Assembly (NCBI GenBank): GCA_038213805.1
Contig: JBBQSO010000013.1
Coordinates: forward strand, 1-64,000
Direction of reading: 5' to 3'
Length of the DNA stretch: 64,000 nt
DNA from: Planctomycetota bacterium
Lineage (GTDB): Bacteria; Planctomycetota; UBA11346
Below, piece after piece: positions 1-64,000 of the stretch. Made by a program: the position numbers and the translations under genes. Each line of letters begins with the position of its first letter. Within the stretch, counting starts at the first letter, position 1. The notes under the pieces are model-generated. The model did no database searches, had not been told where the DNA came from, and saw only the letters and a program-made list of their open reading frames with translations.

Positions 1-151
1 CGGCAGTCCTGCCAAAATCGATGCCATGATTACCGAGGCACGACGACATGCCTACAAACCTCGGCCGGGACGCTCATTTCCGCGCGTTTCGAAGCTGCCG
101 TATGGGCGCACGAAAAGACGTGGCTAAAGTGAACGGCATTGCGGCGCCGGC

Positions 152-1570
<1,419 letters not shown>

Positions 1571-1833
1571 GCGCGCGGCTTTCTGGCGGGGTGCTGCGGC
1601 ATGCTACGGCAAGTCGCGGGCGGTCATATGGCGAGCGCACCGCGCCGCGCGGGTGTGCCGCGATCTCCGCCCGCGAGCACCCAGGACGTGGGTCGCAAGG
1701 CGGCTGCTCCCAAGCGCCTAGATGTCAACGCCTGCTGACACAGCCTTGACAGGATAGGGCAGCGGGCGGTAGGATTGGCAACATCCGCTGTCTGCCAGAC
1801 GTCCGCGATTACGAACCTTCCGCCGGAGCCTCC

Positions 1834-3459
1834 ATGCGCAGCCCATCCTTCCCGCCGACTTCGCCCACCCTGGTGCGCCTCGCTCTGGCTGGTGCCTGCC
1901 TGCTTGCAGCCGGCCGCGCGGGGGCGATGGAATCATTCATCGTCGGCCCGCGCGCCCTGGGCATGGGCGGCGCCAACGTCGCCTCGGTCAACGACATCCA
2001 GGCGCAGTTCTACAACCCGGCGGCCTTCGGCTTCTTCCACGAACGCGAGCGCCTCACGGCCATGCCGGCGCCGCCGCCCCGGCCGGACCAGGTCCCCGCC
2101 AAGGACAGCCAGGTGCCGGCCGGTGGACAGACGCCGGTCGCGGCACAGGCGCCCATCGCCGAGACCGAATACAGCGGCGGCGGCTTCTGGCCGTCGGACA
2201 ACAACCACCTCGGCCGCAAGTCCTGGGGCTTTGGCCTGGACGCCAGCATCGGCCTGCGCGCGCACGGCGACGTCGCGGAGCTGCTCGACGTGCTGAAGAA
2301 GCTGAATGACAATGGCACCTTCAATCGCCTTGCCCAGAACGGCATCAGCAGCCAACAGGATGTCGCCGACGCCTTGAATGGCGTCAACGCGCTCAGCAAT
2401 CTGGCCGCGCCCACCAACGCCATCTCGGCGGACGCCAACGGCGGCGTCGGCCTGCGCATCGGCCATTTCGGGCTCGGGGTGCGGGCCTTCGCCGAGGCCA
2501 CCGGCCGCGTCCAGGACGTCGACTTCACCAACCTCGGCCTCGGCGGTGCCGGCAACCTCAGCAACCAGGTCGATGCCCAGTTTCCGACCGACCCGGGTGC
2601 GCCCCAGCTGTTCACCCCCGCGCAGGTCACCCAGCTGTCGAACCAGGGCCTCAGCCAGAACGCCATCGACAATCTCGACCTGCTCGCGCGCCAGAATGGC
2701 GTGACTCCGGATCAGGCGCAGAACCTGACCTTCATCATCGGGCAGGCGAACCAGGCTTCCGCCGCGAACCCGATCAATGGCAACCAGACCGACATCCATT
2801 TCTATGGCGCCGGCATCGTCGAGCTGCCGTTCACCTACGGCTACGCCTTCGATGAGCATTTCGCCATCGGCATGAATCTGAAGCTGATGGTCGCAGACGT
2901 CTTCGTCGGCGACATCCGCGCTCAAAGCAGCGGCTCGAACACCACGTCGACCACCGAGAAGGCGAGCAAGCGCAGCCCCAACCTTGGCATCGACCTCGCC
3001 GCCATGTACCGCATCCCGTGGTTCAATTTCGGCCTGACCGGACGCAACCTCAACGCGCCCAGCTTCGCTGGGCCGACGTTGAACGGCCGCGTGGCGCCGC
3101 GCTTCAGGGTCAACCCGCAGGCCACCGCTGGCGCTGCGTTCATCCCGTGGGAGGTGCTCACCGTCGAGGCCGACTGCGACCTCAACAAGTCCACCACTAC
3201 CTTTAGCGGCTACGACACTCAGGACCTTCGTTTCGGCGCAGAATGGAACGTCCTGCACTTCCTGGCCCTGCGCGGAGGCGCCTACCGCAACCTGGCGCAG
3301 AACGACATCGGCTGGGTGGTGACCGCGGGCGTCGGTCTCGATTTCTATGCGGTGCGCACCGACTTCGCGGTCGGCGCCGCGACCAAGAAGACCGAGTTCG
3401 ACGGCCGCCAGATCCCGCGCGAGATCCGCGCGTCGTGGCAGCTGCTCGTCGACTTCTGA
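1834..3459 (+). CDS. Outer-membrane beta-barrel, TraF_2/FadL-PorV-like family
   Basis: Signal peptide; GPRALGMGGA...YNPA motif; alternating beta-strand pattern; C-terminal Phe (LLVDF). Confidence 0.75.
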   Translation: MRSPSFPPTSPTLVRLALAGACLLAAGRAGAMESFIVGPRALGMGGANVASVNDIQAQFYNPAAFGFFHERERLTAMPAPPPRPDQVPAKDSQVPAGGQTPVAAQAPIAETEYSGGGFWPSDNNHLGRKSWGFGLDASIGLRAHGDVAELLDVLKKLNDNGTFNRLAQNGISSQQDVADALNGVNALSNLAAPTNAISADANGGVGLRIGHFGLGVRAFAEATGRVQDVDFTNLGLGGAGNLSNQVDAQFPTDPGAPQLFTPAQVTQLSNQGLSQNAIDNLDLLARQNGVTPDQAQNLTFIIGQANQASAANPINGNQTDIHFYGAGIVELPFTYGYAFDEHFAIGMNLKLMVADVFVGDIRAQSSGSNTTSTTEKASKRSPNLGIDLAAMYRIPWFNFGLTGRNLNAPSFAGPTLNGRVAPRFRVNPQATAGAAFIPWEVLTVEADCDLNKSTTTFSGYDTQDLRFGAEWNVLHFLALRGGAYRNLAQNDIGWVVTAGVGLDFYAVRTDFAVGAATKKTEFDGRQIPREIRASWQLLVDF

Positions 3460-3523
3460 GCCGCGCCGCAGCTGCAGCCGGCGGCGGCTGGACTGGCCGA
3501 CCCGCGCGGGATGATCACCGCCC

Positions 3524-4990
3524 ATGAACGAACGGCCCGCCGCCACCCTCGACCTGTGGCCTGACGAACCGTGGGGTGGCGATGCGGCGTTGGCGGCCGC
3601 TGGCGCCCAGCTGCTCGCCAACCATACGTGGGACCGCACCGCGCTCGCCCGCATCGTCGCCGTGCATGCCAACGACGCGCCGGCACGTGCGCAGGCTGCC
3701 GTTCTGGCCGGGCCCGGCACCGCCGCAGTGGTCACCGGCCAGCAGCCGGCCTTCGGTGGCGGGCCCCTCTATAGTCTGGTCAAGACCGCGCACGCGCTCG
3801 CCCTGGCGCGGCGGCTGGGCACTGTCGGTCTGCCCAGCATCGCGCTGTTCTGGTGCGCCAGCGAAGACCACGACCTGGGTGAGGCCGGCCACGCGGATCT
3901 CATCCTGCGCGATGGGTCCATCCGGCGGCTGCCCGGTGCGCTCGGTGGCGGCAGTGCCAGCCTGCGCCATCGTCCAGCCGCGGCGACCTGGAAGACGCTG
4001 CTGGAGGGCTGCCGCGAGCACCTGGGCGCGGGCCTGGGCGCGGGCTGGCTTGAGGCGCGACAGCCGCTGCCGGACGAAGGCTATGGCGCGTGGCTGTGCC
4101 GCCTGATGGCGGCGCTGTTCGCACGCCACGGCCTGCTCTGCGTCGAAGGTCACCAGCTGCGGCCGTTGTGGACGACAACGCTTGGCCGCGCCCTGGCAGC
4201 GTGGCCGGTGGCGGCGCTGGCGGCGCAGCGTGCCCGCCGGCTGGCCGATGGAGGTGGCGACGCCTTCGGCGACCTCGCTGCGCCGCCCCTGTTCGCGGAC
4301 CGGCCCGACGGACGCAGTGCGCTCGAACCTGCGGCGGCCAGCGCGCTCCTCGCGCAGGCACCGCTCGAACTCAGCCCCGGCGCCGCGCTGCGGCCGGTGC
4401 TGCAGCAGGCCGCGCTGCCCTGCGTCGCCTACGTCGCCGGACCCGGCGAACTCGCCTATCACCACCTGATCGCGCCCCTCTACGCGGCGCTGGGCGTGCC
4501 CCGTCCCACGCTGGTGCGGCGCTGCTCGCTGACCCTGGTACCGGGCTGGGTGGAGCGCGCGGCGCACGCCTGGGGCGCGACTCCAGAGCAGATCCTGGCC
4601 GGCGGTGCCGCTCCGCTTGTGGCCGGTGACGATCCGGCGGCGCTGCTCAGCGGGCTCGAGGACACGCTCGCCGCGCTCGCGGACCATGCGGCCCAGCTGA
4701 CGGAGGGGCAGCGCGCGCGCCTGGTCACCGGCATCGCCGCCCTGCGCCGCACCCAGGCGCGGCTCGCCGCCAGCCTCGGGCGCGGTGCCCGCCAAGCGGC
4801 GGGGCGCCCGGCCTGGGGCGCCCTGCACGCCTACCTGGCGCCGCGCGGACTGCCTCAGGAGCGCTCGATGAGCCTGTTCCAGGCGATCTGGGAGCACGGC
4901 CCGGGTCTGGCCGACCGCCTCGTCGACGAAGCGGCCGAAGCCGCGCCCGGCGCCCAGCGCCTGGTCGCGCTCGGCAGCGGGGACGGGTGA
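3524..4990 (+). CDS. bshC: Bacillithiol biosynthesis cysteine-adding enzyme BshC
   Basis: VVTGQQP..GGPLYSLVK, FWCASEDHD..E, SPGAALRPVLQ, YVAGPGELAY and PQER motifs. Confidence 0.85.
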   Translation: MNERPAATLDLWPDEPWGGDAALAAAGAQLLANHTWDRTALARIVAVHANDAPARAQAAVLAGPGTAAVVTGQQPAFGGGPLYSLVKTAHALALARRLGTVGLPSIALFWCASEDHDLGEAGHADLILRDGSIRRLPGALGGGSASLRHRPAAATWKTLLEGCREHLGAGLGAGWLEARQPLPDEGYGAWLCRLMAALFARHGLLCVEGHQLRPLWTTTLGRALAAWPVAALAAQRARRLADGGGDAFGDLAAPPLFADRPDGRSALEPAAASALLAQAPLELSPGAALRPVLQQAALPCVAYVAGPGELAYHHLIAPLYAALGVPRPTLVRRCSLTLVPGWVERAAHAWGATPEQILAGGAAPLVAGDDPAALLSGLEDTLAALADHAAQLTEGQRARLVTGIAALRRTQARLAASLGRGARQAAGRPAWGALHAYLAPRGLPQERSMSLFQAIWEHGPGLADRLVDEAAEAAPGAQRLVALGSGDG

Positions 4991-5033
4991 GGATTGCGGC
5001 CGGCGCGGCCGGCCGATACGCTCATCGACGGCG

Positions 5034-7337
5034 ATGAGCGATGACGACCCTCTGATCGGCTGGAGCAGCGAGACGCTGCGCTTCGACGCCCTGCTTGGGC
5101 GCGGCGCGATGGGCGCGGTCTACCGTGGCGTGCAGATCGGTCTCAACCGGCCGGTGGCGATCAAAATCATCGCACCGCACCTGGTCGGCGACGGCGCGCA
5201 CCGCGTGCGCTTCACGCGTGAGGCGCAGGTGCTTGGCCGGCTGGTGCATCAGAACGTCATCACCTGCCACGACGTCGGCACCCAGCGCGGCCCCGACGGG
5301 CGCGAGCTGTTCGTCATGGTCCTGGAATTCGTCGACGGCTGGAGCCTGGGCACGCTGATGCGGCGCCGCCCGCCGACCGTGCGCCAGGCGCTCGAGCTGC
5401 ACGCGCAGGCCGCGGACGGCCTCGCCGCCGCGCACCAGCTCGGTATCATCCACCGCGACATCAAGCCCGACAACATCATGGTCACGCGGCGCGAGTTCCA
5501 GGCCAAGCTCGCGGACTTCGGACTGGCCAAAGGTGACGACTCGGCGGTCCTCACCCACACTGGCGCGATCATGGGCAGCCCCGCCTACATGGCGCCAGAA
5601 GCCTGCCGCGGCGACACGCCCGGACCTTCCGGCGATCTCTACGGCCTGGGCTGCTCGCTGTTCCACGTGCTCACCGGCACCCCACCCTACAGCGGCAGCA
5701 GCGCCCTGGTGGTGCTGAACATGCACATGACCGCGCCACTGCCGCGACTCTCCGAACGCCGCCCCGATCTCGCCGGACTCGACAAGATGATGGCGCGCTG
5801 CCTGGGCAAGGTGCCGGCCGAGCGCGCGCCCGACGCGACGACACTCGCCGGCTGGCTGCGCGCGGCCGCCCGCAACGTCGCGGAGGAATTGCCTAGCGGC
5901 AAGACGGCGGGCACCGCGAGCGGAGCGCCAGCACCGACCCGGCCGAGCCTGGTCACAGCACGCGCCGGCCAGGGCCAGCGCGAGGACCGCGCGCAGTCGA
6001 CCCTGCTCGATACCAGCATCGCGGCGGCGCGGCCGCAGCGGCGCCTGCGCCTGATCATCGGCGGACTGGCGGCTGCGGTGCTGATCTGCACCGTCGTCCT
6101 GCTCGCGCGCGGCGGGCGTTCGAAGGCCACCGAGCCCGCGGTGGCGGTGGCTGGTCAGCCAGCCGCGCCACCGGTTGGTCCCCCTTTGGAACTGACCCAG
6201 GGGGCGTCCACGGCACGTGCGACCGTCCCGCTGGGCGCGGGACGCGTGTTTGAATTAAAGCCGGGCGAGGGCCTGCTCGACGTCTGGAGCCCGCCAGCAG
6301 GGTCGCCGCACATCCCAGCGCGCATCCCCGCCGGCGTTCCAGCGATCCAGCTGAGCACGGATGGGAATGAAGGCCTGCAGCACCTACGCCTGCGCCTGCC
6401 CACGGTGGGCGGTCGCACCGGAGTCGTGGTGGTGATCAACTCCGGAGTTCCCGCCGGCCGCACCCTGCTGGTGACCGTGCGGAGCGGCGGCGCGGCGCGT
6501 GGTCTGCGGCCGATCAAGCTCGCCGACGACGCCTGGCAGCGCCTCGTCATCGACTGCGGTGAGGCCGGAGGCGATGAAGTGGTGGTGAGCTGCAACGGGG
6601 CGCAACCCCTGGCGGTGGCGCGCGCCATCGCCTGGAGCGGTGCGCCGCCGGAGGCCGCGATTACGGCCTTCGTGCCGGGCACGCTGCAACCGCTGGGGCC
6701 GACGGGCACGGTTCGCGAACAGTTCCGCGGCGCGCTCGGCAACGTGGTGGTCGCCACCCAGGTCTTTCCCGATCCGCAGCGTCTGCGCATCGCGGTTTCG
6801 AATCTCCACCTCGCCGTCAACAAGGATGCGCTGCTCACCCTGACGCGCGGCATCGCCACCGCGTGGGGTGCCGATCCGACCCCGACCGCGACGGAATCCA
6901 ACCTGCTGACGTATGCAAGTGCAGCCATGCTGCAGAGCGTTGCCGAAAGCGCGGTGCGCGCAAAGGCCCAGGTGCTGGTCATCGTGCTCGGCAGCGAAGA
7001 CGTCCCAAAGATCCTGCCGCTGGGCTTCCAGGTGGCGTGCCGCTTGCTGAGCGATGGCGGCGTGTTGCCGGTCCTGCTGGTCGCGCCCGCCGGCTGGCAG
7101 GAACCTTTGCGGAGCAAGTGGGTCGAACGGCTGGACCTGCTGCAGGCCAGGGTTCCGCAGATGCCCGTCATCGACCTGATGGAGGTACCGATCGGTCTGG
7201 CGCGCCAGGATCTGCCCACCGATCTGCACAGTGCTGACGTCCACGCGAAAGTAGCCGCCGGCATGGCCGCCGGTATCGGCGAACTGCGGGCGCGCATCGC
7301 GTGGCAGATGGTCAATGGCGGATTGCGGACGAAATAG
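5034..7337 (+). CDS. Transmembrane Hanks-type Ser/Thr protein kinase with uncharacterised extracytoplasmic region
   Basis: LGRGAMGAVY, VAIK, HRDIKPDN, DFG, GSPAYMAPE; TM segment LIIGGLAAAVLICTVVLLA; C-terminal region homologous to the kinases at 48.5 and 53.3 kb. Confidence 0.93.
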   Translation: MSDDDPLIGWSSETLRFDALLGRGAMGAVYRGVQIGLNRPVAIKIIAPHLVGDGAHRVRFTREAQVLGRLVHQNVITCHDVGTQRGPDGRELFVMVLEFVDGWSLGTLMRRRPPTVRQALELHAQAADGLAAAHQLGIIHRDIKPDNIMVTRREFQAKLADFGLAKGDDSAVLTHTGAIMGSPAYMAPEACRGDTPGPSGDLYGLGCSLFHVLTGTPPYSGSSALVVLNMHMTAPLPRLSERRPDLAGLDKMMARCLGKVPAERAPDATTLAGWLRAAARNVAEELPSGKTAGTASGAPAPTRPSLVTARAGQGQREDRAQSTLLDTSIAAARPQRRLRLIIGGLAAAVLICTVVLLARGGRSKATEPAVAVAGQPAAPPVGPPLELTQGASTARATVPLGAGRVFELKPGEGLLDVWSPPAGSPHIPARIPAGVPAIQLSTDGNEGLQHLRLRLPTVGGRTGVVVVINSGVPAGRTLLVTVRSGGAARGLRPIKLADDAWQRLVIDCGEAGGDEVVVSCNGAQPLAVARAIAWSGAPPEAAITAFVPGTLQPLGPTGTVREQFRGALGNVVVATQVFPDPQRLRIAVSNLHLAVNKDALLTLTRGIATAWGADPTPTATESNLLTYASAAMLQSVAESAVRAKAQVLVIVLGSEDVPKILPLGFQVACRLLSDGGVLPVLLVAPAGWQEPLRSKWVERLDLLQARVPQMPVIDLMEVPIGLARQDLPTDLHSADVHAKVAAGMAAGIGELRARIAWQMVNGGLRTK

Positions 7338-7340
7338 GAA

Positions 7341-7466
7341 GTCTCAAGTCTCAAGTCTCGAGCCTCAAGGCTTGAGCCGCGAGCCGCGAGCCGCGAGGGG
7401 ACAACCCCTTGCCTACCGTGTTGACCGGCTTCCCCTCGCACTTCGCACTTCGCACTTCGCACTTCG
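7341..7466. repeat. Mixed heptamer tandem-repeat element (GTCTCAA, GAGCCGC and CTTCGCA arrays) between convergent genes
   Basis: Direct reading of the arrays; inner inverted repeat GCGAGGGGA/TCCCCTCGC. Confidence 0.8.
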
Positions 7467-7494
7467 TGCCAGACGTTTCGCGCCCCGCGTCCGC

Positions 7495-9450
<1,956 letters not shown>

Positions 9451-9654
9451 GGCGGTCTTCCTGGAAGGTGCGCGGGGTCGGGAACGCGACTCTGCCAGCC
9501 GCGACACGGACTCAAGGCGGGGTACCCGCCACCGGGCCGCGGATGATCACGGCTGCACTGGACCATACCCACGCTGTGCATGCGGGCCGCGGATGCCAGG
9601 TGACGCTGGCGGGGCTGCCGCGCCCTGGCAGCATGGCCCCTTGGGGAGTCGCCC

Positions 9655-9954
9655 ATGCCAGCCGATACCAAGTGCGCGCCCGAGGCCGGACGCGTCGTGC
9701 CGGTGATCGACCGCAACCGCTGCGGAGCCAAGCAGGACTGCGTCACGGTGTGCCCATTCGGGGTCTTCGCGATGGGCCTGCTCGGCCCCGCGGAGCGCGC
9801 CGGCCTGTCCCTCAAGGGCCGCATCAAAGCCTTCGTGCACCGCGGCCGCCAGGCCTTCGCCGTCAATGCTGACCAGTGCCATGCCTGCGGGCTGTGCGTG
9901 ACCGCCTGTCCTGAGCAGGCCATCCGGCTGGTGCCGGCACCCATTCCGTCCTGA
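9655..9954 (+). CDS. Dicluster ferredoxin (probably 3Fe-4S/4Fe-4S)
   Basis: CGAKQDCVTVCP and CHACGLCVTACP motifs; GGGGAG RBS. Confidence 0.88.
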   Translation: MPADTKCAPEAGRVVPVIDRNRCGAKQDCVTVCPFGVFAMGLLGPAERAGLSLKGRIKAFVHRGRQAFAVNADQCHACGLCVTACPEQAIRLVPAPIPS

Positions 9955-10079
9955 ACGTTTCACCGCCTCGACCGTCTCTCCTTCGCGGGCTTTGCCTCCT
10001 CGCGTCGCCCGCCCCACCTGTCTCAGGTCGCCCGGTCTTCCCTCCCTGCTTTCCTTCACCCCTCCCTGAGGTCCACGCC

Positions 10080-10469
10080 ATGTCCCGCATTATTTCCGCC
10101 TGCCTGCTCGCCCTTGCAGTGACCTGCGGCACCTGCGTCTCCGCCAGCGCCGCCGACACCCAGGTGGTACACCTGGTGCTCTTCAAGTGGAAGCCCAACA
10201 CCACCACGGACCAGGAGAAGGAAGCGGGCGCCAAGCTGCTTGAGCTCAAGGGCAAAATCCCCGGCGTGATCAGCATCAGCTTTGGCCACCAGAACAGCCC
10301 CGAGGCCGCGACCAAGGGTCACGGCTTCGACGCCGGTCTGACCGTGGTCTTCGCCAACGCCGCCGCCCGTGACGCCTACCTGCCCAATGCGGACCACCAG
10401 GCGGTGGTGACCGCGCTGCTCAAGCCGATCATCGCGGATCTCGCCGTGGTGGATTACGATCTGCCGTGA
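10080..10469 (+). CDS. Dabb family (stress-responsive A/B barrel) protein with signal peptide
   Basis: HLVLFKWK...KIPGV...GF...Y...HQ...VVDY pattern; hydrophobic N-terminus ending ASA. Confidence 0.88.
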   Translation: MSRIISACLLALAVTCGTCVSASAADTQVVHLVLFKWKPNTTTDQEKEAGAKLLELKGKIPGVISISFGHQNSPEAATKGHGFDAGLTVVFANAAARDAYLPNADHQAVVTALLKPIIADLAVVDYDLP

Positions 10470-10480
10470 TTCTTGGTGTT

Positions 10481-10639
10481 GAGTGCGGAGTGCGGAGCGT
10501 GGAGTGCGACGTGCGGGGCACCTCGTTAGATGCGATCGTGATTCATTAGCCGGCTTGCAGGCAGGCAGGATGGATCTGGGCTGAATCCCCACCGGATTCC
10601 GCGGCCGTCACCGTCCCAATGCGCACCCCGCACCCCGCA
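10481..10639. repeat. GGAGTGC-type heptamer array with inverted GCACCCC arm
   Basis: Arrays at 10481-10519 and 10622-10639, between convergent genes. Confidence 0.7.
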
Positions 10640-10641
10640 GA

Positions 10642-11124
10642 TCACGCCACCGTCCGCCACATCGCCACCTCATCGCAGTCGAGGAAGCGGTGGCAGCGCA
10701 CGCATTCGGTCCACACCTTCTCGGGCAGGCGCGAGCGGTCGACGCGGGCGAAGCCGAGCTTGGTGAAGAAGTCGACCTGATAGGTCAGGCAGAACAGCCG
10801 CTCGAGCCCGAGGGTGCGGCCCTCCTCGAGGCAGCGCTCGACCAGACCACGACCGACGCCGCGGCCCTGGACGGACTGGGCCACGGCAAGCGCCTTGAGC
10901 TCGGCGATCTTGTCGGTGTCGATGTGCACGGCAGCGCAGCCGACCAGGCCGCCGACCTCGGCCTCGGCGACGATGAAATCGCGCACGGTCTCGTAGAGCT
11001 CATTGCAGGTGCGCGGCAGCATCAGCTTCTTCTCGGCGAAGGTCGCGATCAGCGCGTTGAGCGCCGGGACATCGCCGAGCCGGGCATGCCGATAAGTGAT
11101 GGCGAGGGCGCTGCTCTGCGTCAT
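10642..11124 (-). CDS. GNAT N-acetyltransferase, short ArgA (N-acetylglutamate synthase)-like
   Basis: MLPR...LYE..RDF, AELKALAV, QGRGVG, LTYQVDFF..LGF, LPEKVW.EC..C motifs. Confidence 0.85.
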   Translation of the reverse strand: MTQSSALAITYRHARLGDVPALNALIATFAEKKLMLPRTCNELYETVRDFIVAEAEVGGLVGCAAVHIDTDKIAELKALAVAQSVQGRGVGRGLVERCLEEGRTLGLERLFCLTYQVDFFTKLGFARVDRSRLPEKVWTECVRCHRFLDCDEVAMWRTVA

Positions 11125-11171
11125 GCAATACAGGTTCCACGGATCGCTAGGCGGAACAAGGGGAACGGAGA

Positions 11172-11335
11172 AAGTCCGGAAGTCCGGGGTCCGGAAGTCT
11201 CGACTAATCGTATTTGAACCGGGTCCGCCATTCGTTTCCACCCGAGCGGAACGATGCCGATCCGCCCATGTACAAGATCCATCACATCGTCAGCACGAGA
11301 CTTCCGGACTTCCGGACTTCCGGACTTCCGGACCT
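11172..11335. repeat. Inverted pair of octamer arrays (GGAAGTCC)n...(GGACTTCC)n
   Basis: Arms at 11172-11202 and 11296-11335; inner ends GTCTCG/CGAGAC are also complementary. Confidence 0.9.
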
Positions 11336-11343
11336 CAGACCGG

Positions 11344-11715
11344 TCAATACCGCTTGAGACCCCCGCCGCCCGGGCGTGCCGGCTGGGCGCCGGTGCCGCT
11401 GCCCATGTTGGGCGGGGCGACCGACACCGATTTCTGCTGCGGCGTGTACTGGTCGAGGCGCTCGATGATCTTGCTCAGGTACTGGCGGCGCTTCTCCAGG
11501 GCCTCGACCTCGACCTTGCGCTTGCGCAGATCGACAATCTCGGGTTGTTCGCCCAGGTATTGGGACAGGAAATCGGCCTCGGCGAGCGCAGTCAGCACAT
11601 CGGTGAGGTCCTGGTCGAGCTTGCCCAGCTCCTCGGCGTACTTGACGCGGAAGCGCTTCATGGCCTCGACCTTCTGGCCGTCGCTGAGGGTCACGGAGAG
11701 CGGTGGGACTGGCAT
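11344..11715 (-). CDS. Hypothetical coiled-coil protein
   Basis: Native GC3-rich codon usage; charged helical sequence; co-oriented with folE2 and the GNAT gene. Confidence 0.75.
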   Translation of the reverse strand: MPVPPLSVTLSDGQKVEAMKRFRVKYAEELGKLDQDLTDVLTALAEADFLSQYLGEQPEIVDLRKRKVEVEALEKRRQYLSKIIERLDQYTPQQKSVSVAPPNMGSGTGAQPARPGGGGLKRY

Positions 11716-11783
11716 ACAGGACGATACCACGGCGCCGGCCAGGAGGCAAACGCTGCGGTCAGGGAGGGTTTTGAATCCGCCTC

Positions 11784-12746
11784 TTAGGCCCGGAAGCCGC
11801 CCGGCACGCCCTTGACGACCACGCTGACCGCGTCGTGCGGGTGCAGACTCTCGACGTGGCGGGCCTCGGCGCGCCAATCGCACAGCCGCGCGTCGCGCTC
11901 GAGCGCGGCCTTGATGCGCCGGCCGGCGTCCTCGCAGAACATCAGGTTGGCACCGTTCAGGCGGGCGAACTCCTGCTCGTCCTCGCGCTTGACCGCGGCC
12001 TGGACCGGGGTCTTGAGGGCGCCCTCGACCAGGTCGATGAGTTCGACGAAGGTCGGGGTGTGGCCAGGGTCCTTGACCGCGACCTGCACGGTCGCGTAGC
12101 TGCGCTGGCTATGCGGAGTGGCGAGGATCGAGCGCTCGCTGCCCAGCCAGGTGGCGAGCTCCTCGAAGCCGACCACCGGTGCGCCGGCGAAGTCCTGACG
12201 GAACTTCTCCTGGATGAGCTGGCGGGCGAGCGCCGCCGAGCACGGGCAGGTGCTGGAATAGGCGACCTTGACCGCGATCTGGTAGGTGCAGCGGCCGTTC
12301 TGGAGGTGGCCGGACACGCTCACCGGGTAGGTACGGAAGGAGCTGTTGGCGCTGACCAGGGCGGGGCGCTTGATCAGCAGGTCGAAGTCCAGGCGCACGT
12401 GGCTGGCGCTGCTGAGGCCGGTGTGCGACGCGACGAAGGCGCGCAGCAGACGGTCGACCAGGACCAGGCTCAGCTCTTCGGTGGCGAGCAGGGTCTGCAG
12501 GGTCAGGAACAGGCGCGACATGTGGATGCCACGCGCATTGGGTTCATCGAGGCTGACGTAGGCCTCGCCCTTGGCGGGGGCCAGGTAGAGCGTGCCATCG
12601 TCGTCGCGCAGGCGCACCGCCACCTCGATGCCCGACATGCCGACCTTGTCGAGCGTGCCGACCTGCGCGCCGCGCGCATCACGCGCCACATCGGGCATGG
12701 CGCCGGACACGGCGTCGTCGGGAACGGTGCTTTCATCGAGATCCAT
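11784..12746 (-). CDS. folE2: GTP cyclohydrolase IB (FolE2)
   Basis: RGIHMSRL, YSSTCPCS, TPHSQRS, VKREDEQEFA, FCEDA, ESLHPHDA. Confidence 0.95.
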   Translation of the reverse strand: MDLDESTVPDDAVSGAMPDVARDARGAQVGTLDKVGMSGIEVAVRLRDDDGTLYLAPAKGEAYVSLDEPNARGIHMSRLFLTLQTLLATEELSLVLVDRLLRAFVASHTGLSSASHVRLDFDLLIKRPALVSANSSFRTYPVSVSGHLQNGRCTYQIAVKVAYSSTCPCSAALARQLIQEKFRQDFAGAPVVGFEELATWLGSERSILATPHSQRSYATVQVAVKDPGHTPTFVELIDLVEGALKTPVQAAVKREDEQEFARLNGANLMFCEDAGRRIKAALERDARLCDWRAEARHVESLHPHDAVSVVVKGVPGGFRA

Positions 12747-12965
12747 GGCAGACGCCTCGGCGTGGACAATGGGCGGAAATCCCCCTGGACAAGTCGGAGT
12801 AGGTCTAGGGCTGTGCATGGAGCGGGGATGCGCAACGGCGCAGTTAACACCGGAAACCCCCGGAATCCGCACTTGGACCGGATTTTCTCGAATCTCGAGT
12901 CGCGCATCTCGGGGCTAGCGCCTCGCGCCTTCCCCTTCCCCCCTCCGCAGCGACCATGCCCCGCC

Positions 12966-13562
12966 ATGACCGTCAGAGACCTCGTCCTCGCCAGCACCTC
13001 CCGCTACCGCCGCCAGCTGCTGGAAAGGCTCGGCCTGCCCTTCCGTTCTCTCGCCCCGGCCTGCGACGAGGAGGCGCTCAAGGACCCGGCGCTCACCCCC
13101 CAGGCGCTCGCCGAGATGCTGGCCCTGGCCAAGGCGTGCAGCCTGACCGCCGGACTGCCCGCGGCGACCATCATCGGCAGCGACCAGGTCGCGGCGGTGC
13201 AGCTCGACACAGGCTGGCGCATCCTTGGTAAGCCCGGCAGCGCCGCGCGCGCGGTCGAGCAGCTGTTGCTGCTCGCCGGCCGTGAGCACGTGCTCATCAC
13301 CGCCATGACCGTGCTCGATGGCGGCCAGGTCCACGCCCACACCGACGTCACCCGCCTGCGCATGCGGCCGCTCGAACGCGCGCAGCTGGAACGCTACGTG
13401 GCGGCCGACCAGCCGCTCGACTGCGCCGGCGCCTACAAGCTCGAGGCGCGTGGGATCACGCTGTTCGCCGATATTGTCTCGGCCGACCACTCCGCCATCA
13501 CCGGACTGCCGCTGATCGCGCTGACCGCGATCCTGGCGCGCTGCGGCTATGTCATCCCGTGA
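12966..13562 (+). CDS. maf: Maf family nucleoside triphosphate pyrophosphatase (YceF-like)
   Basis: LVLASTSRYRRQLL, GSDQV, GKPG, CAGAYKLE, GLPL. Confidence 0.92.
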   Translation: MTVRDLVLASTSRYRRQLLERLGLPFRSLAPACDEEALKDPALTPQALAEMLALAKACSLTAGLPAATIIGSDQVAAVQLDTGWRILGKPGSAARAVEQLLLLAGREHVLITAMTVLDGGQVHAHTDVTRLRMRPLERAQLERYVAADQPLDCAGAYKLEARGITLFADIVSADHSAITGLPLIALTAILARCGYVIP

Positions 13563-13564
13563 CG

Positions 13565-13594
13565 CACGCTGCGAGACTCGTGGCTCGCAGCGTG
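13565..13594. terminator. 11-bp stem hairpin between convergent genes
   Basis: CACGCTGCGAG-N8-CTCGCAGCGTG; no clear U-tract. Confidence 0.45.
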
Positions 13595-13620
13595 TCCACC
13601 ACCGCCCCGACCCGCGTGGC

Positions 13621-15117
13621 TCACGGCTGCAGGCGGTTGATCTTGTAGCAGAGCTGCGGGTGCTCGAGGGTCGCGCCGTCGGCGGACTTCATGCGCGGAT
13701 CGAGGTCGACCTGGACGATGCGGCCGGGTTCCAGCCCCGCGACCGCGACCGTCGCAGACAGGCCGTCCAAAGCGACCACGATGGCGCCAGCGCTGAGCGC
13801 CACGGTGTCGAGCGGCGGGCTACCATAGTTGTGGGTGTTGCCGAAATGGTATTTGGACAGCTTCCAGCAGGTCGGATCCGCAGCGGCAGTCCGGTCGACC
13901 GGCTTGGTGAAGCTGCATGAGAAGCCGTCCTTGCGCAGCGATATGGTCTTGACCTCGAATGGAACCGTGCCGGTAAAAGTCACACGCTGCAGGCTCTCGG
14001 ACGGCGCGCCCCAGCCGCGCACCGTCTGACCGGTGTAGAGGGTGGCGCCATCGGGACTGAAAATCAGGCGGTTATTTCCGGCGCGCAGGCCATGGGTGAC
14101 GAATTGCACGCAGGCGCCCTGCATCACCCCGTCCACCTCTTCGAGCATCACGCGCAGCAGACGCGTCCCGGCGACGTCGCCCACGATCATCTGACCCGCA
14201 AACGGCCCGAACCGCCCGCCGGTCTGGTCGAAGATCGGCTCGCTCGGCGAGTTGCACATGAAGCCCTCGGGGAACTCCACCGCCGCCGGGGTGCGCATGC
14301 CCTCGATCTCGGCGACCGGCAGATTGAGCGGATCCTTGCCGCTGGCGGCGAAGGCCGGGTCCCACACCAGGCTGGAGGGATGGCCGTAGAAATGATCCTT
14401 CTGGATGTGGAACAATGGCGACGCACCGCGCCAATCGCCCTGGTTGTCGGTGACCCACAGCTTGCCATCGGGGCCAACGGCGATGCCGTTTGGGGCGCGG
14501 AAGCCCTTGGCCCAGGGTGTGAACACCCCCTTGGCGTCGATGTGCGCGATCCAGCCCTTCCACGGCACCGCCGAGAAGTTGCGGCCGCGTCGTCCGATCG
14601 CTGAGAACTCGCCGCGCGTGTTGGTGAACACCGAGCCGTTGTGCGAGGCGGTGCCGATGGCCATCCACCAGCCGCCGCTGCCGTCGGGCGCGATGGTGTT
14701 GGTCTCGTGGTAGTTGCCGCTCATGCCCCAGGCGGAGCAGATGGTCTGGTAGCTATCAGCGATGCCGTCGCCATCGCCGTCGGTGATGCGCGTCAACTCG
14801 TCCATCGACGAGACGATGAGCTCGCGTTTGCTCACCACCTGCAGGCCGCAGATGTTGTGCAGCAGGTCGCTCGAGAACGCGCGCCACGGGAAGGCCGCGG
14901 GGTCAGCGGTCGGCTTGGCCATGAGGATGCCGAAGCGGCGCATCGCCACGACCAGTTCGCCTTCGCTGGTGAAGCCGAGGCCGCCGATCTCTGGAACCAC
15001 GGTCGGCGGGAAGGAGATGGTCTCGACGTGGTAGCTTTCCGCGGCGCCGAGTGGCAGCGCAAGCGCGATCACCAGGGCGACGGTGGAAAAACCAGCGGGA
15101 ATGATGCGGTAGGTCAT
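13621..15117 (-). CDS. Exported beta-propeller protein of the PVC-type membrane-bound sugar dehydrogenase-like family
   Basis: Signal peptide; ELTRITDGDGDGIAD, GNYHE, GFRAPNG, TDNQGDW, FYGHP, FGPFAGQM motifs. Confidence 0.75.
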   Translation of the reverse strand: MTYRIIPAGFSTVALVIALALPLGAAESYHVETISFPPTVVPEIGGLGFTSEGELVVAMRRFGILMAKPTADPAAFPWRAFSSDLLHNICGLQVVSKRELIVSSMDELTRITDGDGDGIADSYQTICSAWGMSGNYHETNTIAPDGSGGWWMAIGTASHNGSVFTNTRGEFSAIGRRGRNFSAVPWKGWIAHIDAKGVFTPWAKGFRAPNGIAVGPDGKLWVTDNQGDWRGASPLFHIQKDHFYGHPSSLVWDPAFAASGKDPLNLPVAEIEGMRTPAAVEFPEGFMCNSPSEPIFDQTGGRFGPFAGQMIVGDVAGTRLLRVMLEEVDGVMQGACVQFVTHGLRAGNNRLIFSPDGATLYTGQTVRGWGAPSESLQRVTFTGTVPFEVKTISLRKDGFSCSFTKPVDRTAAADPTCWKLSKYHFGNTHNYGSPPLDTVALSAGAIVVALDGLSATVAVAGLEPGRIVQVDLDPRMKSADGATLEHPQLCYKINRLQP

Positions 15118-15119
15118 GC

Positions 15120-16184
15120 TCAGCGCGCCACGGGGACGATGGTGAGGGTGAATGCGGCCGCGTCCGCCGCACTCAAGGTCAGCACCACTCCGTCGCGGCG
15201 CCCCTTGTCGCAGGTGATCTGCGCGGAAATGTGCGGATCGAAATGATAGACCAGGCCCTTGGGGGCGCCGCTGGTGGTGATGGCGCAGGTGGCGACGCCG
15301 GGCGCCGCGCCGGGCGCGATGAGCTGGGTGAAGGCCACCGTGCCAAGGCGGTACTCGAGCAGCGGCACGCCGCGCATCTTACGGTAACCGGTGAAGTGTG
15401 GCGTCACGTCTGTGGACCCGGGGATCTCAAGCGGTTCCGCACCATGGGTGACGTAGGCCACCGTGCCCATCACCACCGGCACGTAGTCATTGCCGGCGCG
15501 CGAGCCGCCAGCGCCTGCTCCCCAGTACTTCGTCATGTCCAGGAAACCACCGCTCCAGGTGTAGAGCAGGCGACACTCGGTGGCGTCGAAGCAATACGCC
15601 AAGCCATCACCGAACGACACCGCGATGCCCGACGTCACGCCGACCACCGGCGCCACCGACCCGGCGATGTCCGTGCCCTTCTCGGGGCTGTATTTGGCTG
15701 CGGCCAAACCGCGGTGGTAGTGGGACAGGACCTCGTCACCGACGCCCTGCGTCGGCATGAAGGTCCGCAGCAGCAGCGGCTGCACCGCCGAACCCTTGGG
15801 GAAGGGCGTGACCGTGGTCATGCCCATCGCCGCCACCATCCCGCTGGGCAAGTTCTTGCCGATCAGCGAGAAAGCGTGGTCGGCGACCTGGCTGATCTGC
15901 TCCTTGTTCAGAATCGACTCCCACGCCGGCATGCCCTTGCCGTCGACACCCTTGCTGATGGTCTTCACGATGTCCTCGCGCGTTCCGCCGTGCAGGAACA
16001 CCGTGTCGGTGAGGTTGGGGCCGATCAAGCCGGCCCCTTCCGGACCGTGGCAAGTCGCGCAGTAGGTAACGAAGACGGTGTGCCCGGGGCTGGGTGGCTG
16101 TACCGGGGCGGCATCGGCGGCGGCGAGCACGGCGAGCGGTGCGAGACCTACCATGGCAGCGAACAGGAGCGGCAGGGACGTCAT
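15120..16184 (-). CDS. Exported c-type cytochrome (CcoP-like domain) fused to an uncharacterised beta domain
   Basis: Signal peptide; CATCH heme motif; GPNLTD..FLHGG...GMPAW. Confidence 0.85.
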   Translation of the reverse strand: MTSLPLLFAAMVGLAPLAVLAAADAAPVQPPSPGHTVFVTYCATCHGPEGAGLIGPNLTDTVFLHGGTREDIVKTISKGVDGKGMPAWESILNKEQISQVADHAFSLIGKNLPSGMVAAMGMTTVTPFPKGSAVQPLLLRTFMPTQGVGDEVLSHYHRGLAAAKYSPEKGTDIAGSVAPVVGVTSGIAVSFGDGLAYCFDATECRLLYTWSGGFLDMTKYWGAGAGGSRAGNDYVPVVMGTVAYVTHGAEPLEIPGSTDVTPHFTGYRKMRGVPLLEYRLGTVAFTQLIAPGAAPGVATCAITTSGAPKGLVYHFDPHISAQITCDKGRRDGVVLTLSAADAAAFTLTIVPVAR

Positions 16185-16233
16185 GGGGAGCTGGGACCTG
16201 GGCGGGATGGATGGAGCGGCGGGAGCGGCGGGA

Positions 16234-17169
16234 TCAGATTCCTGCCTCCTTGGCCTGGGCGCGCATGTAGGCAATGGACTTCGCGTAAGCGGCGGCGTCG
16301 CCGCCACCGTTGCTCTCGATGCTCATGCGGCCCTTCCAGCCATGCTTGGCGAGGACGCGGAACCAACCGCGGAAATCGTCGCCAGCGACGCCGGGCATGG
16401 CTCGTTTCAGCTTCTCAGCGATGTGGAAATGACGGAGCAGGGCGATGTGCTTCTCAAGATCGGCAGGCATGTCCCCGGCGAGTACCATGTGGTAGAGGTC
16501 GGCGGTGATGCCGACCGCGGGATGGTTGGCCGGGCCGACCACCGCGGCGACGTCGCCGATGCTGTTGAGGAAGTTGCACTCGCCGACGTTGAGCGGTTCG
16601 ACCGAGACCACCACCTGCTGTGCAGCGGCGAGCGGACCCATGCGCGTGAGCAGCGCGGTGAACTGCTTCGCTGCCTCGTCCTTGGCGAAGCCATCCGGGA
16701 CTTTGCGCGAGCCACCGCTGCCGAAGGTGATGGTGGTGACGCCGCAGGCGCGGGCGCGCTTGAAGGCGGTATCTGCGTAGGCCAGGATGGCGTCGTGGGC
16801 CGCCGCCGGGCCGACCGATTTGAGCGCGCCGGGGATGAAGGTGTTGCAGCAGCGCACCGGTACCACCGAGGCGGCGATCTCGCCCACGTGCTTGGCGAAG
16901 GTGGCGTCGTCCTTGTCGGGCATCAGCAGGTTGCCGACCCCCTCCTCGATGTAGTCGGCCTGGGCCTCTTTGAACATGCCCGCCTTGCCGAGACCGCCGC
17001 ACACGCCGAAGTCGACCGCTGCGCCGGATACGGCTACGGTGGTCGGCGCGGCGTCCGCGGACCACACGCGCAATCCGCCGCAGGCCAGCAGCGCGGCGCT
17101 GCCACCTGCCAAGCGAAGCAGGGCGCGGCGCGAAATCAGTGTGTGCTTCGAAGGGACTGACGACGGCAT
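16234..17169 (-). CDS. Tat-exported sugar phosphate isomerase/epimerase (xylose isomerase-like TIM barrel)
   Basis: SRRALL Tat motif; FGSGGSR, EPLN..ECNF.N, DLYHM, HFHIAE, MSIE. Confidence 0.88.
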   Translation of the reverse strand: MPSSVPSKHTLISRRALLRLAGGSAALLACGGLRVWSADAAPTTVAVSGAAVDFGVCGGLGKAGMFKEAQADYIEEGVGNLLMPDKDDATFAKHVGEIAASVVPVRCCNTFIPGALKSVGPAAAHDAILAYADTAFKRARACGVTTITFGSGGSRKVPDGFAKDEAAKQFTALLTRMGPLAAAQQVVVSVEPLNVGECNFLNSIGDVAAVVGPANHPAVGITADLYHMVLAGDMPADLEKHIALLRHFHIAEKLKRAMPGVAGDDFRGWFRVLAKHGWKGRMSIESNGGGDAAAYAKSIAYMRAQAKEAGI

Positions 17170-17327
17170 GAGCTCTCCAGATCGGGCAGGTGATACCGGG
17201 TGCGCCCTGCGACCGTTGTCCCATGGGCGGAGCACGCGAGGATTCATCCTGCGATGGCGAATCCTAGGGATTTGTGTGCTGCCACGCCGGTAATATCGTC
17301 ACTCCTGCATGCGACGTTTTCGCACTC

Positions 17328-20300
17328 TCACCGTTCCTGCGGCCATGGCAACAGGGTCGCCTGGATCCCGCCGTCCAGCCACCACGCGCGTGGACCCGGC
17401 GCGATCAACCCGACGGCCGCCGGCGCGACCATGTCGAACCGCCAGAGCTGGTTGTCCCCACCGGTGGCGTGGTACTGGTTGATGCGCGCGCCGTCGAGCA
17501 GACTGGCGCCGGTGACGTCGAGCAGTTCGCCGCCATGCTTGCAGGCGATGGTGGACCAGCCGCCCCCCGCGTCCGTGAACGACCAGCGCTGGTTGTCCCC
17601 GCCATTGTCGGTCCATTGGTGCAGGACCACGCTGTCGGCGGTCGAATTTCCAGGCACGTCGAGCACCTTGCCGCTGCGCGCGTTGGTGAAGCGCCAGAAG
17701 CCGCCGCCCATGTCGTCGAGCCGCCAGCGCTGATTGGTGCCGCCGTGGTCGCCCCACTGCTGGATGAAGGTGCCGTCGCGCTGGCCCACGCCCGAACCAT
17801 CGTCGAACAGGTCGAGGAGTTTTCCGCTGTGCTTCGCGGTCACCGTGTAAATGGCACCGGACACCGGCCCTGCCGCCGCCCCACCGCCCACCTGGACGCG
17901 GGTCAGGATCCAGCGCTGGTTGTCATTGCCGTTGTCCTGGTACTGGTGGATGCGCGCGCCGTCGGCCGTGCTGGCGCCGTCGACATCGAGATTCTTGCCG
18001 CTGTTCTGATTGGTGACGCGAAACAGCCCGCCACCCATGTCGGTGAACGACCAGCGCTGGTTGGTGCCGCCGTTCTCGACCCACTGCTGCAAGGCCACAC
18101 TGTTGTTGGTCGAGGCGCCTGGTACATCGAGCACCTTGCCGCTGCCGACGCAGGTCAGACGCCACCAGCCGCCGATCAGGTCGAGCTTCCACTGCTGGTT
18201 GGCCTTGCCGTTGGCTGTCCACTGCTGGACATAGGTGCCGTCCAGATTCAGCGCGCCCGCGCCGTCGTCGAAGACGTCGAGCAGCTTGCCGCTGTGCTTC
18301 GCGGTCAGCGTGTAGGTCGCGCCGCTGACCGGGCCCGTACCGGTGCCGGGCGGCAGCGAACCGATCCACTGCGCGAGCGCCGCCACTGCGGTGGCATCAA
18401 CGACATTGCGCGCCAGGGGCGGCATCTGCCGCGCGGGATCCGTCGTCCCGAGGCGCAGATGCATGATCGAACGGCCCAGGTCGCCCGGCGCCACCACCGC
18501 CGCGCCGGCGATGCCGAAGCTCTCGCGCACGGGGCCATCGATGATGCCCTGACTGGCGAGCGGCGTGTCGAAGCGCCCGTCCCATTGCGCCCCGGTACCG
18601 CCAGGACGGTGGCAGTGTGCGCAGTTGGCGTCGAGGTAGGAGCGCACACGCGCCTCCAGCGGCGCACTGGCGTCGTCGACGGTGACGGTGTGGGCGAATC
18701 CGGCGATGGCGCTCTCGGCCGGTGCGCCACTGAACATCTGCAGATAGCTCCAGGTGCGCAGCTGATTGTCAGAGCGGCCTCCCGGATATGCGAAGACGCC
18801 GTTCAGCTGACGGGTCTTGGGCCCGAGCACGAAGCCGGCGTTGCCGGTATGGCACTGCAGGCACTGGCTGCGCGCCGGGTAATGCCAGGTCTGGGTGTGG
18901 CCACCGCTACCGCTGACGGTGACGACGTCATCCTGGCCGCCATCGCCGACCAGGTCGGCATCGCTGTTGTCGCTGCGCCAGCGGTAGGTCACGCCGTAGC
19001 CGTTGCCGGCATTGGCGCCCTGCACCAGCACGCGCGTTTCGAGCCGGCGCCGCGCGCCGCTGCCGGTGTCGATGACCAGTTCGAAGTGCTTGATGAGGAT
19101 GGTGCCGGCGGGCCACGCGTACTCGCCAGTCGCGGCGAAGCCGATGCGTCCGCCTGTAGGCAGCAGCACCCAGCGCTGCTTCACGGCGTTGTCCGACCAC
19201 AGCGGACTGTTCACGGTGTACGGCACGATGCCGGCCTTGACCTTCAGGCGCGCGACATCGCTGAACAGCCCGGTGGCCGACAGCGTTGCCGGTAACGTAC
19301 CCGATGCGGTCGCGGGCATCGCAACGCCAGTGACCGCAGGCCGGTAGTCGAGGCCATAGGGCGTGCCGCCAGTGATGGTCAGGGCCGCGCTCGTCACCGG
19401 GCTGGCGGACAGCCCGGATTTTTCAGCCTCCGCCTTCACCGTGCGGCTGGCGGAGATCTGGAACGCGCCCGCGTAGGTCGCCGACGAGCCGCCCGGCGTC
19501 GAGCCGTCGGTGGTGTAGTGGATGGCCGCTCCTGGAGTGGGGCTGGTGATCTGCACCCAGATCGGTCCGCTGAAGGTGCCACCGCCCGGGGTGACGATCG
19601 GCGCCTCGACCTGCGCCCGCACCGTGAACGACGCGCTGCCGGCCGCGGTCAGTCCACTGCTGGCGGCGCGCAGTGAAAAACCGCTGCCAGCCGTGTCCAC
19701 GGTCAGACCGGGGAAGGTTGCCACACCCGCCATGGCGGCGCGCGCCAACGTTCCGGAGAGCGTGCTGCCAGCGGTGCCGGAGGAAAGCGACAGCGTCACG
19801 GTTGCGCCCGCGGTGGTCACGACCTGGCCGCTCGCATCCTGGATGGCGACGGAGACCGCCGGGCTGATGGCCGCACCCGCACCGGCATCCGTCGGCTGTT
19901 GCACGAAGGCCAGCTTGGTCGGACCCCCGCCACCGGTGTAGGTGACGCGCCACAACGAACCGGTGCCGCTCGACGTATTGTCCGCGTCGGAGCCACCGCC
20001 GAGACCAGCGCGCGCGATGTACCACAAGCTGCCGTCGGGCGCGATCTGCACGTCGATCGGCCGGTCGATGGCGGTGGCGAAGTCGAGCCGCGTGCCGGGC
20101 TGCGCGGGATCGATGTATTTGATCCAGCCGCGGTAGTCCGAGAAGAAGAAGCGCCCGTCATAGGACGCAGGGAATGCGCCGCTGCCGCGCGCGGCGGGGT
20201 TGTAGAAGTCGCCGCCGCACAGCGCGGTGCCCTGGCCGCCGCCGTGGTCATAGGCGTAGGTCGGCGCACGGTAGTCCGCCGGCACGGTCTGACTGCCCGG

Positions 20301-21110
20301 CGGCCCGTCGATACCCGGCCAGCCGTAGTTGACGGCCTGCGCGGCCGAGCCGGTCTCGTAGCGCTCGATCTGCTCATAATTGGCGCCCACCATGTTCACG
20401 TACAGCAGGCCGGTACCTGGCTGCACGGCGATGGTGAAGGGGTTGCGCAGGCCGAGGGCGACGATCGCACGATTGGTGCCCGAGTACGTGCCGTAATGCG
20501 GGTTGTCGGTCGGGATCGAGCCGTCCTTGTTGAAACGCAGCAGCTTGCCGAGCAGGTTGGCGGAGCTCTGCGCGTAGCCGCCGTTGGCATTCTCGCCGGT
20601 CGACACGTAGAGCTTGCCGTCCTTGCCGAAACGCAGACCGCCACCGTTGTGCCAGCCGACGCTGGAAAGGTCGGTGATCTCGACCAGCACTTGCTGACTG
20701 CCGGGCGCAGCAGTATCGCCGCTGACGGTGAAGCGGGCCACGCGGTTGTGCGAGGCCGGCGCCTTGGCCGTGTAGTAGAGGTAGATCCAGCCGTTGTTCG
20801 CGAAGTCCGGGTCGATGCACACGCTTTCCAGCCCGCGCTCGTTCCAGCTGTCGACACTGCCCGAGATGTCGAGCACCGGCGTTCCCAGCAAAGCGCCGTC
20901 CCTCACCAGGCGCACGCGGCCCGGCTTCTCGCAGAGGAACAGCCGGCCGTCAGCGGCGAAGGCCATGGTCGTGGGGTCGAGGCCGCTGGCGATCCGGGTT
21001 TCGGCGAAACCGCTCGGTAGGGTCGCCGCCGGCAGCGCGGCAGCGCCGACGAGCAGCAGCATGAGCAGGAGTCCGCACGGGGTCGGGAAGGCTGAGCGGG
21101 AAATGGTCAT
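17328..21110 (-). CDS. Exported multidomain protein: PQQ-dependent (GSDH-type) sugar dehydrogenase + Ig/FN3-like + di-heme cytochrome c region + two ricin-B lectin domains
   Basis: ERGL, HNGG.LRFG.DGKLY, GLRNPF, NYGWP; YTTDGSTP; CLQCH and CAHCH; repeated SGKVLDV...QW...NQRW; AGGAG RBS. Confidence 0.9.
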   Translation of the reverse strand: MTISRSAFPTPCGLLLMLLLVGAAALPAATLPSGFAETRIASGLDPTTMAFAADGRLFLCEKPGRVRLVRDGALLGTPVLDISGSVDSWNERGLESVCIDPDFANNGWIYLYYTAKAPASHNRVARFTVSGDTAAPGSQQVLVEITDLSSVGWHNGGGLRFGKDGKLYVSTGENANGGYAQSSANLLGKLLRFNKDGSIPTDNPHYGTYSGTNRAIVALGLRNPFTIAVQPGTGLLYVNMVGANYEQIERYETGSAAQAVNYGWPGIDGPPGSQTVPADYRAPTYAYDHGGGQGTALCGGDFYNPAARGSGAFPASYDGRFFFSDYRGWIKYIDPAQPGTRLDFATAIDRPIDVQIAPDGSLWYIARAGLGGGSDADNTSSGTGSLWRVTYTGGGGPTKLAFVQQPTDAGAGAAISPAVSVAIQDASGQVVTTAGATVTLSLSSGTAGSTLSGTLARAAMAGVATFPGLTVDTAGSGFSLRAASSGLTAAGSASFTVRAQVEAPIVTPGGGTFSGPIWVQITSPTPGAAIHYTTDGSTPGGSSATYAGAFQISASRTVKAEAEKSGLSASPVTSAALTITGGTPYGLDYRPAVTGVAMPATASGTLPATLSATGLFSDVARLKVKAGIVPYTVNSPLWSDNAVKQRWVLLPTGGRIGFAATGEYAWPAGTILIKHFELVIDTGSGARRRLETRVLVQGANAGNGYGVTYRWRSDNSDADLVGDGGQDDVVTVSGSGGHTQTWHYPARSQCLQCHTGNAGFVLGPKTRQLNGVFAYPGGRSDNQLRTWSYLQMFSGAPAESAIAGFAHTVTVDDASAPLEARVRSYLDANCAHCHRPGGTGAQWDGRFDTPLASQGIIDGPVRESFGIAGAAVVAPGDLGRSIMHLRLGTTDPARQMPPLARNVVDATAVAALAQWIGSLPPGTGTGPVSGATYTLTAKHSGKLLDVFDDGAGALNLDGTYVQQWTANGKANQQWKLDLIGGWWRLTCVGSGKVLDVPGASTNNSVALQQWVENGGTNQRWSFTDMGGGLFRVTNQNSGKNLDVDGASTADGARIHQYQDNGNDNQRWILTRVQVGGGAAAGPVSGAIYTVTAKHSGKLLDLFDDGSGVGQRDGTFIQQWGDHGGTNQRWRLDDMGGGFWRFTNARSGKVLDVPGNSTADSVVLHQWTDNGGDNQRWSFTDAGGGWSTIACKHGGELLDVTGASLLDGARINQYHATGGDNQLWRFDMVAPAAVGLIAPGPRAWWLDGGIQATLLPWPQER

Positions 21111-21176
21111 GGAGGTCTCCTGACGCACGGGGGCGCGCGCCGGATCCGCTCCGGCGTGCGCATGCGCCATCACCTA

Positions 21177-21203
21177 GTGGCAGCCGCCCCCCCGACCGTA
21201 ACG
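21177..21203 (-). promoter_or_regulatory. Candidate ECF sigma promoter CGTTAC-N16-GCCAC upstream of the dehydrogenase gene
   Basis: Same bipartite motif and spacing found upstream of the ECF gene. Confidence 0.5.
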
Positions 21204-21352
21204 AGTTTTTCCCGCTGCTCGGCAGGTACGGCGGGGCGAACGGCAACGCGTTGGTGATGGGCACTGTGCCGGAATGGTCGACCGCGGCGCGCGACAGCCT
21301 GGTCGCGCTGGACCCGACGCTCGCGGCGTTCGCGATGCGCAACCTGGAGGAA

Positions 21353-22879
21353 TCAGCGCGCGGGGCTGGCGCCGTGTGCGGCCGCGAACGCCTCCAGGCG
21401 CGCGCTGAGCGCCGCGTCGTCCAGTTCACCGCGCACCAGTTCAACGGCCGCGAGGTCGCCCATGAACGCCTGATGGTCGATAATGCTGCCGAACTGCAGA
21501 GTCGAGATGCGCGGCGGCGGCGGTCGGCCTCGGCCGCTCGCCATCACGCCGCCCGGCGCGCGGAGGGTGACGGTGCCGTCCGCGCGCCAGCGGCAGGCCA
21601 GCGCCAGCGCCTGACCCGCCGAGACGGGCAACCCGGCAATCTCGTCGCCGTCGACGAGCACCGCCATGCGGAACGTTCCGGCTCCGCCCAGGCGGACCAG
21701 CGCGAGGTCTTCGCCGCCGTCCGCGCTGAGCACCACCGCACGGTGGCCGGCGCCGAATTCGCGCACCATGGCCACCACCAGCAGCGTCAGCCCTGCGCGC
21801 GCGTCGCCCGGCGGCAGGGGCGCGGTGAGGCACTGGTTGTGGTCATCGAAGCTCACCCAGCGTCGACCCGCGATGGTGCGCGTGGTCGGCATCTCGTGGA
21901 CCTTGCCGACCGCGGCCGCCAATCCGCTGCCAGCCGGCGCGCTGGCACGCCAGTCGCTGACGTGTTCGCCGTTCATGATCAGCGCGTCGGGCGCGGCCGC
22001 ATCGAACGATGCCACGATCTGCGCAGGTGCGGTGGGCGGCGCGGCGTGCGCCTGCCCGCCCGCGGCGACCACCACCTCCGCCCGGCCGGCAGCGAGGAAG
22101 CGCACCCGGCCGCTGGCCACCTCAAGGTCGCTGCCCGCTGCGCCATGGCCGATGCGGAACGAAGTACCGACCACCACCGCCTCGGCCAGCGGGGTATCGA
22201 TCGCGAGGGGCGCCTGCACGTCCTGCTTGGCGGCGACCACCGCGATGCCGCCTTCATCCAGGCCGAGCCACGTGCCGGAACGGCCGCCGACGCGCAAGGT
22301 GATCGCGGTGTCAAAAGTGAGCCGCGTGCCGGGCGCCAGGACGATGCGCGAGCCATCGCGCAGGCGCACCGTGGCCTCGCCCGTGGCCACCAGCGCATCG
22401 CCAGGCATGAGGATGCGGCCGACGTCGGCGGGCGCGCCCGCGCAGCGCAGACCCTGAGCCGCGACCACCTCGGCCCACGGCCCGGGACGGCCCGGCGCGT
22501 GCAGCACCACCAGGGCTACGATACCCACGCAGAGCGCAGCCAGGCCCAGCAGCACGGGCAGCCGCGGGACGCCGCGCCGCACGGGCTGGCGGCGCCAGGC
22601 CGCAGAGCCGGGACCCGCACTGCGTCGCACGTGCGTGGCGGTGATGGGGAGGTGCGCGGCGACGGCCGGGCGCCGCGCGGCGACCGGAACCTCGGCGGGC
22701 GACTCCGCAACCGCCGCGCCGAGCAGCAGGCGGTGTGCTCGCACCGCCGCGGCGAAAGCTCCACGACAGTCCGCACAACCGCGCAAATGGGCGACCAGCC
22801 GCTCCTGCTCCACCGCCTGCGAGTCACCATCGAGGGTCGGCCAGAACAGCTCGCGGACCGTCACGCACGGGTCGTTCAT
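21353..22879 (-). CDS. Anti-sigma factor: zinc-finger (ZAS) + TM + FecR domain + LamG/ConA-like domain
   Basis: HLRGCADC (HxxxCxxC); TM segment; DGSRIVL, TPLAEAVVVGTSF, VASGRV; C-terminal F.GDLAAV; ATGA overlap with the sigma gene. Confidence 0.85.
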   Translation of the reverse strand: MNDPCVTVRELFWPTLDGDSQAVEQERLVAHLRGCADCRGAFAAAVRAHRLLLGAAVAESPAEVPVAARRPAVAAHLPITATHVRRSAGPGSAAWRRQPVRRGVPRLPVLLGLAALCVGIVALVVLHAPGRPGPWAEVVAAQGLRCAGAPADVGRILMPGDALVATGEATVRLRDGSRIVLAPGTRLTFDTAITLRVGGRSGTWLGLDEGGIAVVAAKQDVQAPLAIDTPLAEAVVVGTSFRIGHGAAGSDLEVASGRVRFLAAGRAEVVVAAGGQAHAAPPTAPAQIVASFDAAAPDALIMNGEHVSDWRASAPAGSGLAAAVGKVHEMPTTRTIAGRRWVSFDDHNQCLTAPLPPGDARAGLTLLVVAMVREFGAGHRAVVLSADGGEDLALVRLGGAGTFRMAVLVDGDEIAGLPVSAGQALALACRWRADGTVTLRAPGGVMASGRGRPPPPRISTLQFGSIIDHQAFMGDLAAVELVRGELDDAALSARLEAFAAAHGASPAR

Positions 22880-23397
22880 GGCAGGCCACCCGCATCCAGG
22901 CGCACGCCCAGGCAGCGCGCCAGAGCCTGACGTCCGCGCATCAGCGCCATGCGCACGCCCTCGCTGGATAGGCCCAGGCGTGCGCCGACCTCGCGGGCGT
23001 TCAGACCCTGCTGGTAACGCAGGTCGAACATGCCGCGCAGACGCTCGTTGAGCTCGCCCAGGCAGGCGCGCAGCGCGGCGTGTTCAGGCCCGGTCTCGGG
23101 CGGCGCCGGCGCGGCCTGCCAGGCCAGCTCCACCAGCTCCTCGAGGGCGTGGTGACGCGGGTAGCGGCGGCGGTGGCGGCTGGCGAGGTGGCGCGCGATG
23201 CCGCGCAGGTAGGCGCCGGGCTCGTCGCCGCGCAGCAGGATCGCGGGATTCGCGAGCACCTCGAGGCAGACGTCCTGGGCGACGTCGTCGGCATCGGCCG
23301 GCGGCAGCAGATGGCGCAGATAGGCGCGCAGCCCATCGAGCTGGCGGTGCAGCTCATCGCGGGCGCGTTCGGCCTCGTCGGGGATGGGCGCGGTCAT
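22876..23397 (-). CDS. ECF RNA polymerase sigma-70 factor
   Basis: DADDVAQDV, YLRGIARH, LRACLGEL..R, LRYQQG, region 4 HTH. Confidence 0.9.
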   Translation of the reverse strand: MTAPIPDEAERARDELHRQLDGLRAYLRHLLPPADADDVAQDVCLEVLANPAILLRGDEPGAYLRGIARHLASRHRRRYPRHHALEELVELAWQAAPAPPETGPEHAALRACLGELNERLRGMFDLRYQQGLNAREVGARLGLSSEGVRMALMRGRQALARCLGVRLDAGGLP

Positions 23398-23408
23398 GCT
23401 GCAGGGAG

Positions 23409-23435
23409 GTGGCGGATGGCGCGTCGGGTGTAACG
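23409..23435 (-). promoter_or_regulatory. Candidate autoregulatory ECF promoter CGTTAC-N16-GCCAC
   Basis: Lies 11 nt upstream of the sigma ATG; matches the motif at 21177-21203. Confidence 0.5.
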
Positions 23436-23484
23436 CAGATACCGCAGCGGGCTGCACAGGCGCATCCGGGCAGCGCGACGGGCC

Positions 23485-24600
23485 TCATCCACCACTGACG
23501 CCCGCAGCTCCGCTGGTGGCGGGGGCCTGGCCGGTATCCAGCCCACCGGCTGCCGCGTACCAGGCGCGCACCACCGCAAGATCAGCGCAGCGCAGCAGCC
23601 GTTGGCGCGCCTCCGGCTCGGCCGCAAACAGTCCGCCGGCCCGGTAATAGCGGGTCAGCTGCTTCAGCTTGGTGAGACTGGCGTGGGGGCCGCGCGCCGC
23701 GCAGATCGCCGCGTCGTAGCGCAGCACGAAGGCCGCTGCCTCGGCGGCGTCGGCAGGCGCTCCGCCGGCCGCGACGCGGAAGATGAAAGGGTCGGCGAGC
23801 GCCGCGCGCCCAACCATCGCCGCATCGCAACCGGTCTCGGCGCGCAGGCGGACGAAATCGGCAGCGTCCTCGATTCCGCCATTGCCGACCAGCGGCGGTG
23901 CACCTGGTACCTGCGCCAGCGCCGCCTTGGCCACGGCCAGCCACGCCCAGGTCGCCGGCTCGGCATAGGACTGGCAGCGCAGGCGCGCGTGCACGGTGAT
24001 CAGCGCCGCACCCGCCGCGGCCGCGGCCAGCACCAGCTCGGCGATGTGGCGCGGCGAGTCGATGCCGGCGCGCAGCTTGGCGCTGACCGGCAGGCCGGTG
24101 GCGGCCACCGCGGTGCTGATGATGCGCGCCAGGACCTCGGGCTTGGCGAGCAGCGCCGAGCCGGCGCACTTGTTGAACACCACCGGCACCGGGCAGCCGA
24201 AGTTGAGGTCGATCCACGGCGCGCCGGCGCGCTCCGCGGCCTGGACGCTGGCCGTGACGTGACGCTCCTCGGCGGCCATGAACTGCACGCCCACCGGACA
24301 GGGGTGGCGGCGCGGCCCCAGCTCGCGGGCCACTACCTTGGCCGACATCGCCGAGCTGCTGATGCGGATGAATTCGGTGCACGCCCCGCCAACCCCGCCG
24401 AGGTCGATGACCAGATCGCGGAACAGCGGGTCGGTGATGCCCTCCATCGGCGCCAGCAGGGCACGGCCAGGGAAGACCAGCGGCCGGCCGGAGCGGCCAT
24501 GGATGGTGAACGGGCCGCTCGCGCTGGTGGCGGTTGTGGTGGTGCGCGGCGCGTCCATGGTCGCAAGGGCGGTCCCGAAAGCGCTCGCCGCTCCGTTCAC
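23485..24600 (-). CDS. tRNA-dihydrouridine synthase (Dus family)
   Basis: LAPMEGITD, DLNFGCP, GSALL, VSAKLR, TVHAR, GNGGI, MVGR; start uncertain (24600 or 24558). Confidence 0.92.
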   Translation of the reverse strand: MNGAASAFGTALATMDAPRTTTTATSASGPFTIHGRSGRPLVFPGRALLAPMEGITDPLFRDLVIDLGGVGGACTEFIRISSSAMSAKVVARELGPRRHPCPVGVQFMAAEERHVTASVQAAERAGAPWIDLNFGCPVPVVFNKCAGSALLAKPEVLARIISTAVAATGLPVSAKLRAGIDSPRHIAELVLAAAAAGAALITVHARLRCQSYAEPATWAWLAVAKAALAQVPGAPPLVGNGGIEDAADFVRLRAETGCDAAMVGRAALADPFIFRVAAGGAPADAAEAAAFVLRYDAAICAARGPHASLTKLKQLTRYYRAGGLFAAEPEARQRLLRCADLAVVRAWYAAAGGLDTGQAPATSGAAGVSGG

Positions 24601-24932
24601 GCGATGACGAAGAAGCGCTTCAGGCGCAGCACGTCGAGGTTGGCGATGATGCTACGGTGGGCGTTGACCAGGGTCACCGGCGTGGCCGTGCCGCCCTTGG
24701 CATAGTGGACGTGCAGCTGCATGAGTCCGGCGTAGAAGGTCGAGCTGGCGCGCAGCGCCCTGGCGAGGTCGATGCGCACCCCGACAAATGGGCCCGGGTG
24801 CATTGCGGTGATCGCCGTCGCCCAGTCCTGCTGCAGGCTGGCGCTGTCGAAGTCGTGTCCCACCGCGACGATGAGCTGGTCCCCGACGACGGTCACGTCG
24901 TAAGCCTGTCGATCCTTGCCACCGTCGGTCAT
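24597..24932 (-). CDS. STAS-domain-like small protein
   Basis: IDLARALRASSTFYAGL...VTLVNA...NLDVLRL..FF matches the anti-anti-sigma fold pattern. Confidence 0.6.
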   Translation of the reverse strand: MTDGGKDRQAYDVTVVGDQLIVAVGHDFDSASLQQDWATAITAMHPGPFVGVRIDLARALRASSTFYAGLMQLHVHYAKGGTATPVTLVNAHRSIIANLDVLRLKRFFVIA

Positions 24933-25096
24933 GGGTGCGTGCTCCTTTGCCATCCGAACTCGCCGGGGGCGTTACCGCCAGGCCCGTCGGATGGCCGCGC
25001 CTTGTCTGCGATGATGGTCGTAACCTCTCCAGGGGCAATACCCACGGACATTGGCCCCAACATTCACAATGCGCCGCGCGACAGCTGGGAAAGCAA

Positions 25097-25120
25097 GAAC
25101 CCCTGCTTGCGCAGGGGTTC
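25097..25120 (-). terminator. Intrinsic terminator after tRNA-Phe
   Basis: GAACCCCTGC-GCAA-GCAGGGGTTC followed by TTGCTTT on the minus strand. Confidence 0.8.
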
Positions 25121-25124
25121 CTGG

Positions 25125-25200
25125 TGGTGGCCTTGGCCGGATTCGAACCAGCGACACGTGGATTTTCAATCCACTGCTCTACCAACTGAGCTACAAGGCC
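25125..25200 (-). tRNA. tRNA-Phe (GAA)
   Basis: 76-nt cloverleaf: acceptor GGCCTTG/CAAGGCC, D-arm GCTC/GAGC, anticodon loop TTGAAAA, TTCGAAT T-loop, encoded CCA. Confidence 0.98.
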
Positions 25201-25281
25201 CTGCGGCTGCGCCCGCTGCGCGAAGCGGCGCGGATGCTAAGAGGACTGGAAGGGAGCGCAAGGACCTGGGGATGGGCAGGC

Positions 25282-25486
25282 GGATGGTGGATGGTGGATG
25301 GTGGATGGTGGATGGTGGATGGTGGATGGTGGGTGGTGGGTGGCTGATGGCTGATGGCTGATGGCTGATGGCAGTGCGAACGTCAGTGACGGTGCCGCAC
25401 CTGCCAAAGGAGCCGGCATTGCGGCAGGGCCTTCCACCAGCGTCATGACCTCAGGACTTTCAGCCATCAGCCATCAGCCATCAGCC
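25282..25486. repeat. Heptamer arrays (GGATGGT)n(GGCTGAT)n with inverted (CAGCCAT)n arm
   Basis: Arrays at 25282-25372 and 25461-25486. Confidence 0.9.
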
Positions 25487-25494
25487 TCGCTGGT

Positions 25495-25980
25495 TCAGGT
25501 CTGTGGCAATCCCTGCGGCGGCGTATGCGGTGAGATGCCCTTGCCACGACAATCGGCGCACACCCCGTACAGTTCCATGCGGTGGTTGCCGAGCACGAAG
25601 CCAAAGCCCTTCGCGACCTCCTCCTGGAGATCCTCGATGCGCTCGTTGTGGAACTCCTGGATGCGACCGCAGCCGGTGCACACCAGGTGGTCGTGGTGGT
25701 CTTTGTTGACCTCGAGTTCGAAGCTGGCCGAGCCTGGGGCGAACTGGCGCTTCGCGGCCACGCCCATCTCAACCAGCATGTTGATGGTGCGGTAGACGGT
25801 GGCCGCGCTCACCGTGCGGTCGATGGCGCGCACGCGGTGGTGCAGGTCCTCGACGGTGATGTGCTGGTCGCAGATGATGAAGGTCTCGACGATCGACTGG
25901 CGTTGGGTGGTCCAACGCACGCCAAGGCGACGGGCCTCGTCGCGCACGCGGCGCAGGATGTCGACGGTCTGGACGGCCAT
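25495..25980 (-). CDS. Fur family transcriptional regulator
   Basis: T.QR..I, HITVEDL, ATVYR, HHDHLVC..CG, YGVC..C. Confidence 0.93.
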   Translation of the reverse strand: MAVQTVDILRRVRDEARRLGVRWTTQRQSIVETFIICDQHITVEDLHHRVRAIDRTVSAATVYRTINMLVEMGVAAKRQFAPGSASFELEVNKDHHDHLVCTGCGRIQEFHNERIEDLQEEVAKGFGFVLGNHRMELYGVCADCRGKGISPHTPPQGLPQT

Positions 25981-26051
25981 GCGCGCCAGGGTAGCGCCGC
26001 CGGGCCAGGAGCCAAGGGCAGTGACCTGGTCTTAGGCATGGGGTGGAGACG

Positions 26052-26127
26052 GCGGAGTGCGGAGTGCGGAGTGCGGAGTGCGAAGAGGCACACCGCTCGA
26101 CCTTGGTTTCCAAGCACTCCGCACTCC
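26052..26127. repeat. Inverted pair of heptamer arrays (GGAGTGC)n...(GCACTCC)n
   Basis: Read directly in the fur-mdh divergent spacer. Confidence 0.85.
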
Positions 26128-26264
26128 CCACCAAGCCCGTCCCGGCCGCAACGATGTCTCCAGGCCACCGCCATCCATCCACCGGGAGCATACGGTGGCC
26201 TGGCCGCGATTCCCGGCTACCGTGCCGGCCCCCCGACGACCAAATCGCCCCTCACGAGGAACCC

Positions 26265-27251
26265 ATGCCCAAGCCCATCCGTGTTGCCGTGACCGGCGCT
26301 GCCGGTCAGATCTGCTACAGCCTGCTGCCGCGCATCGCGAGCGGCGACGTCTTCGGCAAGGACGTTCCGGTCATCCTGCAGCTGCTCGAGATCCCGATGG
26401 ACAAGGCCCAGGCTGCACTGCGGGGCGTCTCGCTCGAACTCGACGACTGCGCATTCCCGCTGCTCCAGGACATGATCCTCACCGATCAGCCGGACGTCGC
26501 CTTCAAGGACGCCAATTGGGTACTGCTGGTCGGATCGAAGCCGCGCGGTCCCGGCCAGGAGCGCGCCGACCTGCTCAAGGACAACGGCCGCATCTTCATC
26601 GGCCAGGGCAAGTCGATCGACGCCGTCGCTGCCGACGACGCGCGCATCGCGGTGGTCGGCAACCCGTGCAACACCAACTGCATGATCGCCGCCCGCCAGG
26701 CCAAGCGCCTGCCCAAGGAGCGCTTCACCGCGATGGTGCGTCTCGACCAGAACCGCGCCGTGGGCCAGCTCGCCAAGAAGGCCGGCGTAGCGGTGACCAC
26801 GGTGTCCGATGTGATCGTCTACGGCAACCACAGCCCGACCATGTTCCCCGACTTCGCGAACGCGAAGATCGGCGGCAAGCCCGCCACCCAGGTGATCAGC
26901 GATCACGCCTGGCTGCGCGACACCTTCATCCCCACGGTTGGCAAGCGCGGCGCCGAGATCATCGCGGCGCGCGGAGTGTCCAGCGCCGCGTCGGCCGCCA
27001 ACGCGCTGATCGATCACGTCAAGGCGCTGACCACCGTCGGTCCCGCCCTGCACTCCATCGCCGTGTACAGCGACGGCTCCTACGGCTTCGCCGAAGGCAT
27101 CTGGGCCGGCATGCCGGTGCGCACCACCGCGCCTGGCACCTACACCGTCGACAAGGGCTTCACCCACGACGAGTTCGCGAAGGCCAAGATCGCTGCAACC
27201 AACGCTGAGCTGGTCGGCGAGCGGGATCTGGTGAAGGAACTGCTGGTCTGA
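26265..27251 (+). CDS. mdh: Malate dehydrogenase (type 2)
   Basis: [47 protein letters not shown]. Confidence 0.97.
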
Positions 27252-27259
27252 TTGCCCCC

Positions 27260-27330
27260 GTGCGGAGTGCGGAGAGCAGAGTGCCAGGTTGCGCTCCGGC
27301 TATCCGTACTCCGCACTCCGCACTCCGCAC
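27260..27330. repeat. Inverted pair of heptamer arrays (GGAGTGC/GCACTCC) after mdh
   Basis: Direct reading. Confidence 0.85.
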
Positions 27331-27339
27331 CGTGGTCCA

Positions 27340-27744
27340 TCACACCAGCGGACAACCGTGTGGGGCCAGTACCTGCCAGTGCCGTTCCTGGCTCCAAATG
27401 CGGCCCTGGAGGCGTTCGGCGATGGCCCACATCAGCGCCTGCCAGGGGCTGGCGACCTGGCCTGTAGCACGCAGACGCTGGATGATGGCGGCGGCACGGG
27501 TGTGGTCGCGGCCGAGCATGGGCAGGTCGGGGAAGGCGGAAAGCACGTGGTTGAGGCGCACCCCCTGACGCGGGTCGCGGGTGCGCGCGAGCAGCGCCTG
27601 CCGCACCAATCCCAGGAGATAGACCTGACGGCCACGCACGCGCTGCGCGAAGCCATGGACGACCAGTGGATCGGGATCCTGACGGCTGAACGCCTTCAAC
27701 CAGATGTCGACATCCGGAAGGATGAGTTCGAGCGCTTCGGACAT
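27340..27744 (-). CDS. PIN-domain VapC-like protein (degenerate active site)
   Basis: ILPDVDIW N-terminus, AA.I...LR..G, overall size, and position directly after a VapB-like gene. Confidence 0.75.
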   Translation of the reverse strand: MSEALELILPDVDIWLKAFSRQDPDPLVVHGFAQRVRGRQVYLLGLVRQALLARTRDPRQGVRLNHVLSAFPDLPMLGRDHTRAAAIIQRLRATGQVASPWQALMWAIAERLQGRIWSQERHWQVLAPHGCPLV

Positions 27745-27745
27745 G

Positions 27746-27943
27746 TTAAACCGGCGCCGCGGGGGCACCTTGGGCCTGGGCTGCGAAGTCGATGGTACCG
27801 AGGAAGTCGAGGGCCTTGAGCTGGCGGCGGTAGGTAATGGCCTCGGCCACCGCCGCGTCGACCGCCTCGCGCTTGCTCTTGAATCCGGCGATGCGCATGA
27901 GCTCTTCGATCGCCTGGGTATCCACGTCGAGATTGGTGGCCAT
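27746..27943 (-). CDS. VapB-like type II antitoxin (RHH)
   Basis: MATNLDVD..IEE.MRI.G.KSKREAV..A......RRQ......GTIDF; 65 aa. Confidence 0.85.
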   Translation of the reverse strand: MATNLDVDTQAIEELMRIAGFKSKREAVDAAVAEAITYRRQLKALDFLGTIDFAAQAQGAPAAPV

Positions 27944-28123
27944 GAGTACGCACAATAGACTGTGCGACTCTGCCCGCAAGCGAGCAGTTACCTCTTGCCG
28001 GCTGAAGCACCAAGCGTCTGATTGTCTGACCTTCCTGAGATGGCAGCGCGAAATACGATGTGATCGGACATCTCGCGCATCCTTCTCAGGCCTTATCGCA
28101 CAGCTCAACGCACAAGGCCAGAC

Positions 28124-30913
28124 ATGAGTTCCGCCCCCAACGCCTTCGCCTCCGTGGCCAATCTCGCCCTTCTTGAGGAGCAGTATGGCAAATGGAAGGC
28201 TGATCCCGCCACGGTCGATCGCGATTGGCAGCTGTTCTTCACTGGCTTCGACCTCGGTTTCGAGCGGCCGGCCGCGGCCGGCGCCAGCGAGACCACCACC
28301 GACGCGCTCAGGATCCCCGGCCGGGTCGAACAGCAGCGCGCCGACACCTTGATCAACGCCTACCGCGTCTTCGGGCACATGGTCGCCGACCTTGACCCGA
28401 TCGGGATCAACAACACCAACATCGACAGCGTGCCCCACTTCCAGCTTGAGAGCGTTGGCCTGAGCGAGGCCGATCTCGACCGGGTGTTCGCCTGCGACAT
28501 CGTCTTCGGCCTCGCCCAACGCGACACCCTGCGCGCCATCATCGCCCACCTGCGCCCGACCTACTGCGGCAGCATCGGCGTCGAGCAGCACCACATCCAG
28601 GATCGCGAAGTGCGCCGCTGGCTGCACCGCGAGATCGAGACCCATCGCAACCAGCCGCAACTGACCAAAGAGGAGAAGCGCCGCATCCTGATGAAGGTCA
28701 ACCAAGCAGAGATGCTGGAAAGCTTCATCCACACCAAGTTCCTTGGCCAGAAACGCTTCTCGCTTGAGGGTGGCGAAGCGCTCATCCCTTGCCTGGACGC
28801 CATCCTCGACCTCGCTCCCGAACTCGGCGCCAAGGAAGTGGTGATGGGCATGGCCCATCGCGGCCGTCTCAACGTGCTGTGCAACACTCTCAACAAATCC
28901 TATGAGGAGGTCTTCACCGAGTTCGAGGGCAGTTACGACCACACCGAACTGCAGGGTGATGGCGACGTGAAGTACCATCTCGGCTACAGCAGCGACTACA
29001 CCAGCAGCAAGGGCGGCAAGCTGCACGTCACGCTCAACGCCAACCCCAGCCACCTGGAGGCGGTCGACCCGGTGGTGCTCGGTCGCGCGCGCGGCAAGCA
29101 GCGCCAGCACAACGATACCGTCGAGCGTGGCACGGTCATCCCCATTCTCATCCACGGCGACGCGGCCATGGCCGGTCAGGGCCTGGTCATGGAGGTCTTC
29201 CAGCTCAGCCAGCTCGAAGGCTACACCACCGGCGGCACCATCCACATCGTCACCAACAACCAGATCGGCTTCACCACCCTGCCGGCGGATGCGCGCTCAA
29301 CACGCTACTGCACCGATATCGCCAAGATGGTCGATGCGCCGATCTTCCACGTCAACGGCGACGACGTCGAAGCGGTGGTGCACGTCACCAAGCTCGCCAC
29401 GCGCTTCCGCCAGGAATTCAAGCGTGACGTGGTCATCGATATCGTCTGCTACCGCCGCCACGGCCACAACGAAACCGACGAGCCCAATTTCACCCAGCCG
29501 ACACTGTACGCGCGCATCGCCGAGCATCCGCGCATCAGCATGATCTACACCGCCAAGCTGCTCGAGCGCGGCGACATCGTGCAGACCGAGGCCGACGCCA
29601 TCGCCACGATCTTCCAGAACCAGCTCCAGGACGCGCTCAATACCGTCAAGGTCAAGCCGGCCAAGCTCACGCGTAGCCGCTTCGGTGGCATCTGGCAGGG
29701 TCTGAGCAACCGCTACAGCCACGATCCGGTCGATACCGGCGTACCGCTCGAGACGCTCGACCTGGTCGGTAAGGCGCTCTCGACGTGGCCGGCAGCCTTC
29801 AACATCCACCCCAAGATCAAGCGCCTCGCCGAGGAGCGCGGGCGCGTGGTCCAGACGCGCGGGCGCGTCGACTGGGCGCTCGGCGAGCTGCTCGCGCTCG
29901 GCACGCTGCTCGCCGAGGGCACGCCGGCGCGACTCTCAGGCCAGGACTGCCGGCGTGGCACCTTCAGTCAACGCCATAGCATGTGGTACGACGTCGCGAC
30001 GCGCGAGCGCTACAAACCGCTGGACCACGTTTCACCCAGCCAAGCCAAGCTCTGCGTCTACAACAGCCCGCTGTCCGAGGCGGCGGTGCTCGGCTTCGAC
30101 TACGGGTATTCGCTGGCCGAGCCCAACATGCTCATCATCTGGGAAGCGCAGTTCGGCGACTTCGTCAACGGCGCACAGGTCATCATCGACCAGTTCATGG
30201 CCTCGAGCGAGAGCAAGTGGGGCCGTTCCTGCGGATTGGTGCTGATGCTGCCCCACGGCCAGGAGGGCGCCGGGCCGGAGCACAGCTCGGCGCGCCTTGA
30301 GCGCTTCCTGCAGAACTGCGCCGAGGACAACATGCAGGTCGCCTACTGCACCACCGCGGCCCAGCACTACCATATCCTACGTCGGCAGATGCACCGCAAA
30401 TTCCGCAAGCCGCTGATTTTGATGACCCCCAAGAGCCACCTGCGCTCGAAGCAGGCTTCGAGCGACATCCAGGATTTCGTCAGCGGACGTTTCCGCGAGA
30501 TCCTTGTCGACCCCTCGCCGAAGAAGGCCAAGCGCGCGGTCATCTGCACTGGCAAGATCGCCCACGAGCTCAATGACCGGATTGCCGCCGACAAGCTCGA
30601 GGAGGTCGCGGTGGTACGCATCGAGCAACTCTACCCGCTCAACGAGACCCTGCTCAAGAAGACTCTCAAAGGGTTCGATCCCGGCGTCGATTTCGTCTGG
30701 TGCCAGGAGGAGCCGCAGAACATGGGTGCCTGGACCTTCATCGAGCCGGCGCTGCGCCACCACCTTGGCAAGGAGTTCGCCTACGCGGGCCGCGAGGCCG
30801 CGGCCAGCCCTGCCCCAGGCAGCATGGGACTGTTCCTGGTCGAACAGGAACAGCTGATCTCGAGCGCGCTCGGCATTCCTGCGCGCAAACCCGTCAAGGG
30901 CGGCGCGCACTAG
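28124..30913 (+). CDS. sucA: 2-oxoglutarate dehydrogenase E1
   Basis: [53 protein letters not shown]. Confidence 0.98.
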
Positions 30914-30975
30914 GGGCGCAGGCCCTGGTGACGCCCACCCTATTCCCCCTCCATCAGCGAAGAACGGAACCTTCC

Positions 30976-32196
<1,221 letters not shown>

Positions 32197-32207
32197 GCCG
32201 AGCAGGA

Positions 32208-32340
32208 TCCGGAAGTCCGGAAGTCCGGAAGTCTTCAAGCCCCGGAAGCGCAGCGCGTACGGGGCGCCCCCCTCTCTATGGGTCGCCCGCGACTCCATCC
32301 CACGAGACTCCCGGACTTCCGGACTTCCGGACTTCCGGAC
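32208..32340. repeat. Inverted pair of octamer arrays between sucB and lpdA
   Basis: Arms at 32208-32234 and 32305-32340. Confidence 0.9.
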
Positions 32341-32361
32341 CCTCCCCCAAGGTTCCCAACC

Positions 32362-33777
32362 ATGTCCTCTTACGACCTGATCATCATCGGCGCCGGTCCC
32401 GGCGGCTATGTGTGCGCGATCCGCGCGGCCCAGCTCGGCATGAAGGTGGCCATCGTCGAGAAGCGCGCCGAAGGGCCGAAGGTGCGGCTCGGCGGCACCT
32501 GTCTCAACGTCGGCTGCATCCCTTCGAAAGCGCTGCTCGACACCTCCGAGCACTTCGCCAACGCGAGCAAGCACTTCGCCGAGCACGGCATCGACGTCGG
32601 CAAGCCGGCGATCAACGTCGCGCAGATGCTGAAGCGCAAGGACAAGGTGGTCGGCACGCTGGTCGATGGCGTGTCCTTCCTGATGAAGAAGAACAAGATC
32701 GAGGTGCTGACCGGCGTCGGCGCGCTGAAGAGCGCGGGCGCGGTGACTGTCACCAGCCAGGACGGCAAGGCCGTGGAGCACACCGCAAAGAACGTGGTGC
32801 TGGCGCTCGGCTCGGTACCGATCGAGCTGCCCTTCCTGAAGTACGACGGCGTCAGCGTGGTCTCGAGCGACCAGGCGATCTCCTTCCCCAAGGTGCCGGA
32901 AAAGCTGCTGGTGGTCGGGGGTGGCGTGATCGGCCTGGAACTCGGCTCGGTGTGGTCGCGCCTCGGCAGCCAGGTCACGGTCATCGAGTTCCTGCCGCAG
33001 ATCTGCCCGTTCCTGGACGCCGACGTCGCCAAGGAGCTGCAGAAGGTGCTGACCAAGCAGGGCATGGCCTTCCAGCTCGAGACCAAGGTCACCGGCGTGC
33101 GCCAGGTGGACGGCAAGCCGGTGCTCGACGCCACCGACAAGGACGGCAAGGCCGTGACCTTCACCGGTGACACCGTGCTGGTCGCGGTCGGCCGCAGACC
33201 ATATATCGAGAGCAGCGGTCTGGAGGCCGCAGGCATCGCACTCACCGAGCGCAAGCGCGTCAAGGTCGACCACGACTTCCGCACCAACCTGCCGGGCGTC
33301 TACGCCATCGGCGACCTCATTGATGGCCCCATGCTGGCGCACAAGGCCGAGGAGGAAGGCTCAACGGTCGCGGAGATCATCGCCGGGCAGAAGAACGTGC
33401 TCGACCACGATCTGATCCCCAATGTGGTCTACACTTGGCCGGAAATGGCCAGCGTCGGCCTGACCGAGGCCGATGCGAAGAAGCGCGGGCTGACGGTGAA
33501 GGTCGGCAAGGCGCTATTCATCGCCAACGGCCGCAGCAAGGCCGCCGGTGAGAACGATGGCTTCGTCAAGCTCATCGCCGATGCCAAGACCGACAAGGTA
33601 CTGGGCGCCGCCATCCTCGGCCCGCGCGCCAGCGACCTGCTCGCCGAGATCACCGCGGTGATGGCCTTCGGCGGCGCCAGCGAGGACATCGCGCGCACCT
33701 GCCACTCGCACCCGACCTTCTCGGAGGTCGTGAAGGATGCGGCGCTGACGGTGCTGGGGCGGCCGATCAGTTCGTGA
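32362..33777 (+). CDS. lpdA: Dihydrolipoamide dehydrogenase E3
   Basis: GAGPGG, GGTCLNVGCIPSK, MLAHKAEEEG, HPTFSE. Confidence 0.97.
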   Translation: MSSYDLIIIGAGPGGYVCAIRAAQLGMKVAIVEKRAEGPKVRLGGTCLNVGCIPSKALLDTSEHFANASKHFAEHGIDVGKPAINVAQMLKRKDKVVGTLVDGVSFLMKKNKIEVLTGVGALKSAGAVTVTSQDGKAVEHTAKNVVLALGSVPIELPFLKYDGVSVVSSDQAISFPKVPEKLLVVGGGVIGLELGSVWSRLGSQVTVIEFLPQICPFLDADVAKELQKVLTKQGMAFQLETKVTGVRQVDGKPVLDATDKDGKAVTFTGDTVLVAVGRRPYIESSGLEAAGIALTERKRVKVDHDFRTNLPGVYAIGDLIDGPMLAHKAEEEGSTVAEIIAGQKNVLDHDLIPNVVYTWPEMASVGLTEADAKKRGLTVKVGKALFIANGRSKAAGENDGFVKLIADAKTDKVLGAAILGPRASDLLAEITAVMAFGGASEDIARTCHSHPTFSEVVKDAALTVLGRPISS

Positions 33778-33780
33778 ACA

Positions 33781-33816
33781 GTCCGGAAATCCGGAGGTCC
33801 GGAGGTCCGGAAGTCG
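33781..33816. repeat. Single octamer array (GGAAGTCC type)
   Basis: About four degenerate units right after the lpdA stop; no adjacent inverted arm. Confidence 0.8.
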
Positions 33817-33984
33817 CGTAGCGCGGGGTCGGAATCGCGATCGAGGCTTGCGGGGGACGCGAGCGTGCGCCCTGTTGCGCGGACGCTGGCAGACCGTCGG
33901 ATCGGTGGTGGAACCGGCGGGGCCTGGCGCGAGGGTAAGGCTGCGACGGCGGGCAATGTCGGCGCGCGCAGCCACGAGGACCGC

Positions 33985-36120
33985 ATGCCGCTCCATTCCC
34001 TCGATTTCCACGCCCACCACAGTCCGCTCGGGGCCTATGCCTCGTTCACCTGCGGGCGCTTCGGGGCGGGCGGCGGGCTGGCTATCGAAGGCACGCGGCC
34101 GCCGACCCAGGATCTGGTCATCGGTTACGCCGAGGCGGACGGCGTGGTCCACGCGCTGCCGTTCTACACCGGGGCGCTGGCCAAGCAGGAGGACTTCGGG
34201 CTGGCCGCAGCCGCGGATGACAAGCCGCGGCGCCGGCCGCTTGAGGCCGGTCTGGAGCGTCACTACGGACGCGGCAGCGACCGCTGGACCTGCGGCGACT
34301 TCTCTTTCGCCATCCATACGCCGGTCTTCCCCCTGCCGGATCCGGACCACGGCGGAACAGAGGCCCTGCAAGACGTGGTCCTGCCGGTAGTGGCGGCGAC
34401 GCTGCGCCTCGACAACCGGACATGCGCGCATGCACGGACCCTGGTCTTCGGCATCTCGCCGGGCCGGCCGTGCCGCATGATCGACGACGCCGGCGATGGA
34501 CTTGCGGTTGGCTGGGGCCTGGAACTCGGCTTGGCGGCCGCACGGCAGCCCGGACTGCAGGCCTGGGTCGAGTGGGATGAACAGGCCTTCCTGCGCCATG
34601 GCCGCAGCCACCTGCTCGGCGCGGCGTGCGGATTCGTGCTGACCGTGCCCGCGGGGGAGGCGCGCGAGCTCGACCTGGTGTGCGGCTTCCATCGCGCCGG
34701 CGTTGTGACCACCGGCCTGGAAACGCGCTATTGGTACACGCGGCGCCATGGCTCGCTCGGCAGCGTCCTAAAGGCGGGGCTCGCGCGCCTACCACTTCTC
34801 AAGGCGCGCGCCGCGGAGATGGACCGCGCGCTGGCGGCGAGTGCGCTTGACGACGACCGCCGCTTCCTGGTCGCGCACGCGGAGCGCAGCTACTGGGGGA
34901 ACACCCAGCTTCTCGATCACGGTGGCAAACCCTTGTGGGTCGTGCTTGAAGGTGAGTACGCGATGATCAACACCTTCGACCTGACCGTCGACATGTGCTG
35001 CTACGAGCTGGCGCGCAATCCCTGGACGGTGCGCAACGTGCTCGACCAGTTCATCGACCGCTACAGCTTCGTCGACACCCTGGCGCGGCCCGCGGAGGGC
35101 GCGACGCGCATCGCCCACTCGCATAACCGCGACCCGCACCAGCTCGGGCGCTTCGTGCCGCCGCCGGCGGCGACCGGGCTGCCGGGCGGCATCAGCTTCA
35201 CGCACGATATGGGCGTGTACGGGCACTTCACCGCGCCCGGGACCTCCAGCTACGAGGTCTCCGGGTTGGCTGGCTGCTTCAGCCAGATGACCGCGGAACA
35301 GCTGGTGAACTGGATCCTGACGGCGGTGAGCTACGTGCACGCCAGCGGCGATCGCGACTGGCTGCGTGCACGCGCCGGAGTCTTCGCGTCCAGCCTGGAA
35401 TCGCTGCTCAACCGCGATGATCCCGACCCGGCGCGACGCGCCGGCATCGTGCGCCTCGACTCGGATCGCTGCGCGGGTGGTTGGGAGATCACCACCTACG
35501 ACAGCCTCGACGCCAGCCTTGGCCAGGCGCGCGGCAATCTCTATCTCGCGACCAAGGCGTGGGCAGCGTGGCTGGGACTGGAGCACGCCTGCACGCTGCT
35601 CGGGGACGCGGATCGTGCCGCAACGGCAGCGCAGGGCGCCGCGCGCGCCGGGGCGACCATCGCTGCACATTTCGACACCGCGCTGGGGTGGATCCCGGCG
35701 GTGTTCGAGGCGGGCAACCGCAGCGCCATCATCCCCGCCGTCGAAGGCCTGCTCTTCCCCATGCGCTGGGGCATGGCCGCTGCGCTCGACCGCGCCGGCC
35801 CGCACGGCGCGCTGCTCGCTGCGCTCGAACGCCACCTGTGCGCGGTGCTGCGCCCCGGCGTCTGCCTGTTCCCGGACGGCGGCTGGAAGCTGTCGAGCAC
35901 GTCCGACAACAGCTGGATGAGCAAGATCTTCCTCTGTCAGCACGTCGCAGAACGGGTCTTTGGCATCATTCCCGATCCCGCCAGCCACGCCGCGCATGCG
36001 CGCTGGCAGCAAATCGGCTCACGCGACTGGGCGATGAGCGACCAGTGTTTCAGCGGCGAAGGCAAGGCGAGCAAGTACTACCCGCGCTGCGTGACGGCGG
36101 ATATGTGGCTGGACGCATGA
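33985..36120 (+). CDS. Glycoside hydrolase family 52 beta-xylosidase
   Basis: HHSPLGAYASFT.G, EGEY.M.NTFDLTVD, SFTHDMG, EITTYDSLD, NSWMSKI, SKYYPR. Confidence 0.93.
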   Translation: MPLHSLDFHAHHSPLGAYASFTCGRFGAGGGLAIEGTRPPTQDLVIGYAEADGVVHALPFYTGALAKQEDFGLAAAADDKPRRRPLEAGLERHYGRGSDRWTCGDFSFAIHTPVFPLPDPDHGGTEALQDVVLPVVAATLRLDNRTCAHARTLVFGISPGRPCRMIDDAGDGLAVGWGLELGLAAARQPGLQAWVEWDEQAFLRHGRSHLLGAACGFVLTVPAGEARELDLVCGFHRAGVVTTGLETRYWYTRRHGSLGSVLKAGLARLPLLKARAAEMDRALAASALDDDRRFLVAHAERSYWGNTQLLDHGGKPLWVVLEGEYAMINTFDLTVDMCCYELARNPWTVRNVLDQFIDRYSFVDTLARPAEGATRIAHSHNRDPHQLGRFVPPPAATGLPGGISFTHDMGVYGHFTAPGTSSYEVSGLAGCFSQMTAEQLVNWILTAVSYVHASGDRDWLRARAGVFASSLESLLNRDDPDPARRAGIVRLDSDRCAGGWEITTYDSLDASLGQARGNLYLATKAWAAWLGLEHACTLLGDADRAATAAQGAARAGATIAAHFDTALGWIPAVFEAGNRSAIIPAVEGLLFPMRWGMAAALDRAGPHGALLAALERHLCAVLRPGVCLFPDGGWKLSSTSDNSWMSKIFLCQHVAERVFGIIPDPASHAAHARWQQIGSRDWAMSDQCFSGEGKASKYYPRCVTADMWLDA

Positions 36121-36142
36121 CCTGGCGCGACAGATCGCACAC

Positions 36143-36442
36143 ATGCAGCTCGACCAAACCCTGATAGCCCGACTTCGCTCCCTCTTCGAAGAAGGAGCGA
36201 CGGTGGTGGCCATCGTATCCGTCATTTGCGAGGCTCTCCAGCTGGAGAGGGAAGCGCGGATCCTCGTCCTCGTCTATTTCCGCGCCGCATTCCTGCTCAG
36301 TCTGCCTGAGGCGCTTCCCATCGGCGGATGGTCGGGATTCTTCGGCGGGGGCACGTATAGCGATGGAGACATCGAGCGCATGCTGCGACCCATCATCGCC
36401 GCGCGTCAGGACGAGTGGAGCCGGGAATGGGGTGATTCCTGA
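36143..36442 (+). CDS. Small hypothetical protein
   Basis: Clean 99-aa ORF filling the gap; less GC-rich codons than its neighbours. Confidence 0.6.
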   Translation: MQLDQTLIARLRSLFEEGATVVAIVSVICEALQLEREARILVLVYFRAAFLLSLPEALPIGGWSGFFGGGTYSDGDIERMLRPIIAARQDEWSREWGDS

Positions 36443-36524
36443 GTTGCAGAATTCCACACTCCGCTCATGCCATCCGAAGGCGCTTCCGTCTCAGCCCGCT
36501 GTTCCCATCGGCGGCACGCCCCCT

Positions 36525-37994
<1,470 letters not shown>

Positions 37995-38067
37995 GACGGG
38001 TTCTTCCTACTTTCTCGGCTGTTCTCGATGCGCGTCTGCGGACTATTTCATGGTCAAAGTCTTCTCC

Positions 38068-38093
38068 GACTTCTGGACTTCCGGACCTCCGGA

Positions 38094-38095
<2 letters not shown>
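38068..38095. repeat. Single octamer array (GGACTTCC type)
   Basis: Direct reading, at the stop of the DUF1553 gene. Confidence 0.75.
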
Positions 38096-40307
<2,212 letters not shown>

Positions 40308-40373
40308 GGCGGAGGACGGCTCCGAGGAAGGATATCTTCCAACCTAGGCACCGGGCGCCGGAAGCGCTGAACG

Positions 40374-41231
40374 TCAGGCCGGACGTTCTGAACCGGCGCG
40401 CAGGCGCCACTCGCTGGGCGTGGCGCCCATGGCGCGGCGGAAATGCCGCGCGAAATATTCCGGGTCGCGGTAACCGACACGGCGTGCGACCTGGGCGATG
40501 GTCAGCGAACCTTCGGCGAGCATGCCTGCGGCGCGATCCATGCGTAGCTGGGCCAGGTACTTGAGCGGCGTAGTCCCGAGCGTGCGCTGGAACACCCGAT
40601 TGAGGTGCTGGGGGCTGAAGCCGGCGCGCCTCGCCAGGAATTCCAGCGTCAGCGGCCGGTCGACGTGGTTGCCGATCAGGACCAGCAGCTCCGCGACCAG
40701 CGGATCGGCGACGCCCTGGTCGAGCAGCCCGCGCGCCGCGTTGTCGCGGAACAGCTCGCGCACGATAAGATGCGCCCAGCCCGGGAACATCTGCAGGCGC
40801 TCCTCGCTGCGCGGTCGCGCGAACTCGCCCATGAAGCCGCGGAAGTAGCCATCGAAGCGCGACCCCGGCGGAATGAACTGGTGCGCCGGCGGGCCGAGCA
40901 GACGGAACGCATCCTGGCCGCCGGGCAAGGTCGCCAGCACGTGCAGCGAGCCGAGCGTGACCGCCGGTTCCAGGCAGTACCCGGAGTGCCACACGCCCGG
41001 CGGCACGATGGTCAGCCAGCCCGGCTCGAGCAGCAGCTCGGTGTCCTCGACCACCCACACCACGCGGCCACGGGTGACGTAGATGAAGTTGTAGTCCGGC
41101 ACGGTGCGGTGCTCGAGCGCGTAGTCACGCTCGTGATGCTGCAGCGAGCACAGCTGGGTCACCACGTGCATGGTGCCGAGAATGCGGTCAAGCAGGGCGT
41201 CGATGGGCGAGAGCGCGGGCGGTGTGGGCAT
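40374..41231 (-). CDS. AraC family transcriptional regulator
   Basis: N-terminal cupin; LARRAGFS..HL.R.F; VGYRDPEYFARHF; start uncertain. Confidence 0.92.
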   Translation of the reverse strand: MPTPPALSPIDALLDRILGTMHVVTQLCSLQHHERDYALEHRTVPDYNFIYVTRGRVVWVVEDTELLLEPGWLTIVPPGVWHSGYCLEPAVTLGSLHVLATLPGGQDAFRLLGPPAHQFIPPGSRFDGYFRGFMGEFARPRSEERLQMFPGWAHLIVRELFRDNAARGLLDQGVADPLVAELLVLIGNHVDRPLTLEFLARRAGFSPQHLNRVFQRTLGTTPLKYLAQLRMDRAAGMLAEGSLTIAQVARRVGYRDPEYFARHFRRAMGATPSEWRLRAGSERPA

Positions 41232-41370
41232 GGGGCGGTTCCCGACGCTCAGCATGCTAGCGCGCCCGGAGAAAATGAGGATCGGGGCATGCTGCGCGAC
41301 GTTGTCTTCCCTGGGACAGCGGGCCACTGGCCCGCTGTCCCAGGATGGAGACCTCCTGCGGCGGCGAAGC

Positions 41371-41907
41371 TCAGCGCGGCAGCGCGCGCTCGAGGTAGTG
41401 CAGGCCGTGCACCAGGAAGCTGCTCGCCGGCTGCTTCTCGGTGAGTGTCCAGGCCTCGGCGCGGGTCATGAGTTCGACCTCGATCAGCTCGAGCGCCTCC
41501 AGTGCGCGCGTGCCGGTCGGGGTCAGTCCGGTGGCCAGCACCACGTGCACGGCGTGCCGCAGCAGGCCGGGCAAGGCCTCGTAGCTGCCGAGCAGACGGC
41601 AGGCGCCGGCGCGATAGCCGGTCTCCTCCTCGAGTTCGCGCACGCCCGCGGCGCACGGGTCCTCGCCATGCTCGATGCCGCCAGCCGGAAACTCGTGGAG
41701 CCAGGCACGGTAGGGATGGCGGTAGATGCGTTCGACCACCAGGCGCCCGTCGTCGAGCACCGGCACCACCACCACCGCATCCCATTTCGATTCGACGAAG
41801 GAGTAGGTGTACGCGCCGGTCGGCGTCGTCAGGTCTTCTTCGACGTGGGTGAAGAAGCGGTTGCTGCCGCGCTCACGGCGCGCGGCGATGGGCGGGATGT
41901 GGCTCAC
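41371..41907 (-). CDS. Nudix hydrolase (ADP-ribose pyrophosphatase-like)
   Basis: Nudix box GGIEHGEDPCAAGVRELEEETGY; YRHP..EFPAG; GTG start inferred. Confidence 0.92.
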   Translation of the reverse strand: MSHIPPIAARRERGSNRFFTHVEEDLTTPTGAYTYSFVESKWDAVVVVPVLDDGRLVVERIYRHPYRAWLHEFPAGGIEHGEDPCAAGVRELEEETGYRAGACRLLGSYEALPGLLRHAVHVVLATGLTPTGTRALEALELIEVELMTRAEAWTLTEKQPASSFLVHGLHYLERALPR

Positions 41908-41961
41908 GGGGCCGCCGTCGGCGCCGCTGCGAACCACGGACGCACTTCGCGGCGGCCCCGG

Positions 41962-42091
41962 GTCCGGAAGTCCGGAGGTCCGGAAGTCCGGAAGTCGACA
42001 CCCGCTCGCGCAACGCCGATCCGCAGCACGGGCACCTGCAAACGCGCCAGCGTCCCGACTTCCGGACTCCCGGACCTCCGGACTTCCGGAC
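41962..42091. repeat. Inverted pair of octamer arrays
   Basis: Arms at 41962-41997 and 42056-42091, complementary at 35 of 36 positions. Confidence 0.92.
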
Positions 42092-42097
42092 GTTTCG

Positions 42098-42496
42098 TCA
42101 TGGCAGAGGCAGGAACGGCGTCTGATCAAAACGCTCGTCAAGGTCCTCGTAGACCGCGGTGATCTCGTCGATGGGGATGTAGACGCGGTAGCGGTGCGCC
42201 TCGGCGCCGAACTTGTCGATGGCGTCGGCGAGCAGGATCTCGCGGCGGCCCTCGTTGAATTCGTCCTTCTTGGTGCCCTGGTAGATGCGCCGGCTCATCT
42301 CCGCCGACCAGTGCAGGCAGCGCACCTCGCCGACGATCAGCTCCTTGCGGAATTCCATCAGCTTGAGGATGAAGCGCTCGCCGCGCCGCACGATCACCGT
42401 CGCCACGCGCTGCTGGTCGACCATCGATTCGAGGACCTTGGCCAGGCTCCCCGGGTGGTCGGTGCCCGGCACGATGATCTTCTTGTCCCCGCTCAT
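42098..42496 (-). CDS. Hypothetical protein, possible Sm/Hfq-like fold
   Basis: GGAGG RBS; 132 aa; helix followed by ATVIVRRGERFILKLMEF..LIV and RVYIPIDEITAV. Confidence 0.7.
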   Translation of the reverse strand: MSGDKKIIVPGTDHPGSLAKVLESMVDQQRVATVIVRRGERFILKLMEFRKELIVGEVRCLHWSAEMSRRIYQGTKKDEFNEGRREILLADAIDKFGAEAHRYRVYIPIDEITAVYEDLDERFDQTPFLPLP

Positions 42497-42557
42497 GCGT
42501 CCTCCGCTGAACGCCGTGTCGCGTGCGCGACCCCCGCGACCGGTTTCAGCCGGTCGT

Positions 42558-42594
42558 CGACTTCCGGACTTCCGGACCTCCGCACTTCCGGACC
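42558..42594. repeat. Single octamer array (GGACTTCC type)
   Basis: Direct reading, just after the stop of the HisG-like gene. Confidence 0.8.
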
Positions 42595-42599
42595 CTCCC

Positions 42600-43781
42600 T
42601 CACACCAGCCTCGCGCCAAGCTTCTCGCGCAGCTTCGCGCGCCACGCCGGGGTGTGGTCGGCGTCGGTGACCGGCGCCAGGCACTCGACCAAGCGGCCGA
42701 TGGCGGCGTTGTGGTTGAGACGCTCCTGGTTGACCGCGACGATGGTCTCGGAGGTGATGATCTCATCGCCGACCACGCACAGTTCGGGCATGCACGCCAC
42801 GGTCGAGCCGCTGCGCACGATGTAGATGCCGATGCGGCCCTGTTCGGCGCAGACCTTCTCGATGTCCTTGGGGCCGACCTCGAAGGTGATGCCAAGCGCG
42901 CGCGCGTCGAGTATGCAGGTGTAGAGCTCTTCATACTGCGGGTCGATCAGCACCGGCTGGCCGCGCAGCAGCGCGAGCTTGGGATCGCTGCCGTCGGTGG
43001 CCCAGCGCCGCCCGCCACCCAGGGCCGTGGCCTTGGCCGCGGTGGCGCGGTCCATCAGCACGCAGTGCCCGAGGTAGTCGTCCAGGCCGAGGCTGCCGAG
43101 GATGCGCACGTCGGTGTTGGTCTCGATGAGGTGGCTCTTGAGCTCCTTCCAGTTGCGCACCTTCGGCGTGTCGAGCGCGTCGAGCAGGGTGTTGTGGAAG
43201 GCGTCGTAGCAGGTCAGCGAGAGGTCGCGCTTGTGCTTGCGCAGGTAGGTCGGCGTGACCTCGTGGTCGGTGCCGAGCAGCACCCCGCGCACCGCGCAGG
43301 TCGCGCCCGGCGGGGTGTAGTCGAACTCGAGCTGGTTGAAGACCATGCGGCTGGGTTTTCCCGGCCGCGTCAGGTCGAGCTGCAGGTGCATGCTGAGCGC
43401 CGCCTCGCTGACCTCGTGATCAAGGTCGTAGCGCAGCTTGTTGAGCATCAGCTCGACGCCGCTCTTGCCGGTGTAGTCGAGCTGGGTCTTGCCGGACCCG
43501 TCCTGATAGCGGCGCATGCGCTTGAGCGCCTGGTCAATCTCGTCGAGGTCGTGGCCGAAGCGGTCGGCGGCGCGCATCGTCGATTCGACGGCATAGCCGC
43601 TGCTCTGCCACAGCTGGATGAGACCCTCCTCAAGCTTGACGCGGCGCTTGTCCTCCTTGATCAGACGGCGCAGCGCCGCGACCAGTTCGGGGCGCAGCCA
43701 GCCCAGGGCGACGAGCCGCTTCAGCACATCGTCGAAGCTGCCCCCCTTGGGTGGGATGGCGACCAGCACCGGTTCGGACAT
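42600..43781 (-). CDS. Divergent ATP phosphoribosyltransferase (HisG)-fold protein with large helical insertion
   Basis: Colinear HisG-like blocks VAIPPKG, PTYL...DLSLTCYD, DVRILGSLGL, KDIE, IVRSGST, EIITSETIVAVN; GAGG RBS. Confidence 0.65.
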   Translation of the reverse strand: MSEPVLVAIPPKGGSFDDVLKRLVALGWLRPELVAALRRLIKEDKRRVKLEEGLIQLWQSSGYAVESTMRAADRFGHDLDEIDQALKRMRRYQDGSGKTQLDYTGKSGVELMLNKLRYDLDHEVSEAALSMHLQLDLTRPGKPSRMVFNQLEFDYTPPGATCAVRGVLLGTDHEVTPTYLRKHKRDLSLTCYDAFHNTLLDALDTPKVRNWKELKSHLIETNTDVRILGSLGLDDYLGHCVLMDRATAAKATALGGGRRWATDGSDPKLALLRGQPVLIDPQYEELYTCILDARALGITFEVGPKDIEKVCAEQGRIGIYIVRSGSTVACMPELCVVGDEIITSETIVAVNQERLNHNAAIGRLVECLAPVTDADHTPAWRAKLREKLGARLV

Positions 43782-43919
43782 GGGACGATTCCTCGGAGGG
43801 GCACAGGGTGCGATCCTCACCCGGGATCGCAAGCGGGGACGCCCGCGAACCGGCAGTCCACATGAGCACGGACGCAGGCCACGAGAGTCGAGACCAGCGA
43901 CCCTCGACACGAGGTTCCG

Positions 43920-45308
43920 CTAGTGTCGCCGCTCCAGCGCGATGCGCACCGCGACCCGCTCCGGCCCATCGCTGAGCAGCTGGGGCAGGGCGGCGCCCTG
44001 CGGCTTGTCGAGCAACTTGCGCAGTCCTTCGGCCGCACCCGGATCGCCGAGCTGATCGAGGAGGATGATCAGCCCGAGCCGCGCGCGCGCATCGGCGACG
44101 GCGTTGATGCGCGCCAACAGCGGCTGCGTCCAGCGCGCCGCGTCGTCGGCGGCGAGCACCGCCCAGGCGCGCGCCGGCCACCACGGCGAGCCGTTGCCGA
44201 GCGCGCCTTCGACCAGGGGCATGAGCTGCGCCGTGGTGAACCCGGCGAGCTCGGCGCGGGTGGCCACGTGCGCGGGATCGTGGCAGGCGGCGATGAACTG
44301 GTCACGGAACACCAGCGCCTGGACCTCGGCACCGTGGTCGCGCCACCACAGGTCCCAGGCGTGGCCGGCACCGGCGGCATAGCCGGTGAGCTGGCGCAGG
44401 GTCTCCGCAGCGGCGGTGCGCAGCTCGTCGCCCGAGCCGTCGGCGGCAGCGGCGCGGCACAGCACCTCCAGCGCGCGGCTGTCGCCGTTCGCGCCCAGGG
44501 AACGGGCGGCGGCGGCGGCGACCGCGGTGCTGCCGGGTGCCGCCAGCACCGCGGTCAGGGCCGGGCACAGGCGTGGGTCGCCGACCATCTCGCTGACTTC
44601 GATGAGCGCGAGCTGCTCGAGCCCGCGGCGCTCGCCGATGAGGCCGGCGAGCGGTGGAACCGCCGCCGCCTGCATGACCAGGGCGCCGAGGCTGGCGCGC
44701 TCGTCGCGGCGCACCAGGTCGTCGCTCTCGCGTCCGTAGCCGCACAGCACGGCCAGGCCCTGGGGGTCGCCGAGCAGCCCCAGGCCGCGTGCCGCGGACT
44801 GGCGGATGTCGGGCTCGCTGGCGCGCAGCAGCTCGCCGAGGCGGGCGAACGCGCCGGCGCCGCGCGCGCGGCCGAGGAGCAGGGCGCTGAGCTCGCGGAC
44901 GCGGCGGTCCGGGTCATGGCTGATACCCAGCACCAGCTTGGTGCCATCGTCCCCGCCGATGCTCGCGGCGACCGTCGCGACGCGCACGCGCACCTGCCAG
45001 TCGGGATCGTTGGCGAGCACCCCTAGGTCGGGCAGCACCTCGGTCCCGCGCCGGATCAGCGCCGCCATTGCTTCATTGTGGACGTCGGGTCGCGGATCGG
45101 TGATACCGGCGATCGCCTGCTCCCACGGTTTGCCTTTGCCGGCCTTGGCCTCGGGCAGGGGCCCGACCGCAGCTTTGAGGTCTTTGACCGCCTGGATGAC
45201 GTCGACGCCCTGGACCGGGGGCACATCTTCGGCGCGCAGCGTGGGTGCGACGGGCGCAGCGAGCGCGGCGACCAGCAAAATACGAAGGATGCAAGTCGGG
45301 ATGGCCAT
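43920..45308 (-). CDS. Exported HEAT-repeat protein
   Basis: Signal peptide; repeated D.D..VR..A motifs and LG..GD..A helices. Confidence 0.85.
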   Translation of the reverse strand: MAIPTCILRILLVAALAAPVAPTLRAEDVPPVQGVDVIQAVKDLKAAVGPLPEAKAGKGKPWEQAIAGITDPRPDVHNEAMAALIRRGTEVLPDLGVLANDPDWQVRVRVATVAASIGGDDGTKLVLGISHDPDRRVRELSALLLGRARGAGAFARLGELLRASEPDIRQSAARGLGLLGDPQGLAVLCGYGRESDDLVRRDERASLGALVMQAAAVPPLAGLIGERRGLEQLALIEVSEMVGDPRLCPALTAVLAAPGSTAVAAAAARSLGANGDSRALEVLCRAAAADGSGDELRTAAAETLRQLTGYAAGAGHAWDLWWRDHGAEVQALVFRDQFIAACHDPAHVATRAELAGFTTAQLMPLVEGALGNGSPWWPARAWAVLAADDAARWTQPLLARINAVADARARLGLIILLDQLGDPGAAEGLRKLLDKPQGAALPQLLSDGPERVAVRIALERRH

Positions 45309-45520
45309 GCGCGTATGATGGAGTCGGGAAAACCGTGGCAACCAGCGTCCTGGCAGCAGGTTGGCAGTCTGCAACCGGTTGCGCCACCGCGCTCATGGCG
45401 CACACGTCAGCCCTTGCGGCCCCCATGCTCAGCCGGTATCACCCGCTCCCCACCTGAACGAGTCCTCGGCCCCTCGCCTTTCTGCTTTCCGCCTTCTCCT
45501 TCCCGATTCGGAGCATCCTC

Positions 45521-46429
45521 ATGAGCGCGCAATTCGGCACCTGGATCGGCAGCGGCGCGGCAGGCACCTGGAAGCCCCAGATCGATCCCAGCCTGGTCGA
45601 CGATCCGCGCTTCCCCGCCCTGCTGGCGAGCGCCGCCGACGGGGTCTCCTTCGCGGGCGCGGTGGCGCTGGTCACCGGGGCCAGCGACCCCAACTCGATC
45701 GGGTACGCGATCGCCCGCAATCTCGCCAGCGGTGGCGCGAAGGTGGTAATAACCGGCAGTCGCGACCTGCCCCGCATCATCGCCACGGCCGAGCAGCTGG
45801 CGCGCGAGGCCGGCGCCGGCGCGGTGCTGCCGGCGCAGGTCAACCAGGGCGACTTCGCCCAACTCGACGCGCTGCTCGAGCACATCAAGGGCCAGGGCCT
45901 GGCGTTCACGCACCTCTTTCCGTTCGCCGCGGTCAATCACCCCGCATTGTTCGTCGGCATCAAGCCCGAGGACTATGCGCGGGTGTTCTCCGTCAACGTC
46001 TTCGGCGTCTACCATCTGGTCGGCAAACACGCGCGTCAGGCGCCGCGCAGCACGCCGTGGTACGTGGTCGTGCCCCTGTCGCCCAATGACGGCCGCCTGC
46101 AGGGCTCCGGGCTCTACCCGGCGACCAAGCAGGCGCTCATCCCGATCGTCATCCAAGGCCAGAACGAGGTTGGCGACCGCCGCAACGGTCACTACCTGGG
46201 CGTGAGCATCGCCTGGACGCGCTCGGCGCTGATGAGCCAGCTCGATGCCGGCGTCGAAGCCGCCCGCGCCCAGGGGCTGAAGGTCTTCGAGACGCGCGAC
46301 ACCGCCGATGTCTGCACGCTCTGCGGCACCCCCGGCGCGCAGGCGCTCAAGGGCACCACCATCGACGCGGCGGGTGGTTTCGGGAAGGTCGACGCGAAGG
46401 CCATGGGCAAGGTCTTCGCCGCGCACTAG
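45521..46429 (+). CDS. SDR oxidoreductase resembling the fungal/mycobacterial FAS-I ketoreductase domain
   Basis: LVTGAS..SIG, GGAKVVIT.SR, NQG, FPFAA, PLSPN.G, LY...K, I.WTR..LMS. Confidence 0.85.
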   Translation: MSAQFGTWIGSGAAGTWKPQIDPSLVDDPRFPALLASAADGVSFAGAVALVTGASDPNSIGYAIARNLASGGAKVVITGSRDLPRIIATAEQLAREAGAGAVLPAQVNQGDFAQLDALLEHIKGQGLAFTHLFPFAAVNHPALFVGIKPEDYARVFSVNVFGVYHLVGKHARQAPRSTPWYVVVPLSPNDGRLQGSGLYPATKQALIPIVIQGQNEVGDRRNGHYLGVSIAWTRSALMSQLDAGVEAARAQGLKVFETRDTADVCTLCGTPGAQALKGTTIDAAGGFGKVDAKAMGKVFAAH

Positions 46430-46472
46430 AGGACCGGACCGTCGACCGCGCCCATCACGCCTTGGAGCTCAC

Positions 46473-48533
46473 ATGGTCGTCGGCAAGGGAGTGGAGCGGA
46501 GTATCTGCGGGCTCGTGCTCGTCTGCCTGCTGCTGGCCGTCGCTGTGGTCACCAGCGGGGCCGTGGAGCCGCTGGGTGCGGAGCGCCGCTCCGCGCTCAC
46601 CGCCCTGCACCGGGATCTGGTCGCTGCGCGCGACGTGTGGAGCGCGCTGCAGGTGGAAGCCCTCGCCCGGACGCGCGGCCTGGCGTTGCCGCCGGTGCTC
46701 GGCGCATCGCGCATCATCGGCGACCCGCTGTTCGCCTTTCCGATGAGCATCGACCGTTGCTGGGAAGGTGGCGGCTGGACCGTGGTGTGGGCCTGCGATC
46801 GACTGTACTTCCTGGGCCTCGACGGCTGCCCGCTGGCCCCATCGCACCAGCTTGGACGAGCGCCGATGCGGGTCGGCCTGTCCCGCGACGGCCGCTGCAT
46901 CTGCACCATCGACCATGCGGAGCACGGCCCCTGGCGGTTGGCGGGCACCCGCCTGGGCGATGGCGCCGCGACCCTGCGCGCCGAGATCCCCGAGCAGGAC
47001 GGCGACTTCTATGCCAGCGAACCCCTGCTGTCCGACGATGGCGGTTCGATCATGTTCTTCGTCCTGCGCCGTGCCCCCCCGGACGGCCACGACGAGTTCC
47101 GCACCATCGTGGTCGCGCCGGGCGGCGTGCAGGTGATCGGCGCAGCGCTCGGCGAACTCGGCCTCGGGCCGGCGGGCGCATGGGCGGCGGTGTGGAACCA
47201 GGAATTGAAGCGCTCCGAGCTGCGCACCCAGGGACGGGTCAAGCCCTTCTCCAAGATCGCGTGTGGCGGGGGCACTGCTGCCTGCGGCGATCAGAATGGC
47301 GTGCAGGTGGTGAGGCCGGACGGCAGCCTGGTCGATATGCCCGTGCCCTTCCCGCTCGGCAATAATCCCGAACTGCTCTCCGTGGGCGACTGGCTGGTCA
47401 TCGGCGCGGACGTGGCCGAGGGAGCATGCGTCGCGTTCTATCGCTGGTCCGAGGTCGCCGCCGACCCGCGCGCACCCCCGGTACGCGTGGTCGAGGGCCG
47501 CTGCAGCGCGGCCAACCGCGATCCCAACGCGCTGTGGCTGTTCCGTGGACGCGACTACGCGATCGTGGACTGCAGCGGTGCGACGCTGCGCATCACGCCG
47601 CTCGGCGTTGCGACGGAAACCATCCAGATGATCAGCGACGAGTTCGACCGCTGCCTGGTGCGCTACGCGGGCGGCGTCCTGGTCTGCGACCCGGCCGGCG
47701 CCGAGCTGTGGCGCGGCACATGCAATGGCTGGTACCTCATCAACCGCGACCTGCTGGTGATCCGGCGCGACCGCGACGCGCAAGCGCCGCATCAGCTGGT
47801 GCGCCTCGCGCGGGATCCGCGCGAGCGTGCGGAACTGCCGCTGCCGCTGGACAAGCGCGCCTGGCGGCTGCTCTACGACCACACCCACGCCGTCATCAGC
47901 GCGCGCTGCGACCGCGCCTGGGAGCGCATCGATCCGCGCAGCGGTCGCGTGGTGGCGCACGCGGAAGCCGACGAGCCGCCCTTCGAGAGCATCGTCGAGC
48001 GCGCCGGACGCCGGGTGGTCGCCTCCGCCCGGCTGCGCGCGCGTGGGCCGGCGCCGGACCGCGTCGAGGAGCGCCTGCTGTGCACGGACGCGTGGCAGAA
48101 CGCGGGCACGACCACCATCATCGGCGGCGGCGCCCATCTGCTCACCCGCGACCGCAACGGCCAGTGGGCCGACCACGGCTCTTTCGATGGCGCCATGCGC
48201 CTGGGCAACGATTCGCGCGGCCGCCTGGCGCTGACGCCGCACGCCATGGTCTACCTCGGCTCCATCGTACCCGCCGGCGAGCGGCTCACGCTGGTCAAGG
48301 ATCCCACGGTCACGGTGGATGACCTCCCGGCCGGTGACTGGCAGGTGCAGCGCGATGGCACCTACACACCGCCCGGCGGCCGGGCACTGCGCTGGGACGA
48401 GACGGCCGGCTCGCACCCGCTCACCCTGCGCGCCCCGACCCGCGGCGCGCTGCTCGCGGTCACGGCGAGCGCGATCCTCGAATTGACGCCGGCGGCGGCC
48501 ACGCTGCTGGGACGGCCCGTGGAGACGCGATGA
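46473..48533 (+). CDS. Exported hypothetical protein (kinase-partner family, copy 1)
   Basis: N-terminal hydrophobic signal; full-length paralog of 51273..53336; ATGA overlap with the kinase gene. Confidence 0.8.
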   Translation: MVVGKGVERSICGLVLVCLLLAVAVVTSGAVEPLGAERRSALTALHRDLVAARDVWSALQVEALARTRGLALPPVLGASRIIGDPLFAFPMSIDRCWEGGGWTVVWACDRLYFLGLDGCPLAPSHQLGRAPMRVGLSRDGRCICTIDHAEHGPWRLAGTRLGDGAATLRAEIPEQDGDFYASEPLLSDDGGSIMFFVLRRAPPDGHDEFRTIVVAPGGVQVIGAALGELGLGPAGAWAAVWNQELKRSELRTQGRVKPFSKIACGGGTAACGDQNGVQVVRPDGSLVDMPVPFPLGNNPELLSVGDWLVIGADVAEGACVAFYRWSEVAADPRAPPVRVVEGRCSAANRDPNALWLFRGRDYAIVDCSGATLRITPLGVATETIQMISDEFDRCLVRYAGGVLVCDPAGAELWRGTCNGWYLINRDLLVIRRDRDAQAPHQLVRLARDPRERAELPLPLDKRAWRLLYDHTHAVISARCDRAWERIDPRSGRVVAHAEADEPPFESIVERAGRRVVASARLRARGPAPDRVEERLLCTDAWQNAGTTTIIGGGAHLLTRDRNGQWADHGSFDGAMRLGNDSRGRLALTPHAMVYLGSIVPAGERLTLVKDPTVTVDDLPAGDWQVQRDGTYTPPGGRALRWDETAGSHPLTLRAPTRGALLAVTASAILELTPAAATLLGRPVETR

Positions 48534-51043
48534 GCACGCGCGCGCCGGATCCGTTCCTAGGATTCAGCAACGGGCAGCTGCGCTTCGATGCGCTGCTCGG
48601 GCGCGGCGCCATGGGCGCGGTCTACCGCGGTCGCCAGCTCGGTCTCGACCGCGAGGTGGCGATCAAGATCATCGCGCCGCATCTCGCTGACGATCAGCAA
48701 TACCTGGAGCGCTTCCGCCGCGAAGCGCAGGCGCTGGGGCGGCAGGTCCACCCGCACATCATCACCTGCCATGACGTCGGCCCATGCGTGGGGCCGGATG
48801 GCGGCACGGTGATCGCCATGGTCCTTGAGTTCGTCGATGGCTCGAGCCTGGGCGAGCTCATGCAGCGCGGGCGGCTGACAGTGCGCACCGTCTTGGAGCT
48901 GCACGCGCAGGCGGCAAGCGGACTGGCCGCGGCGCACCGGCTCGGCATCATCCACCGCGACATCAAACCCGACAACATCATGGTCACGCGCACGGGCTCC
49001 GCCAAGCTCGCGGACTTCGGTTTGGCGCGGCACGACGACTCGGCGACCATGACCACCAGCGGCACGATGCTGGGCAGCCCCGCGTACATGTCGCCGGAGG
49101 CGTGCCGCGGAGAACGCGTCGGCGCGCGCGGCGACATCTACAGCCTGGGCTGCTCGCTGTTCCACGCCTTGACCGGCCGCACCCCCTACGAGACCGGCAA
49201 CAGCTTCGCCGCGATCCGCCACCACACCTCGTCGCCGATTCCCGAGATCCGTGAACGCCGGCCCGACCTGGCCGGTCTCGATCCCATCCTCAAGCGGCTG
49301 CTCGCCAAATCCGAGGACGGGCGCCCGGCGGATGCCGCTTTGGTGGCCAGGGAGCTCGCCGAGCTCGCCCGCGCGCTGCCGGGGGACGCGCTGGCGGGCC
49401 GGATGGATCCCACCGCGCACGCCGACATCCCATTGGCGAGGACGCTGATCGCGGACCCTGTCCCGGTGAACGCCGCGCCACGCCGCAGCGGACGCGATCG
49501 CGCGGACGCCCGCCCCGGACCGCCCGCGACGCGCGGGACGACCACGCCCCGTGCCCGCTGGCGGCGCGATCTGGCCTTCATCGCCGTGATCGCCGGCTGC
49601 CTGATGGGCGGCGGTGCGATCCTGACTTGGCGGGGCGGCGGTGGGACGGCGGCCGCGCCCCCGGCGAGCGGCGCGAACGAGGCCCAGGCCCTGGCTCTCG
49701 CTGCGGCCCTCGCCGAGATCGAGGGCCTGATCGCGGAAAAGCGCCTGGCCGAGGCAGCACAGCGGCTCGCTGACGTGGGTCCCGCCGACGCGGGCGAAGG
49801 CCGGATCACGCCCGCCCTGGCCGAACTGATACAGCGGCTCGCCCGGGTGAAAGCGGAGTTGAGCGAGGCGGGCTTCAGCCCGACGCGGCCGCCACCATCT
49901 CCGCATGCGCCCGCGGCACCGGCCGCCCACAGCGAAACCGTGGGCGTACGCGGCCCGGCTCCCGCCATCCCGGCGGAACCGCTGGCGCAACCGCTCGTCC
50001 AGCTCGTGCCCGGCATCGATTTGGTCGGGTGGGCAGCGCCGCCGGGCTTTGCCGGGCTGCCCGATCGCCTGCCGGGCGGCGGTGGCGCGGTCGTGCTGAG
50101 CGGCTATCCGTCAGCCGGCGGTGCGGCGGGATGGGAAAGCGAGGGGCGCCAGGTGCTGACCCTGCGCGTGCCGGAAGGGCGGCGTGGCGGCAACCTGTTG
50201 CTGCTGGTGACGGGCCAGCAGGCAGGACGCCCGCTCGCGATCACCGCGATCATGGGAACCACGCGCCAACCGCTGCCTGGGACGGTGCTGGCTTCCGGCG
50301 GGTGGGATCTGGTGCGCATCGCCGTGCCGGCGGCTGACCATGAGGTCGAGGTCGCCGCGTCGGGCGACCTGCGTCTGGCGGTGGCGCGCGCCGTGTGGGC
50401 GCCCGAGGGCGTCCCAGCACCATCGCCTGCGGCTGCACACATCATCCCCGGCACGCTGCAGCGGCTGGTGGCCGATGAGTACCGTTTCCCGACCACGCTG
50501 GCGAGCGTGGACGTGGCATTGCGTCGCGCCCGCGCCGCCGGGCACGGGCACCGCTCCATGCTTGCCATCCCTGCTGCCGATCGCTTTGCGGCGGGCGTGG
50601 CAGCGACGCTGGGCCGGGCACTGGCGGAAAGCGATGTCCCGGTGATGACCTACACGGGAGGCATCGTGCTGGATCCGGACAAGGTGTCGGCGCGCATGGC
50701 GGATCGCGACCTTCTGTTCGTCTACATCTCCACGGCCGCCCCCTGCCAGCTCGGGTCGGCGTTCGGCGCGCTGTGCCACGATTTGGTCGCGGGCGGCCAC
50801 GTGCCGGTGCCGATTCTGGGCCCGGAAGCATGGCAGGGCGGCGCCCGCGAAGGCTGGGATCGGCTGCTGGAAGACTTGGCGCATGCGGTCGCGGGCCTGC
50901 CGGTGATCGATCTGCGGCAGGTACCGCTCTTCCAGGCGCGGCATCAGCTGCCCCTAGGGCTGCTGGACCCGACCGTACAGGAGCTGATCTCCTGTGGCCT
51001 GATCGCCGGCGTGCAGGATTTGCAGGCGCGCCTCGCGTGGTAG
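48530..51043 (+). CDS. Transmembrane Ser/Thr protein kinase (copy 1 of tandem module)
   Basis: GRGAMGAVY, HRDIKPDN, DFG, GSPAYMSPE; TM segment FIAVIAGCLMGGGAILTW. Confidence 0.93.
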   Translation: MSTRAPDPFLGFSNGQLRFDALLGRGAMGAVYRGRQLGLDREVAIKIIAPHLADDQQYLERFRREAQALGRQVHPHIITCHDVGPCVGPDGGTVIAMVLEFVDGSSLGELMQRGRLTVRTVLELHAQAASGLAAAHRLGIIHRDIKPDNIMVTRTGSAKLADFGLARHDDSATMTTSGTMLGSPAYMSPEACRGERVGARGDIYSLGCSLFHALTGRTPYETGNSFAAIRHHTSSPIPEIRERRPDLAGLDPILKRLLAKSEDGRPADAALVARELAELARALPGDALAGRMDPTAHADIPLARTLIADPVPVNAAPRRSGRDRADARPGPPATRGTTTPRARWRRDLAFIAVIAGCLMGGGAILTWRGGGGTAAAPPASGANEAQALALAAALAEIEGLIAEKRLAEAAQRLADVGPADAGEGRITPALAELIQRLARVKAELSEAGFSPTRPPPSPHAPAAPAAHSETVGVRGPAPAIPAEPLAQPLVQLVPGIDLVGWAAPPGFAGLPDRLPGGGGAVVLSGYPSAGGAAGWESEGRQVLTLRVPEGRRGGNLLLLVTGQQAGRPLAITAIMGTTRQPLPGTVLASGGWDLVRIAVPAADHEVEVAASGDLRLAVARAVWAPEGVPAPSPAAAHIIPGTLQRLVADEYRFPTTLASVDVALRRARAAGHGHRSMLAIPAADRFAAGVAATLGRALAESDVPVMTYTGGIVLDPDKVSARMADRDLLFVYISTAAPCQLGSAFGALCHDLVAGGHVPVPILGPEAWQGGAREGWDRLLEDLAHAVAGLPVIDLRQVPLFQARHQLPLGLLDPTVQELISCGLIAGVQDLQARLAW

Positions 51044-51272
51044 ACGCGAGACCAGGGCGCCAGTGGCCCGGTGCAGGGCCTGCTGTCGACGCAGTGAGGT
51101 GCGCCGCCAGGGGACGCAGCTGCTCCGTACCGTTGCCGCCTGGCACCGGATGCCCAGCGCGGGCAAGCGCGGCCCGCTCCTACGCCAGGCCGCCACTGGC
51201 GCCCACCCCATTCCGGTGCGATCCTAGCACCGGCCGATACGCAAAACTGCCCGCAACCGGGCTGGAGTTCCG

Positions 51273-53336
51273 ATGAGGTGCAGCGCAGTCGCGAGGTGGA
51301 TGGCAGGCGCGCTGCTGACGGCCGTCCTGTGCAGCCGTGACGCCTCCGCCGCTGCGGTGGAAGGTCTCGACCTCGACCGCCGGGCGCAGCTGACGACCCT
51401 CCATGACTCACTGGTGCACCAGCGCGACATCTGGAGCGCGTTGCAGCTTGAATCCTTCGCGCGCAAGCGCGGTCTGGAGCTGCCGCCTGCACTGGGCGAG
51501 GCGCGCATCATCGGCGATCCGCTGTTCGCCTTCCCGATGTCCATCTCCCGCGTCTGGGAAGGCACCAACTGGCAGGTGGTGTGGGCCCGCGACCGGCTCT
51601 ATTTCCTGCGCCCCGACGGCTGTCCCATCGCCCGTTCGCGCGGCCTCGGGCGCATCCCGCTGCGCATGGCGATGTCCGCCTACGCCCGCCACATCTGCAC
51701 CGTCGACCGCCAGGACAAAGGCCCCTGGATAGTGAGCGTAAGCCACACCCTCGACGGGACCGAGACCTTGCACTGCGAATTCCCCTCCCTGCCCGGCGAG
51801 GACTGGCTGCCCGAACCGACCCTCGCCGACGATGGCAGCGCGTTGGCGATGGTCATCAACCGCCATGACGCAGGTGGCCACGACCACTTCCGCCTGGTGA
51901 CCGTCAATGCGGACGGCGCGCACACCATCGACGAGGAACTCGGGGTGCTCGGGATCGGCCCCGGCAACGCGTGGCTGGCGGTGTGGAACCAGCGCCGCGA
52001 GCGCACTGAACTGCGCCTCGGCGGCAATGCGCTGCCATTCACAAAGATCCTCTGCGGCGGCGACACGGCGCTGTGCAGCGGGGACGGCCGACTCGGCCTG
52101 GCGCGCGGCGATGGCACCATCGCGCCGATGCCGGCCCCCTTCCCGCTGGGCCAGAACCCGCAGCTGCTCGCCTGCGGCGGATGGCTGGCTATCTGTTCCG
52201 ACCACGGCGAACCCTCACGCACCGCGTTCTACCGCTGGGCCGAGCTCGGCGCCGACCCCGCTGCCCCGCCTGTGCGCGTCGTCCCGGGCCATTGCTTCGA
52301 GTGCGTGCGCGATCCCGGGGCGCTGTGGCTGGCGGATGGACGCACCTACGCGAGCGTCGACTGCATGCATCGCGAAGGCCTGCGCTTCGCCACCCTGGGC
52401 ACCGCCCCCGACCCCGTGCAGATGATCACCGATTCTCTCGACCGCTGCCTGATCTCGATGGAGAGCGCGCAGCTGATCTGCGCGCCCGACGGCACCGAAC
52501 TGTGGCGCGGCCGCGCCGAGAGCTGCGCCGTGCTCACCGGCGACCTGCTCATGGTCCGCACCACCAGCGCCGGCAAGGCCCGACGGTCGCTGGTCCGCCT
52601 CGATCCCGACCCCGCGCAGCGCACCAGCCGACCGCTGGCGCTCGACGACCGCGACTGGCATATCACCTACGATCGAACTCATGACGCGGTCATGGCCCGC
52701 TGCGCCGACGACTGGCGGCGCTTCAATCCGGTCAGCGGCGTCGAGACCGCGCGCGCGACGCCCGGCGTGGCGATGGCGCCCTACAGTGACCTCACTGATC
52801 AGAAGGGCAGGCGCATCACCGACCTCGCCCGGCTGATCCCGCGCGGCCTTTCGCACCTCCCGTTCGCCGAGCGTCTGCTCGCCCACGACGTCTGGCGGTT
52901 GGCCGGAAACACCTACATCGCCACCCCCTACGAACACCTGCTTGAGATCGATGCTGCCGGCACGTGGACAGACCTCGGCCAAAGCGAGGGCAGCTCGCGC
53001 CTGGCCAGCGATGCGCGCGACCGCCTGGTGATGACCCGGCACACCGGCGAGACCCTGTCGGTCCTGGAGCGCGGCGGCGATGGCCGCATGCACCTCTCCC
53101 CCCTGCCGGACGCCCCGACCAAGGGTCTGCCCGATGGCTCCTGGCAGATCGGACGCGACCTGCAGTTCGCCGCCCCCGGCGGACAGCCGCTGAGCTGGGA
53201 TGATGCAGTCGGCTTCCGGCCGATCACCCTGCGCAATCCGTCCGGCAGCGGACTCTTGGCGGTCACGGAGTCGGTGATCATCGAGTTCACTCCCGCCACC
53301 GTGGGTCTGGTCACCAAGCACGCGGGTGCGCCATGA
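51273..53336 (+). CDS. Exported hypothetical protein (kinase-partner family, copy 2)
   Basis: Signal peptide; shares RD.WSALQ.E...RIIGDPLFAFPMSI with copy 1; ATGA overlap with the kinase gene. Confidence 0.8.
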   Translation: MRCSAVARWMAGALLTAVLCSRDASAAAVEGLDLDRRAQLTTLHDSLVHQRDIWSALQLESFARKRGLELPPALGEARIIGDPLFAFPMSISRVWEGTNWQVVWARDRLYFLRPDGCPIARSRGLGRIPLRMAMSAYARHICTVDRQDKGPWIVSVSHTLDGTETLHCEFPSLPGEDWLPEPTLADDGSALAMVINRHDAGGHDHFRLVTVNADGAHTIDEELGVLGIGPGNAWLAVWNQRRERTELRLGGNALPFTKILCGGDTALCSGDGRLGLARGDGTIAPMPAPFPLGQNPQLLACGGWLAICSDHGEPSRTAFYRWAELGADPAAPPVRVVPGHCFECVRDPGALWLADGRTYASVDCMHREGLRFATLGTAPDPVQMITDSLDRCLISMESAQLICAPDGTELWRGRAESCAVLTGDLLMVRTTSAGKARRSLVRLDPDPAQRTSRPLALDDRDWHITYDRTHDAVMARCADDWRRFNPVSGVETARATPGVAMAPYSDLTDQKGRRITDLARLIPRGLSHLPFAERLLAHDVWRLAGNTYIATPYEHLLEIDAAGTWTDLGQSEGSSRLASDARDRLVMTRHTGETLSVLERGGDGRMHLSPLPDAPTKGLPDGSWQIGRDLQFAAPGGQPLSWDDAVGFRPITLRNPSGSGLLAVTESVIIEFTPATVGLVTKHAGAP

Positions 53337-55903
53337 GCGCCGCGCCCGGCGACGGCGATCCGTTCGTCGGTTTCGCCAACGGCCAGCTGCGCTTCGAGGC
53401 CCTGCTCGGCCGCGGAGCGATGGGCGCGGTCTACCGCGGCCGCCAGCTCGGGCTCGACCGGCGGGTGGCGATCAAGATCATCACCCCGCACCTCGCGGAC
53501 GACGAGCTCTATCTCGAACGCTTCCGCCGCGAGGCGCAGGCGCTGGGCCGCCAGATCCACCCGCACATCATCACCTGCCACGACGTCGGGCCATGCCCCG
53601 GTCCCGAGGGGCGCACGGTGATCGCCATGGTCCTGGAATACGTCGACGGTGCGAGCCTGGGCACGCTGCTGCGCCAAGGGCCGCTGCGCGTGCGCGCCGT
53701 CCTCGAGCTGCACGCGCAGGCGGCGCTCGGGCTGGCCGCGGCGCACCGCCTCGGCATTGTCCACCGCGACGTCAAGCCCGACAACATCATGGTCACGCGC
53801 GACGGCGTGGCCAAGCTCGCCGACTTCGGGCTGGCGAAGGCCGACGGCCTCGCCGGCGTGACCACTAGCGGCACAATGATGGGCAGTCCGGCCTACATGT
53901 CGCCGGAGGCCTGCCGCGGCGAAGTGGTCACCGGCCGGGGCGACCTCTACAGCCTGGGCTGCTCGCTGTTCCATGCCCTGACCGGCAAGCCACCGTACGA
54001 CACCACCAACAGCTTCGCGGCGATCCGCCACCACACCACCTCGCCGGTGCCGGATCTCTGCGCCCGGCGCCCGGATCTGCACGCGCTCGAACCGGCCCTC
54101 AAGTGCCTGCTCGCCAAGCTTCCGGAGGAGCGGCCCGCGGACGGTCGGGAGGTCGCGAAGACGCTGCGCGCCCTGGCGGCCACGGTATCCGCCGATCTGC
54201 TGGCGGGGCGCCTCGACCCGACCGCGCATGGCGACATCCCTCAGGCCATGACACTGGTCGAGCTGCCGGCTGCAGTCCCGCGCACGACCCCGCACCAGGC
54301 CCAACCGGCCGCCGTCGCCGCCGCGCGTCTGACCAAGTCCCGCACGGCGCGGGGGCGGCGCGACCTGATCTTCCTCATGGTGGTGGCCGCGCTCGCCACC
54401 GCAGGTTTGGTCATCGCCATGCGCTCCCACCAATCCGCGCCCGCGCCGGAGCGATCGGTGACAGCGACCACTGGCGGACTGGACGAGTCGCAAGCCCTGG
54501 CCCTGGCTGAGACCCTGGCCACCGTCGAGGGCCTTATCGCCGAGCGTCGCCTGGAGGAGGCCGCGCGCGTGCTCGCCGCGCAGACCGCGGCCACCACCAT
54601 CGATGATCGTCAACTGCCGGCAGCGCTGAGTGGCCTCAGCCAACGCCTGGCGCGTGTCCGGGCCGAACTCTCGGCCGGCGGTCTGCCCACCACCACCAGC
54701 ACGGCCACCACCGGCACCGCCGGCACCGCCCGCCCTCAGGTTTCAGTCGTCGTACCCAGCGGTATGCGCGCGGCACCGGTGTGGCCGGCGACAGAACCCC
54801 TCGCCGCACCACTGGTCCAGCTGGTGCCGGGCCGTGACATCGCCGGCTGGCAGGTGCCTGCCGGCTATCCCACCCTGCCCGAATGCCTGCCGGGTGGCGG
54901 CGGGGCGGTGGTGCTCAGCGCCTTCGCACCTGGCGGCGATGCGGTCCGCACCGCGCGCGAGGGCCGGCAGGCGCTGACCCTGCGCCTGCCGGATGGTCGC
55001 CAGGGCGGGCGCCTGCTGGTGCTGCTCAATGGCCACTACGGCAAGCGCCAGCTCGAATGCACCGCCCTGGCCGGCACCCAGCGCCTGAGCCTGCCGGCGC
55101 AGACGCTTGGCCGTGGTTGGCAGCTCGTAAGCGCCGATCTCGCCACGTCGCCTCCGGCCCAGGGCCTGGAGATCGCCTCCTACAGCGACGCCCACCTGGC
55201 CGTGTCGCGCGCGGTGTGGTCGCCGGCAGCAGCCATCGCCGCGAGCGCCGCCCGCATCATCCCCGGCACCCTGCTCGCCTGCGGCACCGACGCCGGCCCG
55301 CTCAGCTTCGGCCTGGCGTCCATGCTCGAGCCGTGGCGGCGCAACCATGCCACCGGAGTCCGGCGGATCATCGCGCTACCTGCCGGCAGCGGCGGGGGCG
55401 AACGCGTGCCGGCAGCACTCACCCGCAACGTCGCCGGCACCCCCGGTGGCGTGATCCACCACGATGGCGCAGACTTCACGGCGGCCGCCACCGCGGCGCG
55501 CAGCGCCAAGGTTGACCAGCTGGTGATCCTGCTGCCGACCGTCGCCGCCTGCCCGCAGTTGCGTAGCACAATCGAAGTCTGCAGCGGCCTTGTCAGCGCT
55601 GGCATCCTGCCGGTGCTCGTGATCGGACCCGAGGCGTGGCAGGAGGATCGCCGAACAGGCTGGGACCAATTCCTGAGCGCGCTGGCGCACCGCTTCGCCG
55701 GCATACCCGTCATCGACCTGCGCCAAGTGCCGATGTTCCAGGCCCGGCACGAGCTGCCGACGGATCTCGGCGACGCAGGCGTCCAGGCACTGGTTGAGGC
55801 CGGCCTGGCAGCCGGCCTCCAGGACCTCCAGGCTCGCCTCGCGTGGCAGCTTCAGGAGCATCCCGGCGGCGGGATCGAGGGCGAGCTGCACATCGGCGAT
55901 TGA
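53333..55903 (+). CDS. Transmembrane Ser/Thr protein kinase (copy 2 of tandem module)
   Basis: HRDVKPDN, DFG, GSPAYMSPE; TM segment LIFLMVVAALATAGLVIAM. Confidence 0.93.
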   Translation: MSAAPGDGDPFVGFANGQLRFEALLGRGAMGAVYRGRQLGLDRRVAIKIITPHLADDELYLERFRREAQALGRQIHPHIITCHDVGPCPGPEGRTVIAMVLEYVDGASLGTLLRQGPLRVRAVLELHAQAALGLAAAHRLGIVHRDVKPDNIMVTRDGVAKLADFGLAKADGLAGVTTSGTMMGSPAYMSPEACRGEVVTGRGDLYSLGCSLFHALTGKPPYDTTNSFAAIRHHTTSPVPDLCARRPDLHALEPALKCLLAKLPEERPADGREVAKTLRALAATVSADLLAGRLDPTAHGDIPQAMTLVELPAAVPRTTPHQAQPAAVAAARLTKSRTARGRRDLIFLMVVAALATAGLVIAMRSHQSAPAPERSVTATTGGLDESQALALAETLATVEGLIAERRLEEAARVLAAQTAATTIDDRQLPAALSGLSQRLARVRAELSAGGLPTTTSTATTGTAGTARPQVSVVVPSGMRAAPVWPATEPLAAPLVQLVPGRDIAGWQVPAGYPTLPECLPGGGGAVVLSAFAPGGDAVRTAREGRQALTLRLPDGRQGGRLLVLLNGHYGKRQLECTALAGTQRLSLPAQTLGRGWQLVSADLATSPPAQGLEIASYSDAHLAVSRAVWSPAAAIAASAARIIPGTLLACGTDAGPLSFGLASMLEPWRRNHATGVRRIIALPAGSGGGERVPAALTRNVAGTPGGVIHHDGADFTAAATAARSAKVDQLVILLPTVAACPQLRSTIEVCSGLVSAGILPVLVIGPEAWQEDRRTGWDQFLSALAHRFAGIPVIDLRQVPMFQARHELPTDLGDAGVQALVEAGLAAGLQDLQARLAWQLQEHPGGGIEGELHIGD

Positions 55904-55923
55904 GCCGCCCGGTGCGCGCGGCC

Positions 55924-57141
55924 TCACCCCCCTGCAGATGCCGCCGCGGCCCGGCAGCGCCCGAGCGCCGCGACCAGGCGGTTGCGGTCCGAGGCGGTGT
56001 GGGCCAGGGTCACGATCAGGCGCAAGCGGCAGGCCCCGGCCGGAACGGTCGGCGGCCGGATGGCGGGTGCGTAGTGGCCGGCCTCGCGCAGGCGCGCGGC
56101 GAGGTCGAGCGCGGCCGCCTCGTCGCCGACCAGCAGCGGGATGATCGGCGCACGGCCCTCCGGCACCTGCCAACCTTGGGCCCGTAGCGCGGCGCGCACC
56201 TCGCCAGCGACGGCGAGCAGCTGCGCGGGCAGATCCGGCTCATCGCGCAGCAGGTCGAGGGTCGCGACCGCCGCGCCCATCGCCGCCGGCACCGGCGCGG
56301 TCGAGTACATGAAGCTGCGTCCGCGATTGACAACCAGCTCGACGATCTCGCTATCCGCGGCGATGAAGCCGCCCTGAGCGCCAAGGCTCTTCGAGCAGGT
56401 CCCGACCAGCACGTCCGGCACCACGCCGAGGGCCGCGCACAGTCCGCGCCCGCCCGGCCCGAACACGCCCAGGGCATGGTCCTCATCGACTACCAGCAGG
56501 GCGCCGTGACGCTGGCACAATTCGGCGATGGCGGGCAGCGGCGCCTCGTCGCCGTCCATCGAGTAGACCGACTCCACGCACACCAGCCGGCGTGGCGCGC
56601 CGGTGGTGCGGCGCAGCTGCTTGTCCAGGTCCTCGAGGTCGTTGTGCTGGAAGCGCAGCATGGTGCCGTTGGCGAGCTTGGCGCCGTCGTAGAGCGAAGC
56701 GTGGCACAGCCGGTCGAGGATGACCACGTCCTCGGCGCCGCTCGCCAGGGCGACCAGCACGGCGAGGTTGGCCTGATAGCCGGTGGTGGTGACCAGTACG
56801 TCCTGCGCGCCCAACCAGCCGGCGAGGCGCTCCTCGAGGCGGCGGTGGCAGCGCAGCCCGCCGGCCAGCAGCCGCGAGGCGCCCGCGCCCGCTCCGTAGG
56901 TGCGCAGCGCGCGCGCCGCCGCGTTCTTGACACGCAGCCGGTTGGCCGCGCCGAGGTAGTCGTTCGACGCCCAGTTGTGCAACTTGCGCCGCCCGCCCGG
57001 TCCGGGCGCGATCACCACCCGGCCGTCGGCCGAGTCCAGCACCGGACGCACGCGCAGCCGCCCGCCGGCGCGCAGCTCCTCAAGCTCAGCGCGCAAGGCG
57101 GCGCGCAGGTCGGCGTGGGTCGGCGGGGGTTCGTGGGACAT
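55924..57141 (-). CDS. bioF: 8-amino-7-oxononanoate synthase (PLP alpha-oxoamine synthase)
   Basis: SNDYLG, GAGASRL, HASL.DG, ESVYSMDGD, GTCSK, IRPPTVP. Confidence 0.88.
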   Translation of the reverse strand: MSHEPPPTHADLRAALRAELEELRAGGRLRVRPVLDSADGRVVIAPGPGGRRKLHNWASNDYLGAANRLRVKNAAARALRTYGAGAGASRLLAGGLRCHRRLEERLAGWLGAQDVLVTTTGYQANLAVLVALASGAEDVVILDRLCHASLYDGAKLANGTMLRFQHNDLEDLDKQLRRTTGAPRRLVCVESVYSMDGDEAPLPAIAELCQRHGALLVVDEDHALGVFGPGGRGLCAALGVVPDVLVGTCSKSLGAQGGFIAADSEIVELVVNRGRSFMYSTAPVPAAMGAAVATLDLLRDEPDLPAQLLAVAGEVRAALRAQGWQVPEGRAPIIPLLVGDEAAALDLAARLREAGHYAPAIRPPTVPAGACRLRLIVTLAHTASDRNRLVAALGRCRAAAASAGG

Positions 57142-57166
57142 GGGGTCGGAGTTATAGGGGGGATGC

Positions 57167-57331
57167 GGAGGTCCGGAAGTCCGGGGGTCCGGAAGTCCGG
57201 AAGTCTCGTCTGGCGGCAACTCCGCTGGGACCGACGTCTGCATCCGCAGACCTGCTGCCTGCGCGCTGCCCTCTGATCCACGGCTGGCCGCCGACTTCCG
57301 GACTTCCGGACCCCCGGACTTCCGGACTTCC
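57167..57331. repeat. Inverted pair of octamer arrays in the bioF-pdxJ divergent spacer
   Basis: Arms at 57167-57205 and 57293-57331, complementary at 38 of 39 positions. Confidence 0.93.
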
Positions 57332-57383
57332 CGCCTCGTGCCCCTCCCCACCTTGCCTCCCGCTCCCATGCCGATGTACTGCG

Positions 57384-58136
57384 ATGACCATGATCCACCT
57401 TGGCGTCAACATCGACCACGTCGCCACTGTGCGCCAGGCGCGCAAGGCCTGCGAGCCCGATCCGGTGATGGCAGCGCACCTCGCCGAACTGGGCGGCGCA
57501 CAGGGCATCACCGTCCACCTGCGCCAGGACCGCCGCCACATCCAGGACCGCGACGTGCGGCTGCTGCGCGAGACCGTGCAGGGCGTGCTCAACCTCGAGA
57601 TGGCGGTGGGCGAGGACATCCTCGGCCTGGCCCTGGAGCTGCTGCCCGACCAGGTCTGCCTGGTGCCGGAGCACCGTCAGGAGATCACCACCGAGGGCGG
57701 CCTGCAGGTCGCCCGCGCCGACCGCGACCTGGCCGACTGCATCGGCAAACTCAAGGACAGCGGCGTGCTGGTCAGCCTGTTCATCGAGCCCGACCCGGCC
57801 ACCGTGCGCCTGGCGCGCGAGCTGGGCGCCGACGCCGTCGAGCTGCACACCGGCAGCTGGGCCAACGCCTGGGCGCAGTGCCGTGGCGACGAACACGACG
57901 GCGCCCTGATCACCCAGCTCGCCCGCCTCGAGGACTCCGCCGACGCCGCCGCCACCGCCGGCATCCGCCTGCATGCCGGCCACGGCATCACCTACGGCAA
58001 CGTGCGCAGCCTGCTGCACCTGCCGCTGCTGCGCGAACTCAACATCGGGCACAGCATCGTCAGCCGGGCGGTGCGGCTGGGCATGGAGCGGGCCGTGCGG
58101 GATATGCGCGGGCTGATGGATTTGGGAGCGGGCTGA
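57384..58136 (+). CDS. pdxJ: Pyridoxine 5'-phosphate synthase
   Basis: LGVNIDHVAT.R.AR, GITVHLR.DRRHI, TTEGG, ELHTG, HAGHG, NIGHS. Confidence 0.97.
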   Translation: MTMIHLGVNIDHVATVRQARKACEPDPVMAAHLAELGGAQGITVHLRQDRRHIQDRDVRLLRETVQGVLNLEMAVGEDILGLALELLPDQVCLVPEHRQEITTEGGLQVARADRDLADCIGKLKDSGVLVSLFIEPDPATVRLARELGADAVELHTGSWANAWAQCRGDEHDGALITQLARLEDSADAAATAGIRLHAGHGITYGNVRSLLHLPLLRELNIGHSIVSRAVRLGMERAVRDMRGLMDLGAG

Positions 58137-58149
58137 CTGGTGAAGGTAC

Positions 58150-58286
58150 GGGGTGCGGAGTGCGGAGTGCGGAGTGCGGGAGGAGAGCCAAACCGTTGTA
58201 GCCACATCCGCCTGGAGCGCCCCTGAGAGCGGGAAACAGCCCCTCAAGCCGGCCACTCCGCACTCCGCACTCCGCACCCGCACCCC
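58150..58286. repeat. Inverted pair of heptamer arrays (GGAGTGC)n...(GCACTCC)n
   Basis: Arms at about 58150-58180 and 58254-58286; outer ends GGGGTGCG/CGCACCCC. Confidence 0.9.
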
Positions 58287-58368
58287 CTATCCATACCACG
58301 GAGGCCGGCCCCTTTTCGTTTGTCTAAACCCCGTGATGCGCCAGCCTGCGGCCTCCAGCGAGGATCCC

Positions 58369-59247
58369 ATGTTCAGCGGCAGCATCGTAGCCATCGTCAC
58401 CCCCTTCGACGGCGACAAGGTCGATGTGCCGGCGCTGAGGAAGATGGTCGACTGGCACATCGCTCAGGGCACCCAGGGCATCGTGCCCTGCGGCACCACC
58501 GGCGAGAGCGCGACGTTCAGCCACGACGAGCAGCACCAGGTCATCGGCGAGGTCGTGCAGCAGGTCGCCGGGCGCGTGCCGGTGATCGCCGGCGCAGGCT
58601 CGAACAGTACGCGCGAGGCGGTCAGCCTGGCCAAGGCCGCGGAACGCCTCGGCGCGAACGGCATCCTCACCATCACGCCCTACTACAACAAGCCCAACCC
58701 CGAGGGCCTGTTCCAGCACTTCAAGGCGGTGCGCGAAAACACCGCGCTGCCGCTGGTGCTGTACAACGTGCCTGGGCGCACCGGCGTCAACATGCTGCCC
58801 GAGACCACCGCGCGGGTGTGGGCGCTGGGCAACATCGCCGCCATCAAGGAGGCGAGCGGCTCGTGCGAGCAGGTCCACGACGCGGTCGTACAGGGCATCC
58901 GCGTGCTGTCCGGCGACGATGCCATGACCCTGCCGTTCATGGCACTGGGCGCGGCCGGGGTGATCAGCGTGGTCGCGAACTTCGCGCCGCGCCTGATGCG
59001 CAACCTCACCGACGCCTGCGCGAGCGGCGACTTCGCCAAGGCGCGCGCGCTGCAGGTGGTGGTGGCGGAACTCACGCGCGTCGCCTTCAGCGACACCAAC
59101 CCGATCCCGGCCAAGGCCGCGGTGCACGCTCTCGGCTTCTGCCGCGACGAGTTCCGCCTGCCGATCGTGCCGATGGTACCGGCAAAGCGCGAGATCCTGC
59201 TCGCCGCCCTGCGCAAGCACGGCGTGCTGGTCGCGGCCAAGCAGTGA
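58369..59247 (+). CDS. dapA: 4-hydroxy-tetrahydrodipicolinate synthase
   Basis: GTTGES, PYYNKP, LYNVPGRT, IKEA, SGDD, NPIPAK. Confidence 0.96.
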   Translation: MFSGSIVAIVTPFDGDKVDVPALRKMVDWHIAQGTQGIVPCGTTGESATFSHDEQHQVIGEVVQQVAGRVPVIAGAGSNSTREAVSLAKAAERLGANGILTITPYYNKPNPEGLFQHFKAVRENTALPLVLYNVPGRTGVNMLPETTARVWALGNIAAIKEASGSCEQVHDAVVQGIRVLSGDDAMTLPFMALGAAGVISVVANFAPRLMRNLTDACASGDFAKARALQVVVAELTRVAFSDTNPIPAKAAVHALGFCRDEFRLPIVPMVPAKREILLAALRKHGVLVAAKQ

Positions 59248-59262
59248 TGATCTGAACCGGCG

Positions 59263-60009
59263 ATGAGCCTGACCCTCGCCGACCGCGTCACGCTCGCGCG
59301 CCTGGGGCTCGCGCCGCTGATCGTCGCAGCCTACGTCTGGCTGCCGATGCAGTGGTCGCTGTGCTTCTGGGTCGCGGGCTGGCTGTGCGCGTTGGCCGAG
59401 TACACCGACCTGATGGACGGACGCATCGCGCGCCGCCGCGGCGAAGTCTCGGACTTCGGCAAGCTCGCCGACCCGTTCTGCGACGTCTTCTACCGTATTG
59501 CGGTGTTCTGCGCTTTTCTGCTGCCCGCCGGCGGCGTCGGCTGGCCGGTCGCCCAGGTTCACGACCCGGTCATGCACGTATTCGCCGCCGCCTACGAGAC
59601 CTCCGCCTACGCCGACGTCCGCCAGCTGGTCTTCGTGACCGGTTTCGACGCGCACGGCCAGCCGCTGCTCGGCGCCGGCCTGGTGCCGTGGCTGCCGGTG
59701 CTGCTGATGGTGCTGCGCGAGATCATCGCCGGCGCGCTGCGCGCCATGACCGCGACGCGCGGGCTGGTGCTGGCGGCGCGCACCTCGGGCAAGATCAAGG
59801 CGTGGATCCAGGGCTTCACCCTGATCACCCTGATGGCCTTCCAGGCCTGCTGGTGGACGCGCTGGCAGTGGCAGCTGGACTATGCCTTCTGGCTGACCTG
59901 GCTATGCGCCGTGATCAGCGTCGGCTCGATCCTGGAATACATCTGGGTCAACCGCGCCCTGCTCGCGCAGCTTGCCCTGCGCACTCGAATACCCGATACT
60001 CGGGCATGA
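59263..60009 (+). CDS. CDP-alcohol phosphatidyltransferase (PgsA-like)
   Basis: TDLMDGRIARR....SDFGKLADP.CD; RE...ALR; SGKIK. Confidence 0.9.
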   Translation: MSLTLADRVTLARLGLAPLIVAAYVWLPMQWSLCFWVAGWLCALAEYTDLMDGRIARRRGEVSDFGKLADPFCDVFYRIAVFCAFLLPAGGVGWPVAQVHDPVMHVFAAAYETSAYADVRQLVFVTGFDAHGQPLLGAGLVPWLPVLLMVLREIIAGALRAMTATRGLVLAARTSGKIKAWIQGFTLITLMAFQACWWTRWQWQLDYAFWLTWLCAVISVGSILEYIWVNRALLAQLALRTRIPDTRA

Positions 60010-61109
60010 GACGTCTGGTCACCGGCATCCTGATCGCGGCATTCTCGATTACGGCAGGTGCCTTGCGCGGCACCGCAAGCGAGGCCGTGCAGAGCGACGA
60101 CGAAGTGGTGTTCCTGCCGACCTTCGCCCAGCCCGCCGCCGACGGTGGCTGGGAGGCGACCATCCACGGCTGGGTCTACCAGCCCGAGCGTGACAGCGTC
60201 AAGCGCCGCATCCTGCTCAGTCTGCTCGGCCGTTCGCTGGGCCATGACGAGGCCGACCTCGACCGCGAGCAGTTCCGCAACCGCGCCGGCGCCTTCTTGG
60301 TCGACAACCAGCCCGGCAAGCGCCTGGCGGTCGAGATCGGCGACCACGTCTACCCCTTGCCGCCCTCGCTGCCCAACGGCCACTTCGGCGCCACCGTGCA
60401 CGTTACGGCCGCGACCGTCGCGCGGCTGCGCACGCTGGCGCCGGACGCCACCGGCATCCCGTTCAGCCTGAGCCGCGCGAGCTTTGCCGACCCGGCCGAC
60501 GCGCGGCGCTTCACCGGTGTTATCGAAACGCTCGACGCCACCGGCGTGTCGGTGGTGTCCGACGTCGATGACACCATCCGCATCACCGAGTGCCGCGACC
60601 GCAAGGCGCTGGTGCGGAACACCTTCCTGCTGCCCTTCCGCCCGGTCACCGGCATGGCCGCCGCCTACCGCCGGTGGGCCGCCGGCGGCGCGCGCTTCCA
60701 TTACCTGTCGGCCAGCCCGTGGCAGCTCTACAGGCCGCTGTCCGTGTTCGCCGACGCCGAGGGCTTTCCCGCCGGCACCTGGAACCTCAAGCAGTTCCGC
60801 TGGAAGGACGAGACCTTCTGGGACCTCTTCGCCGATCCCGAACTGCACAAGCGCACCACCCTCGAACCGCTGCTCGCGGCTTTCCCCCAACGACGCTTCG
60901 TGCTGATCGGCGATTCCGGCCAGAGTGATCCCGAGTGCTTCGGCGCGCTGGCCAGGAAGCATCCCACGCAGATCGTGCGCATCTTCATCCGCGACATCAC
61001 CGGCGGCGGGCGTGGGGCACCGCGCTATGCGGGCGCGTTCGCGGGGCTACCGGAAGAGACGTGGCTGCTGTTCGAGGAGGGTGCGCACCTGCCGACCAGT
61101 CTGCCGTGA
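60006..61109 (+). CDS. App1-family phosphatidate phosphatase (DUF2183) with signal peptide
   Basis: VSDVDDT (DxDxT), HYLSASPWQLY, LIGDSG..DPE, IFIR; ATGA overlap with the pgsA-like gene. Confidence 0.88.
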   Translation: MRRLVTGILIAAFSITAGALRGTASEAVQSDDEVVFLPTFAQPAADGGWEATIHGWVYQPERDSVKRRILLSLLGRSLGHDEADLDREQFRNRAGAFLVDNQPGKRLAVEIGDHVYPLPPSLPNGHFGATVHVTAATVARLRTLAPDATGIPFSLSRASFADPADARRFTGVIETLDATGVSVVSDVDDTIRITECRDRKALVRNTFLLPFRPVTGMAAAYRRWAAGGARFHYLSASPWQLYRPLSVFADAEGFPAGTWNLKQFRWKDETFWDLFADPELHKRTTLEPLLAAFPQRRFVLIGDSGQSDPECFGALARKHPTQIVRIFIRDITGGGRGAPRYAGAFAGLPEETWLLFEEGAHLPTSLP

Positions 61110-61223
61110 AGCGCCTCGGAAAGGCGCATGCGGAACATCGGATCGCTCGACCCTGCCACCTGACTTTGCGTTCGCGATCCGCTCGCCCATCGCAAAGTAC
61201 CGATGCCGTGTACATGGCATCGA

Positions 61224-61608
61224 GAGCGCCAACGGCGCGACCAGAGGACCAGCCCAGGGCGAAGCCCTGGGTAGTGCAAAAAAAAATATTTCCGAGCCCT
61301 GAAGGGGCGGTTCATATCAATCGGCGCTAGGGAAGAACGAGCACTTGCGAGCGTATTCTCGGGACATGAAACGCTCGAAGACACAGCACCTCGCTGGTAA
61401 GGTGCAGCGCCATTGGCCGCCCCTTCAGGGCTCTCGCATCATTTTTTCCCATGTTCCCAGGGCGTTGCCCTGGGCTGGTCCTCTGGTCGCGCCGTTGGCG
61501 CTCAAGGCAGACGGCTTGCTGGCAACGCGGTTCCCGGCTGACCCGGAATTGTGGGCAATCCACAGGGCAACGCCCTGGGCTGGTTCTCTGGCCGCGCCGT
61601 TGGCACTC
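61224..61608. repeat. REP-like palindromic element cluster: long inverted repeat plus a third partial copy
   Basis: Arms at 61224-61310 and 61417-61503 with internal CCCAGGGC-N3/4-GCCCTGGG and GCCCTGAAGGGGC hairpins; partial copy at 61563-61608. Confidence 0.88.
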
Positions 61609-63025
61609 TGGGCAGATAGCGGCTTACTCCGCGTTTCTCCATGCGCATCTCCGCCTCCGCCAGCTTGCGGATGTGCTCCAGCACGCGCGCATGGATCGCG
61701 TGGATCAGACCGTCGCCCCACAGATGCCAGTACGGCCCCGGCGACACCTGCAACTCGTACCAGGTGCTGCCCTCCAGGCGGGTGCGGCGCCCCCCGTCGA
61801 GCGGCACCAGGCGGAATTCGCCGCGCCGGCTGCGCAGGTAGCCGTCCAGGTGCGGCGGGTGGATGTCACCCCAGGGGCTGAGCTCGCGCATGGTCGGCGG
61901 CTGCGAGGTGACGGCGAAGGCCAGACGGCGCGGTTCATCCCACGTGGTGATCGGCTCGACGAAGGGGCCGGTGGTAAACTCGCAATAGCGCATGGCACCC
62001 ACGCCGGTCCCGTCAATGCGTGCGCGCAGCGGGCAGGCGATACCGGTGGAGAAGATGCCGTCGGGCGGCGGCAGGTCGGGGAAAGAGACGACGTGGCGCC
62101 ACACCATTTCCGGTGGGGCATCGATTTCGACAGAACTGCTGATTTCGCGCAGCGGCACGCGCTGATCGCGCGCCTCGTTCCAGGCGACCAACGGCAGCAG
62201 CAACACGGCGAGCAGCGGCACCACCCGCCGCGCCCGGCGCGCGGTTGGCGCCTGGGGCCGGCCGAAGGCGTAACCCAGGACACCGCCGATCCACACCAGG
62301 ATCGCCGCCAGCGGCCAGGCCATGGCCAGGCAGATCGCCCCCTCGACCGCGGCGACCAGCATCAGGACCATGGCGACGAGCAGCGCCAGCTGGCCCTGCA
62401 GGGCGGTCCTGGACAGGCCCTGGTCCAGCCGCGCGTTGTACACCACCGCGCTGACGAAACCCATCACCACCGGGGTGAGGACGAAGAGGCTGGAGCCGTA
62501 GTCGCGTAGCACGTAGATGCAGAGCACCACCATCACGCCCGCCACCGCCAGGCTGAGGAGGCCCGCAAGCAGCGGTCCGGCGATCGGCAGGCCGATGTCA
62601 TCGGGATCCACGTCCGAATCTGCGACCCGTGTCAGCGAGCGGGTCGGCCAGACCGAGAACGCGAGCATCGCCAGGTAGTTCAGGTACGGAACGAGGAAGA
62701 GCAGGCCGAGGGCCGGATGGCGTCCGGCATCGCGGGCGCGGCGCATGCTCATCGACAGGCCTATCCAGATGAACGGCACCGTCCACAGCAGCAGCGCCCA
62801 GGCGAGCGTCGGCGAGGCCTTCGAGAAGATCACCAGGCGGTGCAGCAGGACCGGGTCGAGAAATTGCACGGGTGGCAGCGCCACTCCGGTCATGAGCAGG
62901 AAAGCCAGGGACTCGACCAGGTACTTCACCGCCATCAGCGTCGCTCCGACGGTGATGTACAGGCGCCGATCGACGGGAGCCTCAAGACTGAGAACGCGTG
63001 CGCACCAGCCGGTCGCAGATGTCAT
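61502..63025 (-). CDS. Membrane protein: DUF805-like TM region + SRPBCC/START-like domain
   Basis: RRARDAG motif and multiple TM helices; IDAPPE.VW, G.GVGA.RYC.F.TG.FVEPIT.W, IH.RVL.HI. Confidence 0.85.
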   Translation of the reverse strand: MTSATGWCARVLSLEAPVDRRLYITVGATLMAVKYLVESLAFLLMTGVALPPVQFLDPVLLHRLVIFSKASPTLAWALLLWTVPFIWIGLSMSMRRARDAGRHPALGLLFLVPYLNYLAMLAFSVWPTRSLTRVADSDVDPDDIGLPIAGPLLAGLLSLAVAGVMVVLCIYVLRDYGSSLFVLTPVVMGFVSAVVYNARLDQGLSRTALQGQLALLVAMVLMLVAAVEGAICLAMAWPLAAILVWIGGVLGYAFGRPQAPTARRARRVVPLLAVLLLPLVAWNEARDQRVPLREISSSVEIDAPPEMVWRHVVSFPDLPPPDGIFSTGIACPLRARIDGTGVGAMRYCEFTTGPFVEPITTWDEPRRLAFAVTSQPPTMRELSPWGDIHPPHLDGYLRSRRGEFRLVPLDGGRRTRLEGSTWYELQVSPGPYWHLWGDGLIHAIHARVLEHIRKLAEAEMRMEKRGVSRYLPRVPTARPENQPRALPCGLPTIPGQPGTALPASRLP

Positions 63026-63086
63026 GGCGGTTGCCTTTCAGGGTGCCGACGTTTGACACGTGGGGCGCGCTGACGCGCCGTGGGAC

Positions 63087-63560
63087 TCAGCCGGGGTGGC
63101 AGCCGGCGCTACGACAGCGGCGATGCTCCGCGACCCAGCGGTAGCCCCGGTCGAGCGCAGTGCGCAGCGCCCGGCAGCGGGCCACGCGGCGCAGCCGCGC
63201 CAGCCACGGCACGATCGTGATGACGGCGAGCAGCGCGCTGACCCCACCGAGCACGCGGCCGTCGGCGCACAGCAGCTTGATCTCGTCCGGCACAACGCCA
63301 TCGCCGCCGAGTGCGCGCCGCATGGCAGGAGATTGCAACGGCGCCAAGCGGAAGCCGTGATGGTGCGCGAACGGTCCGATGATGCGCGCGGCAGCGCGGC
63401 ACATGGGACAGTCGCGGTCGTAGCCAAGAATACCACGCGCCGGCCGCACGCGCGGCGCGGCGCACGGCGCTGGCACCATAGGCGGACACATCGCGGCCGT
63501 GACCGCGCGCGGTGTCGGCGGGCGCTCATCGAAGAACGAGAACAGGCGCACCAGGCTCAT
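63087..63560 (-). CDS. DCC1-like thiol-disulfide oxidoreductase (DUF393)
   Basis: YDRDCPMC (DxxCxxC), APLQS, YRWVA.HR. Confidence 0.8.
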   Translation of the reverse strand: MSLVRLFSFFDERPPTPRAVTAAMCPPMVPAPCAAPRVRPARGILGYDRDCPMCRAAARIIGPFAHHHGFRLAPLQSPAMRRALGGDGVVPDEIKLLCADGRVLGGVSALLAVITIVPWLARLRRVARCRALRTALDRGYRWVAEHRRCRSAGCHPG

Positions 63561-64000
63561 GGCTTATCCTTCGCCGCGCGGCCGAAGCCGAGCATGCCGC
63601 GCAGTTTCTTGCCGAAGCGCAGCGCCTCGACCAGGCCGGCCATGGGCAGCCGGCGCAGGTCGTCGTACCACGCGGTCATGGTGGTCAGGAATTCGTGCAG
63701 GGTGCGCAGGCGGGTCGCGACGTGGGCCTCCTCGGGCCCGGCCTTGTCGGCCTCGGCGATGCACTCCGCGAGCAGCGCCACGGTCGGGTCGATCTCGCGA
63801 CGCTTGCGTTCCTCGATGACCGTGCGGAACAGCTCCCAGACGTCTCCGACCGACTCGAAGTGGTCGCGGCGATCGCCCTGCAGGTGCACGGTGCGCACGA
63901 TGCGCCAGCCCTGCAGCTCGCGCAGGCTGGTGCTGATATTCGAGCGCGCGATACCCAGGGCCTCGCCGATCTGGTCGGCGTTGAGCGGCGCGCGCGCGAC
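63557..64000 (-). CDS. GbsR/MarR family transcriptional regulator (5' end outside the window)
   Basis: PLNADQIGEALGIARSNISTSLRELQGW, GDRRDHF, ERKRREIDP. Confidence 0.88.
   Translation of the reverse strand, partial: VARAPLNADQIGEALGIARSNISTSLRELQGWRIVRTVHLQGDRRDHFESVGDVWELFRTVIEERKRREIDPTVALLAECIAEADKAGPEEAHVATRLRTLHEFLTTMTAWYDDLRRLPMAGLVEALRFGKKLRGMLGFGRAAKDKP

Follow-up and report, generated by a model that had tools for sequence, protein, structure and literature searches.

The locus and its protein family

The window, which is the whole stretch of 64,000 nucleotides that was analysed (G+C about 70%), carries on its reverse strand a gene for a HisG-like protein of 393 residues, denoted P0001, together with three neighbors that recur in related genomes to differing degrees (Table 1). 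HisG is the first enzyme of histidine synthesis, and the reaction it catalyzes, that of an ATP phosphoribosyltransferase (ATP-PRT), is the committed, feedback-controlled step of the pathway. The P0001 reading frame has no internal stop. A longer alternative frame begins with a GTG at 43910, and the ATG at 43781 is preferred as the start because homologues share an MSEPV or MPEPV N-terminus. Flags of “1 TGA/TAA/TAG” on the family-profile matches in genomes appear to be an artefact: matches to the profile, which exceeds the protein in length, overrun the natural stop.

Table 1. Genes of the locus and sequence features of P0001, in order of position in the window
Feature	Position	Strand	Basis
NUDIX hydrolase gene, downstream of the 132-aa ORF, start uncertain	41371..41950	-	PF00293, E 1.5e-14
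Conserved 132-aa protein gene, downstream of P0001	42098..42496	-	In no Pfam or NCBIfam family
Spacer of 103 bp between the P0001 and 132-aa genes	42497..42599	.	
HisG-like protein gene (P0001), 393 aa, proposed ATP phosphoribosyltransferase	42600..43781	-	
Y320-I-V-R-S-G-S-T327, counterpart of the PRPP loop D-x-V-x-S/T-G-x-T	42801..42824	-	PDB search, hhalign
E308, invariant, aligned with the invariant Glu of canonical G-x-x-E	42858..42860	-	PDB search, hhalign, alignments
D193, invariant, aligned with the invariant Asp of canonical G-I-x-G-x-D	43203..43205	-	hhalign columns
R139...R145 (TRPGKPSR), two invariant Arg at the start of the strand after the insertion	43347..43367	-	Family alignments
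Insertion of ~100 aa, residues ~30-130, absent from canonical HisG	43392..43694	-	Model secondary structure, alignments
P10-G14 (PPKGG) after strand 1, counterpart of HisG P-K-G-R/S/A	43740..43754	-	Family alignments, PDB search
HEAT-repeat protein gene, upstream of P0001	43920..45374	-	PF13646, E 3.4e-26

Single-sequence searches with P0001 return little. Against Pfam and NCBIfam, including the HisG models PF01634 and TIGR00070, no family is matched at E <= 1; a phmmer search of the PDB sequences gives chance-level matches only (the prestin STAS domain and EspB), and the ESM Atlas search gives no usable match. Homologues are nonetheless numerous among close kin, with 144 found in a word-indexed search. 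The 120 listed are 60-96% identical to P0001 and 336-434 residues long (mostly 385-400), and every named one comes from a Planctomycetota metagenome-assembled genome (MAG). A precomputed Pfam accession, PF25936, is attached to 119 of these 120, and the family has therefore already been delimited by someone; the papers searched make no mention of the accession.

An exhaustive search of 1.84 billion cluster representatives yields 30 proteins of 67-529 residues at E <= 0.001. The family is thus small, its distant members lie at 25-48% identity, and no long fusion was seen in this representative search, which had no length limit and whose longest match is the 529-residue protein. Those distant members that carry a name derive from a single other Planctomycetes MAG and from MAGs of Candidatus Woesearchaeota. 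One relative, P0124 from genome G030, is 45-48% identical to P0001. Viral contigs scanned with another distant relative, P0139, gave nothing.

The gene downstream of P0001 encodes a conserved protein of 132 residues that is possibly a small barrel of the Sm/SH3-like type. It matches nothing in Pfam or NCBIfam at E <= 1 and has 206 homologues at 76-98% identity. A search for longer, fused forms gave one uninformative match, a 275-residue protein that covers half of the query. The spacer that separates the two genes contains a tandem array of an 8-mer (GACTTCCG, 4.4 copies) at 42559-42593. In several relatives the spacer is absent and the genes abut or overlap.

Related loci show how far this arrangement is kept. 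The 132-aa gene lies directly downstream in all 12 that reach past the P0001 gene, the other two of the 14 ending early. Among the 401 Planctomycetota genomes searched, it is present in 23 of the 24 that have the P0001 family, the window's genome counted; the two genes are adjacent in 18 of these 23, unlinked in 4 (three from a single genus, and G386), and unresolved in 1. G030 was searched and the gene was not found there, and a homologue occurs once outside the family genomes, in G005 (2.3e-29), which has canonical HisG. A strict tie between the 132-aa protein and the HisG-like gene is rejected on these three grounds. The 132-aa protein is a frequent companion of the HisG-like gene rather than a demonstrated subunit, possibly with an accessory or regulatory function. 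A complex prediction with P0001 gave a score of 0.00 and a mark of 0.32, which is evidence neither way.

The NUDIX hydrolase gene follows the 132-aa ORF in four related loci (L004, L016, L005, and L008) and lies farther downstream in a fifth (L012). In genome G012 the 132-aa gene is beside a NUDIX gene and the HisG-like gene is on another contig. The HEAT-repeat gene is found upstream in 8 of the 14 related loci. In G030, argS follows the P0124 gene. The original prediction, a reading of the sequence by eye, stated that no his genes are nearby, and this holds for the whole contig (C13) with respect to the six his families searched. Neither in the window nor in the 14 related loci does a his gene adjoin the P0001 family gene.

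Homology to HisG and remodeling of the core

That same reading had aligned P0001 with HisG block by block and in order, and profile and structure comparisons bear it out. An alignment of 71 family sequences compared by hhalign with 13 canonical HisG sequences, taken from other Planctomycetota genomes, gives a probability of 95.8% and an E-value of 7.2e-9 over 177 columns, covering P0001 residues 172-389. A profile of 28 family sequences run against the PDB sequences returns ATP-PRTs as its top five matches (E 0.0023-0.32). In that search the N-terminal “aiPpKG”/“iaiPpKGr” of the family aligns with “AVPNKG”/“vAVPNKGa” of the Mycobacterium tuberculosis enzyme, “IdpkY” with “IASKY”, and “YiVrsGst” with “DVVGSGRT” (in its longer form, “yiVrsGstv..gL” with “DVVGSGRTLSQHDL”).

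Structure comparison points the same way. Foldseek, which had been suggested as a check, places the P0001 model closest to the HisG structure 6fca (E 2e-7), and the two-lobed core of the model fits solved ATP-PRTs more closely than it fits other folds. The two families also touch each other at the edges of profile detection. Three of 15 distant relatives match the C-terminal half of PF01634 (1.8e-5, 1.3e-4, and 0.013; the other 12 are unmatched), the best of them (1.8e-5) scoring 25.1 bits against a cut-off of 25.5, and the family profile run over 401 genomes weakly cross-matches canonical HisG in G284 (2.3e-6) and G218 (4.1e-4), exactly at the PF01634 positions. The likeness of the P0001 blocks to HisG exceeds chance, and P0001 is shown by homology and fold to belong to the HisG superfamily. 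On this point, a remodeled HisG fold with true kinship, the original prediction was right.

P0001 has the S/T-G-x-T phosphate loop, the upstream Glu, and the GxD Asp of a type IV phosphoribosyltransferase active site. S324-G-S-T327, E308, and D193 align with positions that are invariant in canonical HisG, and across the family G325 and T327 hardly vary. The start of the PRPP loop is altered. Its S-G-x-T segment remains, and Tyr320 stands where canonical HisG has the first Asp, as had been noticed and as both hhalign and the PDB search align it; the canonical Glu that follows this Asp is Arg323. Position 320 varies among the distant relatives, where Tyr, Ala, Val, Ser, Glu, or Asp is found. The PRPP-loop Asp is found in the 13 aligned canonical sequences and the PDB chains, and canonical HisG is not known to lack it elsewhere. 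In the “GxD” turn, the core clade of the family has Cys where canonical HisG has Gly.

In the N-terminal motif, P10 and G13 are invariant across the family and G14 stands in place of the KGR arginine, a replacement already read from the sequence. This change is less telling because canonical enzymes carry KGS, AGS, or KGA: canonical Planctomycetota HisG has KGR, KGS, or AGS (KGS or AGS in 8 of 13), and the M. tuberculosis enzyme has KGA. The motif “ATKY” had been described as lost. Its sequence is indeed changed, to “IDPQY” in P0001, but its tyrosine (Y283) is nearly invariant in the family, so that the loss is not complete.

P0001 also has parts that canonical HisG lacks. In the model, the predicted charged insertion after the first strand-helix unit is built of one long charged helix, three or four smaller helices, and a beta hairpin. 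The motif D44-K45-x-R47...E51 within it is nearly invariant, and the insertion is shorter in distant relatives, P0124 among them. By hhalign, a second insertion occupies residues ~198-220 (about 23 residues, with an invariant W211) and a third residues ~255-275 (about 20 residues), and the three together amount to about 160 extra residues. The C-terminal tail is helical in the model, with the last 40 residues predicted helical, and W380 within it is invariant. The two invariant arginines that follow the first insertion, R139 and R145, are candidate ligands of pyrophosphate or triphosphate. R145, which lies outside the range of the hhalign alignment, probably corresponds to the invariant arginine of canonical HisG (“RSL/RSY”, R32 in the alignment of 13 HisG sequences).

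ATP-PRTs are described as falling into two subfamilies, a long form of 280-310 residues and a short form that works with HisZ (PMC3896937). P0001 fits neither. The HisZ-dependent short form, HisG_S, represented by the PF01634 enzymes of Psychrobacter arcticus, Lactococcus lactis, and Thermotoga maritima, has about 205-225 residues; P0001 is longer because of its three insertions and helical tail. P0001 is 13-16% identical to HisG_S, does not match PF01634, and differs from it at the loop Asp (Tyr) and the KGR arginine (Gly). HisG_S works with HisZ, whereas the P0001 genome has a single HisRS-like gene. For the P. arcticus enzyme, Arg32 and Arg56 are described as stabilizing the departing pyrophosphate (PMC9734150). 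Mapped from aligned ranges rather than from a residue alignment, Arg32 would be the KGR arginine (G14 in P0001) and Arg56 would be R145.

The long form, HisG_L, of Escherichia coli, M. tuberculosis, Campylobacter jejuni, and most Planctomycetota that have the his pathway, carries a HisG_C domain. P0001 has none by Pfam, and its structural alignments to long-form chains end at chain residues ~204-265, within the catalytic core. Type II periplasmic solute-binding proteins (OpuBC, ProX, and the binding domain of EgtU) are also among the closest known systems. Literature searches on non-canonical or missing HisG, covering titles and the starts of abstracts in a limited library, found no paper on a third form.

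The histidine pathway and its distribution in Planctomycetota

The genome that contains the window (5.5 Mb in 180 contigs, 90.3% complete) keeps the histidine pathway apart from its first step. It has hisD (1.4e-144), hisF, hisA, hisI, and hisB (IGPD), and a weak hisE match that is cut by a contig end. PF01634 has no match in it. The HisRS-like family PF13393 has a single match, taken as hisS, and one such gene only in a genome that is 90% complete suggests that there is no HisZ. HisE matches are weak elsewhere in the family too: among 31 genomes with the P0001 family, 11 have a HisE match over the cut-off, at 21-26 bits. The NUDIX gene, considered as a stand-in for hisE, was dropped on account of these matches.

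Profiles for HisG, HisD, and the P0001 family were each run over the same 401 Planctomycetota genomes and cross-tabulated (Table 2). The PF01634 search recovers HisG from all 14 control genomes, and among the 401 it is positive in 215.

Table 2. Joint occurrence of HisG, HisD, and the P0001 family in 401 Planctomycetota genomes
HisG	HisD	P0001 family	Genomes	Remark
+	+	-	211	Canonical pathway
+	-	-	4	
-	+	+	23	The window's genome among them
-	+	-	8	7 of 8 are 72-90% complete, one 93%
-	-	+	1	81% complete
-	-	-	154	Apparent auxotrophs
+	any	+	0	

HisG and the P0001 family are mutually exclusive in this set. As a rule, a GTDB family without HisG is also without HisD (0/16, 0/8, and 0/8, for example), and the exceptions are the window's own family, with HisG in 0 of 23 genomes, HisD in 22, and the P0001 family in 22, and the GTDB family of G030, a genome that has P0001 family and HisD and lacks HisG. 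The window's order consists of a single GTDB family, with 48 genomes in 18 genera. The P0001 family is present in 44 of the 48, the four without it being 72-81% complete. Canonical HisG is found in one, G422 (72% complete, 570 contigs), which carries both. Essentially two lineages underlie the phyletic pattern, this order and one other family, within which kin are not independent.

Any clade-specific gene would give the same phyletic pattern as the P0001 family.

Archaeal relatives and predicted function

The distant relatives extend the family beyond bacteria. A metagenome scan with four distant members found three loci, two of them with downstream DNA (L039 and L038). L039 is on a 373-kb contig that also carries split RNA polymerase B, aIF2-gamma, and KaiC-like genes. 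In both loci the HisG-like gene overlaps or abuts a downstream gene for a protein of 176-192 residues, and these two proteins share 40% identity. Each, independently, is weakly like HisE, the phosphoribosyl-ATP pyrophosphatase (PF01503 6.6e-4, TIGR03188 1.4e-5, and PDB 1yvw 0.007), with scores all at or below the curated cut-offs. A divergent gene for an AbrB+ACT regulator lies upstream, identified by Pfam and NCBIfam in L039 and read from the sequence in L038. The pairing with a HisE-like gene is a lead; the arrangement is consistent with chemistry on PR-ATP and with control that responds to amino acids. Woesearchaeota are usually without amino-acid synthesis, and since relatives are found in MAGs of this group, the wider family may have another role.

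P0001 is probably the ATP-PRT of its Planctomycetota order, an activity predicted from comparative sequence evidence, and would represent a third, undescribed architecture of the enzyme. That architecture has three insertions, neither HisG_C nor HisZ, and Tyr in place of the PRPP-loop Asp. Homology, fold, and the retained PRPP-site residues speak for the activity, and so does the finding that the P0001 family provides the sole HisG homologue where the pathway is otherwise retained (23 genomes; within the order, G422 excepted). Counted against it are the changes at the PRPP-loop Asp, the Glu that follows it, the GxD Gly, and the KGR Arg; the lack of a PF01634 or TIGR00070 match for P0001 and of an adjoining his gene; the weakness of the hisE matches in the family; the occurrence of distant relatives in Woesearchaeota MAGs; and the distribution, which covers two lineages only and includes one genome with both proteins (G422) and 8 HisD-containing genomes with neither.

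Catalysis by such an enzyme can be outlined from the retained residues. PRPP would bind as it does in HisG, at the S324-G-S-T327 loop and at E308, with Y320 taking the place of the loop Asp. Stabilization of the pyrophosphate leaving group, to which the KGR arginine contributes in short-form HisG, may have passed to R139 and R145, with a possible share for the D-K-x-R helix of the insertion. Feedback control, if there is any, would come from the insertions, from oligomerization, or from another protein, for which the 132-aa downstream protein is one candidate.

The original prediction drew a different conclusion from the altered motifs, namely a phosphoribosyltransferase that has been turned to a new acceptor or else a non-catalytic sensor. 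Neither is supported and the conclusion is probably wrong, because P0001 is the sole HisG relative in a genome that keeps the rest of the pathway, a circumstance that the prediction itself had named as part of its refutation; PF01634 is unmatched at 90% completeness, and the search for a canonical hisG or hisZ elsewhere gave just the one HisRS-like gene. A neofunctionalized enzyme would join PRPP to another nucleotide, an RNA, or a small molecule, and an unrecognized enzyme would perform the first step of histidine synthesis. The Asp to Tyr, Glu to Arg, and KGR Arg to Gly replacements, the three large insertions, the lack of a his gene nearby, the occurrence of some relatives in Woesearchaeota MAGs, and the frequent linkage to the small barrel protein and a NUDIX hydrolase speak for such an enzyme.

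This reading nevertheless calls for a further, unrecognized enzyme at the missing step and leaves the one HisG homologue of the genome idle, and HisG and the family are mutually exclusive (0 co-occurrences in 401 genomes). What the protein retains is the set of residues for PRPP (S-G-x-T and the Glu) and, in addition, the GxD Asp. The HisE-like gene paired with the archaeal relatives points to PR-ATP itself, and canonical enzymes that work include KGS and KGA variants. A new acceptor is consequently unlikely. A pseudoenzyme that senses PRPP or a nucleotide on a HisG fold would account for the lost loop Asp and KGR Arg, and the extra helical modules could serve it as interaction surfaces, but the phosphate loop, E308, D193, and the two arginines are invariant down to 21-30% identity, Pfam finds no DNA-binding or signaling output domain, and the pathway gap would be left unfilled, all of which makes a sensor very improbable.

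It might also be supposed that a canonical hisG went unassembled or was mis-binned and that the P0001 gene is an unrelated paralogue specific to the clade. The genomes of the order are all MAGs, 61-96% complete, and G422 does carry canonical HisG. PF01634 is missing, however, from 47 of the 48 genomes of the order, yet hisD is found in 22 of the 23 sampled in the GTDB family; the PF01634 search recovers HisG in all of the controls and in more than half of the 401 genomes of the phylum; and G012 and G178 are 94-96% complete in 40-120 contigs. An overlooked hisG is hence extremely doubtful.

The reading of P0001 as the ATP-PRT of its order can be carried further into a scenario for the family's origin, which is speculative and unlikely. 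The family would be an old and separate branch of the HisG superfamily that forms, in small-genome archaea, a portable module of two genes, one HisG-like and one HisE-like; one bacterial order would have taken this branch over, and there it replaced canonical hisG. In archaea without the rest of the his pathway, the product of the module would be PR-AMP or some other N-ribosylated nucleotide that serves an end unrelated to histidine. The Sm-like protein of 132 residues would act in Planctomycetota as a regulatory subunit of a new kind, in place of HisZ or HisG_C.

If P0001 is indeed the ATP-PRT of its order, the “missing hisG” gap that makes this freshwater Planctomycetota order look auxotrophic in automated pathway calls would be closed, and pathway reconstruction based on PF01634 would be seen to under-call prototrophy. 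The enzyme would be a third form of ATP-PRT, with neither of the known regulatory devices and with an altered PRPP loop. It would also offer a natural experiment in which the stabilization of the leaving group and allostery have been rebuilt on the same core.

Flanking genes and intergenic repeats

A gene for a short-chain dehydrogenase or enoyl-ACP-reductase-like protein is kept upstream of the HisG-like gene, in divergent orientation, in six related loci. Both here and at several related loci, a NUDIX hydrolase gene lies 3' of the 132-aa ORF. In the Planctomycetota genome G012, the NUDIX gene and the 132-aa ORF are linked and the HisG-like gene sits on a separate contig. Because this linkage is kept without the HisG-like gene alongside, the association of the 132-aa protein with the NUDIX gene may be no weaker than its association with the HisG-like gene.

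Arrays of an 8-mer unit, TCCGGAAG / GACTTCCG, flank the 132-aa ORF on either side, including in the spacer 3' of the HisG-like gene. Each array holds 3–5 copies, and inverted pairs, with 60–130 bp between members, are frequent. The 14-mer TCCGGAAGTCCGGA, with at most one mismatch allowed, occurs 26 times against 0.02 expected. These arrays and the 7-mer arrays of the window look like a genome-wide repeat family able to form hairpins.

Features of the window and of related loci
Feature	Location	Strand	Remarks
737-aa protein	window 38094-40307	-	resembles planctomycete cytochrome-C/DUF1553-type protein, judged by eye
AraC-family regulator with cupin domain	window 40374-41327	-
NUDIX hydrolase	window 41371-41950	-	downstream of 132-aa ORF
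NUDIX hydrolase	L043 (G012) 3430-4032	-
Short-chain dehydrogenase or enoyl-ACP-reductase-like	window 45521-46429	+	neighbour of HisG-like gene
Tandem 8-mer arrays	window 11172-11333, 32208-32340, 33780-33815, 38068-38095, 41962-42091, 42559-42593, 57166-57331		intergenic
Tandem 7-mer arrays	window 7339-7466, 25282-25486, 58149-58283		similar and paired
HisG-like	L041 (G030) 2467-3579	-
argS	L041 (G030) 725-2470	-	follows HisG-like gene
AbrB+ACT regulator	L039 7322-7804	-	divergent from HisG-like gene; Pfam and NCBIfam matches
Distant HisG-like	L039 7977-9245	+	archaeal metagenome contig
Weakly HisE-like	L039 9238-9768	+	overlaps HisG-like gene
AbrB+ACT regulator	L038 177-575	-	divergent from HisG-like gene; identified by sequence reading
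Distant HisG-like	L038 774-1967	+	archaeal metagenome contig
Weakly HisE-like	L038 1964-2542	+	overlaps HisG-like gene
Canonical HisG match	G422:C331:2727-3218		1.8e-43

Gene order in distant lineages

In G030, the second planctomycete lineage with the family, the HisG-like gene shares 4 bases with the beginning of argS, and a search of this genome for the 132-aa partner did not find it. Both archaeal metagenome loci (2/2) share the order AbrB+ACT regulator, HisG-like gene, weakly HisE-like gene.

Histidine genes across the order and phylum

Within the order, G422 alone has a canonical HisG, and it carries the divergent family gene as well; the canonical match may reflect either a mis-binned contig or a genuine second gene. 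Matches to hisE (PF01503) were obtained in just 11 of the 31 genomes of family f1, all at 21–26 bits and in ORFs of ~110–130 aa, and the HisE of this clade likewise seems unusually divergent. In profile searches, 154 of the 401 sampled Planctomycetota genomes were without both HisG and HisD. Since entire GTDB families stand at zero among them (0/16, 0/8, and 0/8) and many of these genomes are >90% complete, the survey suggests that histidine auxotrophy is widespread in parts of the Planctomycetota.

Follow-up and report, generated by a model that had tools for sequence, protein, structure and literature searches.

PknD of Mycobacterium tuberculosis is a Hanks kinase with an extracellular beta-propeller sensor, and LuxP–LuxQ, TorT–TorS and ChvE–VirA are sensor histidine kinases with separate periplasmic co-sensors. 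To our knowledge, signal perception by bacterial Hanks-type receptor kinases is understood for very few outer domains, mainly PASTA, and extracytoplasmic co-receptors encoded by a gene of their own are established for histidine kinases and barely for Ser/Thr kinases. Here we analyze a tandem two-gene module in a 64,000-nucleotide stretch of a Planctomycetota bacterium genome (contig JBBQSO010000013.1, positions 1 to 64,000; hereafter the window), in which each unit couples a gene for a predicted secreted propeller protein (A) to a gene for a receptor-type kinase (K). We propose that each unit is a two-part extracytoplasmic sensor, a reading to which we assign a probability of roughly 45%.

Locus architecture

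The first-pass annotation described two consecutive two-gene units with overlapping A and K genes, and the layout is as it reported, with all four open reading frames (ORFs) on the + strand. The module and a paralogous kinase used for comparison comprise:

46473..48533, + strand: A1, 686 aa, predicted Sec-exported beta-propeller protein (ORF, with the Met at 46473 taken as start)
48530..51043, + strand: K1, 837 aa, receptor-type Hanks Ser/Thr kinase (Pkinase match, catalytic motifs)
51044..51272, no strand: spacer between the units, 229 bp
51273..53336, + strand: A2, 687 aa, predicted Sec-exported beta-propeller protein (ORF, AF2 model, Foldseek)
53333..55903, + strand: K2, 856 aa, receptor-type Hanks Ser/Thr kinase (Pkinase match, catalytic motifs, membrane helix)
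5034..7337, + strand: K3, a kinase paralogue that has the same type of outer module but no neighboring A gene, outside the tandem module

In both A1–K1 and A2–K2, the ORF coordinates place the A stop and the K start in a 4-base overlap. A longer 741-aa A1 frame from 46308 adds only an Arg/Pro-rich extension and overlaps the upstream SDR gene. In a second sample from the same study, single contigs cover SDR–A1, the A1/K1 junction and the K1 3′ end with the intergenic region, and a single contig also bridges the whole of A2 and the A2/K2 junction, each with 0–3 differences; no single piece runs from end to end of the module, and the assembly may itself derive from one of the two runs. The spacer contains no promoter-like site, and its sole terminator-like site lies on the opposite strand. 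Across the region, the scan gave 0 promoter-like and 3 terminator-like sites (2.1 expected), which is not above shuffles.

The A and K proteins

A1 and A2 are 46% identical and colinear over 681 residues (E = 0). The A1 N terminus is strongly hydrophobic (residues 11–29), and that of A2 is hydrophobic but weaker and is followed by an A-x-A site. The AF2 model of A2 (pLDDT 88.4, pTM 0.87) begins with two helices and continues as about 60 strands. A Foldseek search with this model returns at least 500 matches at E ≤0.001, the best listed being almost all tandem, WD40-like propellers, and comparison by VIA reaches Z scores up to 12.6, with 479 chains at Z ≥8 that are generic propeller matches. 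The model and both structural comparisons agree on a propeller fold, and A is most likely a Sec-exported, all-beta protein that forms a tandem beta-propeller. Neither A1 nor A2 matches a Pfam family at E up to 0.1, two chance-level matches apart, and no profile of a propeller repeat family (WD40, PQQ, TolB/PD40, NHL) is matched; A2 and the homologue A3 have no NCBIfam match. The A family, as defined here from a 20-sequence alignment, is characterized by full-length colinear homology over about 700 aa, a signal peptide and the N-terminal motifs W-S/T-x-L-Q and G-D-P-L-x-A-F-P, all of which the A proteins display.

The N-terminal portion of K matches Pkinase (PF00069) well above the cut-off of 31.7 bits (K1, 150.4 bits, E 8e-44; K2, 142.1 bits, E 3e-41). 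A pattern search using the known definitions of the kinase catalytic motifs finds the G-loop, the VAIK lysine, the HRD..N loop, DFG and APE/SPE in each of K1, K2 and K3. K1 is composed of a kinase domain (about aa 1–290), a membrane helix (348–366) and an outer jelly-roll plus SGNH-like module (about aa 480–837). Because each protein carries one hydrophobic 19-mer (K1 348–366, K2 345–363) with Arg clusters in front of it, consistent with positive-inside charges, an N-in/C-out topology is predicted. In sequence, K is a Hanks kinase with a complete catalytic apparatus and a single membrane helix. The best NCBIfam match of the kinase domain is the PASTA kinase model NF033483, at 251 bits against a cut-off of 450 and over residues 20–388 only; K contains no PASTA Pfam match and falls outside the PASTA kinases.

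The outer domain of K matches no Pfam or NCBIfam family. The first-pass annotation did not recognize the module as a described system, and this holds against the family databases for both A and the K outer domain and against the literature as far as its text was available to our search, in which no article surfaced that describes an SGNH-like outer domain on a kinase or a propeller protein as partner of a planctomycete kinase.

Duplication and divergence of the pair

K1 and K2 are 55% identical overall, 76% in the kinase domain (289 aligned codons) and 48% in the outer domain (351 codons). The earlier observation that the A partners are colinear yet well diverged, with very similar kinase domains, is borne out by these values and the 46% identity of A1 and A2. 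Orthologues in this genome and the sister species (G000 and G401) follow suit, with 73% identity for A2 and 74% for K2 335–856, and 88% for A1 versus 94% for the K1 kinase domain. These comparisons indicate that A has diverged in step with the K outer domain against a conserved kinase domain, and that the A/K pair was duplicated as a unit, not gene by gene. Recent gene conversion was considered as the origin of this kinase-domain similarity, but the two kinase domains differ by a dS of 0.58 (0.71–0.94 elsewhere), a value that is far from zero, so conservation fits better than recent conversion.

Homologues and genomic context

The A family and the K outer-module family are each confined to one planctomycete family, 37 of whose 48 genomes contain an A gene. 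The usual homologue (A3 type) is single-copy and lies between kdsA and a Kdo transferase gene without an adjacent kinase. A kdsA-like gene adjoins A3 in 15 of the 21 relatives' genomes examined, and the other flank, where short flanks reach, carries a coaC-like flavoprotein gene and then a waaA-like gene. All 5 A loci found in a scan of metagenome contigs are A3-like and adjoin kdsA, none with a kinase. This neighborhood of kdsA- and waaA-like genes places A3 in an envelope context.

A K-type kinase adjoins none of the other 32 A-family loci. At the second A copy of one genome (G412, locus L071), an unrelated small kinase ORF lies about 2.1 kb upstream, a proximity that is a hint only; the broken ORF between this kinase and A has no relation to the outer module of K, with an hhalign probability of 0.1%. 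A profile search with A collected 96 representatives at E ≤1e-30, and no A–kinase fusion occurs among 190 profile matches in 1.84 billion representatives. Word-based protein searches return 4 proteins only with A2, and K2 itself plus its G401 orthologue with the K2 outer part; the ESM Atlas search with A2 gives a best score of 0.85, below the useful range.

The kinase-coupled A1/A2 clade was found only in the present genome, in one sister species and as one metagenome protein, and forms a small, long-branched offshoot of four representative proteins plus one orthologue. The tree (FastTree, SH-like support only) places it next to genus g4 with support of 93, a placement made unsafe by the long stem.

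Most kinases with the K outer module likewise have no neighboring A gene. These include K3 and K4 in the same genome, as well as kinases in relatives in which A is single-copy in the kdsA context. The outer parts of K1 and K2 can be aligned with those of both K3 and K4, at 31–32% identity for K3 (tblastn); K3 has a Pkinase match, and its upstream gene is BshC-like. Upstream of K4, a 734-aa protein (L006:9067-11271) with a weak PQQ_2 match was considered as an analogue of A and is unrelated, as its hhalign probability against the A profile is 0.6%.

Possible co-transcription without binding

These distributions are what one would expect if A and K shared an operon without binding each other. 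A would then keep a kinase-independent envelope role of A3, for instance as a periplasmic scaffold or an outer-membrane/LPS-related factor, the kinase would sense or regulate the same process, and co-transcription would provide joint expression. The A family is overwhelmingly kinase-independent and sits beside Kdo genes, and K-type kinases mostly stand alone. Such an arrangement accounts less well for the 4-base overlap, which the two species retain in each pair (in G401, one base belongs to the last codon of A and to the first of K alike), for the duplication of the pair as a unit, or for the matched divergence of A and the K outer domain. It also fits poorly with the distance of the A1/A2 clade from A3, marked by a stem length of 1.01, a lost loop of some 20 residues and six cysteines that all five clade members share.

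Prediction of a complex between A2 (36–683) and K2 (495–842), which covers the outer part beyond the helical stalk (K2 aa 366–484), scored 0.68, 0.53 and 0.42 (median 0.53), and the best of three controls scored 0.00. At least 67% of contacts recur between the runs, with a partner pLDDT of at least 79. Of 157 solved complexes, 116 reach the mark for a pass, as do 2 of 215 mismatched pairs; passes at ≤0.60 comprise only 18 of those solved complexes but both of the mismatched pairs. Because the A2–K2 prediction used alignments made for this analysis, these counts apply to it only roughly. The median sits in a band in which, absent a strong prior, passes are wrong more often than right, and the model gives weak support to binding of A2 to the K2 outer domain, which leaves room for the operon reading. 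We regard co-transcription without binding as a serious alternative, though a doubtful one.

The two-part sensor accordingly retains part of what the first-pass annotation claimed. Its co-receptor/receptor-kinase pair is favored by the overlap kept in G401, the parallel divergence and the weak complex pass; it loses generality in that 0 of 32 other A loci have a K-type kinase, the coupled clade is a small offshoot and most such kinases lack A. The annotation had named partner homologues that mostly occur without kinases as the observation that would speak against it, and this describes the A family as a whole, but the A1/A2 clade is kinase-linked. A lineage-specific co-sensor/receptor-kinase pair is plausible.

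Rates of evolution and a possible recognition role

By NG86, dN/dS of A is 0.73 between paralogues and 0.33–0.37 between orthologues, compared with 0.03–0.24 for six other genes; none of the values computed exceeds 1, and such estimates are unreliable at a GC3 near 87% and high divergence. Between the two species, dS reaches 0.47–0.54 for A2 and the K2 outer part, compared with 0.16–0.29 for the six other genes and 0.18–0.20 for A1 and the K1 kinase domain. A third A type (P0006), 52% identical to A2, comes from a metagenome, and the 9.4 kb module occupies a variable site that in congeners is empty or holds MerR regulators. This combination of relatively high dN/dS, raised dS, a third type and a variable site would suit a fast-evolving, polymorphic surface-recognition cassette, either engaged in self/non-self or phage/predator recognition or itself the target of such antagonists, under diversifying pressure and with allele exchange between lineages. 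The dN/dS values below 1 and their unreliability tell against it, the putative polymorphism is represented by only two genomes and one extra protein, and no mobile-element, toxin or defense genes were found beside the module. We consider a recognition cassette improbable and return to the two-part sensor.

The outer module of K

The outer module of K2 comprises two domains:

54797..55249, + strand: K2 outer domain 1, CBM-like beta jelly roll (K2 aa 489–639; model m91c3e31fb303)
55262..55849, + strand: K2 outer domain 2, SGNH-hydrolase-like alpha/beta domain without conserved catalytic Ser/His (K2 aa 644–839)

In the model of this outer part (m91c3e31fb303, pLDDT 82.8), the jelly roll moderately resembles CBM29 (1w8u; VIA Z 10.6, rmsd 2.7, 120 residues aligned) and the CBM22 part of 2w5f (Z 10.0), at 6–12% identity to carbohydrate-binding modules. 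The SGNH-like domain moderately resembles the peptidoglycan O-acetylesterase Ape1 (8gkd; Z 11.1, rmsd 3.6, 171 residues) and the GDSL protein 4rsh (Z 9.4). Fold matches of this moderate grade (Z 10–11) reveal no ligand.

No SGNH/GDSL Pfam match appears in K even at E 0.1. Across an alignment of 14 outer modules, Ser is not conserved after the first strand, nor is His near the C terminus; judged by the definitions of SGNH enzymes, which place the catalytic Ser in block I and Asp/His in block V, neither a Ser nor a His is conserved at these places, and invariant columns are limited to L, P, W, G, G, W, I, D and R. Since the catalytic Ser and His are unconserved among the 14 members, the outer module more likely binds than hydrolyzes. 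That the SGNH-like domain is still an enzyme on an acylated glycan, with A as a substrate-presenting or product-binding partner and not a co-receptor, would match the architecture of Ape1 and CE2 esterases but is very improbable given the unconserved Ser and His and the missing Pfam match.

A proposed model of a two-part sensor

In the sensor that we favor, K would span the inner membrane, its active Hanks kinase domain facing the cytoplasm, and its outer part would consist, in order, of a helical stalk, a CBM-like jelly roll and an SGNH-esterase-like domain devoid of catalysis. The secreted tandem beta-propeller A, supplied by the translationally coupled gene upstream of K, would dock on the outer module of its cognate K and deliver or gate a ligand, most likely an envelope or environmental glycan. 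Binding would then alter kinase activity; the common phospho-output that the first-pass annotation envisaged for both units is hypothetical. The pair arose in one small planctomycete lineage when a copy of the conserved envelope gene A3 joined a copy of a K3/K4-type kinase; the joined pair was then duplicated as a unit, with the A/outer-domain pairs diverging together while the kinase domains stayed alike.

A bolder version, which we think unlikely, is a heteromeric receptor Ser/Thr kinase in which the secreted propeller is an obligatory co-receptor, the pseudo-esterase reads glycan, the two pairs are insulated, co-evolved and tuned to different ligands, and the A2/K2-outer pair has diversified or been exchanged faster than the genome background. 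If this version were true, it would parallel plant receptor-kinase/co-receptor pairs in a bacterium.

If A binds K, the locus offers a natural paired experiment; with a conserved kinase domain common to both diverged cognate pairs, receptor specificity and insulation could be studied directly. The locus also defines two uncharacterized protein families restricted to one planctomycete family, and A3, as a conserved neighbor of Kdo/LPS core genes, merits attention in its own right. The source organisms are known from metagenome assemblies only, and the A–K pairing is seen in two species.

Comparison with known systems

Like PknD, the module combines a membrane Ser/Thr kinase with an extracytoplasmic beta-propeller. 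The propeller of PknD is fused to the kinase, whereas here it is a separate secreted protein encoded upstream of a kinase that carries an unrelated outer module of its own. The NCBIfam PknD model gives 80 bits, short of its cut-off of 839, and A has no NHL/WD40 Pfam match. A propeller also serves as the extracytoplasmic sensing element of a kinase in the Bacteroides hybrid two-component sensors (BT4673, 3va6), although there it is fused to a histidine kinase; the match of A to 3va6 (Z 10.6, 172 residues aligned) is one among hundreds of generic propeller matches. With the PASTA kinases (PknB/PrkC/StkP), K shares a Hanks kinase, a single membrane helix and an outer domain that presumably reads envelope glycan material, but it has a jelly roll and SGNH-like domain in place of PASTA repeats.

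The outer module follows the same order as Ape1 and the CE2 esterases, a CBM-like jelly roll and then an SGNH-like alpha/beta domain (Z 11.1 to 8gkd and 8.7 to CE2 2wao; Foldseek E 3e-7 to 1e-6). It differs from them in its lack of conserved catalytic Ser/His, its low identity (7–13%) and its connection to a kinase via a membrane helix. The proposed logic most resembles LuxP–LuxQ, TorT–TorS and ChvE–VirA, in which a secreted binding protein sets the activity of the kinase by docking on its outer domain; those systems join a periplasmic binding protein to a histidine kinase, whereas here a propeller would dock on a Hanks Ser/Thr kinase.

A tandem duplication of a two-gene module

The module lies in a window of about 70% G+C and comprises four ORFs:

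46473-48533, same strand as K1, A2 and K2: A1, secreted beta-propeller protein
48530-51043, same strand as A1, A2 and K2: K1, membrane Hanks Ser/Thr kinase
51273-53336, same strand as A1, K1 and K2: A2, secreted beta-propeller protein
53333-55903, same strand as A1, K1 and A2: K2, membrane Hanks Ser/Thr kinase

In both units the stop of A and the start of K share a four-base overlap, and 229 bp separate the units. In contigs of a second sample taken in the same study, every gene junction is crossed with 0-3 differences; the full module is not covered by any one piece, and the assembly itself may come from one of the two runs. The tandem duplicated module is confirmed as real, and the ORFs and overlaps lie where the first-pass annotation placed them. 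Its description of colinear but diverged A partners beside similar kinase domains also holds: A1 and A2 are 46% identical and colinear across 681 residues, and K1 and K2, 55% identical overall, share 76% across the kinase domain, 44% through the linker and membrane helix, and 48-49% over the outer part. Within the module, Pfam recognises the kinase domain alone, and neither A1 nor A2 matches a Pfam family.

A model of A2 built from a 20-sequence alignment (pLDDT 88.4, pTM 0.87) comprises two helices and about 60 strands besides a disordered signal region. Generic propellers match it by the hundred in Foldseek and VIA, and tandem-propeller proteins account for the long Foldseek alignments; no specific functional relative stands out among them, and the ESM Atlas search gave no usable match. 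Hanks catalytic motifs are present in K1, K2 and a paralogue, K3. In each, an Arg cluster comes before the only strongly hydrophobic segment, a topology with a cytoplasmic kinase domain and with the C-terminal 470-490 residues on the outside.

The neighbours include planctomycete-typical PSCyt1/PSCyt2/PSD1 and DUF1501 genes. Other features of the window are:

28124-36120, plus strand: row of 2-oxoglutarate dehydrogenase E1, E2 and E3, then a glycoside hydrolase family 52 protein
36525-40307, minus strand: PSCyt1/PSCyt2/PSD1 cytochrome-like protein (737 aa), then a DUF1501 protein (489 aa)
40374-41327: AraC-type regulator beside the PSCyt1/DUF1501 pair
42600-43910, minus strand: 436-aa protein with no Pfam or NCBIfam match, 77-81% identical in congeners
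43920-45374: HEAT-repeat protein adjoining the 436-aa protein

A small, derived clade within a conserved envelope family

With a single-protein query of a phylum sample, the A family is found in 16 of 23 genomes of the window's taxonomic family and in none of 377 elsewhere; a profile raises it in 37 of the 48 genomes of that family, all of which were searched. In the sampled genomes the K outer module occurs, by profile, in that family alone (14/23 inside, 0/377 outside). Against 1.84 billion representative proteins the A profile gives 190 hits at E ≤0.001 and 96 at E ≤1e-30, with full-length members of 588-765 residues. No A-kinase fusion occurs among these hits, and the longer proteins match single propeller blades and nothing more. 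The host genome encodes three further members:

C26:3175-5703 (L005:3175-5703), minus strand: A3, a conserved single-copy member and third, distant A homologue (842-aa ORF, 24-29% identity)
window 5034-7337, plus strand: K3, receptor Ser/Thr kinase with the same jelly-roll and SGNH-like outer module
C8:82329-84941 (L006:6330-8942), minus strand: K4, receptor Ser/Thr kinase with the same outer module

Both families have further copies in this genome; none of the three lies next to a gene of the opposite type. The protein encoded just before K4, considered as an A analogue, is PQQ-like and unrelated to A.

A3-type loci (L005; L008-L060 in relatives) have kdsA on one side and coaC-like and waaA-like genes on the other, across many genera of the family. 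In the relatives, examined with short flanks, an A homologue adjoins a kdsA-like gene in 15 of 21 genomes, and flanks that extend past the opposite end show a coaC-like gene for a flavoprotein and a waaA-like one for a Kdo transferase. In metagenome loci kdsA adjoins in 5/5, with the flavoprotein and transferase genes too in 2/5. The kdsA product scores 364 bits against an NCBIfam cut-off of 242; the transferase has a Pfam hit to the Kdo-transferase domain and falls below the NCBIfam equivalog cut-offs. This setting marks A3 as an exported propeller protein, so far uncharacterised, in the vicinity of LPS-core genes. In genus g11, one genome (G412) has an independent second A copy (L071:6013-8079, minus strand) with an ABC-2 transporter pair directly downstream and a small kinase ORF about 2.1 kb upstream; the broken ORF between is unrelated to the K outer module. 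Another (G413) has two A fragments in tandem on a short contig (L073).

The kinase-coupled A clade is tiny and derived. Its members are A1 and A2, one orthologue of each from the sister species G401, and the metagenome protein P0006 (52% identical to A2), with no others; all remaining family members fall below about 31% identity to A1 or A2. These five share six invariant cysteines and lack a loop of about 20 residues found in A3-type proteins. In a FastTree phylogeny a long stem (length 1.01) leads to the clade, which is separate from A3; A3 groups with its same-genus orthologues (support 99). The clade's placement beside another genus (support 93) is unsafe because of the long branch.

Among the genomes searched, the module is lineage-specific, found in the host genome and G401. 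The latter has both A-K pairs with the same overlap and flanks (SDR-A1-K1... and ...K2-aminotransferase), on contigs that end inside the kinase domains. Four other species of the genus (G142, G288, G404 and G402) lack the module and keep the flanking genes in synteny. In G142 the SDR and aminotransferase genes stand about 0.5 kb apart around an empty site (L070:3562-4053), whereas G288, G404 and G402 have about 2.3 kb of other sequence there (L067:3889-6169, L068, L069), which in G288 encodes two regulators, one of MerR type and one that is MerR/B12-binding and CarH-like. The 9.4 kb module thus occupies a variable site. Nearby, three congeners carry a gene for a 470-aa Ser/Thr kinase in the interval from the aminotransferase gene to pdxJ, at L067:7569-8981 (plus strand) and at the same place in L068 and L069; in the window the aminotransferase and pdxJ genes are adjacent (57369/57384), with no kinase between.

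Predicted binding of A to K

We ran one complex prediction from our own alignments, of A2 36-683 with K2 495-842, the latter being the part beyond the helical stalk at K2 366-484. It scored 0.68, 0.53 and 0.42 (median 0.53; tool verdict 'weak support'), and three controls scored 0.00. At least 67% of contacts agree between runs, with partner pLDDT of at least 79. Of 157 solved complexes 116 attain the mark, as do 2 of 215 mismatched pairs; only 18 of the 157, and both mismatches that pass, do so at ≤0.60, and with our own alignments these counts hold roughly. Conserved translational coupling and duplication as a unit provide a reasonable prior, so that this prediction raises the odds of binding, to about an even chance. 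The co-receptor/receptor-kinase pair proposed at first pass gains weak support from A2/K2, but no K1/K2-like kinase occurs at any of 32 A3-type loci. That count would fit A and K being operon partners that do not bind, a somewhat unlikely account but the likeliest rival of the sensor reading discussed below.

Divergence of the extracytoplasmic parts

NG86 estimates of dN and dS; GC3 is near 87%, and the values call for caution
Comparison; dN; dS; dN/dS
K1/K2 kinase domain (paralogues); 0.18; 0.58; about 0.3
K1/K2 outer module (paralogues); 0.48; 0.94; about 0.5
A1/A2 (paralogues); 0.52; 0.71; 0.73
A1, host/G401; 0.065; 0.20; 0.33
K1 kinase domain, host/G401; 0.030; 0.18; 0.16
A2, host/G401; 0.175; 0.47; 0.37
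K2 335-856, host/G401; 0.176; 0.54; 0.33
K2 kinase domain, host/G401; 0.066; 0.29; 0.23
Six other genes, host/G401; -; 0.16-0.29; 0.03-0.24

By these estimates, in the by-domain comparison suggested at first pass, the extracytoplasmic parts change faster than the kinase domains, and each A diverges in step with the outer domain of the kinase it is paired with. A2 and the K2 outer part (window 51273-55903 against G401 L048 and L027) reach dS 0.47-0.54, a synonymous divergence 2-3 times the background of the six genes and above that of A1 and of the kinase domain of K1. This excess could reflect allele exchange, non-orthology, or relaxed constraint together with estimation bias. A fast-evolving recognition cassette would match the rapid outer parts and the variable site; we give it rather little weight as a rival, and it is partly compatible with a sensor.

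A putative glycan-binding outer module

A model of the last 372 residues of K2 from a 14-sequence alignment (pLDDT 82.8, pTM 0.85) contains two domains. The first resembles a beta jelly roll, with CBM29 as best VIA match (Z 10.6, rmsd 2.7, 120 residues aligned) and CBM22 and CBM35 among further ones; the second, alpha/beta domain best matches the peptidoglycan O-acetylesterase Ape1 (Z 11.1, rmsd 3.6, 171 residues), with GDSL/SGNH proteins at Z 8-9.4. The Z values exceed by only a moderate margin the 7-8 that the tool gives as background. Ape1, CE2 esterases and YxiM rank high in Foldseek, and these have the same order of jelly roll and SGNH domain. The SGNH Ser/His positions show no conservation in the family alignment (14 sequences). 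Since the Z values are moderate and these sites unconserved, we read the outer module as non-catalytic and probably a glycan-binding sensor; a still-active esterase, for all the likeness to Ape1, is very improbable.

We infer, at a probability of roughly 45%, that the module is a two-part sensor for the envelope or for glycans, specific to one lineage. Its exported propeller protein would have been recruited from a conserved envelope gene family to work with a Hanks-type receptor kinase that carries an outer domain of its own, a CBM-like and pseudo-esterase module; the pair then duplicated as a unit, its outer parts co-diverging. The anatomy and history are clear and unusual, in a pairing confined to two uncultured species.

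Relation to known systems

In the part of the literature consulted, we found no description of such a system. The module belongs to the Hanks kinases alone; tests for membership of the PASTA, PknD and SGNH-enzyme groups were negative, and A and the K outer module belong to no curated Pfam or NCBIfam family. Its proposed mode of working is that of a sensor kinase with a periplasmic co-sensor, and it resembles PknD in its putative propeller sensor and the PASTA kinases in the proposed reading of envelope glycans.
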